Assembly: GCA_033119305.1 (NCBI GenBank)
Contig: VSWD01000002.1
Span: forward strand, 9,274,974-9,338,973
Direction of reading: 5' to 3'
Origin: Pinctada imbricata
Lineage: Eukaryota
DNA: 64,000 nucleotides
Shown piece after piece: positions 1 through 64,000 of this stretch; positions within the stretch are counted from its first letter, which is position 1, and the number at the start of each line of letters is the position of its first letter. The notes under the pieces are model-generated. The model saw only the letters and a program-made list of their open reading frames with translations. It searched no databases and was not told where the DNA came from. Both the position numbers and the translations under genes were made by a program.

Positions 1-519
1 CAAGAAAAAACTTTCTAATTATTAATGGTTGCTATAGTAATTTTGCCATACAATCTAAAATTAAGAACTTTTTGCTGTTTTTCGCAGTCTTGTCCTAAAA
101 AAAGAAATATGCTTTCACAACTTTTTTTATATATATGATAAAGCAAAGTCTAAACTTTATTTTAGATTTGAAATTTTTCAGATTACTTATCTTTGGATGC
201 GTATCCAAGGACTCAATGACAAATATGGATAATGACCATATCCCTGTCTACAGTACAAAATCGATAATTCAGAAAATCAGAAACCGAAGGCATACAAAAT
301 CAGGACAAAACAGGAACCAAAGCAAACAAAAACAAAAACCTCCACACTATGAAAAGAAGCGAACTCCCGATATGAGAGTGAGACCAGGTGCCCAGGAAGA
401 GTAAGCATCTCCTGCTTGCATGCAACACCCGTCGCTTCAATTCGGTAGAACTGTCACATCCGGTTACTTCCATTTTGGAAGATATAGAGTACAATCTCTG
501 GTTGGATGGTTCAAATGGT

Positions 520-1149
520 CTATGACAGAATATCATCCACCATTCTGGATAGTGGGACATCATAGTGTATGACGAGTTCCCCATATCGACCGTAGAACTT
601 CCTCAGTGACGATGTTAGTCGGTCATAAACATATCCCTGACTGAGAAGCTTATCTGAAAGACGCCTAGCTCTCAGAACAAAATCCGTATATTTGGTACTT
701 GCTCTGGCATAGCGTATCAACTGAGATATGAACACGCCGTAAGCAGGCGATGAAGGGATGTTGCTACTCAGAAAAGGAAAGTTCGTAATGCTGAAATTGA
801 AGTCGTCACGTTTGTCATAGAGTGAGGTGTTCATGTGACCATCAGTGTCGTAGGACAACATTATGTCCAAATAGGATGCTGAATTATTTGTCTCTGTAGT
901 TTCTTTGACTTCAAGCTCCGAAGGATAGATACTGCTCAGGTAATCCGCGAATTTTGGATTATTGATGGACAACACATCGTCTATGTATCTGTAAGTGAAG
1001 TTGAAATCAGAAGCTAAGTATCTTTTCCCTTCAGAGACCAAAGATTGAATGAATTCAGCTTCGTACGAGTAAAGGAAAATGTCGGCAAGGAGTGGGGCAC
1101 AATTGGTACCCATTGGAATTCCGACAATTTGCTGGAAGACTATGTGCAA
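520..1149 (-). mobile_element. Retroelement reverse-transcriptase fragment (GIPMGTNCAPLLADIFL ... RYIDDVL ... KRDDFNF...YGVFISQLIRYAR); no intact ORF
   Basis: The minus-strand 209-aa ORF has the RT fingers/palm motif and a YIDD catalytic box. It is truncated at both ends. Confidence 0.6.
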
Positions 1150-2183
1150 TTTTACACAATCGTTCTCTTAGCAACAGGCTATTTCCTGAATATTTAAAAA
1201 AGAATTCCATGTAATCAAAGATCTACTTTATTACATTCATTAATTATCATCACTTTGAATTGAGATTCAATGATCTAGTGAAAAAGGACTCTAAATATTG
1301 TCTAAAATTGCTTTCATTTTTGCGATTTGATATCATGTTGCCATAGCAACGAACACAAACTTTGTTCCAATGGGATTGGATGTTTTATTTGCATGAACAA
1401 CTCAATAAGTAATTTATCATTGAATTTTGAAAAAAATATGCTTAAAACACTTTTTTGATAGGGTACCTGTGTTGTTGCTATGGAAACACAAGGCTTTCTA
1501 CTCTACCTTGATGAAAAAGTAGGAAAAAAGTAGGAGTAGTCAATGAAAAAAAAGTAGGAGAAAAATAGGAAAAAGAAGGAAATAATAGGGGAAAAGTAGG
1601 AAATTTTCCATTACTTTTAGCGTCAATTTTCAGTAAGTATGACACACAAATCACTGTAAGCAATGATTGTAGACTGGTAATGTTCATCTTTGAGGAAATC
1701 ACAGAGAGAAATACAAACAGATTGATTTTTCATGTAAAATAAACAGAATGGGCGAGCGAAGCGAGCCCGAAATATTTTTTTAGATTTTGAATCAGATGTA
1801 GATGACAAGTGAAGCAAGTAATTTTTTACTTTTGAGATTTAGTAACCGAAACGTGCATGTCTGGTTAGTGCTGAAATTTTATCTGTTCTTAAATGATGCT
1901 TTTGAATTTGAAGACGTTTAACATTTGAACCACTTGGTGAGTGTCACTGCTGGTGGAACAGTAGTCCCGGAGGGCACATATAGCCAAGTTCGATCAACTT
2001 CGGTTGATCGTCTATCTCCTCAACGCATTCGAACATTTCCGTTATGAAAAAAAATCTCAAAATTTTTAAAACGTTGGTCCTGTAGCATCATATCCAACCC
2101 ATCCTGCTACGTTTTCGGTACATTTTTGGACATAATATTTTTCACACTCTTTGACAAAATTACATTGTTTAGATTGAGGATCA

Positions 2184-2217
2184 CTGACGAGGGTTAAGTA
2201 CCCGAAACTTGCATGTC
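2184..2217 (+). ncRNA. Type-I hammerhead ribozyme motif (CUGACGA-GGGUUAAGUACCC-GAAAC-UUGCAUGUC), helix III variant
   Basis: Contiguous HHR catalytic core: CUGANGA, a short helix II hairpin, GAAA, a minimal helix III and a GUC cleavage triplet. Helix I strands (GGAUCA / UGGUCC-like) flank it. Confidence 0.6.
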
Positions 2218-2654
2218 AAGTCCATGCTGAACTTTTATCTGTTCTTAAACGATGCTATTGATTTTGAAGACGTTTAACATTGGATAGTAAATGCAACCTT
2301 ATTTTTCACACATTTGCTTTATGAAAAAAATATCACTTTCATTAATTTTTGTTGTTGAAAAGATGGTATCAAGGGAATGTGAAGGAATAAACATCAGAGA
2401 AGTATACTTATACCTTCCATACGCATTTGTTTAAACCTTTTTTGTTTTAATTTACCTTTTTTATGTGTAACGGTTTTTCTCAAAGTATACATATAACTTT
2501 CATTCTCAATTTTTGGACAATTTTAGACGTGTTTTTATGAAACAAATACTGAAAATGTGTTCGCTTTTTGTCTTTTGATTCTGTTATGTTAACGGCGTAT
2601 GTTTAAGAATTTTGAAAAAAAAAAGTCGACAAACTAGAACTTCCCCACGCGAAA

Positions 2655-3590
2655 TGAAAATAGGACCAACATACAGAGACTGATACAAGAATGATACAAT
2701 CTCCACAGAAACACGAATGACAAACAGACGGAGACAATGACACAGCTCCACAGAAACACGAAGGACAAACAGACGGAGACAATGACACAAGCTCCACAGA
2801 AACACGAATGACAAACAGACAGAGACAATGACACAGCTCCATAGAAACACGAATGACAAACAGACAGAGACAATAACACAGCACCATAGAAACACGACGG
2901 ACAAACAGACGGAGACAATGACACAAGCTCAACAGAAACACGAAGGACAAACAGACGGAGACAATGACACAGCTCCACAGAAACACGAAGGACAAACAGA
3001 CGGAGACAATGACACAGCTCCACAGAAACACGAATGACAAACAGACAGAGACAATGACACAAGCTCCACAGAAACACGAAGGACAAACACACAGAGACAA
3101 TGACACAGCTTCATAGAAACACGAAGGACAAACAGACGGAGACAATGACACAAGCTCCACAGAAACACGAATGACAAACAGACAGAGACAATGACACAAG
3201 CTCCACAGAAACACGAATGACAAACAGACAGAGACAATGACACAGCTTCATAGAAACACGAAGGACAAACAGACAGAGACAATGACACAGCTCCACAGAA
3301 ACACGAAGGACAAACAGACAGAGACAATGACACAGCTCCACAGAAACACGAAGGACAAACAGACGGAGACAATGACACAGCTCCACAGAAACACGAAGGA
3401 CAAACAGACGGAGACAATGACACAGCTCCACAGAAACACGAAGGACAAACAGACGGAGACAATGACACAAGCTCCACAGAAACACGAAGGACAAACAGAC
3501 GGAGACAATGACACAGCTCCACAGAAACACGAAGGACAAACAGACGGAGACAATGACACAAGCTCCACAGAAACACGAAGGACAACTTAT
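2655..3590. repeat. Minisatellite, about 45-46 bp unit (caaacagacggagacaatgacacagctccacagaaacacgaagga) x about 20
   Basis: Direct periodicity visible in the sequence. The overlapping ORFs on both strands are repeat artefacts. Confidence 0.9.
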
Positions 3591-5505
3591 CTAAAGAACC
3601 ATCATCAGTGCAAGTGCGGAAGGTATTGTAGAATAATAGAATCTACCACGACGTTGAGACTGAGACAGGGAATGCACTAGGATGAGATTCCCCTGTCTCA
3701 GTCGTAACATCGTGATTGATTATTTTTCTCACTCACCTCATTTAATCATCACTTCAATGTTTTGAAAGCTAGAATCGATACCAATACTTACACAAATCTA
3801 ACGATGGCGTGACGTTATTTTCTATGACGTCATAATAGGATTCAAGTGGAGTGTGAGACAAGGAAATCTCAAACTGCTACGTCTACGTTTTTTCTTTTGT
3901 CTCACGACGTAAGTGAGTGAGAATGTACTTTATCCCACCTCTGGCAAATTTCTTGCAATCTGATTGGTCGAAAAGAGCCGAATACTATGTTGTATTATGT
4001 TACTGACATGATATTATTTTAATATCCTGCTTCTACAAAGACGCATTACGATTTTGACGTCACCGAGATGCTTTCCAAAACATGTTGACGTAACATACAC
4101 AAACCAAAAGCCATCGGTGGGATAAATTCGTTATACAGTGTTTTACAGGAGATACAATAATATATTGGGTCGCCTCGCCAAATACAACTTTTTTCATCGA
4201 CCTAATATATTTCTGTATCTCATCTGTAAAACACTGAATAACTAATAATAAATATTGCTGTTAAAACGCGCCGCACTAATTATTTCCATATCCACCATGT
4301 CTGATGCAACCATTATATCCATGCAGGTAGGACCAAAAAGAAAGCCCAAAGCCAATCCCAATTTCTGTCTTAGTGTAACCATCATTTGTGGTCGCGGCAT
4401 TGTCGTATTATTTGAGGTATTTTTACGAACGATATAAAGGCGTGGCAAATTTTATATATAATTTCAGGCTTTGAAATTTTCATTAATTTCGGTATCTATT
4501 TAATCAAGAAAACATCCTTCTCTTACCTAATTTTGAAATGTCTGTATTAGGAAAGGAACTACATGTACAGGAATTTCATACATAAAAAGAAATCTAAAGC
4601 ACTAATCAGTAGTGTCACATCTAAAGGCATTATAATCATTTTAAGCCACATCTTGGCATCAAATTAATCATGGTATTTCGCGGTTACGGGTAGGAGCACC
4701 TGATTGATCGAAAGACTGTGGTGAACAAAATTTCTTTCTACCTTTATATCACATGTTCATCATTTGATTTCGTACAGATAGCGTGTCAGCCTTCTTTATT
4801 GTATTTTTAATGTATCGGTTGACACAAGCTTTTCTTTTAATGTTTCGCATTCTTAAACTAAGTAAAATAAAAAAAAAACTTTTTTCTTTCTTTAGAATAT
4901 CACGCCAATCCTTTTCAAATTAATTCACTTTAATACAACGTACAGTATAACCAATCAAAAAATCTTGAATTTGTCGTACTATCTTGGCCGAAACGATAGA
5001 TTTTCAGGACAATAGAGCTTTAACTTGACTTCTGATTTGGAATGATAATTTTTCTTAAGGATTGATTCGGAATCAATATTCCTACAGAATCGAAAAATAA
5101 AATCTCACTATTTACTTTTAATGTAAAATAGCCATTGGCGTAAGAAACACTTTTAACAACGTTTTAATGGCGCCACCTACAATAAATTCCATTCTTGCAC
5201 GTTGTCCGTGTTGCGTTATTGTCTCCATCTGTTGTGTTTTTTTTTTCATTTCCGTGCGTGAACATTGTCGGTGGGTGCGGCTAGCCAAACAGGGGATGCT
5301 TACTCCTTCCGGGCACCTGGTCCTATCTCTAGCTTGTTAGGGTCGATACTCAATTTGGTGCTCAGGATCTTCTTCATCTCGCTTGAGACCACTGGATAAC
5401 CGGATACATGCGTGGGTTGTGCACATGTAATTCGGAAAATCACAACACTGGCTACTAACGTGACAGATGACCTTCCTTAGTGGATACCCATCGCCCATTG
5501 CTCTC

Positions 5506-5700
5506 GTTTGTCAATGAAAGGAGGGGAATTCCAACAACACTCGGTTGCAGCAGTCACAGCAAAATCACCAAAAACACCCCATGCAAAAACACAGAGCAGA
5601 CATGCACTGCAAGAGACAGAAAAGGGACAAGGAAAAAACACAACATAGAAACATCAACCTCAAAAGACTACACATAAGCCAACGAGACATATGGGCAATC
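5506..5700 (+). mobile_element. SINE-like interspersed repeat copy (ggaggggatctccaacaacactcggttgcagca...); other copies at 6245-6560 (+), 8400-8530 (-), 9003-9150 (-), 12290-12640 (+), 13180-13340 (+), 13440-13560 (+) and a fragment at 53860-53880
   Basis: At least 8 copies in both orientations share a 150-300 bp consensus. A second conserved module (ggatgcttactccttccgggcacctggtc...) recurs at 375-430, 5276-5335, 8655-8710, 10243-10300, 14255-14300 and 14545-14600. Confidence 0.6.
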
Positions 5701-6795
5701 GATGCCAACTTCGACGCACATCAGAAATGCCAGTAGCCAATTGTGTAGTTAACCGAATTACGAGCAAACAACCCTCCAAACAAGACAGCATGATGCAGGG
5801 GTCCAAGCAACACACCGATAGATATGTAAACAGATTTAAAAATAGAGGGCGACGTGCGAAATACAGTCTGTGCTCTGTCGGTTGTAGCGAGCTCATGCAT
5901 GTTATTAGTATCTCCCGAGGAGTCCGACCGACACTTTGAGAGGACAGGTAGCCCTGTCATTCTCCAACGAGGTTTTGACAAGGTCCGTGATGGAGTCTTG
6001 TAGTCACAGACAGTGTGTATAGTTATGTATAGTCTTGTAGGCTTGGTGTTTGATTCGTCTTTTGCTATTTCACACAGGGATGATTTGGTGTTTTTCGGTT
6101 TGTGCTGCAACTGTTTACTGTTGGAGTCCCCCTCCTCTCTATTTTTAAAGATTCGTTCATGCCATTTAGAATGTTGCTGTTCGTAGCAAACATGTACATT
6201 GCTTAAAACTGTACATTGCTTAAAACTGTATCAGATAAATCAGATACAAAACAAAGGAGGGGATCTCCAACAACACCAGGTTGTAGCACCCACAGCAAAA
6301 CCCCAAAACACCCTATGCAAAAACACAAAGCAGACAAGCACAAAGAGACGCGTAAGGGACAAGGAACGTCAACGCACAACACAAAAAACATCAAACACAA
6401 AGGATTACACATAAACCAACGAGACCAATGGGCAACCGGTGGCGACTTAGGATGGCCATCTGCCATGGAAATAGCAGAAGATATGGTTATCCTGGATTAC
6501 GTGCGCACAACCCTCCGACTTTTCCGATTACCTAGAGGTCTCGAAGAACGTACAATTGTGGTGTAAAACAACCTCCTCACTGTCAGATGACCACACACAA
6601 ACAAGACCGCAAACGCAGGGGCCCAAGCAACACAGATGAATATGTAAATGGATATAAAAAGAGGGCGTACGTAATACAATCCGTGATCTGCCGCCGCGAG
6701 CTCATGTATGATATCACCCGAGGAGTCCGACTGACATTCAGAGAGGACAGGTGGTCGGGGCCCTGTCTTCTCTGAAGAGGTTTGGACAGGGCCCG

Positions 6796-7467
6796 TCATG
6801 GAGTCCCGTCGTCACAGTCAGTCAGAGTGCAAGTTTTAAGAATGCGCTTGTACAAGACTGTAGATTGGTCATGTACCAAGCCTATAGTCCGTCTGGTGAC
6901 ATTAGGATCATACCCACGGTATAAAAGGCGTTTGATGATTCTGACGCATTTTCGATAGTGATGTTGTCTATCTTTGATCCTTCTTATCTTGTTAATTATG
7001 TCACTATAAAATGCAGGTAGTGAAAAACCCAAAGTAATATACTCTGTTGCCTGTATTGGTCCGAATTTCAGAAGAAGTTGACAATGATTTTTGTAAAATT
7101 TCCAGAAAGTCTTTACTAGTTTGTGAAAGCGAAAACCTTGTCCTAAAAGTTTCTTGGTAATTTGTAAATTTCTACTATGAAAATCCAAAACATCAGTACA
7201 TGCTCTAGCATACCGGATGAGCTGTGAAATATAGATACCATAGGACGGTAATCTAGGAACATCACCGTCAAGCCAGGGGAAATTTACTATGTTAAATCCA
7301 AAATCATCTCTTTTGTAATACACACTTGTATGGATCTCTCCATTAACAATTTTGATATTTAGGTCCAAAAAGGGTTTTTCTGTGTTTGAAACGTTTACCT
7401 TGTTTAAAATCAATTCTTGTGGATAAATAACATTTTTATATTTCTCAAAAACAGGATTGTCGATCAA
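6796..7467 (-). mobile_element. Second fragment of the same RT family (C-terminal part: YYKRDDFGFNIVNFPWLDGDVPRLPSYGIYISQLIRYARA...)
   Basis: Protein-level similarity to the 520-1149 ORF over about 60 residues. Further small fragments sit at 9940-10069 (+) and 19687-19780 (+, YRKCVRIIKSLLYRGY). Confidence 0.55.
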
Positions 7468-9210
7468 TTGATGAATTGCAAATCAATGAAACAATTGATG
7501 AATTGCAAAGAGTCCGATATTGATCCCACTGTTAAACTAATGCACAAAGACGTAATAATCAATGTATTCATGAAAGCATTCTATGATATTAAAAAATTAT
7601 GACGTCAAAATGTTAAAGTCCGTTTATGGTACGATGGTGGGTATCTATTGGTCCTTCATTAAGATGGTCATCGAGACTGACGGACTTGATTCAAATAATA
7701 GAATTTGTATTGACACAGAGCTCTAAATTGCTGTGCAAGTCTGTGAAGGAGGACCCTAGACTTGCTCATGTCCCTATATCAAATAAAGTTATTGAAAGAG
7801 AATTGCAATTATCAATCAAAATTTTCATGTCGAAAAGAAATGCCCCTTTAAAACTATAAGCAGTGAGCAATTGGTTGCAGAATCACTAAACAGAGAAGAA
7901 CATTTCGTAAGGCTATGAAGAGCTTTAGTTCAATTAATAAAAAAGTCATTTATTTAATTTTATAATTAAATTGATATAAGGACTTGAGCAAGTCTAGGAG
8001 GACTTAAGCTTTTCAATGACTAACTCTTCGTGTCTCGTCTTACATGGAAACTCTTGATACTGAACTGATTCAATATAAACTTGACGCCCTTACCCAAGGT
8101 TGATCCTGGGCACACTGCCGGCAGCAGGTGTTATATTCTATGAAATTGATTATTCATATAATGGCACAATTTCTATGACATAATAATAATCTAATATACC
8201 AGATATTGAATAGAAAATATATGTAAAAAGATGAATCAAAGGAAAAGGAAAACCAAACCATATTGTAATATCATGAGACATCTAGAGTTATTCAGTGTGA
8301 AGTTATTCTACAAAACAGTTAAAACTGCCTTAGTTGTCCATACATATGGAGAGGCTATCGTGTGTGACTAAGGATTTCATTTCTCAAGAAAAATGTTCAT
8401 GTGTATATGGTGTGAAATGGTGTTCCTTGTTCCTTATACGTCTCTTTCTGTGAGTTTCTACTCTGTGTGTTTTGGAGTTTTTCGTGGATGCTGCAAACGA
8501 GTGTTGTTGGAGATCCCCTATTTTCCTGTATAAAGAGATCACCTGTAATAAACATCAAAGAAGTACCTAACAGTTCTTCAGTCTCAAAGTCGAGAAGGCA
8601 AGGCAAAATCGTGAGCATTCCCATCGAAACGGTTGCGAACTCCGGAATGAACAACATTCCGAAGTGAGACCAGGTGCCCGGGGAGAGTCAGCATCTCCTG
8701 ATTGCATCTTATATGACATTCCCGCAAACGGTCTCTTAAGACAGGTGTAACTTTAGTTAAATACAGATAAGAGAGGATCTCCAACAAGAAGGCGTTGTAT
8801 TGGTCACTGTGGATCACACAGGCATGAAAAAAGAAATGTGAAAAACAAGAACAATTACATCATTACAACAAGTTCAAATTCAAGTTGAAATACTTTATTA
8901 ATGTGTCATATGCCAAATAAATCAATTACAATACCGTAGCTATAAGACAGTAATCATGTATATATGTCATTTAAAAATGTACCAAAGGTCTTTTGTTATT
9001 CATGTTTCTATGGTGTGAGTGGGTGTTCCTTGTCCCTTTTGCTTCTCTTTCTGTTGGTGCCTGCTCTATGTTTTTGCATAAGGTGTTTTTGCGTTTTGCT
9101 GCGGGTGATGCAACCGTGTGTTGTTGGAATCCCCAACTTTCTTTGCTACCGAGAAAAGAAAAAGCGCAAATACCGGCATAGACAGTCTGTTTGATTTACT
9201 ATATACACAG

Positions 9211-9480
9211 CCAATTGTGCCTCATATGAAGTTCATGTGAAATTTACATGAACTTTACATCAAAGTTGACATGAAATTAATGCGAAACGAACACGAACAT
9301 TAAATTTACATGAATATTTTTCACATGAATTCATGTAAAAGTTCTGACATGAATCTCATGAAAGTTCAATTTCGCATAGGGAAATTTATTTGAATGAAAA
9401 TTTATGTGAAATTCCTGTGAAATATTTTCACATTAATCTTATATGTAATACATTTGAATTTCACATGAACTTTCATGAAC
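9211..9480. mobile_element. Truncated copy of the MITE at 55947-56293 (5' TIR cagccaattgtgcctcatatgaa followed by acatgaaatttcacatgaa-type internal palindromic repeats)
   Basis: Shares the 23-bp terminus and the internal motif with the complete element. The 3' TIR is absent. Confidence 0.5.
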
Positions 9481-10479
9481 CAACGTACAGTTTGTATCGG
9501 TGTCTTTCCCAAAGTTGCGCACTGGCAAATCGTGACAAAGGGACTCCATAACTCTTTTAAATCTCGTCAGAGAAGACTGGGTTCTGATTCTCTGTCCTCA
9601 GACTTCTCGAGTGATTGATCTTGAGCTCGCTTCAGCCAGCAGAGCACAGACTGTTATACGCATGCCATAGAATATTTAAGCTCAATATACATAGAATCTG
9701 TGTTACGAGGGGCCGCTGCGTTTAACTTTCTCGTTTGTGATATCACCTAACAGTGAAGTTTTATGCTTATACAACGATTGTGCGTTTATTGAGATCTCTG
9801 TGTATCTGGATAAGTGGGAGGGTTGTGCGCATGTAAGCCGGATAACCACACCATTTGCTAATAGCAGATGGCTGTCCAAATACGGCGCCGGATGCACATT
9901 AGTGCTCAACAAAGCAAATGTCATAAACAAGAAAAAACCTATTTGGACCTCAATTTTAAACAGAGAAATTTATACAAGTGTGTATGACAAAAGGGATCCA
10001 TCATATTACACTTTTCTTTGCTTGACGGTGATGTTCCTAGACTACCATCATACGATATTTACATACTAGAATCTGAACTCATTCTATACACTAGGACATG
10101 TACTTATGGGTTTTTTTTTATTATTATTATTTTCACAGGAGAAATATGCAATTTATTTACAAAGTGTAATGTCTATGTTTCCACTTTCATAAACTAGACT
10201 TTCTGGGCCTTTTACAAAAATTACTTTGCGACGGGTGTTGCATGCAATCAGGAGACGCTGACTCTCCCCGGGCACCTGGTCTCACTTCGGAATGTTATTC
10301 ATTCTTTTGTTTGCAACCGTTCGAATAGGAATTCAAATGATTTTGCCTTGTCTTCTCGACTTTTTTACCTCTAGACTGAATAACTGATATGTAATTCTTT
10401 GATGTTCATTTCATCTTCGTTTGAAATTTGGACCTACACATGCATCAGACTATACTTCCTTTTGAATTTCTTAACCTAC

Positions 10480-10735
10480 CTTTATGGTGACATATCAAAG
10501 CCTATATGGTGACATATCAAAGCCTTTATGGTGACATATCGAAGCCTTTATGGTGACCTATCAAAGCATTTATGGTAAGATATCAAAGCCTTTATGGTGA
10601 CATATCAAAGCCCTTATGGTGACATATCAAAGCCTTTATGATGACATATCAAAGCATTTATGGTGAGATATCAAAGCCTTTATGGTGACATATCAAAGCC
10701 TTTATGGTGACATATTAAAGCCTTTATGGTGACAA
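10480..10735. repeat. Minisatellite, 22-bp unit (tatggtgacatatcaaagcctt) x about 11
   Basis: Direct periodicity. Confidence 0.9.
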
Positions 10736-11808
10736 ACCCCCTTGTAATTCTAAGATTGATTTAAAATTCAAGAATTGTAAAGCTCAGCTTCAGCCACCTT
10801 GAAGACTTTAATGACCTCATAGATATAAATTTCGCGCGTTTTCGATATTCCATTTTAAACCGGAAGCAAGAGTTTTCGCGGTAGTGTTATTGAATGAAAT
10901 CGCCCCTCACAGGTCAGTATGATGTGCTAAAAAAAAAAAAAAAAAATTTAATGACTCGTAACGCGTGACGGTTCTCAGTCAATACAAGTGGGAATATAAA
11001 TAAGACTATATAATAATTATGTTTATATTATTTGTATGTGATTTTGTTTCTCTTACGGTATAGCAAGATAAGAAATTTATCTCCAACATGACTATAATGC
11101 GATGGTCACGCGCTTGAAATGAGAAAAATGGAACTAAGAGACGAAGAGACGGAGGCATTGAGAAAAAGACATTTTTATTCCAACCATGACTTGAAATCTT
11201 GCGATTGTGCTCCATTGAAAATATTGGAACGTCTTTTGATGATTTTCCCTTGTTCTTTCAGAATACGATCTCGATTCATGCTTAAGTGAAGTAAGAAAAT
11301 GGCAACGGTATAAGATTAATACGGATATACCAAAGGATAAAGATGGAGACGTAGATGCTTATGGATAACAAACACAATGGAATAACTTATCATTGGGTAG
11401 ACCATGACTGCTCAACCCAAAAATTAATTTCTATCCTAAATGCTATTTCCTTATTAGTACATGACTTTCTAGTCTTCTGATTAAATATCGAGCAGTGTCG
11501 GTCTCTTTTCGCTTGCTATCTTAATGACAATTTATATTTCATCAATAAACAATTAGCTTGGATAGGAGATTATGACGTCATTTGATTGTTCAAGACTGCT
11601 TTGAGCGTCAACGTGACTTTTCAGTTGTTAAGTTTTACCACAAGCATTGCACCAAAATACTCAAATGACGTCACAAACCACAATTTTGGTTCTGCATACA
11701 GTGTTCAATAGTCTACATTGTTCTCTTGAAATGAATCTATTTTGATAAAGATTTTGAATTATATAATAAATGTATTTGCTGGTGAATGATTTGTTTAGAT
11801 TGAGGATC

Positions 11809-11843
11809 ACTGACGAGGATAAAATACCCGAAACGTGCACGTC
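11809..11843 (+). ncRNA. Hammerhead ribozyme motif copy with degenerate helix II (CUGACGAG GAUAAAAUACCC GAAAC GUGCACGUC)
   Basis: Same core architecture, with mutations in helix II; possibly inactive. Confidence 0.4.
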
Positions 11844-14800
11844 TGGTCCATGCTGCAATTTTTTCTGGTTTTAATGTGTCCGATGTACAATAGGGCATTT
11901 TTCCATGCCTGGTAAGGTGCTATAAACTATATATTTTCTGAAAGGTTATAATGCCCACTGCTCAAAAATAATAATTTTGGGGTCAGAAAAAAAGGGGAAA
12001 AACTGGTGAAGCATTAAAATTGTCTATATTCTCTATATAACCTATCCAAAATGACAAAGTTGTACAAGAATTTTCCCCCTTTGATTTTTAAGACCCGGGA
12101 GTCTTATATCTGTACTCAGGGCATCATTACCTTTCAGAAAATATATAGTTTATAGTACCTTACCAGACATAAAATTTACAATTCTTTACAATGGAGATGA
12201 TTAAAACGCTATGTAAAATGACTCTATTGTACAACGGATACCTTAAATGAAGCTATTGAATTTGAAGACGTTTAACAATCGTAAACATATGGAGGGGATC
12301 TCCAACAACACTCGGTTGCAGCACCCACAGCAGTATTCCAAAACACCCGATGCAAAAACACAGAGCAGATACCTAAGAAAGGGATGCAAAATCGACAAGG
12401 AACACTAACTCACTTCCTATGTAGAAACATGAAACACCAAAGATCACAAATAAACCAACTAGACCAACTCACGCCAAAGAAACATGGAACACAAAAGACC
12501 ACACACAAACAAACGAGACCAAGGGGCAACCGATGCCGACTTAGGAAGGTCATTTGCCACGCAAGAAGCAGACAGTCTGGTTATCTGGATTACGTGCGCA
12601 CAACCCTTTCACTTTTCCGATTACCCAGAGGTCTCGAAGAACACACAATTCTGGTGAAAATAACCTCCTAACAGTAAAATGCAGCATGACACAGAGGCCC
12701 AAGAAACACACAGATGGAGATGTAAATGGATATAAAAAAACAGAAGGCGTGTGTGAGCAATAAGTCCACAACACTGGATACCTGACGAAGAAAGTGTTTA
12801 AAATATCCATAATTTAAAAAAAAAAAAAAAACAAAAAACGGTTACCTATGAGATATAAAGGATCTTAATGACATGCTTTCAGTTAAGTTAAAACACAATG
12901 CTAGGGCTCCAATTCAGGAGTCTGAAACATGTCCTTGGCAAACATGTTTGTATACACACATCAGCTCCAAAAATATAAGCGTCCTGCAAGTTTAAGAAAC
13001 ATTTCGTGAATAAGTACTCGAAACGTGCATGTCTGGTCCATGCTGAAAATTGATCTGTTCTTAAATGATGCTATTGAATTTGAAGACGTTTTACATTGGT
13101 TGCTGAGAAATCAAATCTTTTTAGCCAATCAGAGCCTTTTGCGGAAAATTTTGTAAATAGATGGCTTCGAAGAAAGGAGGGGATCTCCAATACCACTCGG
13201 TCGCAACACCCACAGCAACCCCCCCCCCCCCAAAAAAAAAAAACCAATGCAAAAACACAGAACGGACACCCACAGAGAGAGAGACACAAAAGGGACAAGG
13301 AACACCAACTCACACCATGGAAACATGAATCACAAAAGACCACATATAAACCAAAGATTTGATGCATTTCTGGTCCATGCTGCCAATTTATCTGTTCTTA
13401 AATGATGCTATTCAATTTGAAGACGTTTAACATATAAAACCAGCGAGACCAACTCGAGCCATAGAAACATTAAACACAAAAATCCACACATAAACCAACG
13501 AGACCAATGGGCAACCGTTGTTGACTTAGGACAGCCATCTGCCACGCAAACAGCAGATGGTGTGGCTGTCGAAAACACAAAGTTGATAGATGATATTTAT
13601 GAGTTCTTGTACATTGTTAGAACTCTGAAATCATCAAATCGTGGAGGGTTGGTCAGGTTTGTTGATTGATCGGTACGAAAATCACAAAATTTAAAGAAAG
13701 CCTTGAGTACTAGTTATTCCATGCTGTAGCGATTGTGAAATTTAATGCTCCGCTTTTGGAGAAATCGAAAATATGTCAGTCCTATAAAAACTAATAAGAA
13801 CCCTAGGCAAAAATGTTTGTTGACGGACTGGCCTGGAAGAAAAACAACTAGATATAGGACCTTCCACTGTGATTCCACTCGTTAGATTCCACACAATGTT
13901 GTCTGGCAGTTAAGGAGAAGATGTCTTATACAAATATGTGTTGTCAAAGTGATTTACCTCCATGTTTGACGGCACGAAGAACAGAACACTTGGTAGAGAA
14001 CATTTAGTTTTTGCTTCGTGTAAGATACATGTCATAGCTCTATCCTTAACAGACGCTACGGCATGCATTTATGTTATTTAGAATTCTGTTCTTCATATTT
14101 TCTCTAGTTGGAGTTTTTTCTTATAATTCCTCTAGCATTGCTGATGATACGCGGTTTGTTGAATTGCGCATATTTTACTTTGCATAGTGTTCTGACTGTC
14201 TGGTGCAATCCTGGGCCATGATTCCATAGGTAATGATAATGGCAGCTAGCCAACAGGGGTTGCTTACTCCTCCCGGGCACCTGGTTCCACCTCTAGTTTG
14301 GTGCTCTATTGTGAGTGTTGTCGAGAATATCGTCAGGATCTTCTCTAACGCACTTGTGTCACACTTATGTTCTTTGCCGTGTAGAGCTCGTAAAAAAGTT
14401 CTCCGCGAGGGGTTTGACAGTAAGTGTTTTGAGTAGTTTCCCTAACATGGTCGCCATAGCACTTCCTATATAGACATAACCTCAGACAGTGCATGTATTG
14501 TTATATATTGTTTTCATTGTCGTGCATGAACATCGACGGCGGGTGCGGCTAGCCAACAGGGGATGCTTACTCCTTCCGGGCATCTGGTCCCACCTCTAGA
14601 CTCATTTGAAGACGTTTAACATTGCTAGAGGTCCGGAGTTGCTCCAGGAGTTATCAGGATCTTATTTAACTCATTCGTATCACACCATTGCCGGACATGA
14701 ACCACCATTACATTCAGCGAGTTACTTTATTTACTCTGTACTGTCCTTTCTCCACCCATGGGTAAACCGGGTATCTGGCATATTAGACGAACATGCATGT

Positions 14801-15027
14801 GTATGCTGAGCACTAACGCATAAACGGCATCTCTAATTGTATCGATGCTCCGAATGGAGTTGAGAATGCACTGGACTGGTTTCTTCTTTTTACTGTTCTC
14901 AAAATTTTCTCGAAATTCTGAAAATTGGGTCCTGTAGCATCATATCCAGCCCATCCTGCTACGTTATTCGGTATTTTATGATATAACATAATCTTTGACT
15001 ATATTACATTGTTTAGATTGAGGATCA

Positions 15028-15063
15028 CTGACGAGGGTTAAGTACCCGAAACGTAAATGTCTG
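15028..15063 (+). ncRNA. Type-I hammerhead ribozyme motif (CUGACGAG GGUUAAGUACCC GAAAC GUAAAUGUC)
   Basis: Core conserved, helix III variant; lies in an approximately 350-bp tandem unit. Confidence 0.55.
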
Positions 15064-15587
15064 GTCCATGCTGCAAATTTGTCTGTTCTTAAATGATTCT
15101 ATGAATGAATTCGAAGACGTTTAAAAATTGAAAAGGTCTCGCCAGGGAGGTGATGATAGAGGCCGCGTGAGGTACAGGCAATGCAAGACTATATAAACCC
15201 TTACCTTTACCATGATGGTAATTGCAATATAACTCCTGTCTATTTCCACTTAACCTTTTTTTATTTTATTTTATTTTTATTTTTATTTTTTGTGAAATGA
15301 CACTGATGTCATAACCACAAATATCATTTTAGAAAGAGTGGACACGATATCATACCTGTATGATTAAAGTAATGAATAGAAGCGGAAGATTTGAATCCCA
15401 CGTTCTTAATCAGTTGTAACTTATTCAAGTTTTTTTTTTCATTTCATTTTTATCTGCTGATGAAGTCTCTTTCGTTTGCTGAACCCTGGTTTTTATCTTT
15501 AATTCTCTTGACTTCATTGTGTCTCGTTTTTATAATAAACGTGCATCTTGAAAACTGATTATATAATATTGTTTAGATTTAGGATCA

Positions 15588-15621
15588 CTGACGAGGGTTA
15601 AGTACTCGAAACGTGCATGTC
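15588..15621 (+). ncRNA. Type-I hammerhead ribozyme motif (CUGACGAG GGUUAAGUACUC GAAAC GUGCAUGUC)
   Basis: Complete conserved core with predicted cleavage after GUC at 15621. Helix I can form between GGAUCA upstream and UGGUAU/UGGUCC downstream. Confidence 0.7.
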
Positions 15622-15935
15622 TGGTATATGCTGCAAATTTATCTGATCTTAAATTATGCTTTTGAATTTGAAGACGTTTATTTTGTACTACTTGATGAGT
15701 GTCACTGCTGGTGGACCAGGAGTCCCCGAGGGCACATGTAGCCAAGTTCGATAAACTTCGGTTGCTTATCTGTCTCTTCAACTCATTTGAAATTTTCTGT
15801 TACAAAATATCTTGAAATTTCTCAAACGTGGGTCCTGTAGCATCATATCCCATCCATCCTACTACGTCTTTCGGAACATTTTGGACGTAATTTTCACACT
15901 TTTTGGTCATATATCATTCTTTAGATTTAGGATCA

Positions 15936-15969
15936 CTGATGAGGGTTAAGTACCCGAAACGTGCATGTC
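15936..15969 (+). ncRNA. Type-I hammerhead ribozyme motif with canonical CUGAUGAG (CUGAUGAG GGUUAAGUACCC GAAAC GUGCAUGUC)
   Basis: Canonical core. It lies 348 bp downstream of the previous copy in the same orientation, a tandem arrangement compatible with the dimeric Penelope/retrozyme-type HHRs described in metazoans. Confidence 0.75.
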
Positions 15970-16339
15970 TGGTCCATGCTGCAAATTGATCTGATCTTAA
16001 ATGATGCTTTTGAATTTGAAGACTTTAACATTTGTACTACTTGTTGGGTGTCACTGCTGGTAGACCAGGGGTCCCCGAGGGCACATGTAGCCAACTTCGA
16101 TCAACTTCGGTAGATCGTCATTTGAAATTTTCTGTTACAAAATATCTTGAAATTTCTCAAATGTGGGTCCTGTAGCATCATATCCCACCCATTCTACTAC
16201 GTCTTTCAGTACATTTTTGGACGCAATTTTCACACTTTTTTGTCATACCGGTATATCAATGACGCTATAACAGGCTAAATGTGCGAAGTGCATGCAAATG
16301 AAAATGCCAGATATTTAGAATAAATGTAAATATAAGTAA

Positions 16340-16483
16340 TGACTGTCTTACTTTTGGTGTTCATGGGTGTATAATTCAGGTTTGACATGTGCAAATTTTC
16401 CGAGAATCGCTTCGCGATTTACGGAATTTGCACGTGACCAACCAGAATTATAAACCCATGAACACCAAAAGTAAGACAGTCAT
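16340..16483. repeat. Near-perfect 38-bp inverted repeat (aatgactgtcttacttttggtgttcatgggt(g)tataattc / gaattataaacccatgaacaccaaaagtaagacagtcatt; one unpaired g in the left arm) with a 62-bp spacer that is itself palindromic; MITE or hairpin-RNA candidate
   Basis: Arms read directly. The spacer tgcaaattttccgagaatcgcttcgcgatttacggaatttgca is a nested palindrome. Confidence 0.7.
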
Positions 16484-17379
16484 TTCTTAATTAACCGGAT
16501 AAGCCTTTTGATTAATTATCGATTATAATCATACTCTTGTATTATACTGCAAAACTGTGAGATATTTCAAGATTTGTCAACAAGTTACGTAACATTGCCA
16601 CGACCACAAATTTAATTGAAACTCAGTAAAATGTTTCATTCCAGTACGCATACTGATCCGAATCAATGAAACCAGCCGACTGAAACAAATCATGAACTGC
16701 TTCTCTGTCAAAACTATGGATTTTCTGATAAATATATCATTCTTAAAAAGTTTTGAATTTTACGATTATAATCGATTTTGAATATTTTAATCGATTGTCG
16801 TAATCGGAAGGGTCTGGTGACGATGTCGGCGATAATCGGCACAACACTAGCAATTTTAGTGTGTATGTACGCAATCGATTATAATAATCCCTCTTTTTTT
16901 TCCTTTACTGTGAAGAAGATTTCAACCATACGAACGATAACTCTTACGTCTTTCGGTTAAGATATTACTTAGATCTGAATGCACAAAGTTTGAAAAGGAA
17001 ATTAATCTGGTTTCCAATCCCTTTGTTATTATTTTAATTCAATATAGATTAAGAATAGGGAAATGAAATTGAATGAAAGATAAAAAAAAGCCCTGATTAT
17101 GAAATGTAATATCATTTTCCCGGAAGCATATTTTACTTACGAAGTTAATATTGGATTAGGGGCGTTCTTGACAATAGAAGAATGAAAAAACAAAAATAAT
17201 GTAATATCCAATATGCTGTATTATCAGATTCAAAATGCTACGTTTTGCTTAGTGAAACGTTTAGCTAGCGTACTGAAAGGATTTCGTTTCGATAAGTACA
17301 ATTCTTATATTCAAAAGTAAAGTTTTCATATAAAAAAAATTTTGATAATTCCCAGTCTTATAATATCGTGGCTTTCCAT

Positions 17380-17545
17380 ATATGAGGGGTGGACAGGGTG
17401 AAAGGGAGGGAAGGGGGCGGGAGGCTGGGGGTGACGGAAGGGATGTGAGGAGGATGGGGAGGGAAGGTTGAAAGGGAGGAGGATCAGGAAGGGGCGGGAG
17501 GGGATGGAAGGGGAGAAAGGAATCCCCTGCCCCCCCCCCCCCCCC
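17380..17545. repeat. Purine-rich GGGA/GGAG low-complexity tract followed by an 18-nt poly-C run
   Basis: Visible composition skew. The proline-rich ORFs here (17261-17718, minus) are artefacts of the tract. Confidence 0.85.
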
Positions 17546-17899
17546 CCCTTTATATACATGTATATATATATACATGTATATATATTACTTTCACGGATGA
17601 CCCGTAGTAATTCAAAATATCCCACTCGTGCATAGTTCTTTAATTCCATGGATCTTGATATATACATTGAAATAAGGCATTTTTTAAGAACAGGGCCATG
17701 TTTTGGCATACATTTCACAATGTACCCTGCTTTAGTACTAATTTAAAGTAACTTCTGGTAACAAGACCTTTCTAAATAGAATGTCAAACGTCTTTAAATT
17801 CGATAGCATAATTTAAGAACAGCTAAAGCATTTTCCGGAACAAAAAAGACCTCCTATTGATTTAGCGTATATTTAGAGACATATTTGGAATAAGTCCTT

Positions 17900-19610
17900 C
17901 TTTGGTTTACTTTTTGATTATTTTTGGAACAAGGTTCTGCTTTTGGTATAAATTCAAGTCATTATTGGAACAAGGTCTTGCTTCGGCATACCGTATATTG
18001 CAAGTCATTACTGGAACAAGGTCCTGCTTCGGCATACATTTCAAGTTGTTTGTGGAACAAGGCCTTGCATTTGGGCTTTTGGTATACATTAAAAATAAGT
18101 TTTGGAACAACATCCTGCCCTGACATACATTTCAAGTCATTATTGGACCAAAGCCATGCTTCGGCATGCATTGCAAGTCATTTTGGAACAAATCTTTGCT
18201 TTGGCATTCATTTCAAGTTATTTTGGAATAAAGGCCCTGCTTCGGCATACTTTGCAAGTCATTTTGGAAAAAAATCCAATGGCATGCTTTGGTATACATT
18301 TCAAGTTATTTTTGGAACAAGGCCCTGCTTCGGCATACATGTCAAGTCATTATTTGAACAAGGCCATGCTTCGGCATACATTGCAAGTCATTTTGGAACA
18401 AGGTCCTTTTTTCGGCATACATTGCAAGTTATTTGTGGAACAAGGCCTAGCTTTTGGTATACATTAAAAATCAGTTTTTTAACAACGTCCTGCTCTGGTA
18501 TACATTATAATTAAGTCATTATTGGAACAAGGCCCTGTTTCGGCATACAGTATATTGCAAGTCATTATTAGAACAAGGCCCTGTTTCGGCATACAGTATA
18601 TTGCAAGTCATTATTGGAACAAGGCCCTGTTTCGGCATACAGTATATTGCAAGTCATTATTGGAACAAGGCCCTGTTTCGGCATACAGTATATTGCAAGT
18701 CATTATTGGAACAAGGTCCTGTTTCGGCATACAGTATATTGCAAGTCATTATTGGAACAAGGCCCTGCTTCGGCATACCGTATATCTGAAGTCATTATTG
18801 GAACAAGGCCCTGCTTCGGTATACCGTATATTGCAAGTCATTATTGGAACAAGGCCCTACTTCGGCATACCGTATATCTCAAGTCATTATTGGAACAAGG
18901 CCTTGCTTCGGTACCGTATATTCCAAGTCATTATTGGAACAAGGTCCTGCTTCAGCATACCGTATATTGCAAGTCATTATTGGAACAAGGTCCTGCTTCG
19001 GTACCGTATATTGCAAGTCATTATTGGAACAAGGCCTTACTTCGGCATACATTATATTGCAAGTCATTATTGGAACAAGGCCCTGCTTCGGTATACCGTA
19101 TATTGCAAGTCATTATTGGAACAAGGCCCTACTTCGGCATACCGTATATTGCAAGTCATTATTAGAACAAGGCCCTACTTCGGCATACCGTATATCTCAA
19201 GTCATTATTGGAACAAGGTCCTGCTTCGGTACCGTATATTGCAAGTCATTATTGGAACAAGGCCCTGCTTCGGCATACAGTATATTGCAAGTCATTATTG
19301 TAACAAGGCCCTGCTTCGGCATACAGTATATTGCAAGACATTATTGGAACAAGGCCCTGCTTAGGTATACAGTATATTGCAAGTCATTATTGGAACAAGG
19401 CCCTGCTTCGGCATACCGTATATTCCAAGTCATTATTGGAACAAGGCCCTACTTCGGCATACCGTATATTACAAGTCATTATTGTGTCCTATGACACATT
19501 GGAACAAGGCTCTGTTTCGGCAAATACTGCAAGCCATTTTGTAACAAGGTCCTGCTTCGGCATATATTGCAAGTCATTATTGGAACAATTAAGTCACTTC
19601 TTAGTATAAA
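17900..19610. repeat. Satellite, about 46-bp unit (gcaagtcattattggaacaaggccctgcttcggcataccgtatatt) x about 36, 1.7 kb
   Basis: Regular period with point variants and some 9-bp deletions. Long + strand ORFs (18522-19494 etc.) are periodic-repeat artefacts. Confidence 0.92.
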
Positions 19611-22600
19611 TTACAATTAAGGAATTTAGTTTGCATAGCTTTTTGGTATATTTGAAATCATTTTTGAACAAAATAAGTAGGTTAAAATGTATAGACAAAT
19701 TTTCTATCGAAAATGCGTCAGAATCATCAAAAGTCTTTTATACCGTGGATACCCTTCGTTTGTTTTAAACATTTCAAACCATATTTGGAACGAAACCGTC
19801 AAAAGCACTTTTTTTCAACGTCATGGATTTTACTTAGTTTTTCTTCAAATAAATACTGCTTATATCTCTAACGCGGACAAGGACGCATATATAAACAAAT
19901 AATCAGGGAGCGGGCAAAGTATCAGACATCACCGAATGTTCCGGGTACATAATGCCACCTCCCCCACCCCACCCTTTATTTTTCGGTTTTTCTTGTTACA
20001 TCTTTGTTTCGTTTTCGACGATTCGTGATTGATTTTTGTTTTCTTTAACGATCCGTTAGATAATTCTATGCCAACTTATCTGTTCACCATTGACCACGAT
20101 TTGCATCTTGGTTGCTTTATCTCCACAAGCGCGGATCCAGAGGGGGTGGAGTGGACGGGGGTGGGGTCAGAACCTTCTCCTGGAATTTACCACATATCCT
20201 TATTTTTACCATTCTTACTAATATTTTCTTCTTTTCAAAGTCATTTTGACTGGACCCTCAAGACGGGCTAGACCCCCCCTCCCCTTTCTGAAAAAAAATC
20301 TAGATCCGCACATACTCGCTCGAATAGAAGATAGAGGGTCAATATTTACATAGAGTGATAAGCCATGACCGCAGGTTGTCTATTACTACTACATTACTAT
20401 AATGTCATGAATTTTAAATAATGAAATGTATTCCGTATATAGACATGGTTTATTTTTTTCTGAATAAAGAACACGCGCGTGGATCTAGTTTCTTCTTCAT
20501 TTTTCGGAGAGGGGTGAGCGGTGAGTCCGGTCATGGCATTGAGCTCAGACTACTGACTCTTATAAAATTATAATTATGCGGCAGTTATAGGACCCCCCTC
20601 CCTAGAATTTGCCAAAATAAATTATTTTTCAAAAGTTCTTAATTAAGGATAACTAAGGCGTGCATGGGTTAAATTTGATGGAGGGGGGGGGGGGCTAAAC
20701 AGAGGACTGAATTAGGATTTTTATAACCCATGCAGTTAGAGGAATAAAATGCGATTTGCATGTTTAATGTAGCATATCGTCTGTACTATTCTATTACACG
20801 AAGTCTTACAAAACGCCCATTTATCTATCATTAACTTGTTATTTGCATGTGATAAATAACTTAACATGTGAATGACACAGTCATAGATGCATCAATTAAA
20901 CTATCAGTTTTTCTTTTTTTGTGACAGTTTTTTTTCGAACGATTCCAGCGATTACATATGTTGAAAGAGTAAATAAACGATAATAATAAAAAAAACTCCC
21001 AGTGGGATGCGAAGTAATCTACAGGGGAGGGGTCAGGAGGTCAGATAACCACCTTGAGTTCGCCAAAATGCTGATTTTTCAGGTTTAAGCATATATTTCT
21101 TTACATGACTGTAGCTTGTAACCCCTGTGATGGACTGGTCGCGCCCTCTCCCTCCTGAAACTAAAATCTGGGTCCGCCCATGTACATGTTACTTATATTC
21201 TTCCTCTCATTCATATATATTTGTAATAGGATGGAGGAAGGAACTATAATATCTAGTAATTTTTAATTTTTACCGACTATACATGACAGATTCGCTCCTT
21301 CTAGGGAAAAAATAGATGAACACGTACTTCCTTTGAAATTTTCCGAAGAGTCTGATGGGGCATGGTGGGTGAAAGGGTGGAGTGTGGGTATCCCGAGAGG
21401 TTCATTCTGCGATTTTCAGAAGCATTCTGAAAAAAAGTACTTTTAAAAAATTCTGAGTGCTAATTAATACCCCCTTCTCCTTTCCAAATTTGCACATGTT
21501 GACATACAGTTTAAGTGATTATGTGCCATCACATCAAACCAATATATGCTGAACATACATCCGCGGTATCTATATAGATAGGCGTTTAGGTTCTGGACCC
21601 TCTGAAATTTCAATTCAGTGTATAAAACTAGCATTTTTCGGATCTATCATTGTGCTTTGGGCTTGACCCCGCCTCCCCTCCCCCCTCCTTTCCCTTCGAA
21701 AGAGATCTACAACTAGATCCGTACATTATGGTTTTTTTTTCTAATACAAGATTTCTAGCGCTCATTTATTTTGCTATTTATTGGTTAATATAGAATACAA
21801 AAAAATCTTTCGTAGATACATGTGTAGATCTAGTCAGGGTGGTCAACATTTTGAAATTTGTTAATATTGTCCGAGCTTATATAACAATTTTCTTAAATCA
21901 ATATGGAAGAGACCCCCTTTTTTTCTCTTTTCTTATATAAGTTGTCCATTCAATACATCATGTAGATTTGCGACATGTTCCCTGGGCATTTTCTCTTTTT
22001 TTTTCAGCTTATAGGGATCGGATGGTAGACTTGTTGTACTAATTGTCCGGTCATTTAAGGAATAAAATGACAAGATACGTCGCAAACTACACCGCATCTT
22101 ACCTGCTCAAACGCCTCGGGCGAACGCGAATGCAAATATGACACGTACATTTATAGAATGTCATTTTGGGCGAGAGTGAAAAGGAAAGGACGAATAGAGG
22201 ACGGCCGGTAAAAAGTCAAGAGTCTGTATTAAATTCTGAAGTGTCATCGAAACTGCTCTCAATATCGATTGATTGTATAACGATTTGATTTATGGTAATG
22301 TAAAGAAAATTAAATTCCAAGCTTTTCTATCGATTTTCCTTGCATTTATCAGATTGCTATACAGTGAAGTTTAGTTTAATATTCAATATAAAATGCATGT
22401 AAAAATAACTAATTTATTGAATTGTTAACATGATCAACTACATATAATGAAAAAGCACAATTTAATTTTTCTAAGACGGTGTGTATGAAATCAGTGAAAT
22501 ATGATAATTTTTCTTTTTTTGTATACATTTGGTTGAAATGATTCCTTCTAATTTCTTAATTCAAGTTTCACAATACCTAAAGCTTGTAGTTTTTTTTACC

Positions 22601-22663
22601 AAATAGTGGAAAATTTCTGTGTTCGTTTTTTGACTTTCCGATCCTAATTTTTATTAACAGGTC

Positions 22664-22694
22664 TGACGTCATTTCAATACGGACATTTCATTGG
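22664..22694 (+). promoter_or_regulatory. Candidate core promoter elements upstream of the ATPase start: palindromic CRE TGACGTCA at 22664-22671 and inverted CCAAT (ATTGG) at 22690-22694; no TATA box seen
   Basis: Motifs read directly from the sequence, about 40-70 bp upstream of the ATG at 22733. Function is inferred only from position. Confidence 0.3.
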
Positions 22695-22732
22695 CTGCTT
22701 GAGGATTAGATGTCCTTTCAGTGAGGACAGAG

Positions 22733-22765
22733 ATGGCGTCTACGAAGGTTAAACAACAACAACAG
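22733..22765 (+). CDS. ATP1A: Na+/K+-ATPase alpha subunit, putative coding exon 1 (MASTKVKQQQQ), ends at donor CAG|gtaaat
   Basis: ATG in good Kozak context (acagagATGG). The short ORF ends at a consensus GTAAAT donor in phase 0 and joins exon 2 in frame. Exon 2 has no in-frame ATG before the conserved RADSYR N-terminal motif, so an upstream coding exon is required. Alternative first exons cannot be excluded. Confidence 0.45.
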
Positions 22766-25179
22766 GTAAATTTTTCGTTGTTTTACAGCTTAAATCTTGA
22801 TGCAATTAAGAAAATCGTCTCAAAAATTATTATCTACTCTTATTTCAATCGATGGCAGTGTTTTTATAGCTTCATTCTCGTTGCATTGAACCGGATTTGG
22901 ACGGCGTCCGAGCTTTCTCTGATGCTTGAGTCACTTCGACCCGGCAAATCCCATAAAAAGAGGCTTCATTTGATAACGGGAACCCACAATAATGTCGTAG
23001 ATAAGAAATTTAATAAGAAGATGCCATGAAATTCATTATTCTGTCATTCTTAACAAAATCAGTCGAAGAAATTGACAAGCCGACTGGGAATATTGCCACT
23101 GGTCATGCATATTCATCAGGCGTTTCGACCCAGTTATCATTCAGCTAACTCATTTGGATAAAACTTGATTTTATATGATTTTTTCAAAGCTTGCTTTACA
23201 TAATTTGAAATTAAGGGATCTGATTATCGTAAATTTCATGCTAACTTCTTGATAAGAGTGTGGGAAATGGCTGCAGTCAAGCAGAACATTTTGTCCCACA
23301 AACCTGGCAAAATGGAAAGGTCAAATATTTAGAGGTCACAGCTGTGTAGAAACATCACACACTATGAGATTGAAACTTGTATCACAGATTCTTCTATTTT
23401 CCACCAAAGCCTGCTTTTGAAAATTTTAAGGACTTAAATTTTGTGTATGGTTGGTTAACCAGGCTATTTCTGCATGTGAATAAATTTGAATGTCTATTTC
23501 GCAACGTAGCATTAGTATTTTGTAATTTGATGAATGCAATTATTGTTGAAGCTGACTATTTATAACAACTTTTATATTGTACATTTTTTTTGTATTCAAA
23601 TGTGTTTTTTAATTTCACACTTAAGACATGTTTAAAAAGTAGATTTTTTAAGGAATATTGATTCTTTATCATTCTTGATAATTAGAGACAGACTATGTGC
23701 TATTTATTTAATTTTTTTTAAAAATTAATCTACTATGTATTTTATATTCTGTCACATTTTATCGTACATTTTTTCATCTATATAGAAAACTTCTAAATCT
23801 TAATTAAGTTCTTAAGGGTCATGTAAAATTTCTTTTGATCTCATTTAAATATTACCTATCAAGTGATCATTTAAATTAAAAACCTAATCTAGTTAATTGA
23901 TTAAATTAGGTTATCTTCTCAACTATCATTCCACAAGTCACTCAACCTTATCATGTTTTTGACAAGAGCACAAGCCAAGTACAACAGGGGTACTGATTGA
24001 GGGTTATGTAAGCTTTACAACAATGAAAACTTGTATTGACTTCACCCTTCAGGGGGTCAAATAAGCAGGTGTTATGTAAGAAGTGTGTTACTTTGTGATT
24101 ACAATGTCTCAGGTAAGATGTGTCCCATAAACAATATGAGGGGGCATATCAAAATAAATTATGAAATGGTTATAAAGATAGGTAAACCTGATGTAAAATA
24201 CTTAACAGCCACAAATGAAACCTTTATGGTGTGATGATTTTAACAAAAACAGGATGTTTATCAGTAAACAAGATTTATGCATCCAGTGCACTTTTGAATA
24301 AACCAGATTTATGTATGAATAAACCAGATTCACTTACGTAAAGGCTGTAGAGAAAGATAATTAGTAAATAGGTTAAAAGAAATACAAAATCATGCCAAGC
24401 AGATGAAGAAACTAATATATTATATATGTCACTTATGTGTAATTTACATGTGCATTTATTCGTAACTCAATACCTGTACCTTGGACCCCGATAACTAAAC
24501 CATTCAAAACCAAATCTGCTTAAATTGATCCAAAACTGTCAAAATCTTGAACATTTAGGTTCATACTAGGCACGTGTAACCAGACAACCTGCCTTTCCTT
24601 GATTTGATGCTTTTTCTTTATGTTTGCATTGAAACATTTGAAAGAAATCCTGTCTTTTAAGTTTGAGGCTGGAATCTGACCAAAATGTACTTCTAAAATG
24701 TGTGGTTTTCAATAAATGTAAACAATGGTTTTTGAAGGAGTGATTCAAAAGTTCTCTAGAAATTTGATGCAAATTTCCTTTAGAGTCAATTCAGTAGCAT
24801 ATCCAAATAAAATCTAAGTGATATATATTGTTGATAAATTCCTATGAAAGGATTAGGTATCATGACCTTGATCCAAGATAATATTTCTCAAGAAATTTTG
24901 CTGCTGGGGGTATTTGTCCTGTGAGGGTAAAATATCTAGTTTTATGATGTTTAACTGATTTCATCAACCCAGTATCATACATGTATTTTGTTTGAATGGA
25001 ACATGTAGAAGATTCAAATTTTCTTGACAGTTGAGAAATGTCTACAGTGGATTTTGTCAGTTTGTTGTGGATGTTTAGGAAATTAAAAGAAAAAAAATAC
25101 ATAAAGTGTCATTTGGTTTCTCAGACTGTTTCGTAAACACTGACTACATGTAACACACTATATGTCGTTCTATTTTTAG

Positions 25180-25362
25180 AACCCTCGGGCGGACAGCTAC
25201 CGCTATGCTGTCACCCCGGGAGGGGAAGAGGTGGGGAAGAAGAAGAAGGGGAAGAAAGCCAAGAAGGAAAATCTCGATGACCTCAAACAGGAATTGGAGA
25301 TGGACGAACATAAAGTCCCCATTGAAGAATTATATCAGAGACTGGAAACAGACCCCAATGTG
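25180..25362 (+). CDS. ATP1A: Na+/K+-ATPase alpha exon 2 (NPRADSYRYAVTPGGEEVGKKKKGKKAKKENLDDLKQELEMDEHKVPIEELYQRLETDPNV)
   Basis: Acceptor tatttttag|AAC and donor GTG|gtaagc; 183 nt, phase 0-0. The lysine-rich N-terminal region and the KENLDDLKQEL / EELYQR motifs are typical of invertebrate Na/K-ATPase alpha. Confidence 0.85.
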
Positions 25363-27895
25363 GTAAGCGCTAACAGTAACATACAATAAAACATAAAGTC
25401 CCCATTGAAGAATTATATCAGAGACTGTAAACAGACCCCAATGTGGTAAGTGCTGACAGTAACATACAATAAAACATAAAGTCCCCATTGAAGAATTATA
25501 TCAGAGACTGTAAACAGACCCCAATGTGGTAAGTGCTGACAGTAACATACAATAAAACATAAAGTCCCCATTGAAGAATTATATCAGAGACTGGAAACAG
25601 ATCCCAATGTGGTAAGTGCTGACAGTAACATACAGTAAAACATAAAGTCCCCATTGAAGAATTATATCAGAGACTGGAAACAGACCCCAATGTGGTAAGT
25701 GCTAACAGTAACATACAATAAAACATAAAGTCCCCATTGAAGAATTATATCAGAGACTGGAAACAGACCCCAATGTGGTAAGTGCTAACAGTAACATACA
25801 ATAAAACATAAAGTCCCCATTGAAGAATTATATCAGAGACTGGAAACAGACCCCAATGTGGTAAGTGCTGACAGTAACATACAGTAAAACATAAAGTCCC
25901 CATTGAAAAATTATATCAGAGACTGGAAACAGATCCCAATGTGGTAAGTGCTGACAGTAACATACAGTAAAACATAAAGTCCCCATTGAAGAATTATATC
26001 AGAGACTGTAAACAGACCCCAATGTGGTAAGCCCTAACAGTAACATACAATAAAACATAAAGTCCCCATTGAAGAATTATATCAGAGACTGGAAACAGAC
26101 CCCAATGTGGTAAGTGCTGACAGTAACATACAGTAAAACATAAAGTCCCAATTGAAGAATTATATCAGAGACTGGAAACAGACCCCAATGTGGTAAGTGC
26201 TGACAGTAACATACAATAAAACATAAAGTCCCCATTGAAGAATTATATCAGAGACTGGAAACAGACCCCAATGTGGTAAGTGCTAACAGTAACGTACAAT
26301 AAAACATAAAGTCCCCATTGAAGAATTATATCAGAGAATTGAAACAGACCCCAATGTGGTAAGCCCTAACAGTAACATACAATAAAACATAAAGTCCCCA
26401 TTGAAGAATTATATCAGAGACTGGAAACAGACCCCAATGTGGTAAGTGCTAACAGTAACGTACAATAAAACATAAAGTCCCCATTGAAGAATTATATCAG
26501 AGAATTGAAACAGACCCCAATGTGGTAAGTGCTAACAGTAACGTACAATAAAACATAAAGTCCCCATTGAAGAATTATATCAGAGACTGGAAACAGACCC
26601 CAATGTGGTAAGCCCTAACAGTAACATACAGTAAAACATAAAGTCCCCATTGAAGAATTATATCAGAGTCTGGAAATAGACCCCAATGTGGTAAGTGCTA
26701 ACAGTAACATACAGTAAAACATAAAGTCCCCATTGAAGAATTATATCAGAGACTGGAAACAGACCCCAATGTGGTAAGTGCTGACAGTAACATACAATAA
26801 AACATAAAGTCCCCATTGAAGAATTATATCAGAGACTGGAAACAGACCCCAATGTGGTAAGCCCTAACAGTAACATACAATAAAACATAAAGTCCCCATT
26901 GAAGAATTATATCAGAGACTGGAAACAGACCCCAATGTGGTAAGTGCTAACAGTAACATACAATAAAACATAAAGTCCCCATTGAAGAATTATATCAGAG
27001 ACTGGAAACAGACCCCAATGTGGTAAGTGCTGACAGTAACATACGGTAAAACATAAAGTCCCCATTGAAGAATTATATCAGAGACTGGAAACAGATCCCA
27101 ATGTGGTAAGTGCTAACAGTAACATACAATAAAACATAAAGTCCCCATTGAAGAATTATATCAGAGACTGGAAACAGACCCCAATGTGGTAAGTGCTGAC
27201 AGTAACATACAGTAAAACATAAAGTCCCCATTGAAGAATTATATCAGAGACTGGAAACAGACCCCAATGTGGTAAGTGCTGACAGTAACATACAATAAAA
27301 CATAAAGTCCCCATTGAAGAATTATATCAGAGACTGGAAACAGACACCAATGTGGTAAGTGCTGACAGTAACATACAATAAAACATAAAGTCCCCATTGA
27401 AGAATTATATCAGAGACTGGAAACAGACCCCAATGTGGTAAGTGCTAACCGTAACATACAGTAAAACATAAAGTCCCCATTGAAGAATTATATCAGAGAC
27501 TGGAAACAGACCCCAATGTGGTAAGCGCTAACAGTAACATACAATAAAACATAAAGTCCCCATTGAAGAATTATATCAGAGACTGGAAACAGACCCCAAT
27601 GTGGTAAGTGCTGACAGTAACATACAATAAAACATAAAGTCCCCATTGAAGAATTATATCAGAGACTGGAAACAGACCCCAATGTGGTAAGCGCTAACAG
27701 TAACAGTAACATACAGTAAAACATAAAGTCCCCATTGAAGAATTATATCAGAGACTGGAAACAGACCCCAATGTGGTAAGCGCTAACAGTAACATACAGT
27801 AAAACATAAAGTCCCCATTGAAGAATTATATCAGAGACTGGAAACAGACCCCAATGTGGTAAGCGCTATAAACAGTAACAGTAACATACAGTAAA
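25363..27895. repeat. Intronic tandem array, 83-bp unit x about 30, each unit being the last 52 nt of ATPase exon 2 plus the first 31 nt of intron 2, including the GTAAGT donor
   Basis: The unit cataaagtccccattgaagaattatatcagagactggaaacagaccccaatgtg|gtaagtgctgacagtaacatacaataaaa repeats immediately downstream of the authentic exon 2 donor. Confidence 0.9.
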
Positions 27896-28143
27896 ACATA
27901 ATGTCCTTTTTTGAAGAAATTCAAGATTCATCATGCTGCAAATTCCAAATTTTAACACCACATGTCATTTCTTCAAAAAGGAGAAAAAAAAAACATGAGT
28001 TAGCACTAATTTTGTTTTAAAGAAATTGGGGGAAAATAGAATATTTTGTTGGAACTTAATGCAAAGTTAAACGATTTATATTATAACTTTTCCCCCAACT
28101 TAAAAATGCCCTTGAATCATGTCATATTAATTCTGCTTTGCAG

Positions 28144-28347
28144 GGACACTCCGTGGAGGAAGCCAAGAGAATTTTGGAAAGAGATGGTCCCAATGAGTTA
28201 ACGCCCCCTAAAACTACTCCAGAATGGGTCAAGTTTTGTAAGCAGCTTTTTATGGGCTTTTCCATGTTGCTGTGGATAGGAGCCATTCTGTGTTTTATAG
28301 CTTACTCAATCCAGGCCTCGGCGTATGAAGATCCACCGGGTGATAAC
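28144..28347 (+). CDS. ATP1A: Na+/K+-ATPase alpha exon 3 ([22 protein letters not shown]...[13 protein letters not shown]; TM1 and first extracellular loop)
   Basis: Acceptor ctttgcag| and donor AAC|gtaagt; 204 nt. Strong similarity to the ARDGPNALTPP...[10 protein letters not shown] block. Confidence 0.9.
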
Positions 28348-28854
28348 GTAAGTCGTTAGGCAAAAATTGACTCTGTGATACTTATAATTATTGTAGATAC
28401 ATGTACTAGATATTTCATGCATTATATGAATATATGATTACTTTTCTCTTGAAAAATCCTTTGGTTCAACACTATTAGAGAAGCGAATATGGAAAAAAAT
28501 GTACAAGTGCAGAATGTAAGGATGATGCTTTTGAGAGGTTCATTACAAATTTGTAAAATGTTTACTGCATTTTAGAGAAAGTTGCGAATTGCTATACCTG
28601 ATTTTATATATATGCATGTAATGGGAAATAAAATCATTGTTTGAATAGTTGTTTAAAAGCTTCTTTGTTGTAGGTTCATCATGATGACTATGTATTATGT
28701 TTTATAATTAATTTGAGTTGTAAATACATGTAACTCCATGCTATAAATGATTACTCTGCCTGGGCTACACCAATCTCAGACTTTGAGAGGGTCCCTGGAT
28801 CAAAGAGAGATAACTCTAGTTTCACTTTCCATAACCGCCAGTTGTCCATTTCAG

Positions 28855-28968
28855 TTGTACTTAGGTATTGTGCTCACTGCTGTTGTCGTAGTTACGGGAG
28901 TATTCTCCTATTACCAAGAAGCTAAAAGTTCTAAAATTATGGATTCCTTCAAAAACATGGTCCCACAG
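28855..28968 (+). CDS. ATP1A: Na+/K+-ATPase alpha exon 4a ([38 protein letters not shown]; TM2), first copy of a duplicated exon
   Basis: Acceptor ccatttcag| and donor CAG|gtagga; 114 nt, phase 0-0. Confidence 0.85.
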
Positions 28969-29474
28969 GTAGGAATGTATTATATTTATACCATGCTAGA
29001 GCACCATGTGAAGGTGTACATCATAGACAAAATGAGAGCCAGAATCTGATTGGACAAAAAAAAAAATACCGCTGTCTCTGATTGGTCTATTCAGATTCAA
29101 AAATAAGGTAATGATTTAGCAAGTATTCGGAATTCAGAAAAAAACTTTAGGTGGCAAAAAGCCATTTCAAAGGATTTTTCTGACAACCAATTTTAAGCCA
29201 TTTCAAAGGATTTTTCTGACAACTGACAACCAATTTCTAGGTTGCCGAGGCTTATTCTTGTAGTCTGCTATTACTATTTGACAAAGAGTCTGAAACCTTT
29301 ATCCAAAATTTGTAGGAAACTGTTCCATCTAAGAATAAAAAGTATATCTTGCGCCCAGTTGTTGCTTTAAAAATCACATGATGGCTCTCATTTTTTGATG
29401 CACACTTTTAGACAGTGCCAGAAGTTTTGCTAAGATTTGAAAATTCACTGGCATGCTTCACGTTCTATTTTCAG

Positions 29475-29588
29475 TTATATTTAGGTATTGTGTTAACGGC
29501 GGTCGTGGTTGTTACGGGGTGTTTCTCGTACTACCAAGAAGCCAAAAGTTCACGAATTATGGACTCCTTTAAAAACATGGTTCCTCAG
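29475..29588 (+). CDS. ATP1A: Na+/K+-ATPase alpha exon 4b ([38 protein letters not shown]), second copy, likely mutually exclusive with 4a
   Basis: Acceptor ctattttcag| and donor CAG|gtaacc; 114 nt. It encodes the same 38 residues as 4a with only 2 amino-acid differences, despite about 25 synonymous nucleotide differences. Confidence 0.8.
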
Positions 29589-31496
29589 GTAACCATTTTA
29601 TGGTAACCACGGTAATGCTGTGGCTGATAGGCTTAACCCTAGCCAATCATGTGCAAGCTCTGTATCTCACTGCTTATGTGTGAAATACTTTTTCTATTAT
29701 TTTATACTTTCGTTTGCAACATGGTGTTGTAATATAGAATGTACTAACAATATTGGAAATGTTCGAAGTTTTATGGTTAGGCGGTATCAGGATTTTATTA
29801 CACATTTATACTTTTACGTATATGCAGTGTGTTTGGTCAGTATTTATCTATGAAATATAAGAAGAACATTTACTATACAATTACTATTCTATGTATAACT
29901 GTATATTTGAATTTGAAATTCATAATGAATTTATCACTTATTAAAAAATGTAGAATAATTTTACCAAAAGAAAGAAACAATATCATGAATATGTACTCGT
30001 AAAATAAATGAATAATGTAAAATCAACCTTAAGAACTTCATGTAGGAATCAAACTAGATATGAAACCAAACAAAATCTTACCTTATAATGTATTAAAACA
30101 AAATGTTATTAAAGTCATGTGTTAGAGCATAATAGGAGATATTTTAAGAAAAATGGATTCAAAATCTGGAGGGAAAATTAGTCTGAAAGAACTAAATCAC
30201 AGACAGGCTGATTTTATCAATAACATTTTCCAGAATTTCAAAATGCTGTATATATTTCATGAAGCTTCACCTATTGATGCATCTTGTATATAAACTTGCG
30301 CTGTTACAAGCAATTGTATAGTAATAATAAAAATTATAGTATACCAACAAATATTTTAGTCAAAATAACGGCTGTATCCTTCATACACTTACTATCGTAT
30401 CTGTTATAATGATATAACTGGCTATAATTACCTAAGCTTTCGGCATTGTAAAAGCTTATCATACCATATGTATATCGCCTGTACAAATACTACAATTCCT
30501 TATTCGTTGTTGTTTAACTTAGTCATAGAAAAGGAATGATAATGATATGATAGAAGAAAGCTGTAGCTTATAGAAAAAAATTCAAGTAACATGGTTTTTT
30601 AGTTGCCAAATTATTAATGTAGACTTTTTTTTTTACCTATTTTGCTGATACGTAAGTCAGGACATCTTTACCTTATATGCAGGTTATGACGCTTACCCAT
30701 TGACAAAGAAACTTAAACTCTTCAAATAATTCATTTCTCAAAGTCAGTAAGTAATGTACATGTATAAATCAATATGAGTGACAGAATTTATCTTTAATCA
30801 TTTTAGAACTCTGGGTCGCAAAATTCTCTTTGTATCTTAGTGCATTGGAGACTTTCAGAATTCAAGAGAGATAACTCCTAAATCTAAAAAAAAAAAAAAA
30901 AAGAAATGTGTAGGATGTGTTCTTCGGGAAAAACTAATTGGAGTATGGGAGGGACTTGAGGGAGATAACATTCGAGTTAGACCCTAAGTGGCCTAGATCA
31001 GGTGCCTTTTTTATTTAGAAGCCATCTTTTCATTTTCTTGAAAGAACTAACATAAAATTGTATGGTCTCTTTGACAAATTTAATATTGCCTAGAGATTTC
31101 TGGCTTTATTAATACCATTACCAAATATGTCTTCCTCTACTTAAATTACAGTACCTGTATACATTCTAATTATGCAGTTACAAAATTATTATAGAGAAAG
31201 CTTTTCAACAAAGAAAATCACAAGCAAGCACTGCACTAGAAGTAATTGGCCTCAAGTAATTATATGAATATAAAAATATTTATCATCATTAGAAATAAGA
31301 AGTACACGGCACCTTAGTAAATAACAGTATACATGATATGTGTATCTCAATATCTCTAATTTACCTTTAAAAACATATATTGTAGAATTCTGTATTATAG
31401 TTATAATTATAGAATCTAACATTTTACCATATTTAACAATCACATCTATGCCGAATTCAACAAATGTTTTAACGGTAACATTGATTCTAAATTTAG

Positions 31497-31631
31497 TACG
31501 CTGTCGTAACGAGAGGTGGAGAGAAGCACAACATTAAGGCTGAGGAGATTGTATTAGGTGACATCGTCGACATCAAGTTTGGAGACAGAGTACCGGCTGA
31601 TGTAAGAGTTATCACGGCACATGGATTTAAG
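31497..31631 (+). CDS. ATP1A: Na+/K+-ATPase alpha exon 5 ([45 protein letters not shown])
   Basis: Acceptor aaatttag| and donor AAG|gtcagt; 135 nt, phase 0-0. Matches the A-domain GDxVExKxGDRxPAD block. Confidence 0.88.
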
Positions 31632-32013
31632 GTCAGTAGTAATTTACCTTGTACCTTTATTTGGCAGTATACAATTCATTTTTTTACATCTTTCTATTTA
31701 CAAACATAGACATGTAGTAAAAACAATTTGCTAAATTTTTAAAGAAATTACATGTATTTTTAAAATTGTGTATATTACCATGATGTGACATGATTGCATT
31801 ACAAAACCTCCTAAATACAATCGATGTTTAGTGATAAGAGAAAAATAATTTGAGCACTGTAGAGATTTGATTTGTTGTTCTGTATTTACATGTAGAAGGC
31901 TGAGACTTCAGAAAAAAAAAAATTAATGACCTGAGGCTGAAAGTAAATTTCTGTTTCTTTTGTGTAAGAAATTCATGTAGAATGTGACATTTTTTTCCCC
32001 TCTTGACTTCAAG

Positions 32014-32131
32014 GTGGATAACTCTTCACTTACTGGAGAATCTGAACCCCAGTCCCGTGGTGCAGACTTCACCAATGAGAACCCGCTCGAGACCAAGAAC
32101 CTGGCTTTCTTCTCTACTAACGCTGTAGAAG
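32014..32131 (+). CDS. ATP1A: Na+/K+-ATPase alpha exon 6 ([40 protein letters not shown])
   Basis: Acceptor cttgacttcaag| and donor G|gtagga; 118 nt, ends phase 1. Conserved TGES motif. Confidence 0.9.
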
Positions 32132-32605
32132 GTAGGATTACAATGTATAAATAGAACGGCTGTAACGTTTAATAGATATTAATAGTATATCAGGGCTCGG
32201 CACCATAAACTTAGAATTGACTTAAGTCAAATTCTCAAATAATGATACATGTATGTTACAAAACAGGGAAAATTTCAAAAATTGAATTCATCCATTCTAT
32301 TCTACTTTGAAGACAAATTACTTGTGTAAGTGCATGTGCATGATGTGTTGCAGTATTAATCTTTGATAAGAATTTTCCAAAATATCTACATTTACATCTA
32401 AACTGCACAAAGTCTTGATTTGTTTTAAAGGCGGGCAGTTTTAATAATGCTGACAATGCAAATATTGTATGGAGACTTAAGTCTTTTTCAATATGTACAA
32501 GATGCATGGGGAAAAAAATCCGCAAAAAAAACCATGAAAATAAACAGATTGTACCTGAAATTTTATTTGCTCATAACATCTGTATTACCTACCCTATCTT
32601 TGCAG

Positions 32606-32874
32606 GTACATGTAAAGGCGTTGTCATTCGTTGCGGAGATCAAACTGTCATGGGTCGTATTGCCAACTTAGCGTCAGGTCTAGAAGTCGGAGAGACGCCC
32701 ATCGCCAAGGAAATCGCTCATTTTATCCATATCATTACGGGAGTGGCTGTGTTTCTGGGGGTGTCATTCTTCGTCATTGCCTTTATTTTGGACTATTTCT
32801 GGCTGGATGCCGTCATTTTCTTGATCGGTATTATTGTCGCTAACGTACCAGAAGGATTACTTGCAACTGTCACC
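32606..32874 (+). CDS. ATP1A: Na+/K+-ATPase alpha exon 7 ([25 protein letters not shown]...[17 protein letters not shown]; TM3-TM4)
   Basis: Acceptor ctatctttgcag| and donor ACC|gtaagt; 269 nt, phase 1-0. Conserved PEGLLATVT motif. Confidence 0.9.
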
Positions 32875-33228
32875 GTAAGTTGACTAAGTCAAGAAAAGAT
32901 GAAAATGAATTTTTGCTGAAGTAGTATTTTTCGTTACACATTTTGGAAACATTGTTTAAGATTTTCATGAAGTTAAAGAATGCTGACTTAAGTCTTGTAA
33001 TCTTGTAATGTTAATATGATGAGGAAAAATTGTCATAGATTTTCTTGAACATGTTTATGAATTTGAAATTAGAATTCCAGAGCAAAGACTTTATACTTTA
33101 ACATGGTAGATATAATTTTCAATCAAGCTAGAATGATCATCTTATACTCTAAACAAGTGTTGACTGTGACGCGATATACATTTATGTTTTTAAGATTTAT
33201 GAAAAATGTGCTTAATTAATTAGCCGAG

Positions 33229-34996
33229 TTGCAAAACTCGGCTCTTAATTTGATGTGAGACGGGCGGGCGGGCGGGCGTCTGGGCGGGCGGGAGGGCGTC
33301 AACAATTGGTTTCCGGACTATAAGTCAACTACGAAAGAGGCTATAACAATGAAACTTCATACACTTACTCACCATTAGTCAAGGATGAGCCCTATTGATT
33401 TTGGGGTCAAAAGGTCAAAGGTCAAGGTCACAGGACTCAGATGATTGAAAATGGTTTCCGGACCATATTATAGCCTGTATTGCACCTATAATCATGAAAC
33501 TTGCCAGAAATGTTTCCCTTGAATCAAGGATGAGGCCTATTGATTTTGGGGTCAAAAGGTCAAAGGTCAAGGTCACAGGACTCAGATGATTGAAAATGGT
33601 TTCCAGACCATATTTCAGCCTGTATTGCACCTATAATCATGAAACTTGCCAGAAATGTTTCCCTTGAATCAAGGATGATGCCTATTGATTTTGGGGTCAA
33701 AAGGTCAAAGGTCAAGGTCGCAGGACTCTGATGATTGAAAATGGTTTCCTGGCCATATTTTAGCCTGTATTGCACCTAAAGTCATGAAACTTGCCAGAAA
33801 TGTTTCCCTTGAATCAAGGATGAGGCCTATTGATTTTGGGGTCAAAAGGTCAAAGGTCAAGGTCACAGGACTCAGATGATTGAAAATGGTTTCCAGACCA
33901 TATTTCAGCCTGTATTGCACCTATAATCATGAAACTTGCCAGAAATGTTTCCCTTGAATCAAGGATGATGCCTATTGATTTTGGGGTCAAAAGGTCAAAG
34001 GTCAAGGTCACAGGACTCTGATGATTGAAAATGGTTTCCTGGCCATATTTTAGCCTGTATTGCACCTATAATCATGTAACTTGCCAGAAATGTTTCCTGT
34101 GAATAGAAAATGACCACTTTTGATTTTGGGGTCAAAAGGTCAAAGGTCAAGGTCACAGGACTCTGATGATTGAAAATGGTTTCCTGGCCATATTTTAGCC
34201 TGTATTGCACCTAAAGTCATGAAACTTGCCAGAAATGTTTCCCTTGAATCAAGGATGAGGCCTATTGATTTTGGGGTCCAAAGGTCAAGGTCACAGGACT
34301 CTGTTGATTGAAATTGGTTTTCGGACCATATTTCAGCCTGTATTGCACCTATAATCATGTAACTTGCCAGAAATGTTTTCTGTGAATAGAAAATGACCAC
34401 TTTTGATTTTGGGGTCAAAAGGTCAAAGGTCAAGGTCACAGGACTCTGATGATTGAAAATGGTTTCCTGGCCATATTTTAGCCTGTATTGCACCTAAAGT
34501 CATGAAACTTGCCAATAATGATTCCCTTGAATCAAGAATGACCCCTATTGATTTTGGGGTCAAAAGGTCAAAGGTCAAGGTCACAGGACTCCGATGATTG
34601 AAAGTGGTTTCCGGACCATATTTCAGCCTGTATTGCAATTATAATCATGAAGCTTGCCAGAAATGTTTCCCATGGATCAAGGATGACCACTATCAATTTT
34701 GGGGTTCAAAGGTCAAAGGTCAAGGTCACAGGACTTAGATGATTAAAAATGATTTTCCGACTGAATTTGAGCCTGTATTGCACCTATTATCATGTAACTT
34801 GCCAGAAATGTTTCCTATTAATTTTGGGGTCAACAGATCAAAGGTCAAATTCATAGGACTCGTTAATTGAAAATGGTTTCTGAATTATATATGAATGTGG
34901 ATCAACCTGAAACATGCTAATAATGTTTCCCATCTGTCGAGACCATATTCAAATCATGTATATTTTACTTATATTCAAGTTTTGCAACTCGGCACT
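33229..34996. mobile_element. TIR-flanked non-autonomous element in ATPase intron 7: termini GCCGAGTTGCAAAACT (palindromic at the 5' end), a GGGCGGGC-rich head, and about 10 tandem 145-bp units containing AGGTCAAAGGTCAAGGTCA
   Basis: 5' end agccgagttgcaaaactcggct and 3' end agttttgcaactcggc form inverted termini. Internal 145-bp periodicity; the six 71-aa minus-strand ORFs and the one 117-aa ORF are artefacts. This resembles the satellite-carrying MITE/Helitron-N elements reported in bivalves. Confidence 0.6.
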
Positions 34997-35040
34997 TTGC
35001 ATCTTTGATGCATTTTAAGCTTATTTTCCATTTAATGTAG

Positions 35041-35239
35041 GTGTGCCTGACCTTGACTGCCAAACGTATGGCCAAGAAGAATTGTCTGGTCAAGAACTTG
35101 GAAGCCGTAGAAACTCTCGGATCTACATCCACCATCTGCTCTGATAAAACTGGAACACTCACCCAAAACAGAATGACTGTGGCTCACATGTGGTTTGACG
35201 GCAAAATCGTGGAAGCTGACACCAGTGACGACCAATCAA
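35041..35239 (+). CDS. ATP1A: Na+/K+-ATPase alpha exon 8 ([66 protein letters not shown]), contains the DKTGT phosphorylation site
   Basis: Acceptor tttaatgtag| and donor A|gtgagt; 199 nt, ends phase 1. The P-type ATPase signature DKTGTLT is read directly from the translation. Confidence 0.92.
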
Positions 35240-35820
35240 GTGAGTTATTCACTGTTTTTGAAAACAAGAGTTGCTTCCCCTTTGGGACGGTATCTGAAGG
35301 AGACTAATTGTGACGTCATAAAATTCTATGGAAATGGTCCATAAACTCTGGGAAATGACAGTAGAAAATTGACATTATCATACCATTCTCGTGACGTTAT
35401 AATAATTTTACGTCAGGTACCGTCTCAAATGGGAAATAACTCTGTTTTCCGTAAATACTCAATAGTTACAGCATAGATAAAAAGAATTGGTTCCAAGTTT
35501 TTTGTACTTCATGAAAACTTATTTAGATGTTCTTCAGTTGTTGTGTTTACTGTCTGTATGATTGGTTGATGAAATATCAACACCGTGGCAATTTTAATTA
35601 CATGTAGCTTTTATCTTCTACATAAAATCTATCCAATCGGTGCACAAATCTGATCATTAAGTAGACTATTAAGTTTAAGCTTTGAAGGCCTCGTAATGAA
35701 TAAGTCGTTGAAATATTTTTTTCCTCCGAGACCTACTCCTGTATAAAATGCTATTTCTTATACAATAAAACATTTGATCGTTTAATCATGTGACATCATG
35801 TGACTTGAATGTAATTCCAG

Positions 35821-35932
35821 ATGCCCAGTATGGAACTGGAGATACAACATGGATGGCTCTATCTACCATTGCTATGTTATGTAACAGGGCTGAGTTTGTA
35901 GCCGGTCAGGAAAATGTACCCGTACTTAAAAG
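35821..35932 (+). CDS. ATP1A: Na+/K+-ATPase alpha exon 9 ([38 protein letters not shown])
   Basis: Acceptor gtaattccag| and donor AG|gtaggt; 112 nt, phase 1-2. Confidence 0.85.
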
Positions 35933-36435
35933 GTAGGTCTCTTCCTTCTTTCTTGCTGAGAATAGTTTAAAAAAAAAGCCAAAAATAATATAAAAAAAAA
36001 GTAAGTATAGAAAGTGTTTCTTGAACATGTACAGATAAGAGATAAGCCAAGATAGTTTATTGGGTTTATTCCCCATACGCCTACTCGGTTAAAATCATAT
36101 TTTGATAATTAGGTGTGAACGGGGTCCTCAAAAGGGTACATGTGTACTAATTAGTTACCTGATTTACCTGTACAAGTAGAAATCATACATATTCATTTTC
36201 TCTATCTCTATCAACTTTGTGCTACACGTGAAAATGATGAAAAATATGTCTGATTCATTGTTTAAAAATGAGTCTGAGATAAAGCTATCTTTTAATGTAG
36301 CAAAGTTATAGTTTAACTAAAAGATATAATATACATGTATATACACATGCATTTACGTGAACTTCATATTTTAATTATGTTTTTAACGATTGAAGTTTTA
36401 CAAAAATATATATATCCGACCGTTTTCTTTTTTCT

Positions 36436-36470
<35 letters not shown>

Positions 36471-37881
36471 GAACATTTACTACATGTGGTCTAGACTACT
36501 AAGGCCGCCCTAAATAAATTCTACGTTTAACGTCCCTGTTCAATCTTATTGAAAGATATTTAATATGCAGAATAAGGCTCAGACAAAAACTTGCCCATTC
36601 TGTTGTACATGGGCATGCTTGTAACTGAATCATGATAGTATGTGTTACCATATGAAATAAAATGATCATAAAATATCAGCTTCCATTAGGGTCAATATTC
36701 CTCCTGGGTAGTTCTATAATATAAGACATTCAGCCTAGATATTTGGAATGGAGGGAGGGGGGAGGGGGGTTCAAACCCTATGCTTGCCGTAGCGTCATGC
36801 ATATATTATAGGACTACCTCCCGGGTGTCCGATGATGTCGAAATCTGTCAGACATTTTAGTAGTTTTGTCAGTCCGAACAATGAAAAGAACTGCCAACTT
36901 TTGTCGGTCCGGAAGAATATTTGTAAGATATTTCGGAGGCTTCGGACTGACACTTTTCAACATCTCTGGTCCTTGGCAGAGCATTATCTCTACTGATGAC
37001 AGGTAGATGCCAAGAAGCAAGATTCTGCGTACACATAAGTTAAATCCAAGAAATATAAGATCAAGGCATTTTATAACAACAAGTCACAACAATATCAATC
37101 TACTCTATAAAGTCTGTCAGTATGAGAAATCGCTTCTCATATAGAAAAGTCACAGTACTCATCATGGGTACTATCAGTCATATGACATGTGCGTACTCGC
37201 TTTGAGTAATGGTTCCCATGGCGGGTACCTTACATTATAAAATCATAAATTATGCAATAAAACATCAATAATGAGGCGAAGATAATTCAAACAAATAAGT
37301 TATAACATAAAATCTGAACGTCACACTAACTCTGTGTAAGGACCAAAAATTCCATAGGACCGTGGCACGGCATGTCACCAATTTGAAAGATGTTTGGTAC
37401 AAGATATAGGTATAGATCAATAAGATGAAAATTGGCATTTAAGTTTCCGTTGTCATGGCAAGCATGTCTATTTTTTTAAGAATTTTGAAAATATTGAAAA
37501 CAAAGCATTTTCAAAAGACTCGTTTCCATGGAAACGGGTATAGCAGTCAACTGTAAGTTTCTATGTTAAATTATTGTATATCATCTTATGTGTGAATATG
37601 TAAAAAAGAAATGTGCTTCATATATACACTTGAAGTTGGAATATCTTATACAGGTAACTAATTAGTGCAAAGCATACCCTTTTGATGGCCCCATTCACAC
37701 CCAATTAACATTATGTTGTTTTAACCGAGTAGGCGTATGGGGAACACACCGTTTATTGTACATGTATATTAGACAGTTCTAAAGATGTGTAGATGTAACA
37801 AGATACATGTAAGTATAATTCTTTTAGATTGCGATTACGTAGAATTTAGCGTTATATTTTGTAAAATGTTTTTGTTCTCAG

Positions 37882-38014
37882 AGATGCTAACGGTGATGCC
37901 TCAGAATCTGCCTTACTGAAGTGTGTAGAGCTCTCCATCGGTAAAGTTACAGAATTCAGGAGGAAAAACAAGAAAATCTGTGAAATTCCATTCAACTCTT
38001 CTAACAAATATCAA
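37882..38014 (+). CDS. ATP1A: Na+/K+-ATPase alpha exon 10 ([45 protein letters not shown])
   Basis: Acceptor ttgttctcag| and donor CAA|gtaaga; 133 nt, phase 2-0. Conserved [10 protein letters not shown] and PFNSTNKYQ blocks. Confidence 0.88.
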
Positions 38015-38850
38015 GTAAGAAAAGAGTCAGGCCTGATGTGTGATTTTTATAACCTTTTCACAACTGGATGAAATTAATTGTCCAAATACATGTACAAATA
38101 CCATAGAATTTAATCGAAATTTTTCACAATCATATACATGTATAAGTATGAAAATGGATAAAGCAGCAAGTTACCTTTTATTGTAAAAAGATTTTTTTAT
38201 ACATAAAAGTAACATTTGTAATGTTATTCACCCTTCCACAAAACTCTGTCAAATACTCCGTCAAGCTGAGTTATTTCATTGTTTACTTATCATGTAAGAA
38301 TGGTGAGGTACTAGAGTTAGTGCTTTTTTGGAGCAAGAACAATAAAATAGCAGGAACTGTGGAAGGGTGAATTACTTTTTATCCCAAGCAAAATCTAAGT
38401 GGGTTAGAAAAAAATTGTACCTAATGTTCAGTGAAAAACATGAAAATTATAAATCAGCCAGATACTGTTTTTCAAGGGTACTCCATTTGACTTTCATTTC
38501 GGTTATTAGAAATTTACATGTATTTCACAATCAAAATTGATCCATTTACCAGATTAAAGATATGACCGTTCCTAACACACAGACACCAAACATTACATCA
38601 TTGGCAAAATTTTTCATTGTGATGTCACATCTGATTGCTCCGTCTTGAAGCACCTTGATGTGTTGTCATGTTTTTTATTTTGATGTCATAACAAAATATT
38701 GCGATATTTTGTGATGTCTGGTTTCTGTCCGCTGAATGAATCTACTGGAAAATCACCTATTGATTATGTACATGTATATGATTATGTATAAATGTGTCTG
38801 CTATAGATCAACATGAAGGACATGGTCTATAATAGTACTATACATTATAG

Positions 38851-39043
38851 GTATCTATTCACGAGACCGAGGACCCCAGCGACCCCCGATATCTCCTTGT
38901 GATGAAGGGAGCCCCAGAAAGGATCCTGGACAGGTGTTCGTCCATACTACATAACGGCAAGGAGGTTCCCCTCGATGATCAGTTCAGGGATGCTTTTAAC
39001 TCAGCGTATATGGAATTAGGAGGTCTTGGAGAGAGAGTGTTAG
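38851..39043 (+). CDS. ATP1A: Na+/K+-ATPase alpha exon 11 ([65 protein letters not shown])
   Basis: Acceptor cattatag| and donor G|gtatgt; 193 nt, ends phase 1. Conserved [13 protein letters not shown] motif. Confidence 0.9.
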
Positions 39044-39455
39044 GTATGTAGGATTCATGGATGTTTATATGTCTTCGTTGTAACTTATTACAATGTTTGG
39101 AAATTATTCCTCTGGACTTTCTAAAATAGAATATGGAGTATAGAAAATTTAATACGTTTTGGATAAAGGCATGATCTTCTCTTTGTCTTTATTTTGCCAA
39201 AAACAGTTTTATATATTTAAAAGAAGAAAGTAATTACAATGGGAATTAATTAAAACTATAAGGATAATGGCCTTCTTTTGCAAATGCATTTGATACTAGA
39301 TGTTGGCTTCAAGAATGATCTGGTCCATTCCCTAGCTACAAATGTATCTTGAAGTCTGTAGACCTATTGTTAATAGTAAGATAGAATATTTCAACTGAAA
39401 ATTAAATCCATTTCCATATTATCTCGAGCTAATCCATATAACATTGTTATTGCAG

Positions 39456-39631
39456 GATTCTGTGATTATATTCTCCCCGAGGACGCTTACCCACCAGGCT
39501 ATCCATTTGACGCTGACGAACAGAACTTCCCACTTACCGGACTACGATTTGTTGGTCTTATGTCTATGATCGATCCACCAAGAGCTGCCGTACCTGATGC
39601 TGTCGCTAAATGCAGAAGTGCCGGAATTAAG
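39456..39631 (+). CDS. ATP1A: Na+/K+-ATPase alpha exon 12 ([59 protein letters not shown])
   Basis: Acceptor ttattgcag| and donor AAG|gtgggt; 176 nt, phase 1-0. Conserved [13 protein letters not shown] block. Confidence 0.9.
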
Positions 39632-40053
39632 GTGGGTATTTGTTCGAGTTGTGAGTTAAGGATTTTTTGTAAAACTTTAGTGTCCCTAAATTTTATCTCC
39701 ATACATGTACATGTACATGTACATTGAAGATTTCCAACCACATGCAGTACCTCTGTGTATCAAGAGAGGTAACTCTAAAATTCAAGTAAAATATATAGGG
39801 AAAATGATGCAAGTAGAGGGGAGACCCTAATGTATACTTGTAGTACTTTCACTCATAAAAAAGAAAAAGAATATGGTCAATGCCGTTTTGTAATTTACAT
39901 AAAACGGTAATGCTATCCGTAAATTTCACTCATGCTATACATGTACATTTTAAACAGGTTCAAATACATATATTTTGCTGCTCAAGTTAATATAAACACA
40001 GAAAGATGCTTGAAGATACATGTATGTTAATGTAATTTTGTTTGTTTACATAG

Positions 40054-40190
40054 GTTATCATGGTTACTGGTGATCATCCAATCACTGCCAAGGCCATTGC
40101 TAAAGGTGTCGGTATCATCTCTGAGGGAAGCAAGACGATTGAGGACCTCGCTAACGAACGTGGTGTGCCTGTGGAAGAAGTCGATCCTAA
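40054..40190 (+). CDS. ATP1A: Na+/K+-ATPase alpha exon 13 ([46 protein letters not shown])
   Basis: Acceptor tttacatag| and donor AA|gtatgt; 137 nt, ends phase 2. Confidence 0.9.
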
Positions 40191-41967
40191 GTATGTCCTC
40201 CTTTATTAAGTTTTTAAGATTAGATGGTATTTATTTAAAGTCAGCATCCAGAGGGCTTTTAAACGTCATTGTTTTGTAGGGTCAATTGTGATAAAATTAT
40301 GAAGTAATGAATAATTCAAAGTTCTGTCTATCAGGTTAGGTACATTAAGATACATTTCTACGTTCTAATACTAATTTATATTTTCAACAATATGCATCGA
40401 TAATCACATTTATAAATAGATTTTTAGATCTACATGTGTCTATGTTTTGATACATTTGTATATTTTTATAATTAAAATGTATACATGTGTAGATTTTAGT
40501 CATTGTGGTTACCATCTTAATCGTTTATTTATTACGTTGGATTCCACCTTTAACGTTTATTTATTACTCTGAATTTCACCTTTAAGGTTTATTTATGACT
40601 CTGAATTCAACCTTTAACGTTTATTTATAACTCTGAATTCCACCTTAAACGTTTATTTATTACCGTTATGCAGCATACGAAGGTGAAGTATCTAGACTCT
40701 GATAATCACGTGACACAAAGTTTAATGTAGATACACACACATCTCTTTACGTACCTTATGCACTAAAATCTTAAGAAATAGTGCATGTTTAAATATCGTA
40801 TTAGACACTTGTCAAAATGATTAGTGAATTTTTAAATGAAAAGTTAATATAGCATTTCAATGGATTTAGGAAAGTGTGCCATATGTTTTTCAAAGCAGAA
40901 ACACGAAATTCTCTTTCAGAGAAAACCATGAAGTTCAAGTTCTCTTTGAATCCCTCTTTTCTCAAGACATTTGTATATTGTCTGGCTCATTTTATAGTTT
41001 CACCCAGATAAATCATCTTTTTACAAGCTATTTAGAGCCAGGTACACATTTGCAGGCCCCCATATTTTCCGTCCAATATCTGTAAATTTCCTGAAATAAT
41101 TGAATATCACAATCTTTCATGTAAAGTTTGAATTTACACGTAAAAAAACTATTTTAAGGACATAATTGATATTGAAAGAATCAAGTACACCTATCTTGTA
41201 TAAGAGATGTGTGTGATTTGAAGGCTACTTACTTATTTTGATGTTTGATGATTGGATTTTATGTGAGTTTGACATAACATGTACATTTACCAATCTGCTG
41301 AAGCTAGACTTTCATTAAGTTAAGTCAAGTCGATAGGAGTAGATTTACAGAATATTCAGGATTAGATTGATACAGTGTAGGCCAAATAAACTTTAAAAGA
41401 CATCAGAGTATTGTTTATCTTTTCTAATTTATGTAAATGTAAGTGAAAAAGTAATGTATATCAGCGGATCAGTTAAAAAAGCTTCCAGCGAATTTTTTGG
41501 TGGATACTTTCACGCATAACTTGTACAAAAAAAATGTAAAACTTGAGTTAATTTTCTTAAATATTTTCACGTCTTTACATTTTCACCAAGGAAAGGATTT
41601 TCACTCGCACATTTTCTATAAATCTCAGTACCACAAAAAAAATCACTCTTATTAAGCCATACAGTTAATGATGATTTAAAGTGTTTAACAAAAAATTTGC
41701 TGTATGTCGAGACTAATCTATTAATGGAACAAACAAAAATTTAAAAAGTGTGAAAAGTAGAATGTACCGTTAGGCTTATGTATAATTTATGAGTAAACAT
41801 ACATGGAGATTCTGTCTTTATTATAATTGACTATTTTTTTAATACTTAATCATTCGTTACTTTGTCTTTCTCACACATATATCTTTCCTATCCTTTATAT
41901 CAAAACACCCTGTACAACAACATATTACCTTTTATAAGTTACTGACCTTGACCTTTGTACCTTACAG

Positions 41968-42185
41968 AGAGGCCAAGGCTGCCGTTATCCACGGTATGGA
42001 TCTTCGTGACATGACTCCGGCTCAGATTGATGAGATTCTCCGTAACCACCCTGAGATTGTGTTCGCCAGGACGTCACCACAGCAAAAACTGATCATTGTA
42101 GAAGGTTGTCAAAGACAAGGCCAGATTGTAGCCGTAACTGGTGACGGTGTCAACGACTCGCCCGCTCTCAAAAAGGCTGATATCG
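41968..42185 (+). CDS. ATP1A: Na+/K+-ATPase alpha exon 14 ([73 protein letters not shown])
   Basis: Acceptor ccttacag| and donor G|gtaagg; 218 nt, phase 2-1. Conserved [17 protein letters not shown] hinge motif. Confidence 0.92.
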
Positions 42186-42498
42186 GTAAGGGGTTCATCG
42201 AGAGGTTACATATTTCTTATGATTTGTATGATGCAAATAATTTTACTTTTTCATCTTCCATGTCTTTCATTTATTATCTGTTTACATAAAAGAAGACTCT
42301 GAACAATAATAATCATTAAAAATTTTCAAACAATCTTGATTTCTTGAAATATGATAATTTGCTTGATAAAATTTTTAACATTCTTGAAGTATGATAATTT
42401 TCATGAGAATATTTTTTAAGTTAACAAGGACTTAAGCTTAGTTAACCAAATACATGTAAATCTAATTATTTTAAGATGAATGTAAGCACAACACATAA

Positions 42499-42639
<141 letters not shown>

Positions 42640-42640
42640 T

Positions 42641-42808
42641 AGCTGTTACAGTCAAGCTTTTCCTGCTTAATCAGATAAAACTAATGTTTTACGATAAAAT
42701 GTCAAGAGTGACATGTATCTACCAATATACTGTAGCTGTTACAGTCAAACTTTTTCTGCTTAATCAGATAAAACTAATGTTTTACGATAAAATGTCAAGA
42801 GTGACATG
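42641..42808. repeat. Local tandem duplication of about 90 bp x 2 in ATPase intron 15
   Basis: ctgttacagtcaa(g/a)ctttt(c/t)ctgcttaatcagataaaactaatgttttacgataaaatgtcaagagtgacatgta occurs twice. Confidence 0.8.
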
Positions 42809-43048
42809 TAATTCTGACTTTGTTATTTTGAAAAGTCTTGAATTAGAAATCTGTTTGCAAATGTCAAGACTTTTTTTTTGGTTAAATTCTTCAATGATTT
42901 GGAAAATCTAGGTTCATACCTAAAGGTAGCGATGCATTTTCTATATTACGTAATAGGGTTCTTTTGACATTATATTAAATTAATGATTAATGATATATTA
43001 AATTATATTAAATTAATGATATATATATTAAATGGTATCTTTTTACAG

Positions 43049-43298
43049 GACGCTTGATCTTTGACAACTTGAAGAAATCCATCGCCTACACACTGACTTC
43101 CAACATTCCTGAGATTTCCCCGTTCTTGTTATTCATCACAATGTCCATTCCTCTACCCCTCGGAACCATCACCATTCTATGTATCGATCTCGGAACTGAC
43201 ATGGTACCAGCTATCTCGCTCGCCTACGAGGGACCAGAAAGTGACATCATGAAGAGGCAGCCACGTGACCCCATCAAGGACAAACTTGTCAATGAAAG
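43049..43298 (+). CDS. ATP1A: Na+/K+-ATPase alpha exon 16 ([29 protein letters not shown]...[32 protein letters not shown]; TM5-TM6)
   Basis: Acceptor ctttttacag| and donor AG|gttggt; 250 nt, phase 1-2. Confidence 0.9.
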
Positions 43299-43730
43299 GT
43301 TGGTACATTTTGGACTTGCAGTGCAGGTCAGGTGAATAGGAAGTTTTCCACACAAATAGGCAAAAATCAAATTGTTAGTAACCAAAAAAAAACTTGTGAG
43401 ATTTACAAGTCAGTAATATCTGGATTCCCACTATGATTTAAAGGATTTATATAATCCAAAGTGCAAATATTCATCGTTATGCCAAAATTCTTGAGTCATC
43501 AACCTTTGTGTGCATTTGATATTTGACATCAAAATGTCTTGAAATCTAAGTAACTATTATTTCTATCAATGAATGATGAGTAAAAAAAAAATGAATACCA
43601 GTATAGCCCTAAGTGTGCCAAGAACATCAAGAAACTAAAATTTTGCTGTGAAAAGAAATAGATGTACGAATCTCCATCACTGAATGATACTAAACATACA
43701 TGTAACTACATTTATACCCATTAATTACAG

Positions 43731-43905
43731 GTTGATCTCCATGGCCTATGGTCAGATTGGTATGATTCAGGCCTCCTCAGGTTTCTTTGTTTATTTTGTC
43801 ATTATGGGTGAGAACGGTTTCTGGGCCTCCAAGTTGATTGGAATCCGTAAACAATGGGACTCGCTGGCTGTTAATGACATTGAAGACTCTTATGGACAAG
43901 AATGG
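43731..43905 (+). CDS. ATP1A: Na+/K+-ATPase alpha exon 17 ([59 protein letters not shown]; TM7)
   Basis: Acceptor ttaattacag| and donor TGG|gtaaga; 175 nt, phase 2-0. Confidence 0.9.
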
Positions 43906-44100
43906 GTAAGACTGTTATTGTACATGTATTTGATCAAATCAGGCGAAGGAATTCATTTTTACTTTTTATTCCAGTAGATAATTGTCCCTTGTAATTGTAG
44001 GGAAATTAAGTGCTTAATTTCGTGGCTTCACAATGTTTTCACTTCAGATGAACAAGCCTCAAACCTTGGTCAAAATGAAATTTCCAATTTAACATCGTGA

Positions 44101-44225
44101 TTTTTTTTTTTTTAATTCGACAGGATTGGAAGGGCTAATTTGTTTCTTAGATATGCCTTCACATGTTTTTAATTCGACAGGATTGGAAGGGCTAATTTGT
44201 TTCTTAGATATGCCTTCACATGTTT
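44101..44225. repeat. Local tandem duplication of about 60 bp x 2 in ATPase intron 17
   Basis: ttaattcgacaggattggaagggctaatttgtttcttagatatgccttcacatgttt is repeated. Confidence 0.8.
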
Positions 44226-44390
44226 ATATCACTCTCACACATTCTCACATTGTTCAGTAAATAACTTTTAGATTTGATGGTGTGCCTCTACATTCAAATA
44301 AATTCTTACTCCTTGTCACCATATACATGTATGTATGTATACTCACTTTGCTTACCAGGGCTAAACTCACGTATATTTTCCGTTCTACAG

Positions 44391-44521
44391 ACATACAGTC
44401 AGAGAAAGATCCTTGAGTACACGTGTCACACGGCTTTCTTCGTCTCCATCGTAGTCGTACAGTGGGCTGATTTAATCATCTGTAAAACCAGAAGGCTCTC
44501 ACTCTTCCAGCAAGGAATGAA
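44391..44521 (+). CDS. ATP1A: Na+/K+-ATPase alpha exon 18 ([44 protein letters not shown]; TM8)
   Basis: Acceptor cgttctacag| and donor AA|gtaagt; 131 nt, phase 0-2. Confidence 0.9.
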
Positions 44522-44924
44522 GTAAGTACACGTATTGATCAGTGATTTTTGAAGTTATTGGAAAAAAGAAGGGGTTGTATCAGAATAAGATTTGAATATG
44601 TCATTGCATTTATCAATATTCCGGAATAGAATGACAAAGCAATAGATGAGCAAAAAAGGAAAGTGTAATTTATAAGCCTTAAGTTTTTTTTTGTGTGTTT
44701 TTTTCAGCCAATTTTGTTGAACAAGAAGATTTTATAAAGAATTTTGGTTTAAAGTTTTATAATTTGAAGTGAAACAGCAGATTTGTTCTTTATCTGACCA
44801 TCTAAGCTAATAAAATAAGGGCATAGCCATACAGTTTCTTTCAAAAGTGGTAATTGTGATTCATATATCTGTTGATAATGTATATCTCATAAGATATTGA
44901 CGTAAACGACATTGTATCTTACAG

Positions 44925-45026
44925 GAATCACCATCTTACATTTGGTCTGTTCTTTGAGACCTGCCTTGCCGCCTTTATGACGTACTGCCCAGGTTTGGAC
45001 CAGGGACTCCGCATGCAGAATCTCAG
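44925..45026 (+). CDS. ATP1A: Na+/K+-ATPase alpha exon 19 ([33 protein letters not shown]; TM9)
   Basis: Acceptor tatcttacag| and donor AG|gttggt; 102 nt, phase 2-2. Confidence 0.88.
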
Positions 45027-45389
45027 GTTGGTTTCGTGTATTATACAGGACTCTCCATTTTACATGTATCTTTATTAGGTGTTGTAAAGAAATAAAGCTT
45101 ATAGATAGTAATAGAATGTCTTGTTATCTGATCCATAATTTTGTTGGTTATATTGCTCAGCAATTCCAGTATATACATGTAGATAACAATTGTCTGTCTG
45201 TCATGTCGTCTGTCTCACCAATCCAATTGTAAAGTCTTTTAGAGTACTAGGTTTCAAGAAGAATTCATGAAATCAATATTATTCTAGATACAGTATTTGA
45301 ATGTTAGTACTTTGTTGATATTGAAAGTTTTAAAAGAAAAAAATATCCCTCGAAATGATTCTAATTTTAGCCTTTGTTTCTATTTTCAG

Positions 45390-45510
45390 ATTCACCTGGT
45401 GGTTCCCTGCCATGCCATTCAGTTTACTTATCTTTATATATGATGAATGCAGAAAGTACATCCTCAGACGTAATCCCGGAGGTTTTGTTGAAAGAGAGAC
45501 ATACTATTAA
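45390..45510 (+). CDS. ATP1A: Na+/K+-ATPase alpha terminal coding exon ([40 protein letters not shown]; TM10 and C-terminal ETYY)
   Basis: Acceptor tattttcag| and stop TAA at 45508-45510; 121 nt. The canonical C-terminal ...ETYY is present. A candidate polyA signal AATAAA lies near 45954, but the true 3' end is unverified. Confidence 0.9.
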
Positions 45511-48500
45511 CCCAAGATTGTGACATAGACCAAAGTAAAAACTCTGTCAACGTTTTAGATACGATCCACCCTTGTTGGGAACAATTTCAATTTTATAGAT
45601 ACTTTTTTAAATCGTCAAAATGTTCATGATCTATATTTTCCGTTATTTTTTTTTCTGTTGAACTTTCGTCTAGTACGAGGTAGGATGGAGTGAGATGTGA
45701 CTTTAAGTGTATGTCAGGGAAAAATAGCGATTCTACGCGACAATAGATTTATAACATGTTGTTTGTATATATGAATAGGATAGATTTTTGGCATTTGTTA
45801 CTGATCGATGATCATTAGGTTTAGCCTTGTTGTTGACTGTAAATATAGATTGTAAGAATACTATGTATGTACACAAATGAAAAATGCCACGCTTGTTCTA
45901 CACATGTAATGCTAGGAGAATTTATTTACATACATTATACATAAGGCATAATTAATAAAGGAGTAGGGGGCAAAAGTTGCGAAGTGATCATTTTTGTTTT
46001 GGTGCAGCTCTCCTTCTTATTTACTTACATACACATATATTTTAGTCATATTAAATCAATAACTTTGATGCAATATTGTTGAAAATTTTTATATAGCATA
46101 TTTGCCTATACCTTGAAAGTATTGCATATATACATGTATGTTTAACCTCATAACGATGTAGAATATTGTATGAATTTAATATGGGGAGATTAAGAAAAAG
46201 GCAACTTAACTTTAGAAAGTAAAACTGATTGAATGAAAGCATTTGGGGAGTAGATCTGATCATTTTTCACTTAAAAAAAAAGAAATAAATTCATGTACAT
46301 GTAAACACATGAAGAAATTTATATTAATCGGACACAAAGATGCAAAATATAGTATAATTTACACTTTAAGTGAATAATTTTTATGTAGTTATATGTTTAT
46401 ATTGGGTTTGACGAAGCAAATTTCATCTCCAGGGTTTTGTATAGAGAATAAAACAAATGATAAGACTGGTACATCATAAGGGAGAGAGATATCGACTATA
46501 GTGTAAAATATATCACGTATTTGTATGATTTCATCTTTTTTTCACATTTTTACACACGTTAACGATTTTATGATTGCTGTTCATGCAAGAGATATTTTTT
46601 ACCTGTTAACAAAAGGAAACTAGTCTTACCCAAATTGTGCTTTTAGATACATGTGTATGTCTGTTCACTATGTAACGTCCATTTTTTTTTTTTTTTCGCC
46701 TCCGATTTTAACAGAGTTTATTGTATGTGCTTATGTTTCATATCATCAAAATTCTTTTCCGTGCATGATGAATTGATTTTTTTTCGCCTAGAAAGTTTTT
46801 CAATCTTAAGAAGTGAGTTTGTTGTGAAGAAAGTGAACGGGTTTTGAAATGCGGTGGCTATTTTTTTATCAGGGCACTACCCCCCTTTTGTTACCTGCAA
46901 TTTTTTTTTCATTCAGCTTATGTAGCTGTAAGGAGAGTTGATTTTGCATCGAAGTTAAGTTGAATGGGGCATTCCGTTTGATAACACGAGTGATAGGTTA
47001 TAACCCATATAAAAGCTAACGTAAATGGTTCTCCTCACTGATTGATGAATATGCTTACCATTGTTTAACCTTACGAGTGTAGATTGACTGACATGTGAAA
47101 GTGTTTTATCATTCCAGCTTACAAAATGTAATTATCTGAGTAGAATAGAATCTTGTACATTAATCACGGTTCAATTCTTGAATGACCAGAAATTTCATGG
47201 GTGGGACAATTTTACCGTATCGTATAATGGTACGGTTGATTTCCCGCTCTTTGTTACCATGGTTCGTTTGAGTTGTTGAGCTGAATTATTAGATAGTATA
47301 GCATTCACCCAGTTAAACTACAATTGAAATCTGTAACTTTTTCCAAAATTGCAATTTCTGTGAATCTCCAATAAACATATCCTGGTTGTGTAGAAATGTA
47401 TCCACATAACGTAACATACTAGCCACCTTTTTATCATGAAAATACATGTATAAGCTACGCCATTGAAAAAAAAACTAGTGAAAAGCCTCGGTTCTTTGCT
47501 CTTTCAGGTAGCTTTAAATTATTAAGGGTGAAGATCGTAGCAGTTCGCTAGTATTAAAAGAAAAAAGATTATAAAAACTATGATAAATTTGCCCATCTAG
47601 CCTCAAAACGGGCAAGTTTGTCTTAGTTTTGTCTTTGGAAGTGTTGGATTCTAAGAAAAACTTGTTCAAACATTGAATATCACTAGCTGATTTTGGCTTC
47701 AATTACGATCCATCAATTATCCATCACACGTTATTGTTATTTTTGGCACTTTCACATCGTAGGGAATCGGGAACAAATTTTTCTTAGAAGGTTCAGCAGG
47801 TGGCCAGACTATGAAGGACATTTGAAATTGTAGTTTTCGTCCATTAGCTATTTACAGTCTTTCATTATTATACACATTAAAGTACTGCATCCTGCACATT
47901 ACTAAAGGACTGTAGAAATATAATTCATTTTCAATAAAAACACCTTTTAGAACTACACCTTGTTTATCTTGTTCTTTTAATGTGTCGTCTGAAAAGGCTG
48001 ATCTCGTCTTTTACAAGCATCTGACGATTATAGATCTTTGGGTATTACACATCTGTTTAGGTTTCCATGGAAATATTTTTGTCAAAAGGAAGCTTAATGT
48101 AGGTAGTTTATGAAATTTGCCTTTAAAATCTGAATGCTTCTGCCTTCAATGTGAATTCCTACTTCTGTGTTTGGTTTAAAAAGCAAACTATGAAGTCTCT
48201 TGGAGATGACCTTGACATTACCAGGACTCAAAAGTTTTCATGACCTTGACCTTGAGATTTCTTCGTTTTCAATGATGGCCAGTGAACAAATGATTCATAA
48301 CACAATAAAGGTTGATGATGATATGAACACTAATCTGGCTGTATGAACAATAATGTACCAATATTCATATAGCCATACTATATACTTGTTACTTCAGTAT
48401 ATCTCTTGAACCATTGACCAAAGTTGAAAAAAAATCTCCACTAAAAGTACTCTTGAATGTCAAGGTCATAGATGGGCAATGGTGTTGTGATGGAGTGACA

Positions 48501-48717
48501 CTGTACTGGACACATCATCAAACTTCAGGAATTCTTTTCCCATCAGTCAAGGGTATGCCCTATTGATGATAGGGTCAAAAGGTCAAAGTTCATGGATTCA
48601 TTGTTGAGAATGTGTCCCACTGATTTTAGTGTTTATAGCTGAATTCATTCTGAATTATGACTGAATAAGATTATTTGGTTCAAAAGTTATTTATAATTTC
48701 AAAGAGAAGTTATCCCC

Positions 48718-48940
48718 TTGCAACTGTTAGGTATAGCATGTGCTTGGGTGTCTGGATCCAGGAGACAAGGAAATCGTTATGGAGACAAAAGTAATCGTCA
48801 TAGAGACAAAGTAATCGTCATGGAGACAAAGTCATCGTTATGGAGACATAGTAATCGTCATAGAGACAAAAGTAATCATCATGGAGACAAAGTAATTGTC
48901 ATGGAGACCTCAAACTTTCCAAATTTGTTCCCCGTGTGAA
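48718..48940. repeat. Minisatellite, about 20-21 bp unit (gtaatcgtcatggagacaaa) x about 9
   Basis: Direct periodicity. Confidence 0.85.
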
Positions 48941-51180
48941 GAGGTTGAATCCTATTGATTTTCTTGTCAAGATCACTGTAGACTATACCCTAGTGATAAG
49001 CATAGAAAGCAATCATTGGATCACAAAATCTTTCACATACATGTATGTATCCAATATTGGAGGAGGATGAAACTATTAAGGGTCAAAGGTCAATGTCACT
49101 ATGAATTTGCATTTCAAATCTGTTCCTGATAGTGTAGAAAATGCAGATGAAAGGGGATGCTACTTTTCGATAATTATCGTTGATTAGTACTGATCAAACT
49201 CAAAGACATTTAAAGCTCTGTACAGAATTATTTGAAGTTTATTGAGGTAATGAACTATTTAAGAAAAATACAAAATTTAAATTTACATGATTATTGTAAT
49301 GCAAAGCAAAGAAAAAATTGTAAATTGCTAGAAACAACAAGTGGAATTCATACTGGGGATGAAGTGTGAAATACATTAAGATCTTAACATTATAAACAAC
49401 ACATACAAACGTTTATAGAAACTGACTAATTTACAAACACCATGATATGAATATAAAGTTTTGATTATGAGTTTTTACATCTGATTTTTATCAACTTTGG
49501 TAATTAGATAAGAGATTTTCTACCTTTGAAATACAAAATTAAGAGTCTATGAAATGTTTTTTCATACAATTATACAAAAGATTATTTGAACTGTTCAAAG
49601 GAAGGTAACTCTTTGACATTTATCCACAGGTCTGTGCAGGAGTTATCTCCTCTGCACTTCATTCACTGAGGAGACGGTAGGTGGCAGGTCTATATTTAGT
49701 CATCCCTTCCAATTGCACAGCACAGACAGAAGGAGAACAGCACACAAAGTAACTGGAAAATAGAACATACAGTATACATATCATACATTATTCAACAGTG
49801 TAAACAAAAGGGCAGATTTAGACAGGGGAGGGGGGAATCAGGCTCCCACCCTTTAAATTAATCACTTTCATTTTTTTTTTTTTTGGAGAGGGGGTTAATA
49901 TAATTTTGTTTTTCATAGATCCCCACCCCAATAAAAAAAGATCCATCCTGATGGATATCATCATGTATAGTTCGTTTGGGCAAACCTTAATTCCACTTTC
50001 TGTCAATTTCTTGAAGAGATAAAAAATGTTAAGTTAAAATATATTATTAACCCCACCCCTTCACAAACACACTCTTTCTACTCTAATATTTAAAAAACAA
50101 TGAAATATGAGAAAGTACTATTGTACAGTAGGTTTAAAAAAAATGTTCTACAATGAAATAATACATGTACACAACCTGATCAGAGATACATTTAATACCA
50201 AATATATTTCAAAACATTTTCTATGTCCGTGTAACCAACCCCCTCCCCCCCCCCCCCCCCTCTCCCTTTCCCCTTCCCACCAATTTATGAAACAAACACC
50301 CTTGACATACCTGGAATATGAGGATACAGACTCCAATAGCGATGAATGTTGTATTGTATTTCCCCAAATCATCTATAAATTTCTGTCCACATCCAACCTA
50401 AAGGAGATGAAAATTTAATTATCTAGCTCTGAGTATAATTCACACAAAGAAATGAAGTTGATGTACTTTTATCTAGATCGATGACGTACATGTATTTGGC
50501 ATCAAAAGAAAGTAACATTACTTCAAAGGATTTTATTCAAACGAGTGTGTTATACATTGTATATGTGCTACCACCACCGTCCTCTTGTACTTCATATTTT
50601 GTAACCTCTACATTTGACTGAATTTTTATGCCAACCTACAAAGATTGTAAATAGTTACTGACAGGGACATTAAGTGTTTCACAAGCATGTGTTTTAAAAC
50701 TTTTTGGCTGGCCTCTGAGCAGCTATAAAGGTGAATCATACATTTATATGAATCCTGATTTTATTGTTAGGTTTTTTTTTTAAAACTGTATTTATTGATG
50801 AAAAATGACAAAAATAGATATTACAAGTTACAAAACATCGACTGTAGAGATTAGAATAAACCAACAAAGTTAACCGGTTATCAAAGTTGTTGACCTTTAC
50901 GGTATAATCTTGACTATGGCATTTGATGATAAAAGTACTAGCGTTTGACTGATAAAATATCTAATCGGATCTGTTGAAGTCATTGATGTTTTTTTTTCAA
51001 GTTTATTTCTATTGCAAAAATCAAATTCAAGGAATTGTGGTCCCCCGCTTTTGGGTGTTTGTCTTTAAAGAAATGCTTACAGACATCCCCCCATTCTTAA
51101 GTTTTAATAATATATCTCATATATTATCAACATTCTAAATATGAAAGATTAACTCCAAGAAAAGGTCAAAAGGTCCAAAC

Positions 51181-51625
51181 TTGTGTTTTGTTTCCAAGGG
51201 ACAGGGCTTATGAAAAGGTATGCACATGTGAAATATTTAAGACCTATGATTTAAATTACCATCAAAAACTTATGGTCGAGGTTGAAGTTTTTAAATGTGG
51301 GTCAACCTCCATGGACAAGGTCACAAGGTCAGAATGTTATTACCAACAGAAAGGTCTCATCACAAGGAATACACATGTGAAATGTGAAAGCCCTATCATT
51401 TTCCATTAAAAAGTTATGGACAAGGTTATAGTTTTTTGAAAAGTAGGTCGAGCTCAAAGGTCAAGGTCAAAAATTTTGGAATCCATGCAAAGGTCTTGTC
51501 ACAAGGAATACACATGTGAAATATCAAAGCCCTATCACTTTCCATTCAAAAGTTATGGTCAAGGTTAAAGTTTTTAATAAGTAGGTCAAAGTCCAAGGTC
51601 AAGGTCACAAGGTCGATAGACCCTT
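51181..51625. repeat. Tandem repeat, about 150-bp unit x 3, rich in AAGGTCA/AGGTCAAGGTCA motifs; related to the intron 7 satellite and to fragments at 48541-48600 and 49075-49100
   Basis: Periodicity and shared GGTCAAAGGTCAAGGTCACA cores. Confidence 0.7.
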
Positions 51626-51651
51626 GCCATCAAAACTTCATTTTTTGTGAA

Positions 51652-51740
51652 GTCGAGATGGTGTAGTGGATAGCGTGTCGGACTCGTGATTGCCAGGTGG
51701 AAGGTGCCGTAGGTAGTGGGTTCGAATCCCTGGCAGGGAA
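51652..51740 (+). tRNA. tRNA-like sequence with A-box-like TAGTGGATAGCG and B-box GGTTCGAATCC; probably a tRNA-derived SINE head or tRNA pseudogene, since acceptor and T stems do not pair cleanly
   Basis: Canonical T-loop GGTTCGAATCC and D-loop AGTGG are present, but I could not fold a 7-bp acceptor stem. It is followed by an (AT)15 microsatellite at 51793-51822. Confidence 0.3.
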
Positions 51741-52574
51741 GAATAGGTAAATAGGGTACCTTGTTATATACATGATTTTCTTGTGCTTTGTATATATATA
51801 TATATATATATATATTAAACATTTGGCTTTCATTTTCTGTTTGTGAGTATCATGCGACAAGCTAGGCCGTTGACCTTTTGAAATAAGAATTTTGACCTCA
51901 TAGCTGACAATTAATCTACGTGAAAAGAGGGACATCACGAGCTTAGTAATTTTCATACAATGTACAATCTACATCAGATATTTGATAAAATAATAAAATG
52001 TCATTAATATTTATGTGTTATGACACACATTTTAATAACATTTCTGAGCTTTGTAATTGGATGTAAAATATTGTTGAAGATTGATTAATATCAGACATAG
52101 AAACAGCTGTACTTATCATTATTCATACAAATTATTTAGACATAAATTGCTGGATTGCAAAATGTTTGGCATCGCACACGCTGGCAGACTTTACATTTTG
52201 ACATCACAATAAATGGCCATCAAAGCATTGTTTGGCAAACCATTGATTTTGACGTCACAATTTACAAGTCATGAACAGGTACAATATCCGACATTTGCTG
52301 ATCCCTGAAATCTATAAATTATATTGAAGCATGTCGACATGTGATAAAAAGAACCTCAAATGATGTATCAATCTCATACAGTATTCTTTTGAAACATGAA
52401 TGTTTTAAGTACCTCGCCTAAATTTGGGAATGTTACCAAAATACAAACTGTTCATATATCCCCAGATGAAATAGGAAAGCCTTTCCACACATTCTCTTAA
52501 GCACTAAATTCTATTGTCTGTCTTTTGTAACCGTTTGTATTTAGAATAAATACAGTTTAAAAAATGTTATGATC

Positions 52575-53722
52575 GCTGAGCGATATAGTCCCCTACCGGC
52601 GGCATATATTTATGTCCTGCAACTCTGCCTATGAATTACTCTTCAATTAAACATATATGAGTTTAAATTAAACTTACTGTCTGTGCAGCTTTAATCGATT
52701 CGAAAAAGAGGTCAAGCGTGACGAAAGTTGAACTTGCTCTGTAGCTATCCAAGACTAAGCTGAGTATCAAATTTCACCTGAATATCTCTATTTGCTGCAG
52801 AAAGAAGTCTGGAAAACTGACAAAAACTGAATTTTCCAAGTCATAAAGGGGCATAACTCCTCGAAAAATAGGTCAAGCGTGATGAAAGTCAAACTTGCTC
52901 TGTAACTATCCAAGACCAAGCTGTGTATCAAATTTCATCTGAATATCTTCATCCATTGCAGAAAAAAAGTCCAGAAAACTGACAAAAACTTAATTTTCCA
53001 AGTTATAGAGGGGCATAAACTCCTTGAAAAATAGGTCAAGCGTGACGAAAGTCAAACTTGCTCTGTAACTAATCAAGACCAAACTGTGTATCAAATTTCA
53101 TCTGAATATCTCCATCCGTTGCAGGGAAGGTCCGGAAAACTGACAAAAACTGAATTTTCAAAGTCATCAAGGGGCATAACTCCTTGAAAAATAGGTCAAG
53201 CGTGATGAAAGTCAAACTTGCTCTGTAACTATCCAAGACCAAGCTGTGTATCAAATTTCATCTGAATATCTCCATCCGTTGCAGAAAAAAGTCCGGAAAA
53301 CTGACAAAAACTGAATTTTCCAAGTCATCAAGGGGCATAACTCCTGGAAAAATGCGTCAAGCGTAATGAAAGTCAAACTTGCTCTGTAACTATCCAAGAC
53401 CAAGCTGTGTATCAAATTTCATCTGAATATCTCCATCCGTTGCAGAAAAAAGTCCGGAAAACTGACAAAAACTTGATTTTCCAAGTCATCAAGGGGCATA
53501 ACTCCTCGAAAAATGGGTCAAGCGTGACGAAAGTCAAACTTGCTCTGTAACTATCCAAGACGAAGCTGTGTATCAAATTTCATCTGAATATCTCTATCCG
53601 TTGCAGAAAAAAGTCCGGAAAACTGATATTCGGACAGACGGAGGGACAGACGGACGGACGGACGGACAGACAGACCGAGAGGAAACTAAGAGTCCCCTTC
53701 GGCGTTGCCGGTAGGGGACTAA
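52575..53722. mobile_element. TIR-flanked MITE-like element (TIR TAGTCCCCTACCGGC) with about 6 internal tandem units of about 150-160 bp and a (GACR)n microsatellite tail; it lies inside a tetraspanin intron
   Basis: 5' tatagtcccctaccggcggcat and 3' ggcgttgccggtaggggactaaat are inverted. Internal periodic units (ggtcaagcgtgatgaaagtcaaacttgctctgtaactatccaagaccaagctgtgtatcaaatttcatctgaatatc...) and ggacagacggagggacagacggacgg at 53631-53675. Confidence 0.7.
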
Positions 53723-53879
53723 ATAAACTGAATGGAAAAGCCTTTAAGAATCAATTAAAGAGGATGGTATAACGTAGAAAGGAGATTCTGCCTAAACTTG
53801 ACCTATAATTGACATGACCTTACTTGAACCTAACTTGACCTAATTAAAAAAGGGTAGGGGATCTCCAACAAGACCTTAC

Positions 53880-53999
53880 CTTGAACAAATTATTGGACGA
53901 TGAGGTACAAGAACCACTGTCTAAACCACAGCACTGGGATGGGACGTCCACACCCTGGCTTGTAAAGTCCATGTACCCATTGACTCCACAGCATTCAAA
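53880..53999 (-). CDS. Tetraspanin-like exon of the large extracellular loop with CCG and a second CC motif (FECCGVNGYMDFTSQGVDVPSQCCGLDSGSCTSSSNNLFK)
   Basis: Minus-strand; acceptor tatatag| and donor AAG|gtaagg; 120 nt. CCG followed by a second CC about 20 residues later is the tetraspanin EC2 signature. The first exon and the exons for the rest of EC2 and TM4 were not located. Confidence 0.6.
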
Positions 54000-54378
54000 C
54001 TATATATAGAAACATTAACGTTAAATAAACGACAAGATTATCTTAGCAATATGATAGTGTATGCATATATATATATACTACTAGGCTTGTAATTTACTTT
54101 TCCCTTATTTGCTGTGTTACTTACATAATGCAGTGATGAACGTTTGTTAATTTAAATTTAAATCACAAGTAAAAAAATTTAATTATGTGAATTAAATATT
54201 TTTTCACATGAAATTTAAGCAAGATAAATGTCGACTCATAAAATTAATTTCTATTCAACAGAGATGTCATGAGAACTGTACCATAAGAGTATCCATACAG
54301 GGTATGAAAATATATCTTCTTAAAGAAAATTTTCCTCTTAAAATAGACTTTTAAATTAAGCTAGAGTGAGTGCCTTAC

Positions 54379-54477
54379 CTCCTTAAAGAGTTGCTGGAAC
54401 CCTTTCTGGACGTCAGTATCATTAGTGTAGTACCGGTAAAATGTGGTGTTCAGCGCTGACTGGAACTCAGTCTCAAT
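54379..54477 (-). CDS. Tetraspanin-like exon encoding the start of the large extracellular loop (IETEFQSALNTTFYRYYTNDTDVQKGFQQLFKE)
   Basis: Minus-strand; acceptor tattgcacag| and donor GAG|gtaagg; 99 nt, phase 0-0. Confidence 0.55.
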
Positions 54478-55782
54478 CTGTGCAATATAAAGTATAAAAT
54501 ACATGTATTGCCATTTGTGACCTTGACCTTTAACCCTATTGCCTTTAAATACATGTAACTTAAAATTATAAGGTAATGTCATCTCCTAATGAGCTTTTTT
54601 TTGCATACCAAATTTGAATATCTGACGCAATCAGTTATTTCATGAGTGTCTTTGATCAATGTTATTCACGATTCTTTATTGTGTCCCTGACCTTTGACCC
54701 TTGATCTTAAAACTCAGATGATATTATCCACTTTCCTGAGTTAACTATAACACTCAAATCTGATGACAATCCAAAGAAATCAATAAAGTGACTCAGTCAA
54801 TCATTTATTTGATAATTTAACTCATTACTGTATTACAAATTGGCTTGAGATTTGTTGATCACTTTAAAATGGGTCAACTATCTCATTACTCTAAAGTGAA
54901 GGAGTCAGTATTTACATTGATATACTCTAAATAATGAAATTATAACAAACCAAGACAGATAAATGAAGGAGTCAGTATTTACATTGCTATATACCATAAA
55001 TGACAATAATGATAATATGACATTAATCATTCCTCAGTTATCAGTCAAGCTAATTAGACAATATAATTGGATCATTTCGTCCTGCATCTGTTTGTATGTC
55101 TGTCAGTCATACTTTATCATATGTCCCTAGTATAACTTACTTAATAATGATACTTTAGTTAAGCTTTGTAAGAGGGTCCAAGGTCATCTTCAAGATGAAG
55201 GTCAGATATTTAGGGTTTAGCGTGCAACATGTAACAGTGTCACTTGTTTGCCAACCATCTAGGTGATACATGTAGTTATACCAACAAGGTTATCGTTAAA
55301 TCAAGAAGGCTATCTCATGAAAAATCATCCCTAGCCTTACTGTATTACTTCCCCTTCACTTAGTAACACGATGACAAAATACTCCAGTACTTTAAGGACA
55401 TATCTTGATGAATCATTTCCTATTTCAGTATTTTAATATTGACAATCAAGTATGAGAACACAATACGTGATGTAAATACTGTACATCCTAACTGTTACAG
55501 ATATCATAGAGACGGCAGATCTAGAATTTTTCAGGGGGGAGGGGGAGGGGATCAATGAATCAACCCCCCCCCTTCCCTCCCAAGGAAATTGCTGATTTCC
55601 CTGTTCCCTTAGTTTTCCCCATCTTTGTGGTTTTTTATTTCCAAAAAAGCCTCCTTAAGGACAGATTGGATACCCTATTCCCCTCACTTACCCCTAAAAC
55701 ATATCTAGATCCGCCCATGAATAATTCATGATTTTATTTCATTAATGAATAATTCATGATTTTATTTTAAGTACAAACTCAC

Positions 55783-55857
55783 GTCTCCTCTGTATTTGGC
55801 AAAGAGTGCCACACCAACAATCTGGATGATCAATAAGATGGCTACAACCAAGGCATA
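55783..55857 (-). CDS. Tetraspanin-like exon encoding TM3 (YALVVAILLIIQIVGVALFAKYRGD)
   Basis: Minus-strand; acceptor ttttatttcag| and donor GAC|gtgagt; 75 nt. Hydrophobic TM3 with a polar Q at the position of the conserved E/Q. Confidence 0.6.
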
Positions 55858-55946
55858 CTGAAAATAAAAAAAAATTCATTACAGTTGTGAATTAATTCGT
55901 ATTAATGATATATGTAGTTAGGAATGAATCTATATTCCTTAAACAG

Positions 55947-56293
55947 CCAATTGTGCCTCACATGAAATTCATATGAAATGAGCATCATGTAAATTTCACA
56001 TGAAAGTTCATGTGAAATTCATATAAATTTCACGTAAGATTTATGTTAAATATTTTCCACCTGAATTTCACATGGATTTACTTCAGTCATGAATTTTACA
56101 TGAATTTTTCTTTGTGACCACTATGCGAAATTGAATTCACATAAAATGTTTGTCAGAAACTTCACATGAATTTCATTTGAAAAATTTCATGTAAATTTCA
56201 TGTTTGTGCTCGTTTCACATAAATTTCATGTGAACTTTTATGTAAAAACGATGTAAATTTCACATGAATTTCATATGAGGCACAATTGGCTGT
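55947..56293. mobile_element. MITE, 347 bp, with 23-bp TIRs CAGCCAATTGTGCCTCA(C/T)ATGAA and internal (acatgaaatttcacatgaa)-type palindromic repeats
   Basis: 5' end cagccaattgtgcctcacatgaa and 3' end ttcatatgaggcacaattggctg are reverse complements. Confidence 0.8.
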
Positions 56294-56317
56294 GTATAAT
56301 GTACAGATCATGTTCAT

Positions 56318-56860
56318 GTGAATAAATTGATATTCATTATTGTTGTGAATGAACTGATATTCATTATTGTTGTGGGTGAACTGATATTCATTAATATTGT
56401 AAATGTATTGATATTCATTATTGTTGTGAATGAACTGATATTCATTATTGTTGTGAATGAACTGATATTCATCATTGTTGTGAATAAACTGATATTCATT
56501 ATTGTTGTGAATAAACTGATATTCATTATTGTTGTGAATGTATTGATATTCATTACTGTTGTGAATTAACTGATATTCATTATAGTTGTGAATGAACTAA
56601 TATTCATTATTGTTTTGAATGAACTAATTTTCATTATTGTTGTGAATGTATTGATATTCATTATTGTTGTGGGTGAACTGATATTCATTAATATTGTGAA
56701 TGTATTGATATTCATTATTGTTGTGAATGAACTGATATTCATTATTGTTGTGAATGAACTGATATTCATTATTGTTGTGAATAAACTGATATTCATTATT
56801 GTTGTGAATAAACTGATATTCATTATTGTTGTGAATGAACTGATATTCATTATTGTTGTA
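56318..56860. repeat. Minisatellite, 27-bp unit (tgaatgaactgatattcattattgttg) x about 20
   Basis: Direct periodicity; the overlapping ORFs on both strands are artefacts. Confidence 0.9.
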
Positions 56861-58587
56861 TTGCTGTATTTAGCCCTGAATCTCCTGAAGTATTTCTTCT
56901 ACACAATGATCTGTACGCAAGAAAAACTTGATAATTACTCAAATGTAATGTATTTCGAGTTTCCTGATACAACCTTTATTTTGGCAAGCTTATTTCTAGA
57001 TACTTAAATTACAGTCCAAAGAGTAGGGGGTAGCCATGTTGAAAAGAAGCTAATATCGATCAAAAAACGTTGAAAATTAAGAACAATCTGGCTAATATGG
57101 ATATCTATAAACTTTAAAACATAGTTATAGTCTAAACAAGATACTAGAAATTAAATTCAAATGACTGGTCCCAATTTTTTCCATAAATTTTAAAATCTTG
57201 AATCTCAAATATGGTTGTATTTTGTATTCATTGACTACAGTAGTAGTAGGCATTTTACCGCGAAATACACATTGTGTAGAAATAAACTGCACACTCCTGT
57301 TTATTTCATTCCAAAAGCTTGTGCATTTCATGTGAACATGTTTAGAATAAATAAATGAATGACTTTAAAAGGGAAAAAAATTAAATTTTGCTATGTTAGG
57401 GCCTAAAACACAGATTTGTAAAAAGCCCCCCACCCTCCCTTTTTCAGTTTTTCGTCTCTGGGGCATCGTTCCCCCCTTAGCTACAGAACCCCACTTTGTC
57501 AAAAGATATGTATTAGTGATATACACCTTCTGTAAAAGTGGCGTTCTGTAGCTGAGGGGGGAACAATGTTTTTAAAAAAATTTCCTTTTTCCATTGGTTT
57601 CTGTAGAAAAAAGACATACTTTGCCCCAAAATTTAGGAAAAGGATGCATGATAAATCTTATGCAACTGCTGATTATGATGAAACCAAAAACTGGCATAAA
57701 TTTTGTGACAGAAATTTTTTGAAGTTCTCATTTTGAAAATTCCACTTTTTCAGGGCAGATTTTACGCCTTATCTTATCAGCTCCTTTATTACATGTATAA
57801 TATAATATGTAGTTGTGATTAGCGAATGTAATAGAAATGAAACTACAGATTGTTCCAATTGTTTTCATACGTGTATACAAAACATGTACATTTAAATCAG
57901 GTGCAGACAGTTAAGTTTGTCGAGTCTGACTCAAGTTTGACTTTATAGTTTCATGAGTCATAACGATTCACAAATCAAATACGAAATTCGTGAGGAATCA
58001 TATGGTATGTATAAACAAAGGGTAAATAGCTGTATTGTTATCTGTATTGTAGATACAAAGTGTGTACCAGGAAGGTGATAGTATTGATATAAGCTTCCTT
58101 CATCGTGGGTTTACATTAATATGTGCATCCTGCTGAATTAGCTTTAAAAATTACTACTGCATTATGCACTTTAATTCACTTTTTGTAATTCTTTCCTTAT
58201 AAAGTATTTTCCAATGCCCCATTGATTTTACCAGTAGTTGAATGCTGCAAGTGTTAATAATTGATAGCTAGTATAAAGAACTGACTGACCAGACACCTTA
58301 ATGCTTCATAATCAGCCTGTATACATAGAGATAGAGCAATTTCTTAAAAAATGCATGATCACGTTCTGGGAAACAATATTCATTAATTAATTCATGAAAG
58401 CACTTTGTTCGTTTCTTTGAATTGCTCTCATTTCATAAACTATAAAGATAAAGTACACAACATTCTCAATTCCCTAATCAATAGTACATCAAATAAATAT
58501 TCCAGTGCCTTTCCTTTCAATGTAAACCATTCTTTCTTTATACATAAGTACAGTACAACAGCGCCATCTATCGCGAGAGTTACTTAC

Positions 58588-58812
58588 CACCACCAGTAGA
58601 GGTCGCCACTCGCAGCATGCCCCCAGACAGCCGAAGATACCGATGCCGAAGATGAAGAATCCGACGACGATGAAGATGAGAGCTGCACTGTTAAGTAGGG
58701 AGTATGTATCGGTTCCGTTAATGTCCGTCTTTTGGAGTGTATTCACTATGTCCTCTTTAAACCAGCCAAACTTGAAGACCAGGCCGGCTATACCGATACC
58801 TAAACCTAATAA
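58588..58812 (-). CDS. Tetraspanin-like exon encoding the end of TM1, the small extracellular loop and TM2 (LLGLGIGIAGLVFKFGWFKEDIVNTLQKTDINGTDTYSLLNSAALIFIVVGFFIFGIGIFGCLGACCEWRPLLVV)
   Basis: Minus-strand ORF with the tetraspanin TM2 motif GCxGACxE. A strong acceptor (tttctgttcttattttcag) and a GTAAGT donor bound it. 225 nt, phase 0-0 with the downstream exons. Confidence 0.65.
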
Positions 58813-58955
58813 CTGAAAATAAGAACAGAAAATAGTAAAAACTGAGAGTTTCACTTATTTCACTATGATCAGCTGTACATAACGATTTACTAATACAAAC
58901 ACTTTTAATTCGACATAACCCCCTTCCCCTAATTTAAATTTAAATTATATGGTTA

Positions 58956-59823
58956 GGCATGGTCCATTTGATATTCAGGGGGGGGGGGGGGGGGGCTTGG
59001 GTTTTTTGTCGGAGCAAAATTATTTTTTTCGCCCCGGACCGGAGCAAAATTATTTTTTTCTGGCAAAGTTGGAGCAAGGAAATTTTTTTTTTTAAAAGTG
59101 ATGCGCATATTAACAATGTTTGTGTTTTATCAATACTAGAAATTATTTATATTTTTACTCAAAACTCTAAATATTAATATATTAGTTTATTTTTATGCAA
59201 GTATTCATGCAATTCACTTTTAAACAGAGAGATAAAAGATTTTTACAATACAATTCTCAATATTTTATATAAGGTACATGTATATATCATGTATAAGAGG
59301 GTCTGAGGGGAAGGTCTCCTAGACAATTTTTCAAATGTAACTAAGAATTGTAAATTGGTGAATAACTGAAGTTCTCCTTCCAAGCTTACATGAACACGAC
59401 TCTATGGGATACATGCAACATGTATTAACAGCAATATACATCAATATTGATAATATATTGAAGCTTTTAAGGAAGCCCTTTTTCATTCACATACACGTAT
59501 AACTTTTGATATCTTCAAATATTTGAACTTAAAATGCTATTAGCGAATACTGTTTTGATAGAAAACTATGGCGAGCGAAGCGAGCCAAAAATTTTTGATA
59601 CAATTTTGAAAACCGCGGCGAGCGAAGCGAGCCGGAAAATTTTCAAGAATTTTAGCGAAATTTCATGGTTAATTCTTCAGATTCAGATTATTTGTAAGAG
59701 CAAGATTATTTTTTTCTGTCACATCATAAGCAAATTTATTTTTTTCATCAAAATTGAGAGCAAAATTATTTTTTTCGAAAAAAACCCAAGCCCCCCCCCC
59801 CAGAATATCAAATGGACCGTGCC
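58956..59823. mobile_element. Foldback-like element with about 70-bp TIRs (GGCATGGTCCATTTGATATTCAGGGGGGG...GCTTGGGTTTTTTGTCGGAGCAAAATTATTTTTTTCG) and internal GGCGAGCGAAGCGAGCC repeats
   Basis: The 5' arm 58956-59030 and 3' arm 59750-59823 are reverse complements with 2 mismatches in the first 25 bp. The cgagcgaagcgagcc motif also occurs at 1745-1765, 60095-60115, 60355-60375 and 60462-60478. Confidence 0.7.
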
Positions 59824-59902
59824 TTACCTATATATTCTTTAAGAAGAAACACCAAGGAACGGGGAAATAAACAAAATATGTTGTCATAAGCAATTACATA
59901 TG

Positions 59903-60745
59903 CAGTGGCGGATCCAGTACCCCCTTTGCCGGGGGTCGTGGGGCGAATTTTGTCGATTTTTACTGAAAATGACATGCGCGGATCCAGAGGGGGGACCGGG
60001 GGTCTGGACCCCCTGATTTTCGGAGATGGGTCCAGCTTTGGCCCATTTCTAATTGAAAGGGGTCTAAAATTCATAAATAGGCTTTGAAACCTAATATTTC
60101 GACTCGCTTCGCTCGCCATTTACAAATACACAATTACTTTCTCTGCAAATTCCTTAATCATTTTCAATTTTTATACTAAATAATCTTGGGTCTCATGAAC
60201 TCGTATTTTCAACAGTCCCTTACTTCATAGGATGTAACCTTCCTCATATTTTTCAAGGTTTTGTCATTTTAAGATGTCAGATTATTTGGGAAAATGACTT
60301 ATCCATTTATTCTCATGAAATATGGACAAAACGTTAATTAATCAAAATTTTCGCGGCTCGCTCCGCTCGCCGATATAGGGAGTAAAATATTCAATGTTAT
60401 AAATGACCATCTCGATCGAACCAAGACACATTAATATTTCATATCTAAAAAATGTTCAGACTCGCTTCGCTCGCCAATTCTTCATAAAAATAAACATGAA
60501 AGGAATGCAAACCATACCCGCCCTCAAAAATCAATATTAAGTGCACATGTTGCCCTCCTCCCCATGATGTGCACCGAAATATGCCTATCATAGGTAGACT
60601 TCCTACAATTTAGGACCCCCTCTGACCAAGAATGCTGGATCCGCCCATGAAATGTGCCAAAATATAGGGATTTTTGGAAAATTTTGGGTCAGTACCGGGG
60701 GTGGCAGACGCCCCCTCCGCATCCCCTGAATCCGCCACTGATATG
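59903..60745. mobile_element. TIR element with termini CAGTGGCGGATCCAG... / ...CTGAATCCGCCACTG; member of an interspersed family sharing ...(t/g)(a/g)gatccgcccatg ends (other fragments at 20136-20210, 20290-20305, 21160-21185, 21700-21725, 55690-55720, 60625-60650, 62178-62200)
   Basis: Inverted termini read directly; family copy number from visual matching only. Confidence 0.45.
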
Positions 60746-61259
60746 TCAAATGCGAATTCCGTTCTTCTCACAGACAAGCTTTCAAAGTTTTTGATGACAG
60801 ACAGACGGACGGACAGATGGACTGACATAGTGATTACTACAGGGTGCCATTTGGCAGGTGCCCTAAATATGTCGCATCCTTTGTAGGAGACAGATATATC
60901 TGTCAGTATAACATCTACACTGAGTCGATGGAATGTAATGTTACATTACTATCGTCAAGTTCCCTTCTATCTTAACCTTTGTACAACACCGGTTTCCTTG
61001 CCTCAAACCACGCTATACTAAACGTATCCTAACGCAAACGAGCTTGTTTTGGTCATTGAACACCCCCCTCTCCGCGAAAATAACCACGTTAACTTTGCAA
61101 ATTATTCTTCTACTTCTTTTGTTACTTCCGTGTTATCCTTCCTTCAAAGGGAAATGGAAGATAAAGACATGACTGGTGTTTTAAAGATATATCTATGCAA
61201 GGAAACGGTTTTATTAAAAAATGTCTCGAACATGTCGAAACCAAATGAGGGACGGACGC

Positions 61260-61745
61260 CAGTAGTCCGACTTGTAGACCTTCGACGGTGTTATCTGTTT
61301 TTTCGTCTTCGGTCTGACTGCTATGCATAGGCAAAACTTGAGAATTTCTGTGCGAAAAAATTTCAGCAAGTCGTCCTTCTTTTTGACAAATTCCGGTCTG
61401 CTCAACCAAATAATAACTCACCCAGTCCTCCTGCCCCTAAATAGTACCCTCAAAGCATGGTTTCACCCCTTCTTCTCTTCCGATTTTCCTCTGATCAACA
61501 ACATTTTGTCATATGCACAGAGGTGAAACCAGGCCTAGAGGGGATTTTTTAGGTGCAGGAAGACTGGATGACTTATTTTTTGGTTGAAGAGACCGGAATT
61601 TGTCAAAAAACAGGAAGACTCGCCAAATTTTTTTCGCACAGAAATTCTCAAGTTTTGCCTATGCATAGCAGTCAGACCGAAGACGAAAAAACAGATAACA
61701 CCGTCGTAGGTCTGCAAGTCGGACTAGGACGCCAGACGAACGGAT
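61260..61745. repeat. Long inverted duplication (about 170-190 bp arms separated by about 120 bp) followed by a (GACR)n tail at 61725-61760
   Basis: The ORFs 61122-61421 (-) and 61553-61747 (+) encode near-identical peptides (GICQK.GRLA..FSHRNSQVLPMHSSQTEDEKTDNTV.GLQVGL), showing the two arms are reverse complements. Confidence 0.75.
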
Positions 61746-64000
61746 AGATGGACATGGACGGCATGGCAATGCTTTTTTGACAGCATAAGGACAGTATCAT
61801 TCAGAAAGAGCTTTGTTTACATAATTTAGACAGCTCGTCCTAACGGACATGTTCCATTTGAAGCCAGTTGCAACCCCCCCCCCCCCCCCAGGCCATCTCC
61901 TCGTATTCAAATATGCCTGTACCCCATTCTCCTTTCTTTGGACCCCTTCGTCTTCGTTTCTCAAATACTAACTAGTAATCTATACCCTATTTACATATTT
62001 CATTTATCCATAATCAATGAATCCTATCGCAAAAAGACGCAAATATGGTAATTTACCCCGTAGACCTACCAACTGAACAACATCGCAGATGTAATTTGAC
62101 CTTGACCACGTTAAATACATGTTACAGTAAATATGACGAGACAAATGACTTTTTGATTAATATCTGTAATATGTATACAGGCGCAGATCCAGGGAATTTC
62201 TTGTAGGAAAAGTCTGTAAATTTTTTTTCCGAAAATAGAAGAAAATCCCCTACATGGAATAAACAGAACGATTTATAGTTTATATATAGGAATAAAGTAT
62301 TCTGTATATGTATAAATCGGGGTTTTAGCGAAATTCTAATGCATGGCCACCTCGAACCCTCCGCCCCCCTCTTCCTCTCTCTTCAGGGGCGTGTACAGGA
62401 TTTTCAGTTAGAGGGCCCTTGCCAAATAACAACAATGACAGTCGTTCAATGTCAACCAAAGCCACACTTTACCACTGTCCTCCAATGGTTCTAATGGTGA
62501 GAGAGATGGGGAAGGGGGCGCTGTATTGAGGACTGGAAAAGGTTTTTGTGGGGAGGGACGGGGAGGGGATGTTGAGACGATATATACATGAATTGATATA
62601 GATCATCAGATGGCACTTTTTCTCAGAATGCCGTTTCATTTGATTGAATAATTTTGCCAACTTTTCACTCACTCCCAATTGAACAATGTACAACTGAAAG
62701 GGATTTTAAGGATTCCTAAAACTCAGCTGACCGAAAAATAAATACTCTCGGACGGCTGTCATTTATTTTCCAGTCATCTGACCTTATCTAGCTAAAAGCA
62801 ATGTACAATTTATAAAGGTACAATTCATATTATACGACTGACACTTGACAAAAGGACAGGAAGGAACGCATGTACAATGATACAATAACACCCTTCTTAG
62901 ATCATCCGGGTTACGTAATGTTCCTTTCTATTTACGATGTAACGTTACAGGACCCCTGGGGAATGCTCTGTATATGGACACATTTTTATATCACTATTTT
63001 AGAGAGGGTACTTAAACAGATGTTTGCCTTCTTGATGATTTAATCACACTATCAGAACCCCATACACACTACCCACCTTTAATAAGTTCCCACCTAATAC
63101 TTTTCTCTTGTTTTCAAAAGAGTGAAGATTTTTGTTCCAATGTCTTGAAAATCTAAAGATAAATATCATACTGCTATCAATTCAAGGAAGTTTCACAGCT
63201 AAATCTTTGTTTTGTTCACTTTTGCAACCCCCCCCCCCCCAAATGTCAATTTTTTCACATGAAAAAAATTATAAAAATTTTCTTAATTTTTTTCCATTTG
63301 TATATAAAGATAATGATGCAAACAATACATTTTGAAAATTTGTTCAGAAGTCAGAAAGTTCAGAAGAGAAAATTTGGGATGAATTTTTCATTACATTTCT
63401 AATGTTTATACGACCTGGATACTTATTTATGGTAGGTAGTGTATATAGGGCATTGAATGCTTCATACTGTTCTAGATTTTCTTCCAAAGTGGTCGGGTGG
63501 GTTTGCGTGTATGCACATCGTCTGAAACCCATCAACGATGTGGTGGAACCCTGACCATGCAAGAAATAAGGGGTCATCCTATGATTTGAGAAAATAAACG
63601 TTAATGAGGGTTAATTGGAATTTTTTGTCGTTGTTCATAAATCCAAGAAAAGGGATCATGAACACCCGACCCACCCCTGGATATGTTGAACTAAACTGTC
63701 AATCAAATTTATATGTACAACGTATGTGTACTTTCAATCCAAATTAATGAGTGAAGCCTCCAGGGATTATTGTTATCATATGTGTGTCTGCCTCTGATAC
63801 TGTTTGTCAATCTTTAATATACACACACACGGGTTATATTCCAACACGCGCGGATTTAGATAGTTAGGAATCTTAGGAGTCTATAGTTTTCAAGGAATAA
63901 GGGGAGGGCGGGGCTGACAGTCCTATGTATGATCTTGGAGATGATCCTGGAGAAGGGTGATATCCATTATGGGAGTTTTAGCAATTTACGGTATTTCGGA

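Follow-up and report, generated by a model that had tools for sequence, protein, structure and literature searches.

The 64,000-nt stretch of the Pinctada imbricata genome analyzed here (contig VSWD01000002.1, positions 9,274,974 to 9,338,973; hereafter, the window) contains a cluster of sequences resembling type-I hammerhead ribozymes, and this locus raises the question of what kind of genetic element carries them. The first-pass annotation, a reading of the raw sequence, described a tandem array with features of both retrozymes and the pseudo-LTRs of Penelope-like elements (PLEs). Our analysis suggests, with a probability of roughly 0.85, that the copies in the window belong to a bivalve non-LTR retrozyme, that is, a non-coding, non-autonomous retroelement of ~348 nt, the anatomy of which can be read directly from the copies and the function of which is predicted by homology.

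A motif search of the window with CTGAYGAGGGTTAAGTACYCGAAAC, allowing up to 3 mismatches, detected five copies of the 25-nt hammerhead core with stem-loop II, all on the + strand, at 2184, 11810, 15028, 15588 and 15936, compared to zero matches in 100 dinucleotide shuffles. CUGA(C/U)GA, GAAA and GUC are retained in all five copies, three of which (15028, 15588 and 15936) also pass a generic type-I hammerhead descriptor consisting of CUGANGA, helix II, GAAA, helix III and UH, plus helix I. In both the descriptor scan and the pair table, the core is surrounded by three helices, of which II and III end in loops and I is open: the strands GGAUCA and UGGUCC form helix I, a loop of 5 nt closes the 4 bp of helix II, and helix III is short, with 2 bp and a palindromic loop as its cap. 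This is exactly the architecture regarded as canonical for metazoan type-I hammerheads (PMC4209133), in which helix I has 6 bp, helix II has 4 bp and the short helix III ends in a palindromic loop. The ribozyme at 15936 reads GGAUCA CUGAUGA GGGU-UAAGU-ACCC GAA ACGUGCAUGU C/UGGUCC, where the slash denotes the predicted cleavage site; cleavage there is predicted to leave a 3' end ..GUGCAUGUC and a 5' end UGGUCC. The C of the GUC is located at 15061, 15621 and 15969 in the three clustered copies, with 348 nt separating the last two. The first-pass annotation had placed copies at 15588 and 15936, in the same orientation and 348 bp apart, with GUC sites at 15621 and 15969; all these positions are exact, and the pair table bears out its description of the core, the helix I strands, the helix II hairpin and the minimal helix III. 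The additional copies it listed at 2184 and 15028 were recovered as well, and the one it assigned to 11809 is off by a single position (11810).

The same annotation pointed to a natural series of helix II and III variants, putatively active and inactive, and such a series is indeed present: only the copy at 15936 is canonical and fully intact, and helix defects were detected in the other four. According to the pair table, which was built by manual register (the MAFFT alignment A1 had the 3' half of the mussel ribozyme misplaced), 15936 and 15028 retain all 6 pairs of helix I and all 4 pairs of helix II, and the remaining three copies are defective in these helices. In the copy at 15028, the damage is confined to helix III, where the center of the palindrome is lost through a GC to AA change (ACGUAAAUGU). 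The copy at 15588 has a G.U pair in helix II and a helix I of 4 contiguous bp followed by a G.A mismatch (UGGUAU); this ribozyme is probably weakened, with poor cleavage predicted at 15621. Two helix I mismatches adjoin the cleavage site in the copy at 2184, an A.C mismatch occurs within helix II of the copy at 11810, and the 5' half of the ribozyme is deleted in a further copy at 1838. Particular copies can be told by diagnostic variants, namely C7 vs U7, ACUC vs ACCC, and UGGUAU.

No hammerhead family of Rfam 15 was detected in the window at the gathering threshold, and a permissive search (E<=10) retrieved no hammerhead either on 2.2 kb or on the 101 nt surrounding the best copy, presumably because helix III comprises only 2 bp. 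Thus, an unaided reading of raw sequence recognized a hammerhead that the Rfam covariance models miss, which is a warning for the automated annotation of animal genomes.

The three ribozymes between 14885 and 16258 are spaced 560 and 348 bp apart, and the description of the locus as tandem 350-bp repeats, each with a ribozyme, holds for about two units alone (roughly 15550-16258), over which the head-to-tail periodicity is genuine; insertion 1 is separate from these, and the third unit is devoid of a ribozyme (Table 1). Of the body, insertion 1 retains only the final ~110 nt, followed by the ribozyme and the 3' tail; it ends at the terminus common to the family (GAAGACGTTTAAAAATTG). The spacer of ~420 bp that follows has no other copy in the window (blastn of 15124-15555) and includes a T-rich microsatellite (Tandem Repeats Finder rows at 15258-15290); the array was not called by Tandem Repeats Finder. 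At 15537-15550, a short AAACGTGCATCTTG resembles the 3' half of the ribozyme. The partial copy that opens the array is joined head-to-tail to the next unit at about 15683/15684, through a junction of the AACATT/TGTACTAC type, and the complete unit starts with the body, which includes the conserved block GTCACTGCTGGTGGACC..CCCCGAGGGCAC, and continues through the ribozyme to a 63-nt tail. In the third unit, homology ends ~20 nt short of the expected ribozyme, which indicates that the 3' end of the array is lost. There is one type-I hammerhead per unit, about 65 nt before the 3' end of the unit; neither in nor beside the units was an ORF of 100 aa or longer found.

Table 1. Copies of the putative retrozyme and their predicted hammerheads in the window
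Feature	Position	Strand	Evidence	Remarks
Insertion of about 1.3 units	1833..2282	+	blastn, terminus comparison, pair table	
Solo copy: leader, ribozyme and tail	11791..12280	+	blastn	ribozyme at 11804-11849
5'-truncated copy	13011..13098	+	blastn, terminus comparison	starts within helix II; common 3' terminus
5'-truncated copy inside another repeat	13356..13433	+	target-site duplication, filled/empty site	starts in helix III
25-nt 3'-terminal fragment (ACTCATTTGAAGACGTTTAACATTG)	14600..14624	+	terminus comparison	between two CTAG sequences
Insertion 1: 5'-truncated retrozyme copy	14885..15130	+	blastn of unit, direct repeats D1/D2, 3'-terminus comparison	
Hammerhead	15022..15067	+	descriptor, pair table, cofold	predicted cleavage after C15061
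Spacer, outside the element	15131..15549	.	blastn, Tandem Repeats Finder	both boundaries approximate
Partial upstream copy, pLTR-like: short leader, ribozyme and 3' tail	15550..15683	+	unit blastn, terminus comparison	
Hammerhead	15582..15627	+	descriptor, pair table	predicted cleavage after C15621
Complete retrozyme unit	15684..16032	+	348-nt period, three-species alignment A2	element phase
Hammerhead, fully canonical	15930..15975	+	pair table, descriptor	predicted cleavage after C15969
Third unit, body only	16033..16258	+	blastn, three-species alignment A2	
Inverted 3'-tail fragment	17780..17827	-	blastn, terminus comparison	common terminus (..AAAGACGTTTGACATT)

Altogether, the window contains at least nine insertions or fragments of the element. 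Seven copies end at one and the same terminus (GAAGACGTTTAACATT), 63-69 nt beyond the cleavage site, the 3' ~70 nt of the unit ending ..CTTAAATGATGCTTTTGAATTTGAAGACGTTTAACATT, and their 5' ends are variable. Dispersed copies never end at the cleavage site, and every copy of sufficient length spans the GUC. Three insertions in the window, and two from another species, begin only ~10-45 nt upstream of a ribozyme, which results in the layout leader-ribozyme-tail, body, leader-ribozyme-tail. In the insertion at 1833..2282, a partial copy with the 5'-half-deleted ribozyme precedes a full unit that has the common 3' terminus and a hammerhead at 2178-2223. The solo copy at 11791..12280 is split by a 368-bp MITE (11875-12242) with TTAA on both flanks. 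The copy at 13356..13433 is bracketed by target-site duplications of ~12 bp, ATATAAACCAAA (13344-13355) and ATATAAAACCAG (13432-13443), and a paralogous empty site is present at about 12445-12470. The combination of a single 3' terminus, variable 5' ends, and a filled/empty site pair with a target-site duplication is a signature of retrotransposition. With a non-coding, head-to-tail unit of 348 nt that carries one type-I hammerhead, the element falls within the range of retrozymes (about 170-400 bp), and its dispersed copies and the target-site duplication are likewise as expected of a retrozyme.

The assignment to retrozymes is further backed by the similarity to Mg353, an element from the mussel Mytilus galloprovincialis (Cervera & de la Pena 2020, PMC7229834; sequence from Suppl. 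Table 2). A global alignment of the 348-nt unit with Mg353 (353 nt) yielded a score of 83, compared to -44.5 +/- 14.4 for shuffled sequences, i.e., about 8.8 SD above. The two elements have the same order of parts and a common invariant block CACTGCTGGTGGA...CCGAGG, and in both, the type-I hammerhead has 6 bp in helix I, 4 bp in helix II and 2 bp plus a palindromic loop in helix III, whereas the sequences of the three helices differ through compensatory changes and the palindrome of helix III is 10 nt in the Pinctada unit as opposed to 8 nt in Mg353. For the conserved block, we considered a tRNA-like or Pol III promoter role and rejected it: ARAGORN detected no tRNA, and the GTTCGA resembling box B lacks conservation in the other species. 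In vitro, Mg353 self-cleaves with a rate of about 0.1 per min, and circRNAs of 350-390 nt derived from these repeats are abundant in mussel tissues; unit-length linear and circular retrozyme RNAs have been demonstrated in mussel, coral and axolotl (PMC7229834). Activity and circRNAs, demonstrated for the mussel element, are predictions for the Pinctada unit. Tandem units of 346 nt in a bivalve-like ENA assembly, reached via related reverse transcriptase (RT) fragments, are homologous to the whole unit as well; one contig of this assembly (L012) shows the same partial-plus-full architecture and a homologous terminus, and another (L011) is partial-plus-full too, but its end is cut off by an inserted RT fragment. 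Taken together, these relationships make the Pinctada element a new member of the bivalve retrozyme family already known from mussel.

More distant systems resemble the element in part. The plant LTR retrozymes (Cervera et al. 2016, PMC4918200) are also non-autonomous, with a ribozyme in each terminal direct repeat and the same logic of cleavage followed by circularization, but they employ type-III hammerheads, possess ~350-bp LTRs with PBS/PPT, are mobilized by Gypsy elements and produce circles of 600-1000 nt. A metagenome scan with the 25-nt motif retrieved only hammerheads of the bacterial/phage type and no copy of the element. These RAGATH-1-like type-I hammerheads (seven contigs, L001-L007) contain the identical 25 nt CUGAYGA-GGGUUAAGUACCC-GAAAC; unlike in the Pinctada ribozymes, helix III is long and stable (5-7 bp) and the helix I sequences are unrelated, and these hammerheads are single-copy, located in front of ORFs, and not part of a repeat unit. 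All seven are below the Rfam gathering threshold, with one weak RAGATH-1-hammerhead match. Their likeness to the element is probably due to convergence or chance rather than homology.

When metazoan type-I hammerheads have a short, palindromic helix III, they work as dimers within tandem repeats (PMC4209133), and a folding check along the lines proposed in the first-pass annotation predicts the textbook dimeric hammerhead for this element as well: two 15936 ribozymes cofold at -33.3 kcal/mol, compared to 2 x -10.1 kcal/mol as monomers. Among intact copies, the predicted gain of the dimer over two monomers is -11.7 to -13.1 kcal/mol, and it drops to merely -5.9 kcal/mol for the copy at 15028 with its broken palindrome. 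Between Pinctada and Mytilus, the catalytic core is invariant, and double-sided compensatory changes occur at two positions each in helix I and helix II, in a small sample of nine sequences. In three species, helix III is self-complementary, each time with a sequence of its own (ACGUGCAUGU, AUGCGCAU and ACGCGCGU). The compensatory changes in helices I and II and the maintenance of the helix III palindrome across the three species argue for selection acting on the ribozyme. Once flanks are included, the copies at 15588 and 15936 prefer a non-hammerhead fold. We considered this alternative fold as a conserved switch in which UGAUCU competes for helix I; given that the competitor is confined to these two sister copies, it is not put forward as functional.

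Even with a retrozyme by descent, the copies in the window might be dead, that is, neutral fossils that are neither transcribed nor cleaved, and we consider the odds of this to be only slightly below even. The copies are 84-88% identical (blastn of the unit against the window), and this divergence, together with the helix defects in four of the five ribozymes, suggests that the locus may be a fossil; furthermore, copies have been invaded or flanked by the MITE and other repeats, the array is broken at 16258, and the fold of the unit is no better than that of shuffled sequences. Specifically, neither the linear 348-nt unit RNA (z = -0.29) nor the circular form (z = -0.46; MFE of -70.7 kcal/mol, 59% of the bases paired) shows extra stability relative to shuffles, so that the property of a highly self-paired retrozyme circle is not seen here. 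High self-pairing of the circRNA is a descriptive rather than a defining feature of retrozymes. The mussel retrozyme circles have already been noted to behave differently (PMC7229834). Extinction is countered by the preservation of both catalytic cores at 15588 and 15936, where a heterodimer would provide an intact helix I for the site at 15969, and by the very high expression of the mussel relatives from heterogeneous genomic copies (PMC7229834). We conclude that the copies are old and mostly impaired, and that a unit could still be released only from the 15588/15936 pair.

A quite unlikely alternative is that an autonomous PLE, with its coding body outside the window, gave rise to the copies, which would then be solo pseudo-LTRs or extreme 5' truncations rather than a family of non-autonomous elements in its own right. 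The resemblance to PLEs is substantial: as in PLE pseudo-LTRs (PMC4209133; Craig et al. 2021, PMC8557442), the hammerhead is located near the 3' end and appears to follow the dimeric logic, 5' truncation is frequent, and in partial tandems, a 5'-truncated copy precedes a full one. Most PLE insertions are truncated at the 5' end, with partial tandems and hammerheads near their 3' ends (PMC8557442; bioRxiv 10.64898/2026.07.22.740005), the copies in the window combine a fixed 3' end with variable 5' ends and the partial-plus-full layout, and RT-like fragments do occur in the window, at 520-1149(-), 6799-7467(-) and 9899-10224(+). Nevertheless, these fragments, which are 97-100% identical to P. 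imbricata proteins, are not contiguous with the units, have no sequence in common with the unit and are not located upstream of it in the same orientation; no RT/GIY-YIG ORF adjoins any copy in the same orientation in the window. Three times in the window, an identical junction links the 3' terminus to the unit start and leads into the same ~215-nt non-coding body and then the next ribozyme; the 346-nt unit recurs in another species; and the whole unit aligns with a mussel retrozyme found expressed as circles of ~350 nt. The ribozyme geometry is of the retrozyme type as well: PLE mini-hammerheads have a helix II of 7-8 bp, a helix I of 4-5 bp and a bulged base 5' of helix II (PMC4209133), as opposed to 4 bp, 6 bp and no bulge in Pinctada, and the unit spans only 348 nt, without an RT or GIY-YIG ORF. 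Hence, from the dual label of the first-pass annotation, the retrozyme part fits better, given the homology to Mg353, and the pseudo-LTR part lacks both the helix geometry and the RT ORF, even though the PLE-like insertion architecture, with a 5'-truncated partial copy preceding a full one, is clearly present.

Even less probable is a satellite that spread solely by unequal crossing-over or segmental duplication with the ribozyme as a passenger: hammerheads were first seen in the satellites of newt and other animals (PMC7229834), the window is satellite-rich, and the locus is in part a local tandem array, but the dispersal over at least nine places with a single 3' end and graded 5' truncation, the insertion into a repeat that has an empty paralogue, and the signs of selection on the ribozyme all speak against such a passenger role.

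For the retrozyme reading, we propose the following tentative scheme of mobilization. Transcription would run through a locus bearing at least two ribozymes, two of which would be paired by the palindromic helix III into a dimeric hammerhead, with each site cut after the GUC; the released RNA would then be closed into a circle by the host tRNA ligase. A tRNA ligase rather than the ribozyme is the likely circularizing enzyme of retrozymes, and PLEs are their proposed mobilizers (bioRxiv 10.64898/2026.07.22.740005). The RT would be supplied in trans, most likely by a PLE, and would act on an RNA in which the cleavage site is either uncut or sealed again, with reverse transcription beginning at the fixed terminus shared by the copies; the expected outcome would be 5'-truncated copies, partial-plus-full tandems and target-site duplications. 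As for the template itself, we tentatively suggest, while regarding this as doubtful, that it is not the self-cleaved linear monomer; it would be either a circle closed by religation, around which synthesis proceeds ~1.3-1.4 times from a fixed priming site, or a transcript that is terminally redundant and has escaped cleavage. If this is true, the invariant 5' block CACUGCUGGUGGA..CCGAGG would become a candidate recognition or promoter element.

These findings do not overturn current views. They extend the mussel retrozyme family to the pearl oyster (Pteriomorphia) and at least one further bivalve-like assembly, and the cross-species comparison reveals an invariant block outside the ribozyme and lends support to the dimeric mode of action, in that helix III varies in sequence but stays palindromic. 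The constant 3' terminus, the target-site duplication and the partial-tandem layout provide concrete genomic evidence for the proposed PLE-type mobilization, and the anatomy of the insertions may hold mechanistic information that has been so far unexploited.

A search of the window with CTGAYGAGGGTTAAGTACYCGAAAC (up to three mismatches) recovered five hammerhead motifs, all on the plus strand and named here by their start positions (see table), versus none in 100 dinucleotide-preserving shuffles. Three of these, namely 15028, 15588 and 15936, satisfy a generic hammerhead descriptor that we built (CUGANGA, a hairpin with three or more helix II pairs, GAAA, helix III closed by A15.1-U16.1, UH, and three or more helix I pairs); there are no other passes on either strand of the whole window, and none at all on the minus strand. 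The GUC triplets of these copies end at 15061, 15621 and 15969, and the latter two, exactly 348 nt apart, are the sites predicted by the first-pass annotation. The best copy (15936) reads GGAUCA CUGAUGA GGGU-UAAGU-ACCC GAA ACGUGCAUGU C/UGGUCC (the slash marks the cleavage site), with an open-ended helix I of 6 bp, a 4-bp helix II with a 5-nt loop, and a helix III with just two pairs able to close a loop, a layout that bears out the earlier type-I call. This geometry fits what has been published for metazoan type-I hammerheads, which have a 6-bp helix I, a 4-bp helix II and a helix III of 1-2 bp with a small palindromic loop, and act as dimers in tandem arrangement (PMC4209133), and differs from the mini-hammerheads of Penelope-like element (PLE) pseudo-LTRs, in which helix II has 7-8 bp and helix I 4-5 bp. 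Rfam 15 detected no hammerhead in the whole window at gathering thresholds, in 2.2 kb at E<=10, or in 101 nt spanning the best copy, which we take to be a probable limit of the models for minimal-helix-III ribozymes.

The copies were delineated by a blastn search with one unit against the window, and one fragment was added by eye. The tandem array of 350-bp repeats previously placed at 14880-16250 holds in part: from ~15550 onward there are a partial copy, a full unit and a broken third unit that stops at 16258, ~20 nt short of the expected ribozyme. The array is not clean, since 14885-15130 is a separate 5'-truncated copy followed by a gap of ~420 bp, a sequence with no second copy in the window. 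The two sister units (15588 and 15936) are 88% identical, and the 1838 copy is 84% identical to them (blastn). No ORF of at least 100 aa was found in or adjoining any unit. A hairpin located directly past the broken end of the array is probably a foldback element or a MITE; its Rfam matches, all to families of plant miRNA precursors, lie far below threshold.

Features of the window
Feature	Position	Strand	Details
Hammerhead motif	2184	+	helix I, 2 mismatches adjoining cleavage site
Hammerhead motif	11810	+	helix II A.C mismatch
Hammerhead motif	15028	+	helix III centre GC to AA
Hammerhead motif	15588	+	helix I G.A mismatch; helix II G.U pair
Hammerhead motif	15936	+	best copy
Ribozyme	near 1838		lacks 5' half
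Retrozyme copy	1838-2276		blastn
Retrozyme copy	11791-11874 plus 12242-12274		blastn
Retrozyme copy	13011-13091		blastn
Retrozyme copy	13363-13429		blastn
Retrozyme fragment	14600-14624		25 nt; by eye
Retrozyme copy	14889-15123		blastn
Retrozyme copy	15556-15903		blastn
Retrozyme copy	15909-16239		blastn
Retrozyme fragment	17786-17827	-	blastn
Common 3' terminus	2282, ~12280, 13098, ~13433, 14624, 15130		
Common 3' terminus	17780	-	
Head-to-tail junction	~1925/1926, ~15683/15684, ~16032/16033		
MITE	11875-12242		368 bp; 37-nt terminal inverted repeats
Hairpin	16333-16489		near-perfect; 65-nt arms (91% complementary), 27-nt loop
GGAGGGGATCTCCAACAACACTCGGTTGCAGCACCCACAGCA-edged repeat	~5518-5704, ~6256-6660, ~12290-12738, ~13176-13565	+	
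GGAGGGGATCTCCAACAACACTCGGTTGCAGCACCCACAGCA-edged repeat	~8467-8525, ~8987-9143	-	
RT-like fragment	520-1149	-	
RT-like fragment	6799-7467	-	ORF 6796-7467
RT-like fragment	9899-10224	+	
SECIS_1	6744-6807	-	39.2 bits
Tandem array	2701-3585		45-bp period
Tandem array	10479-10734		22-bp period
Tandem array	17955-19484		46-bp period
Tandem array	25307-27868		83-bp period
Tandem array	33379-34815		145-bp period
Tandem array	52700-53626		161-bp period
Tandem array	56317-56859		27-bp period
Exon-like ORF	32506-32883	+	Pfam E1-E2 ATPase
Exon-like ORF	58489-58854	-	Pfam Tetraspanin

The initial identification of the element was correct: the unit matches over its full length Mg353, a cloned Mytilus galloprovincialis retrozyme whose sequence was published as supplementary data by Cervera & de la Pena 2020 (PMC7229834). 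When the unit and Mg353 are both opened at the cleavage site, they align globally with a score of 83, compared to -44.5 +/- 14.4 for 200 shuffles. Mg353 self-cleaves during transcription at ~0.1 per min, and the mussel repeats (350-390 bp, ~5000 ribozyme copies) give rise to circular RNAs that are abundant in gonad and mantle (PMC7229834). Elements of this kind are already known, with bench work available for the closest relative; we found no paper describing a retrozyme in Pinctada. Additional homologous units are present in four (L009, L011, L012 and L013; ~80 kb in all) of the six bivalve-like ENA contigs (L009-L012 from ERZ26168041, L013 from ERZ25084491) reached via more distant relatives, ~75% identical, of the RT-like ORF at 520-1149. 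In L012, a leader, ribozyme and tail make up a partial copy, behind which comes one complete unit of 346 nt, and this array ends at the homologous terminus; L011 has the same layout, with the tail interrupted by a 5'-truncated RT fragment (L011 4070-4480). In the L011 copy with this insert, the cores of both ribozymes are mutated (AAAGGACGA and CUGACAAGA).

An alignment of units from Pinctada, the ENA assembly and Mytilus shows homology of the whole unit, with a block directly past the 5' junction (CACTGCTGGTGGA...CCGAGG) whose conservation exceeds that of the ribozyme stems. In the form ACTTGNTGAGTGTCACTGCTGGTGGA..(hairpin)..CCGAGGG (15696-15740 and equivalents), it is conserved more strongly than any other part of the element in the three species; its small hairpin covaries (GGAC/GUCC vs GGAGA/UCUCC), no tRNA-like structure was found in it, and it may act in recognition or as a promoter. 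Between Pinctada and Mytilus, the catalytic core is unchanged, and all four changes in helices I and II are double-sided: A-U to G-C and G-C to C-G in helix I, G-C to U-A and G-C to C-G in helix II. The A15.1-U16.1 stretch of helix III is self-complementary in all three species, with a different sequence in each (ACGUGCAUGU in Pinctada, AUGCGCAU in the ENA assembly, ACGCGCGU in Mytilus). Cofolding of the intact Pinctada ribozyme with a second copy of itself predicts exactly the dimeric hammerhead, with a continuous 10-bp helix III, in which each helix I combines the 5' strand of one molecule with the 3' strand of the other (-33.3 kcal/mol vs 2 x -10.1 for the monomers); the ENA ribozymes are predicted to cofold likewise. 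Seven environmental metagenome contigs contain the identical 25 nt of core and stem-loop II (CUGAYGA GGGUUAAGUACCC GAAAC), but these hammerheads have long helix III stems and unrelated helix I sequences; several are immediately upstream of ORFs, one is weakly RAGATH-1-like, and their appearance is that of type-I hammerheads from bacteria or phages.

Seven copies share a 3' terminus, ..TTTGAAGACGTTTAACATT(G), 63-69 nt downstream of the cleavage site, and a head-to-tail junction of AACATT with TG(T/A)AC(T/C)AC recurs with the same sequence at three sites. None of the copies ends at the cleavage site, and all those of sufficient length span it; the 5' ends vary, falling within the tail, helix III, helix II or the body, or before the ribozyme at a distance of 13-45 nt. 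The copy at 13356-13433 is nested in another repeat, which has an uninterrupted paralogue at ~12445-12470, and its flanks, ATATAAACCAAA and ATATAAAACCAG, represent a target-site duplication (TSD) of ~12 bp. Taken together, a common 3' end, graded 5' truncation and a TSD form the signature that target-primed reverse transcription leaves. The host of the TSD-flanked insertion belongs to a family of repeats that share one sharply defined edge, GGAGGGGATCTCCAACAACACTCGGTTGCAGCACCCACAGCA; in two cases such a repeat begins 6-80 nt past a retrozyme 3' terminus.

That the copies are truncated pieces of an autonomous PLE is unlikely, given that the recurring 3'-to-5' junction always enters one short non-coding body, that the unit aligns with the mussel circle end to end, and that the RT fragments of the window are unrelated to the unit in sequence and position. 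A pure satellite, as the sole explanation, leaves the dispersed, 3'-anchored, TSD-flanked copies without account.

These RT-like fragments belong to one protein family (41% mutual identity). The ORF at 520-1149 weakly matches RVT_1 and shares 97-100% identity with proteins of Pinctada imbricata, which makes a pearl oyster the very probable source of the window; one 100% match carries the name Parabacteroides distasonis, in what is probably a contaminated record. The stop codon of the 5'-truncated ORF at 6796-7467, upstream of which there is nothing coding, is overlapped by a SECIS_1 match (Rfam, above gathering). Naiad PLEs of clams and spiders encode selenoproteins and have a SECIS right at the stop (Craig et al. 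2021, PMC8557442, the text of which nowhere mentions Pinctada); here, the truncation removes the region in which in-frame UGA codons would lie. The window is very repeat-rich, with seven sizeable tandem arrays. The exon-like ORFs, the first with a sequence typical of the Na+/K+-ATPase alpha subunit, place host genes at least 16 kb from the retrozyme cluster.

The odds that the locus is a fossil appear about even. The copies in the window are diverged, interrupted and truncated, and compared to shuffled sequences the unit RNA has no extra stability, either linear (z = -0.29) or circular (z = -0.46, 59% of bases paired). In the preferred predicted fold of the sister copies with flanks, UGGUCC is displaced by UGAUCU, which lies 22 nt past the cleavage site; the UGAUCU change is private to these two copies and absent from the others. 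UGAUCU can pair with the helix I strand GGAUCA (15622-15660 with 15915-15935, and likewise in the 15588 copy), and a GCAUG/CAUGC hairpin can form over the cleavage site; this alternative fold is the MFE of the 86-mer (-17.5 kcal/mol). The MITE inside the tail of one retrozyme copy has TTAA on both sides (piggyBac-style).

Based on the structure of the unit and its mussel homologue, we propose that the locus would be transcribed across at least two ribozymes, which would dimerise and cleave after C15621 and C15969, freeing a 348-nt RNA. Circle closure by tRNA ligase would follow, as suggested by ligation assays (PMC7229834). The anatomy of the copy ends and the link of retrozymes to PLEs argued in the literature (PMC7229834; PMC8557442; bioRxiv 10.64898/2026.07.22.740005) point to an enzyme supplied in trans that would start reverse transcription from one fixed position, 63-69 nt on the 3' side of the cleavage site. 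Because reverse transcription would start on RNA with the cleavage site intact, the template would be uncleaved or religated, and a self-cleaved linear monomer is ruled out as the template of the observed copies; they would derive either from more than one full turn of copying around a circle or from a terminally redundant linear transcript.

Follow-up and report, generated by a model that had tools for sequence, protein, structure and literature searches.

A large minisatellite of splice donors spans the exon 2/intron 2 boundary of the Na+/K+-ATPase alpha gene in Pinctada imbricata

The 64,000 nucleotides of Pinctada imbricata DNA analysed here (the window) contain the complete and intact Na+/K+-ATPase alpha gene (P-type ATPase, type IIC) of Pinctada fucata/imbricata. 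A gene model built by exact-match chaining of window DNA to protein runs from an ATG at 22733 to a stop codon that ends at 45507, and its spliced 1034-aa product equals AYN73065.1, the Na+/K+-ATPase alpha of Pinctada fucata, with 100% identity and coverage. KAK3107351.1 from the P. imbricata genome falls in the same protein cluster, and orthologues of other molluscs are 85-87% identical. The gene encodes TGES, DKTGT and TGDGVND together with a C-terminal ETYY, the P-type signature motifs lying on the forward strand at 32-44 kb, and the Pfam entries PF00690, PF00122, PF13246, PF00702 and PF00689 are recorded on matches of its protein. A word-indexed protein search with exons 2 and 3 missed the 100%-identical Pinctada protein that a full-length query recovered, and negatives from such a search are weak. 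Our literature search found no paper citing AYN73065 and none on the structure of the Pinctada Na+/K+-ATPase gene. The features of the gene that matter here are as follows, with a slash marking splice junctions.

22733-45507, forward strand: complete coding region of the Na+/K+-ATPase alpha subunit, made of 20 coding exons with GT-AG junctions throughout and closing with ...ERETYY and a stop (exact spliced model, equal to AYN73065.1)
25180-25362, forward strand: exon 2 of 183 nt or 61 codons, phase 0 at both ends, NPRADSY...ELYQRLETDPNV (spliced model)
25363-28143, forward strand: intron 2 of 2781 nt with acceptor ctttgcag/GGACAC (spliced model)
28144-28347, forward strand: exon 3 of 204 nt (spliced model)

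Most of intron 2 consists of a tandem repeat that begins inside exon 2. Tandem Repeats Finder reports a single array at 25307-27868 (period 83, 30.8 copies, 96% matches, 0% indels), which with a score of 4678 is by far the top-scoring of about 25 tandem arrays in the window. The motif AATGTG/GTAAG (AATGTGGTAAG) was found 31 times in a string search of the window, at exact 83-bp spacing except for one 89-bp step, and a register-by-register listing resolves 25307-27894 into 31 full in-register units of 83 bp, two of which carry insertions. A first-pass annotation had described an exon 2/intron 2 boundary amplified about 30 times as an 83-bp unit, and this description holds with 30 further copies behind the authentic one. 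The limits that it gave, 25363 and 27895, are exact as well, being the G of the authentic GT and the first base past the last full unit, but the exon contributes 56 nt to each unit (AACATAAAG...AATGTG), not the 52 nt it had counted, and 27 nt of intronic sequence follow. Of the 2781 nt of intron 2, 2505 belong to the 30 extra units, and about 276 nt would remain without them.

25307-25389, forward strand: unit 1, in which 56 nt from the 3' end of exon 2 meet 27 nt from the start of intron 2 at the authentic donor GTG/GTAAGCGC (GT at 25363-25364)
25390-27894, forward strand: units 2-31, i.e., 30 copies with one decoy donor each (motif spacing and register listing)
27895-27918, forward strand: diverged partial 32nd copy or seeding 12-bp direct repeat, AACATAATGTCCTTTTTTGAAGAA compared with the unit start AACATAAAGTCC-CCATTGAAGAA

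The units are similar without being uniform. Insertions of 6 and 9 bp bring units 29 and 31 to 89 and 92 bp, and 16 of the 83 columns vary among the 29 units of 83 bp. Since the copy number rests on a single Pinctada assembly, and assemblers easily err on near-identical tandem units, mis-assembly by expansion or collapse might have produced the array or its length, with one or few copies at the true locus. We consider this highly improbable, because the units differ in a structured way that is the pattern of a real, evolving array: the variable columns occur in structured combinations, with two insertion units, distinct variants at the edges and a diverged partial copy at the end, and analogous arrays (see below) are found in the independent assemblies of Pecten and Tegillarca.

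The distribution of these variants also allows a tentative view of how the array arose. The GTAAGCGC state marks the two array ends (units 1, 27, 29, 30 and 31), which suggests that it is ancestral and that the interior GTAAGTGC state reflects a CpG-to-TpG change spread by unit turnover. Some neighbouring units are identical (2 and 3, 5 and 6) and units 12, 13, 14 and 15 alternate, a unit map that fits the pattern expected of local slippage or unequal exchange and is in line with the earlier proposal that the unit variants record unequal exchange. Amplification would have started with the tandem duplication of an 83-bp segment across the donor, 56 nt exonic and 27 nt intronic, for which the short direct repeat AACATAA(A/T)GTCC at both ends of the 83-bp interval is a likely substrate, and replication slippage and unequal exchange may then have amplified and homogenised the copies to 31. 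The sequence at 27895-27918, aligned locally and in register, agrees with the start of the unit in 19 of 24 bases, with a score that 1.3% of shuffles reach anywhere, and could be a terminal unit that decayed long ago or else the direct repeat behind the first duplication. Exact look-ups in the assembly collection gave no record for the 52-aa minus-strand ORF of the array, the genomic exon-3 ORF or the P. imbricata annotation protein, nor did exact look-ups of Argopecten and Mytilus isoform proteins; likewise, phmmer found no match to the array ORF among 1.84 billion cluster representatives, and an exact DNA scan of JGI metagenome contigs found none to the array-specific intron-to-exon joint.

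Every unit presents the spliceosome with a donor. The core from -3 to +5 is identical in 31 of 31 units, while position +6 is C or T and position +7 is G or C. The first-pass annotation had spoken of about 30 consensus GTAAGT donors and had proposed to score each of them against the authentic site; there are indeed 30 decoys, but only 22 of them read GTAAGT and the authentic donor itself reads GTAAGC. When paired with the 5' end of U1 (AUACUUACCUG), the authentic GTG/GTAAGCGC forms a duplex of -8.0 kcal/mol and the decoys fall into three groups:

GTG/GTAAGTGC: 22 decoys, U1 duplex of -10.2 kcal/mol
GTAAGCGC: 4 decoys identical to the authentic site over -3 to +8, U1 duplex of -8.0 kcal/mol
GTAAGCCC: 4 decoys, U1 duplex of -8.0 kcal/mol

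By this calculation, most decoys surpass the authentic site in strength, with one more U1 base pair in the 22 GTAAGT copies. Their use would truncate the protein, as had been anticipated: read-through past the donor gives VVSANSNIQ and a stop (...ETDPNV-VSANSNIQ and stop across the junction), so that splicing from any decoy leads to an in-frame TAA nine codons later. This TAA sits at unit positions 81-83 of every unit and is the decisive stop, whereas the variant ctgTAAacag, which the earlier reading had noted for some units, is real and present in units 2, 3 and 9. Direct reading of the unit finds stops in all three forward frames.

The deposited protein points to donor 1. The 100% match to AYN73065.1 is obtained only if donor 1 (25362/25363) is joined to 28144, confirming that the authentic junction heads the array, and AYN73065.1 reads ...ETDPNV/GHSVEE... 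unbroken across the joint of exons 2 and 3. Splicing from any later donor would keep one or more units, each with its TAA, in the mRNA, which is why this protein requires donor 1. Judging by its accession type, AYN73065.1 is probably derived from cDNA.

Three other accounts of the array were considered and rejected. RNA structure that masks the decoys is unlikely because the array RNA is less structured than shuffled sequence (z=+2.6 for the folding of three units), and the local sequence of unit 1 is no different from that of the others. Recursive splice sites, or ratchet points, need juxtaposed 3' and 5' splice sites in the form of a pyrimidine tract and AG/GTAAGT. The array resembles them in carrying a consensus 5' splice-site motif inside an intron, but its motif is GTG/GTAAG in an A-rich upstream context (...ACAGACCCCAATGTG/GTAAGT), with neither AG at -2/-1 nor a pyrimidine tract, and since no AG precedes GTG/GTAAG the decoys cannot act as ratchet points. 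Finally, mutually exclusive or otherwise alternative tandem exons do not fit units that comprise no more of the exon than its 3' 56 nt, lack an acceptor, have stops in three frames and measure 83 bp, a length not divisible by 3. Exon 4 of this gene, on the other hand, does pass as a tandem exon duplication, with complete copies that have their own acceptor, donor and open frame. Gene predictors have been misled by such repeats, as the P. imbricata model takes in both copies of a duplicated exon and the Tegillarca model is truncated at its own array.

With head-to-tail units of 83 bp, inside the 10-100 bp range of such repeats, with pseudo-sites identical or nearly so to the authentic donor and with a first monomer across the exon-intron boundary, the array has the structure of the minisatellite in intron 7 (IVS7) of human F7, a 37-bp VNTR of 5-9 copies whose first monomer likewise spans the exon-intron boundary (Borensztajn et al. 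2006, PLoS Genet 2:e138; PMC1557585). On these structural grounds, it belongs to an already known class of boundary-spanning minisatellites. Work with 50 constructs found that all F7 pseudo-sites are functional and yet only the most upstream site is selected, even against pseudo-sites of higher U1 complementarity; only sites of perfect consensus competed and can shift splicing, and donor selection was concluded to be oriented 5' to 3' in mammalian cells (PMC1557585). Further human examples are the 25 pseudo-sites in intron 2 of IFI6-16, the 15-20 repeats in IVS13 of CBS, the 100-bp monomer repeated 10-15 times in LMNB2 and the 81-bp monomer repeated 16-18 times in PDGF intron 4; of these, IFI6-16 and CBS constitutively splice from the two closest pseudo-sites as well as from the real donor (PMC1557585).

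The likeness to F7 consists in an authentic donor followed by pseudo-donors in an intron of an essential gene, and the deposited Pinctada protein calls for the most upstream site, from which the F7 mRNA is made. The two arrays differ in dimensions (37 bp, 4 nt exonic and 5-9 copies in F7 against 83 bp, 56 nt exonic and 31 copies in Pinctada) and in the decoys themselves, since the F7 pseudo-sites copy the real one exactly while 22 of 30 in Pinctada are stronger (GTAAGT against GTAAGC). For the F7 array, usage and polymorphism have been established by experiment. The other four human genes also reiterate donors downstream of the real one, and IFI6-16, LMNB2 and PDGF come very close in copy number and unit size, but all four are vertebrate genes, whereas the Pinctada host is an invertebrate. 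Our literature search found no boundary-spanning minisatellite described in bivalves or other molluscs, and the Pinctada array is apparently the first one noted in a mollusc. It stands out by its large size, by decoys that are stronger than the real site, by its invertebrate host and by the recurrence of such arrays on the donor and acceptor sides in bivalve orthologues.

A comparison with orthologous loci had been proposed as a further check, and it places the origin of the array in the Pinctada lineage. Intron 2 has the same position and phase in all four other bivalves examined and contains no array in any of them, measuring 761 nt in Solemya velum, 236 nt in Crassostrea virginica, 146 nt in Pecten maximus and 555 nt in Tegillarca granosa. 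Because the same intron is free of it in these four species, the array is recent and lineage-specific rather than conserved.

Other introns of the same gene have nonetheless acquired arrays that capture a splice junction, six of them in the Na+/K+-ATPase alpha orthologue of Pecten maximus and one in that of Tegillarca granosa:

Pecten maximus, donor array: 50 bp, 38 copies, junction /GTAAGT
Pecten maximus, donor array: 28 bp, 28 copies, ...DKLVNER/GTATAG
Pecten maximus, acceptor array: 47 bp, 22 copies, tttgtattttag/ACGTACGTTCAGAGGA
Pecten maximus, acceptor array: 34 bp, 9 copies, taactag/GTGTTGCTATGG
Pecten maximus, acceptor array: 24 bp, 3 copies
Pecten maximus, acceptor duplication: two copies, ttttccacag/GAATCACC...
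Tegillarca granosa, donor array: 60 bp, 11 copies, ...FNSSNKYQ/GTAAGT

These arrays share the host gene and the architecture of the Pinctada array but reside in different introns and must on this account have arisen independently of it. Together with the human cases, the seven additional arrays in two bivalve orthologues show that the Pinctada array is not unusual in kind, as the initial description had it. Pecten differs in offering the mirror case besides donor arrays, as its acceptor arrays sit upstream of the exon and their last copy is the real acceptor. The annotated products use the exon-proximal copy in all junction-capturing arrays of Pecten and Tegillarca, and the acceptor arrays suggest a general rule by which the site contiguous with the real exon wins, as exon definition predicts. 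The 60-bp unit of Tegillarca is a multiple of 3 with a frame that is open through 9 units, and because this unit is in frame, decoy use would insert 20-aa repeats rather than a stop.

The eight junction-capturing duplications in three orthologues (seven counted arrays and the two-copy acceptor duplication of Pecten) could indicate that a junction-directed mutational process, e.g., replication slippage coupled to transcription or splicing, preferentially seeds bivalve minisatellites at splice junctions. We compared this idea to a model of random seeding for the 24 arrays that have a period of at least 10 and at least 2.5 copies in the genes of Pinctada, Pecten and Tegillarca, a model in which the probability of capture per array is 2(u-1)/(L0+u-1), with u for unit length and L0 for the length of the array-free host intron. 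The host gene has short array-free introns (mostly 91-236 nt in C. virginica), and with inputs of about 140-600 nt for array-free introns and 24-98 bp for units the model predicts 4.6 captures; the seven observed are no significant excess (P=0.15 for at least seven). The exonic share of captured units also spans about 10% to 80%, and junction-directed seeding is very unlikely in our view. Capture of junctions occurs roughly as geometry predicts, so that no junction-directed mechanism is needed, and it does not seem to be strongly purged either. The array itself is not without precedent and needs no special mechanism.

We consider it likely that the array is a lineage-specific, near-neutral intronic minisatellite (VNTR) whose first monomer lies across the exon 2/intron 2 boundary and which is tolerated because the exon-proximal donor wins. 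Such an array could be a by-product of a minisatellite-rich genome with short ancestral introns, in which a random tandem-duplication seed would often overlap a splice junction simply because these introns are short. The mature mRNA would be made from the most upstream, exon-proximal donor, which by analogy with F7 IVS7 may win by position, through exon definition or 5'-to-3' oriented selection, and not by strength; rare use of a decoy would bring a stop nine codons later and probably NMD. The window holds many other minisatellites without any relation to splice sites (Tandem Repeats Finder). Three observations sit less easily with near-neutrality: the better U1 pairing of 22 of 30 decoys (-10.2 against -8.0 kcal/mol), the shift of splicing by perfect-consensus pseudo-sites in F7 and the use of the nearest two pseudo-sites in IFI6-16 and CBS. 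The rule of positional selection, moreover, comes from mammalian cells and not from molluscs.

The array might instead be functional. Appreciable and possibly regulated use of decoys could yield PTC transcripts for NMD and thereby tune the expression of the pump, or the 31 U1 sites could form a recruitment platform for U1 snRNP that enhances splicing or transcription or suppresses the AATAAA hexamers formed at 19 unit joints, about 20 nt downstream of donor motifs. The extra U1 base pair of most decoys, the invariant donor core, the position of the hexamers and the constitutive use of nearby pseudo-sites in two human genes (PMC1557585) are all compatible with such roles. Yet the invariance of the core is not significant among units with 16 of 83 variable columns (P=0.17) and does not support selection on it, junctions are captured no more commonly than random seeding predicts, the window has many arrays of the same size that lack splice motifs and the orthologous intron does without any array in four other bivalves. 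Suppression of AATAAA would not be an independent function either, given that the repeat itself makes these hexamers. Overall, we regard a functional array as unlikely.

Na+/K+-ATPase is the main osmoregulatory pump of a euryhaline bivalve. As U1 pairs more strongly with most decoys than with the real donor of this gene, one may speculate that the array works as a copy-number-dependent dial, with some transcripts passing through decoys to NMD and with VNTR length or the levels of splicing factors setting Na+/K+-ATPase output, and that bivalve genomes hold hundreds of donor and acceptor arrays, including in-frame ones like that of Tegillarca; we would give this scenario a small chance.

By itself the array is a curiosity, a large and clean boundary-spanning minisatellite of a class that has been examined in few human genes, where it serves as a natural test of spliceosomal choice between donors that are identical. 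Its value lies in the natural experiment that it provides, with 30 decoys, mostly stronger than the real donor, inside a gene that is essential and highly conserved, and with parallel donor- and acceptor-side arrays in the scallop and blood clam versions of that gene. If RNA were to reveal clean exon-proximal use throughout, the principle that position beats strength, drawn from mammalian F7 minigenes, would hold for lophotrochozoans and for 3' splice sites as well, and if bivalves hold hundreds of such arrays, they would be the richest natural test-bed for positional splice-site choice.

The joints between the units of the 83-bp array (window 25385-27890) form 19 canonical AATAAA hexamers and 10 AGTAAA hexamers, with a U1-type donor motif around 20 nt upstream of each. 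The genomic background around the Pinctada Na+/K+-ATPase gene is rich in minisatellites, as shown by the many others that we found in the window:

2701-3585, minisatellite, 45 bp x 19.5
10479-10734, minisatellite, 22 bp x 11.6
17955-19484, minisatellite, 46 bp x 34
33379-34815, minisatellite, 145 bp x 10, within ATPase intron 7
52700-53626, minisatellite, 161 bp x 5.8
56317-56859, minisatellite, 27 bp x 20

All six of these other window minisatellites lie clear of the splice junctions of the ATPase gene. Intron 9 additionally carries a run of ca. 47 T (86% pure; window 36423-36469). We also noted two mutually resembling ORFs that look like fragments of a retroelement reverse transcriptase (motif ...YIDDVL... 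/ ...KRDDFGF...):

520-1149, minus strand, ORF of 209 aa
6796-7467, minus strand, ORF of 223 aa

Exon 4 of the Pinctada gene, which encodes the TM2 region, is present in two tandem copies of 114 nt:

28855-28968, plus strand, first exon 4 copy
29475-29588, plus strand, second exon 4 copy

Their encoded TM2 region reads as 15 residues, V/C, 10 residues, K/R and a final 11 residues. Each copy comes with a good acceptor and a good donor of its own, so the pair probably represents mutually exclusive exons. The protein deposited for P. fucata (AYN73065.1) contains the version of copy 4a, and the 1072-aa product of the P. imbricata genome annotation (KAK3107351.1) includes both copies, probably a mis-annotation. 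Exon 4 is single-copy in all four of the other bivalve orthologues.

In the orthologous gene of Pecten maximus (L003, LR736850.1:183513-218752; coordinates count within that stretch), nearly every intron contains a minisatellite, and six tandem duplications, two at donors and four on the acceptor side, have captured a splice junction:

20517-22404, donor array, 50 bp x 38
27492-28275, donor array, 28 bp x 28
28923-29959, acceptor-side array, 47 bp x 22
25828-26136, acceptor-side array, 34 bp x 9
12584-12656, acceptor-side array, 24 bp x 3
30277-30343, acceptor-side duplication, 2 copies

The orthologue of Tegillarca granosa (L004, CM056611.1:18621903-18639005; coordinates again count within that stretch) carries a donor array as well:

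9405-10079, array of 60 bp x 11, end of exon 10 plus GTAAGT

The length of this unit is divisible by 3, and the frame stays open across nine units, repeating a stretch of 20 residues, so that use of the decoys would add 20-aa repeats and not a stop. In the annotated Tegillarca product KUTeg_006232 (993 aa), a 13-nt "exon 10" is placed within the array; here the repeat has probably misled the gene prediction.

Pecten intron 4 contains a further array:

8498-12489 of L003, 27-bp unit, ca. 150 copies (or ca. 75 copies at 54 bp)

Its 27-bp unit includes the near-consensus donor motif CTAG|GTAAGA together with its complement ACTTAC and does not originate from the neighbouring junction (CAG|GTACAG). 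The array is another large natural set of pseudo-donors within an intron.

Follow-up and report, generated by a model that had tools for sequence, protein, structure and literature searches.

A tandem-duplicated, very probably mutually exclusive TM2 exon pair in the Na/K-ATPase alpha-subunit gene of a pearl oyster

Tandem duplication of an exon followed by mutually exclusive use of the copies is a well-known kind of alternative splicing. Competing RNA structures are an established means of controlling such exons, as in Dscam exon 6, 14-3-3xi, and srp, and in the model of Ivanov and Pervouchine (PMC6071210). For the sodium pump, an 'exon 6b' and 'two alternatively spliced exons' of Drosophila ATPalpha are mentioned (PMC6733596). 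Alternative ATPalpha exons in insects are mentioned there only indirectly, and a search of the accessible literature found no description of a pair of exons for the second transmembrane segment (TM2, or M2) in molluscs. The exon pair described here, from a pearl oyster, is tandem-duplicated and very probably mutually exclusive, and thus belongs to this familiar kind. Its novelty lies in its occurrence in a mollusc, in the correction it brings to a protein model in the public record, and in a candidate RNA element open to testing.

The analysed DNA, referred to here as the window, is a single 64-kb stretch of the Pinctada imbricata genome. It contains a complete Na/K-ATPase alpha-subunit gene of the pearl oyster Pinctada fucata/imbricata. 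Exons were placed by tblastn and inspection of every junction, with a human ATP1A1 sequence serving as a guide only. All introns of the resulting gene model are GT-AG, and its parts outside the duplicated pair are as follows:

22733-45510, plus strand: coding span of the Na/K-ATPase alpha-subunit gene, with 21 coding exons counting 4a and 4b, the ATG at 22733, and a stop codon ending at 45510
22733-22765, plus strand: coding exon 1, carrying the ATG
25180-25362, plus strand: coding exon 2
28144-28347, plus strand: constitutive exon 3 (204 nt), encoding M1 and the M1-M2 extracellular loop, ending ...EDPPGDN in phase 0, donor gtaagt
31497-31631, plus strand: constitutive exon 5 (135 nt)
32014-32131, 32606-32874, 35041-35239, 35821-35932, 37882-38014, plus strand: the coding exons that follow exon 5
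38851-39043, 39456-39631, 40054-40190, 41968-42185, 42524-42625, plus strand: coding exons of the middle part
43049-43298, 43731-43905, 44391-44521, 44925-45026, 45390-45510, plus strand: coding exons of the 3' part

The two copies 4a and 4b lie between exons 3 and 5. With 4a alone, the model is identical over 1034 aa to a P. fucata protein in GenBank (AYN73065.1); with 4a and 4b joined, it is 100% identical to the 1072-aa product of the P. imbricata genome annotation (KAK3107351.1). The gene has the full-length homology, the DKTGT motif, and the ten-helix architecture of a Na/K-ATPase alpha subunit (a P2C-type ATPase), the phosphorylation motif CSDKTGTLT being encoded in the exon at 35041-35239. 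Alignment of the Pinctada region with solved ATP1A1 structures is gapless (E ~1e-93). The duplicated 114-nt exon codes for M2 together with the first part of the linker that joins it to the actuator (A) domain. A preliminary description, made from the nucleotide sequence, had identified it as the TM2 exon of a Na/K-ATPase alpha gene, an assignment borne out by the tblastn gene model, the identity to AYN73065.1, and the structural alignment.

Two of the introns of this gene are rich in tandem repeats. An 83-bp array of 30.8 copies, 96% identical, occupies 25307-27868 on the plus strand. Each unit comprises the final ~56 nt of coding exon 2 (...HKVPIEELYQRLETDPNV) and its 5' splice site (GTG|GTAAGY), followed by 27 intronic nt. 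The true end of exon 2 is formed by the first copy, so that intron 2 holds ~30 near-perfect decoy donors; each unit also contains an in-frame TAA, so that choice of a later donor would lead to a premature stop. A second array (145 bp, 10 copies, 89% matches) lies at 33379-34815 on the plus strand, within the intron between the exons at 32606-32874 and 35041-35239, and is crossed by long minus-strand open frames.

Outside the pump gene, further long tandem-repeat tracts are found at 2587-3677, 18000-19600, and 56200-57000, with long repetitive open frames in several frames and on both strands. The sole Rfam match in the window above its gathering score is SECIS_1, at 6744-6807 on the minus strand (39.2 bits against a threshold of 35; E = 2e-4). 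It adjoins reverse-transcriptase-like open frames on the same strand (523-1167 and 6799-7482), so that the match could have arisen by chance within a retroelement. Downstream of the pump gene and on the opposite strand, a hydrophobic-rich open frame at 58492-58854 (…GIGIFGCLGACCEWRPLL…) resembles an exon coding for part of a small multi-pass membrane protein.

The duplicated exons and the intron that separates them are:

28855-28968, plus strand: exon 4a, 114 nt, phase 0-0, the V16/K27 version of TM2 and the copy found in P. fucata AYN73065.1
28969-29474, plus strand: intron between 4a and 4b, 506 nt, U2-type GT-AG
29475-29588, plus strand: exon 4b, 114 nt, phase 0-0, the C16/R27 version of TM2

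Direct reading of positions 28500-30000 places each exon behind a pyrimidine-rich tract that ends in tttcag, the splice contexts being tttcag|TTG...CAG|gtagga for 4a and tttcag|TTA...CAG|gtaacc for 4b. Exon 4b has a good polypyrimidine tract, intact AG and GT dinucleotides, and no stop codon; its donor, gtaacc, lacks a G at +5. The exon starts are 620 nt apart. The pair is therefore real: the preliminary description, which had reported two 114-nt exons 620 bp apart, each with its own acceptor and donor, was exact in coordinates, length, and spacing. It had put the nucleotide differences at about 25, where the count is 23 (79.8% identity), and was right that only two of 38 residues differ (V/C and K/R; 94.7% identity). 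These differences fall in 19 codons, 17 of which change synonymously only; in 16 of the 17 the third position alone is altered, and the remaining one, a Leu codon (CTC/TTA), changes at positions 1 and 3.

A repeat search delimits the direct repeat around 4a and 4b to 123 nt, that is, the exon and a few bases of splice consensus. Because the repeat stops at the exon borders, the introns flanking 4a and 4b are unrelated to each other. An assembly or haplotype duplication as the origin of the pair is ruled out by these unrelated flanks together with the 20% divergence, almost all of it synonymous. Sensitive tblastn and blastn searches of the 64-kb window returned no third or decayed copy of the TM2 exon, the copies being two only. 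The two exons thus show the hallmarks by which mutually exclusive exons (MXEs) are recognized in a genome: they are adjacent, homologous, and equal in length and phase, and each is open in frame and flanked by an acceptor and a donor of its own that look functional.

A further hallmark is purifying selection on both copies. By the Nei-Gojobori method, 4a and 4b differ at a proportion pS of 0.72 of synonymous sites, which is saturated, and at a proportion pN of 0.054 of nonsynonymous sites, giving a dN/dS of ~0.02; this is the calculation between the exon copies that the preliminary description had called for. When 23 random substitutions were placed on exon 4b in 200,000 neutral trials, the mean outcome was 15 amino acid changes, and a stop codon was gained in 64% of trials. 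None of the 200,000 trials produced two or fewer amino acid changes without a stop (P < 5e-6). A copy that had been neutral over any substantial share of the time since duplication would look otherwise, and both 4a and 4b have therefore been under strong purifying selection at the protein level, as had been proposed at the outset when neither copy appeared to be decaying. Such selection shows that both exons are likely to be translated often enough to matter; it is no proof of a functional difference between them.

The same exon is multiplied in other protostomes. In the brachiopod Lingula anatina, just two residues, both within the TM2 exon, distinguish RefSeq isoforms X1 and X2, and the locus contains four tandem copies:

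7015-7128, 8450-8563, 10251-10364, 10995-11108 (piece of LFEI02000353.1): Lingula TM2 exon copies, each 114 nt with AG/GT borders and an open frame

Isoforms X1 and X2 use the first two copies only, the remaining two being found in neither; copy 4 is the most divergent and ends in ...MKMQTK, not ...NMVPQ. Nemertean isoforms, namely Lineus longissimus X1-X3 and Tubulanus polymorphus X1/X2, vary solely within the TM2 exon. In Tubulanus the two isoforms differ at two residues, one of which is the K/R switch at position 27, as in Pinctada. Among crustaceans, Oratosquilla oratoria and Cherax quadricarinatus carry an Ala27 or an Arg27 version of the exon, one per RefSeq isoform, and proteins of Orthoptera, Hemiptera, and Thysanoptera include both an Ala27-type and a Lys27-type exon. 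Tandem TM2 exon copies also occur in non-RefSeq gene models of Homarus, Ephemera, Armadillidium, and Ladona. A different exon, at residues ~834-865, sets apart the RefSeq isoforms of equal length that were compared in Holometabola, Collembola, and Penaeus. The analogy with arthropod Na/K-ATPase alpha genes drawn in the preliminary description thus holds at the level of the very same exon for crustaceans and several non-holometabolous insect orders, but not for Holometabola, whose compared RefSeq isoforms vary at residues ~834-865.

How the two Pinctada copies are used can be approached from the products on record. AYN73065.1 contains 4a and not 4b; it has no attached genomic contig and looks mRNA-derived. 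Since it contains 4a alone, 4a is usable with 4b skipped. The only public product with 4b is KAK3107351.1, which also has 4a, in tandem with it. Joined copies are what the preliminary description had named as evidence against exclusive use, and they occur in this annotation model. The tandem arrangement in KAK3107351.1 is probably an artefact of ab initio prediction, because the same pattern is seen in the non-RefSeq automated models of Homarus, Ephemera, Armadillidium, and Ladona, because each isoform in RefSeq models that draw on transcript evidence contains a single copy, and because a second hydrophobic segment after M2 would be expected, from P-type ATPase architecture, to invert the topology. 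The isoforms of related pumps and the make-up of the two exons argue strongly that each mRNA carries one copy, 4a and 4b being mutually exclusive. Exon 4b is presumably spliced in, and 4a and 4b are presumably never joined to each other. Joining of exons 3, 4a, and 5 would then give a Val/Lys pump, and joining of exons 3, 4b, and 5 a Cys/Arg pump. The favoured reading, to which a probability of roughly 0.7 is given, is an ancient tandem duplication in the bivalve lineage of which both copies are functional, with one per mRNA.

Other readings of the locus have to be weighed against this one. The annotation itself would be taken at face value if both exons were included in a pump of 1072 aa that really exists and has its M2 segment twice; KAK3107351.1 is precisely that product, and the frame is kept, as 114 = 3 x 38. 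Yet AYN73065.1 from P. fucata lacks 4b, the arrangement recurs in the four automated models just named whereas the RefSeq isoforms of related species have one copy each, and an extra helix after M2 would, by P-type ATPase topology, misplace the actuator domain and everything downstream of it across the membrane, in a protein whose alignment to solved pumps is gapless. Double inclusion is accordingly regarded as very improbable. Exon 4b might instead be an unused relic, a silent duplicate that has recently lost its expression, with 4a alone spliced into mRNA. The sole single-copy product on record is indeed the 4a-only form, and no 4b-only sequence came to light: the 90% cluster of the Pinctada protein has two members, the 4a-only and the both-exon forms, and a 191-aa query spanning exons 3-4b-5-6 gave no Pinctada fragment, its best match being 78-80% identical. 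The missing +5 G of the 4b donor would also suit a relic. The pattern of substitution speaks against it, since synonymous sites are saturated beside a pN of 0.054 and a long-neutral copy would, by the simulation, be unrecognizable, and so do the intact splice dinucleotides, polypyrimidine tract, and open frame of an exon whose peptide is that of Mytilus and gastropods. An unused 4b would fit only if silencing had been very recent, and this account is judged improbable.

It is also conceivable that both exons are used but the choice between them is stochastic and the isoforms functionally equivalent, selection being maintained by a sizeable share of transcripts for each copy (entrenchment) and not by specialization. 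This account turns on the two variable residues. By alignment, and in the numbering of pig alpha1 (7d91), exon position 16 corresponds to Cys138, in the cytoplasmic half of M2, and exon position 27 to Lys149, in the helix extension toward the A domain. Both differences are conservative or semi-conservative, and the sites concerned are among the four at which the exon varies most: across 93 distinct protostome versions, position 16 ranks second and position 27 fourth of 38 in entropy. Vertebrate alpha1, moreover, shows a mixed C/K state at these positions. On the other side, the pair has been kept for long enough to saturate synonymous sites, and in all ten multi-copy species the alternative copies carry different residues at position 27, a statistic that is not compelling alone; the arthropods among them are not mutually independent. 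Stochastic choice between equivalent isoforms is considered unlikely, and two functional copies used one per mRNA remain the preferred interpretation.

Several of the usual means of enforcing exclusivity do not apply to the pair. Steric exclusion, which operates where the intron between variants is shorter than ~60 nt, is ruled out by an intron of 506 nt, in which >100 nt would be left even with an internal 23-nt stem formed. Incompatibility of U2 and U12 splice sites, for which one flanking intron would need a donor of the form /RTATCCTT, is ruled out by donors gtaagt, gtagga, and gtaacc and by acceptors that are all ag. Policing by frame shift and nonsense-mediated decay (NMD) is ruled out as well. 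Exon 3 ends in phase 0 and both copies are in phase 0-0, so the frame is kept with both exons or with neither; double inclusion and double skipping of 3 x 38 nt are in frame, and the both-exon product is open over 1072 aa.

What the introns do offer is a short complementarity, the elements of which are:

28451-28463, plus strand: intron 3 element GAAAAATCCTTTG, a candidate docking site 104 nt past the donor of exon 3
29159-29187 and 29195-29223, plus strand: 29-nt direct repeat, two exact copies in the intron between 4a and 4b, with a candidate selector in each
29168-29180 and 29204-29216, plus strand: the two copies of candidate selector CAAAGGATTTTTC, inside the 29-nt direct repeat

The docking candidate is a perfect 13-nt complement of the selector candidate at both of its sites, with a duplex energy of -17.5 to -19 kcal/mol. 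A complement of that length arose in one of 300 dinucleotide shuffles (P ~0.003), and the 13-mer occurs just three times in the 64-kb window when up to one mismatch is allowed. In a possible mechanism, the 13-nt element shortly after exon 3 would form a duplex with one or other of the candidate selector copies upstream of 4b. Pairing would loop out 4a and place 4b beside exon 3; without pairing, the proximal exon 4a would be chosen. That RNA pairing of the Dscam exon 6 kind sets the choice between 4a and 4b is put forward with low confidence, as a suggestion from complementarity and analogy. No long complement of intron 3 or of the middle intron was found in the intron after 4b (P ~0.9 against shuffles), and whole-intron RNAduplex energies among intron 3, the 4a-4b intron, and the intron between 4b and exon 5 were no better than those of dinucleotide shuffles (15 of 60 and 13 of 30 as good or better). 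The Lingula cluster has only low-complexity inverted repeats of A/T runs, and no clear docking and selector set was found in it.

The intron between 4a and 4b also contains a 23-nt inverted repeat (29029-29051 and 29372-29394), 87% complementary and with an energy of about -26 kcal/mol. It encloses 320 nt, including both selector candidates, and may be either a stem within the intron or the two ends of a small transposon.

Of six bivalve genera in the comparison, Pinctada alone has the duplication; the orthologous genes of Crassostrea virginica, Mytilus edulis, Pecten maximus, Tegillarca granosa, and Sinanodonta woodiana have a single TM2 exon. The 4b peptide is identical to that of the single-copy Mytilus exon and of many gastropods, including Biomphalaria and Aplysia. 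At the nucleotide level, 4b differs from the Mytilus exon at 14 positions, without amino acid change, and from 4a at 23. At synonymous sites, 4a and 4b (0.72) have diverged as far as bivalve orders have from one another (0.56-0.81). A neighbor-joining (NJ) tree of the exon sequences sets all bivalve exons, including 4a and 4b, apart from the four Lingula copies with 100% bootstrap, a split that base composition could inflate, as GC3 in Lingula is much higher (0.5-0.76). The tree points to independent duplications in Pinctada and Lingula. Its resolution within bivalves is weak (4a with Crassostrea, 33%; 4b with Mytilus, 52%), and synonymous sites are saturated in all comparisons, so that a date for the duplication is not obtainable. 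The duplication nevertheless appears old, and would have occurred either before the pteriomorph radiation, with several later losses, or on the pteriid branch.

A wider interpretation is possible but doubtful. The TM2 exon of the protostome sodium pump may be a recurrent or very old duplication hotspot, shared by a bivalve, a brachiopod, nemerteans, and pancrustaceans, in which a switch at the equivalent of Lys149 (K/R/A), often combined with one at the equivalent of Cys138 (C/V/I), would give kinetically distinct isoforms and so provide an invertebrate counterpart of the vertebrate alpha1-alpha4 paralogues. In Pinctada, on the same tentative footing, the choice would be made by a docking/selector RNA loop around 4a.

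The pair has consequences beyond the gene itself. The public protein model KAK3107351.1 is corrected, its duplicated membrane helix being very probably absent from the real protein, and a mollusc joins the phyla with a multiplied sodium-pump TM2 exon. The two variable residues would amount to a simple natural experiment on M2 and the A-domain linker of P-type ATPases. Should the isoforms differ in ion affinity or kinetics, they would be relevant to osmoregulation and to ion transport in the formation of shell and pearls in a farmed species. The 13-nt complementarity, in turn, constitutes a small testable system for the control of exon choice by RNA structure outside arthropods.

Compared with docking/selector systems of the Dscam exon 6 type, Pinctada shares a tandem exon array and a short element just 3' of the upstream constitutive exon that is complementary to elements upstream of the distal variant. 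It differs in having one candidate 13-bp pairing, seen in one genome, with two putative selector copies for one variant and no selector at 4a or in the intron after 4b. The second arthropod ATPalpha cluster, at residues ~834-865 in the M7 region, belongs to the same gene family and follows the same principle of same-length alternative exons, but it involves a different exon, and Pinctada has a single copy of that region (43731-43905). Closer are the clusters of Lingula, Lineus, and Tubulanus, where the same exon is present at the same length and isoforms differ only within it, with AG/GT intact on each Lingula copy; copy number there is 2-4. The pair of crustaceans and non-holometabolous insects likewise consists of the same 38-residue, 114-nt exon (LYLG...VPQ) in tandem, with one copy per RefSeq isoform and a difference at position 27. 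In arthropods, an Ala27-type copy is followed by a Lys/Arg27-type copy and the two differ at 3-6 residues, whereas in Pinctada the order is Val16/Lys27, then Cys16/Arg27, and an Ala27 type is absent. Judged by these residue types there is no sign of a shared duplication, and the Pinctada pair would nonetheless work like the arthropod pair.
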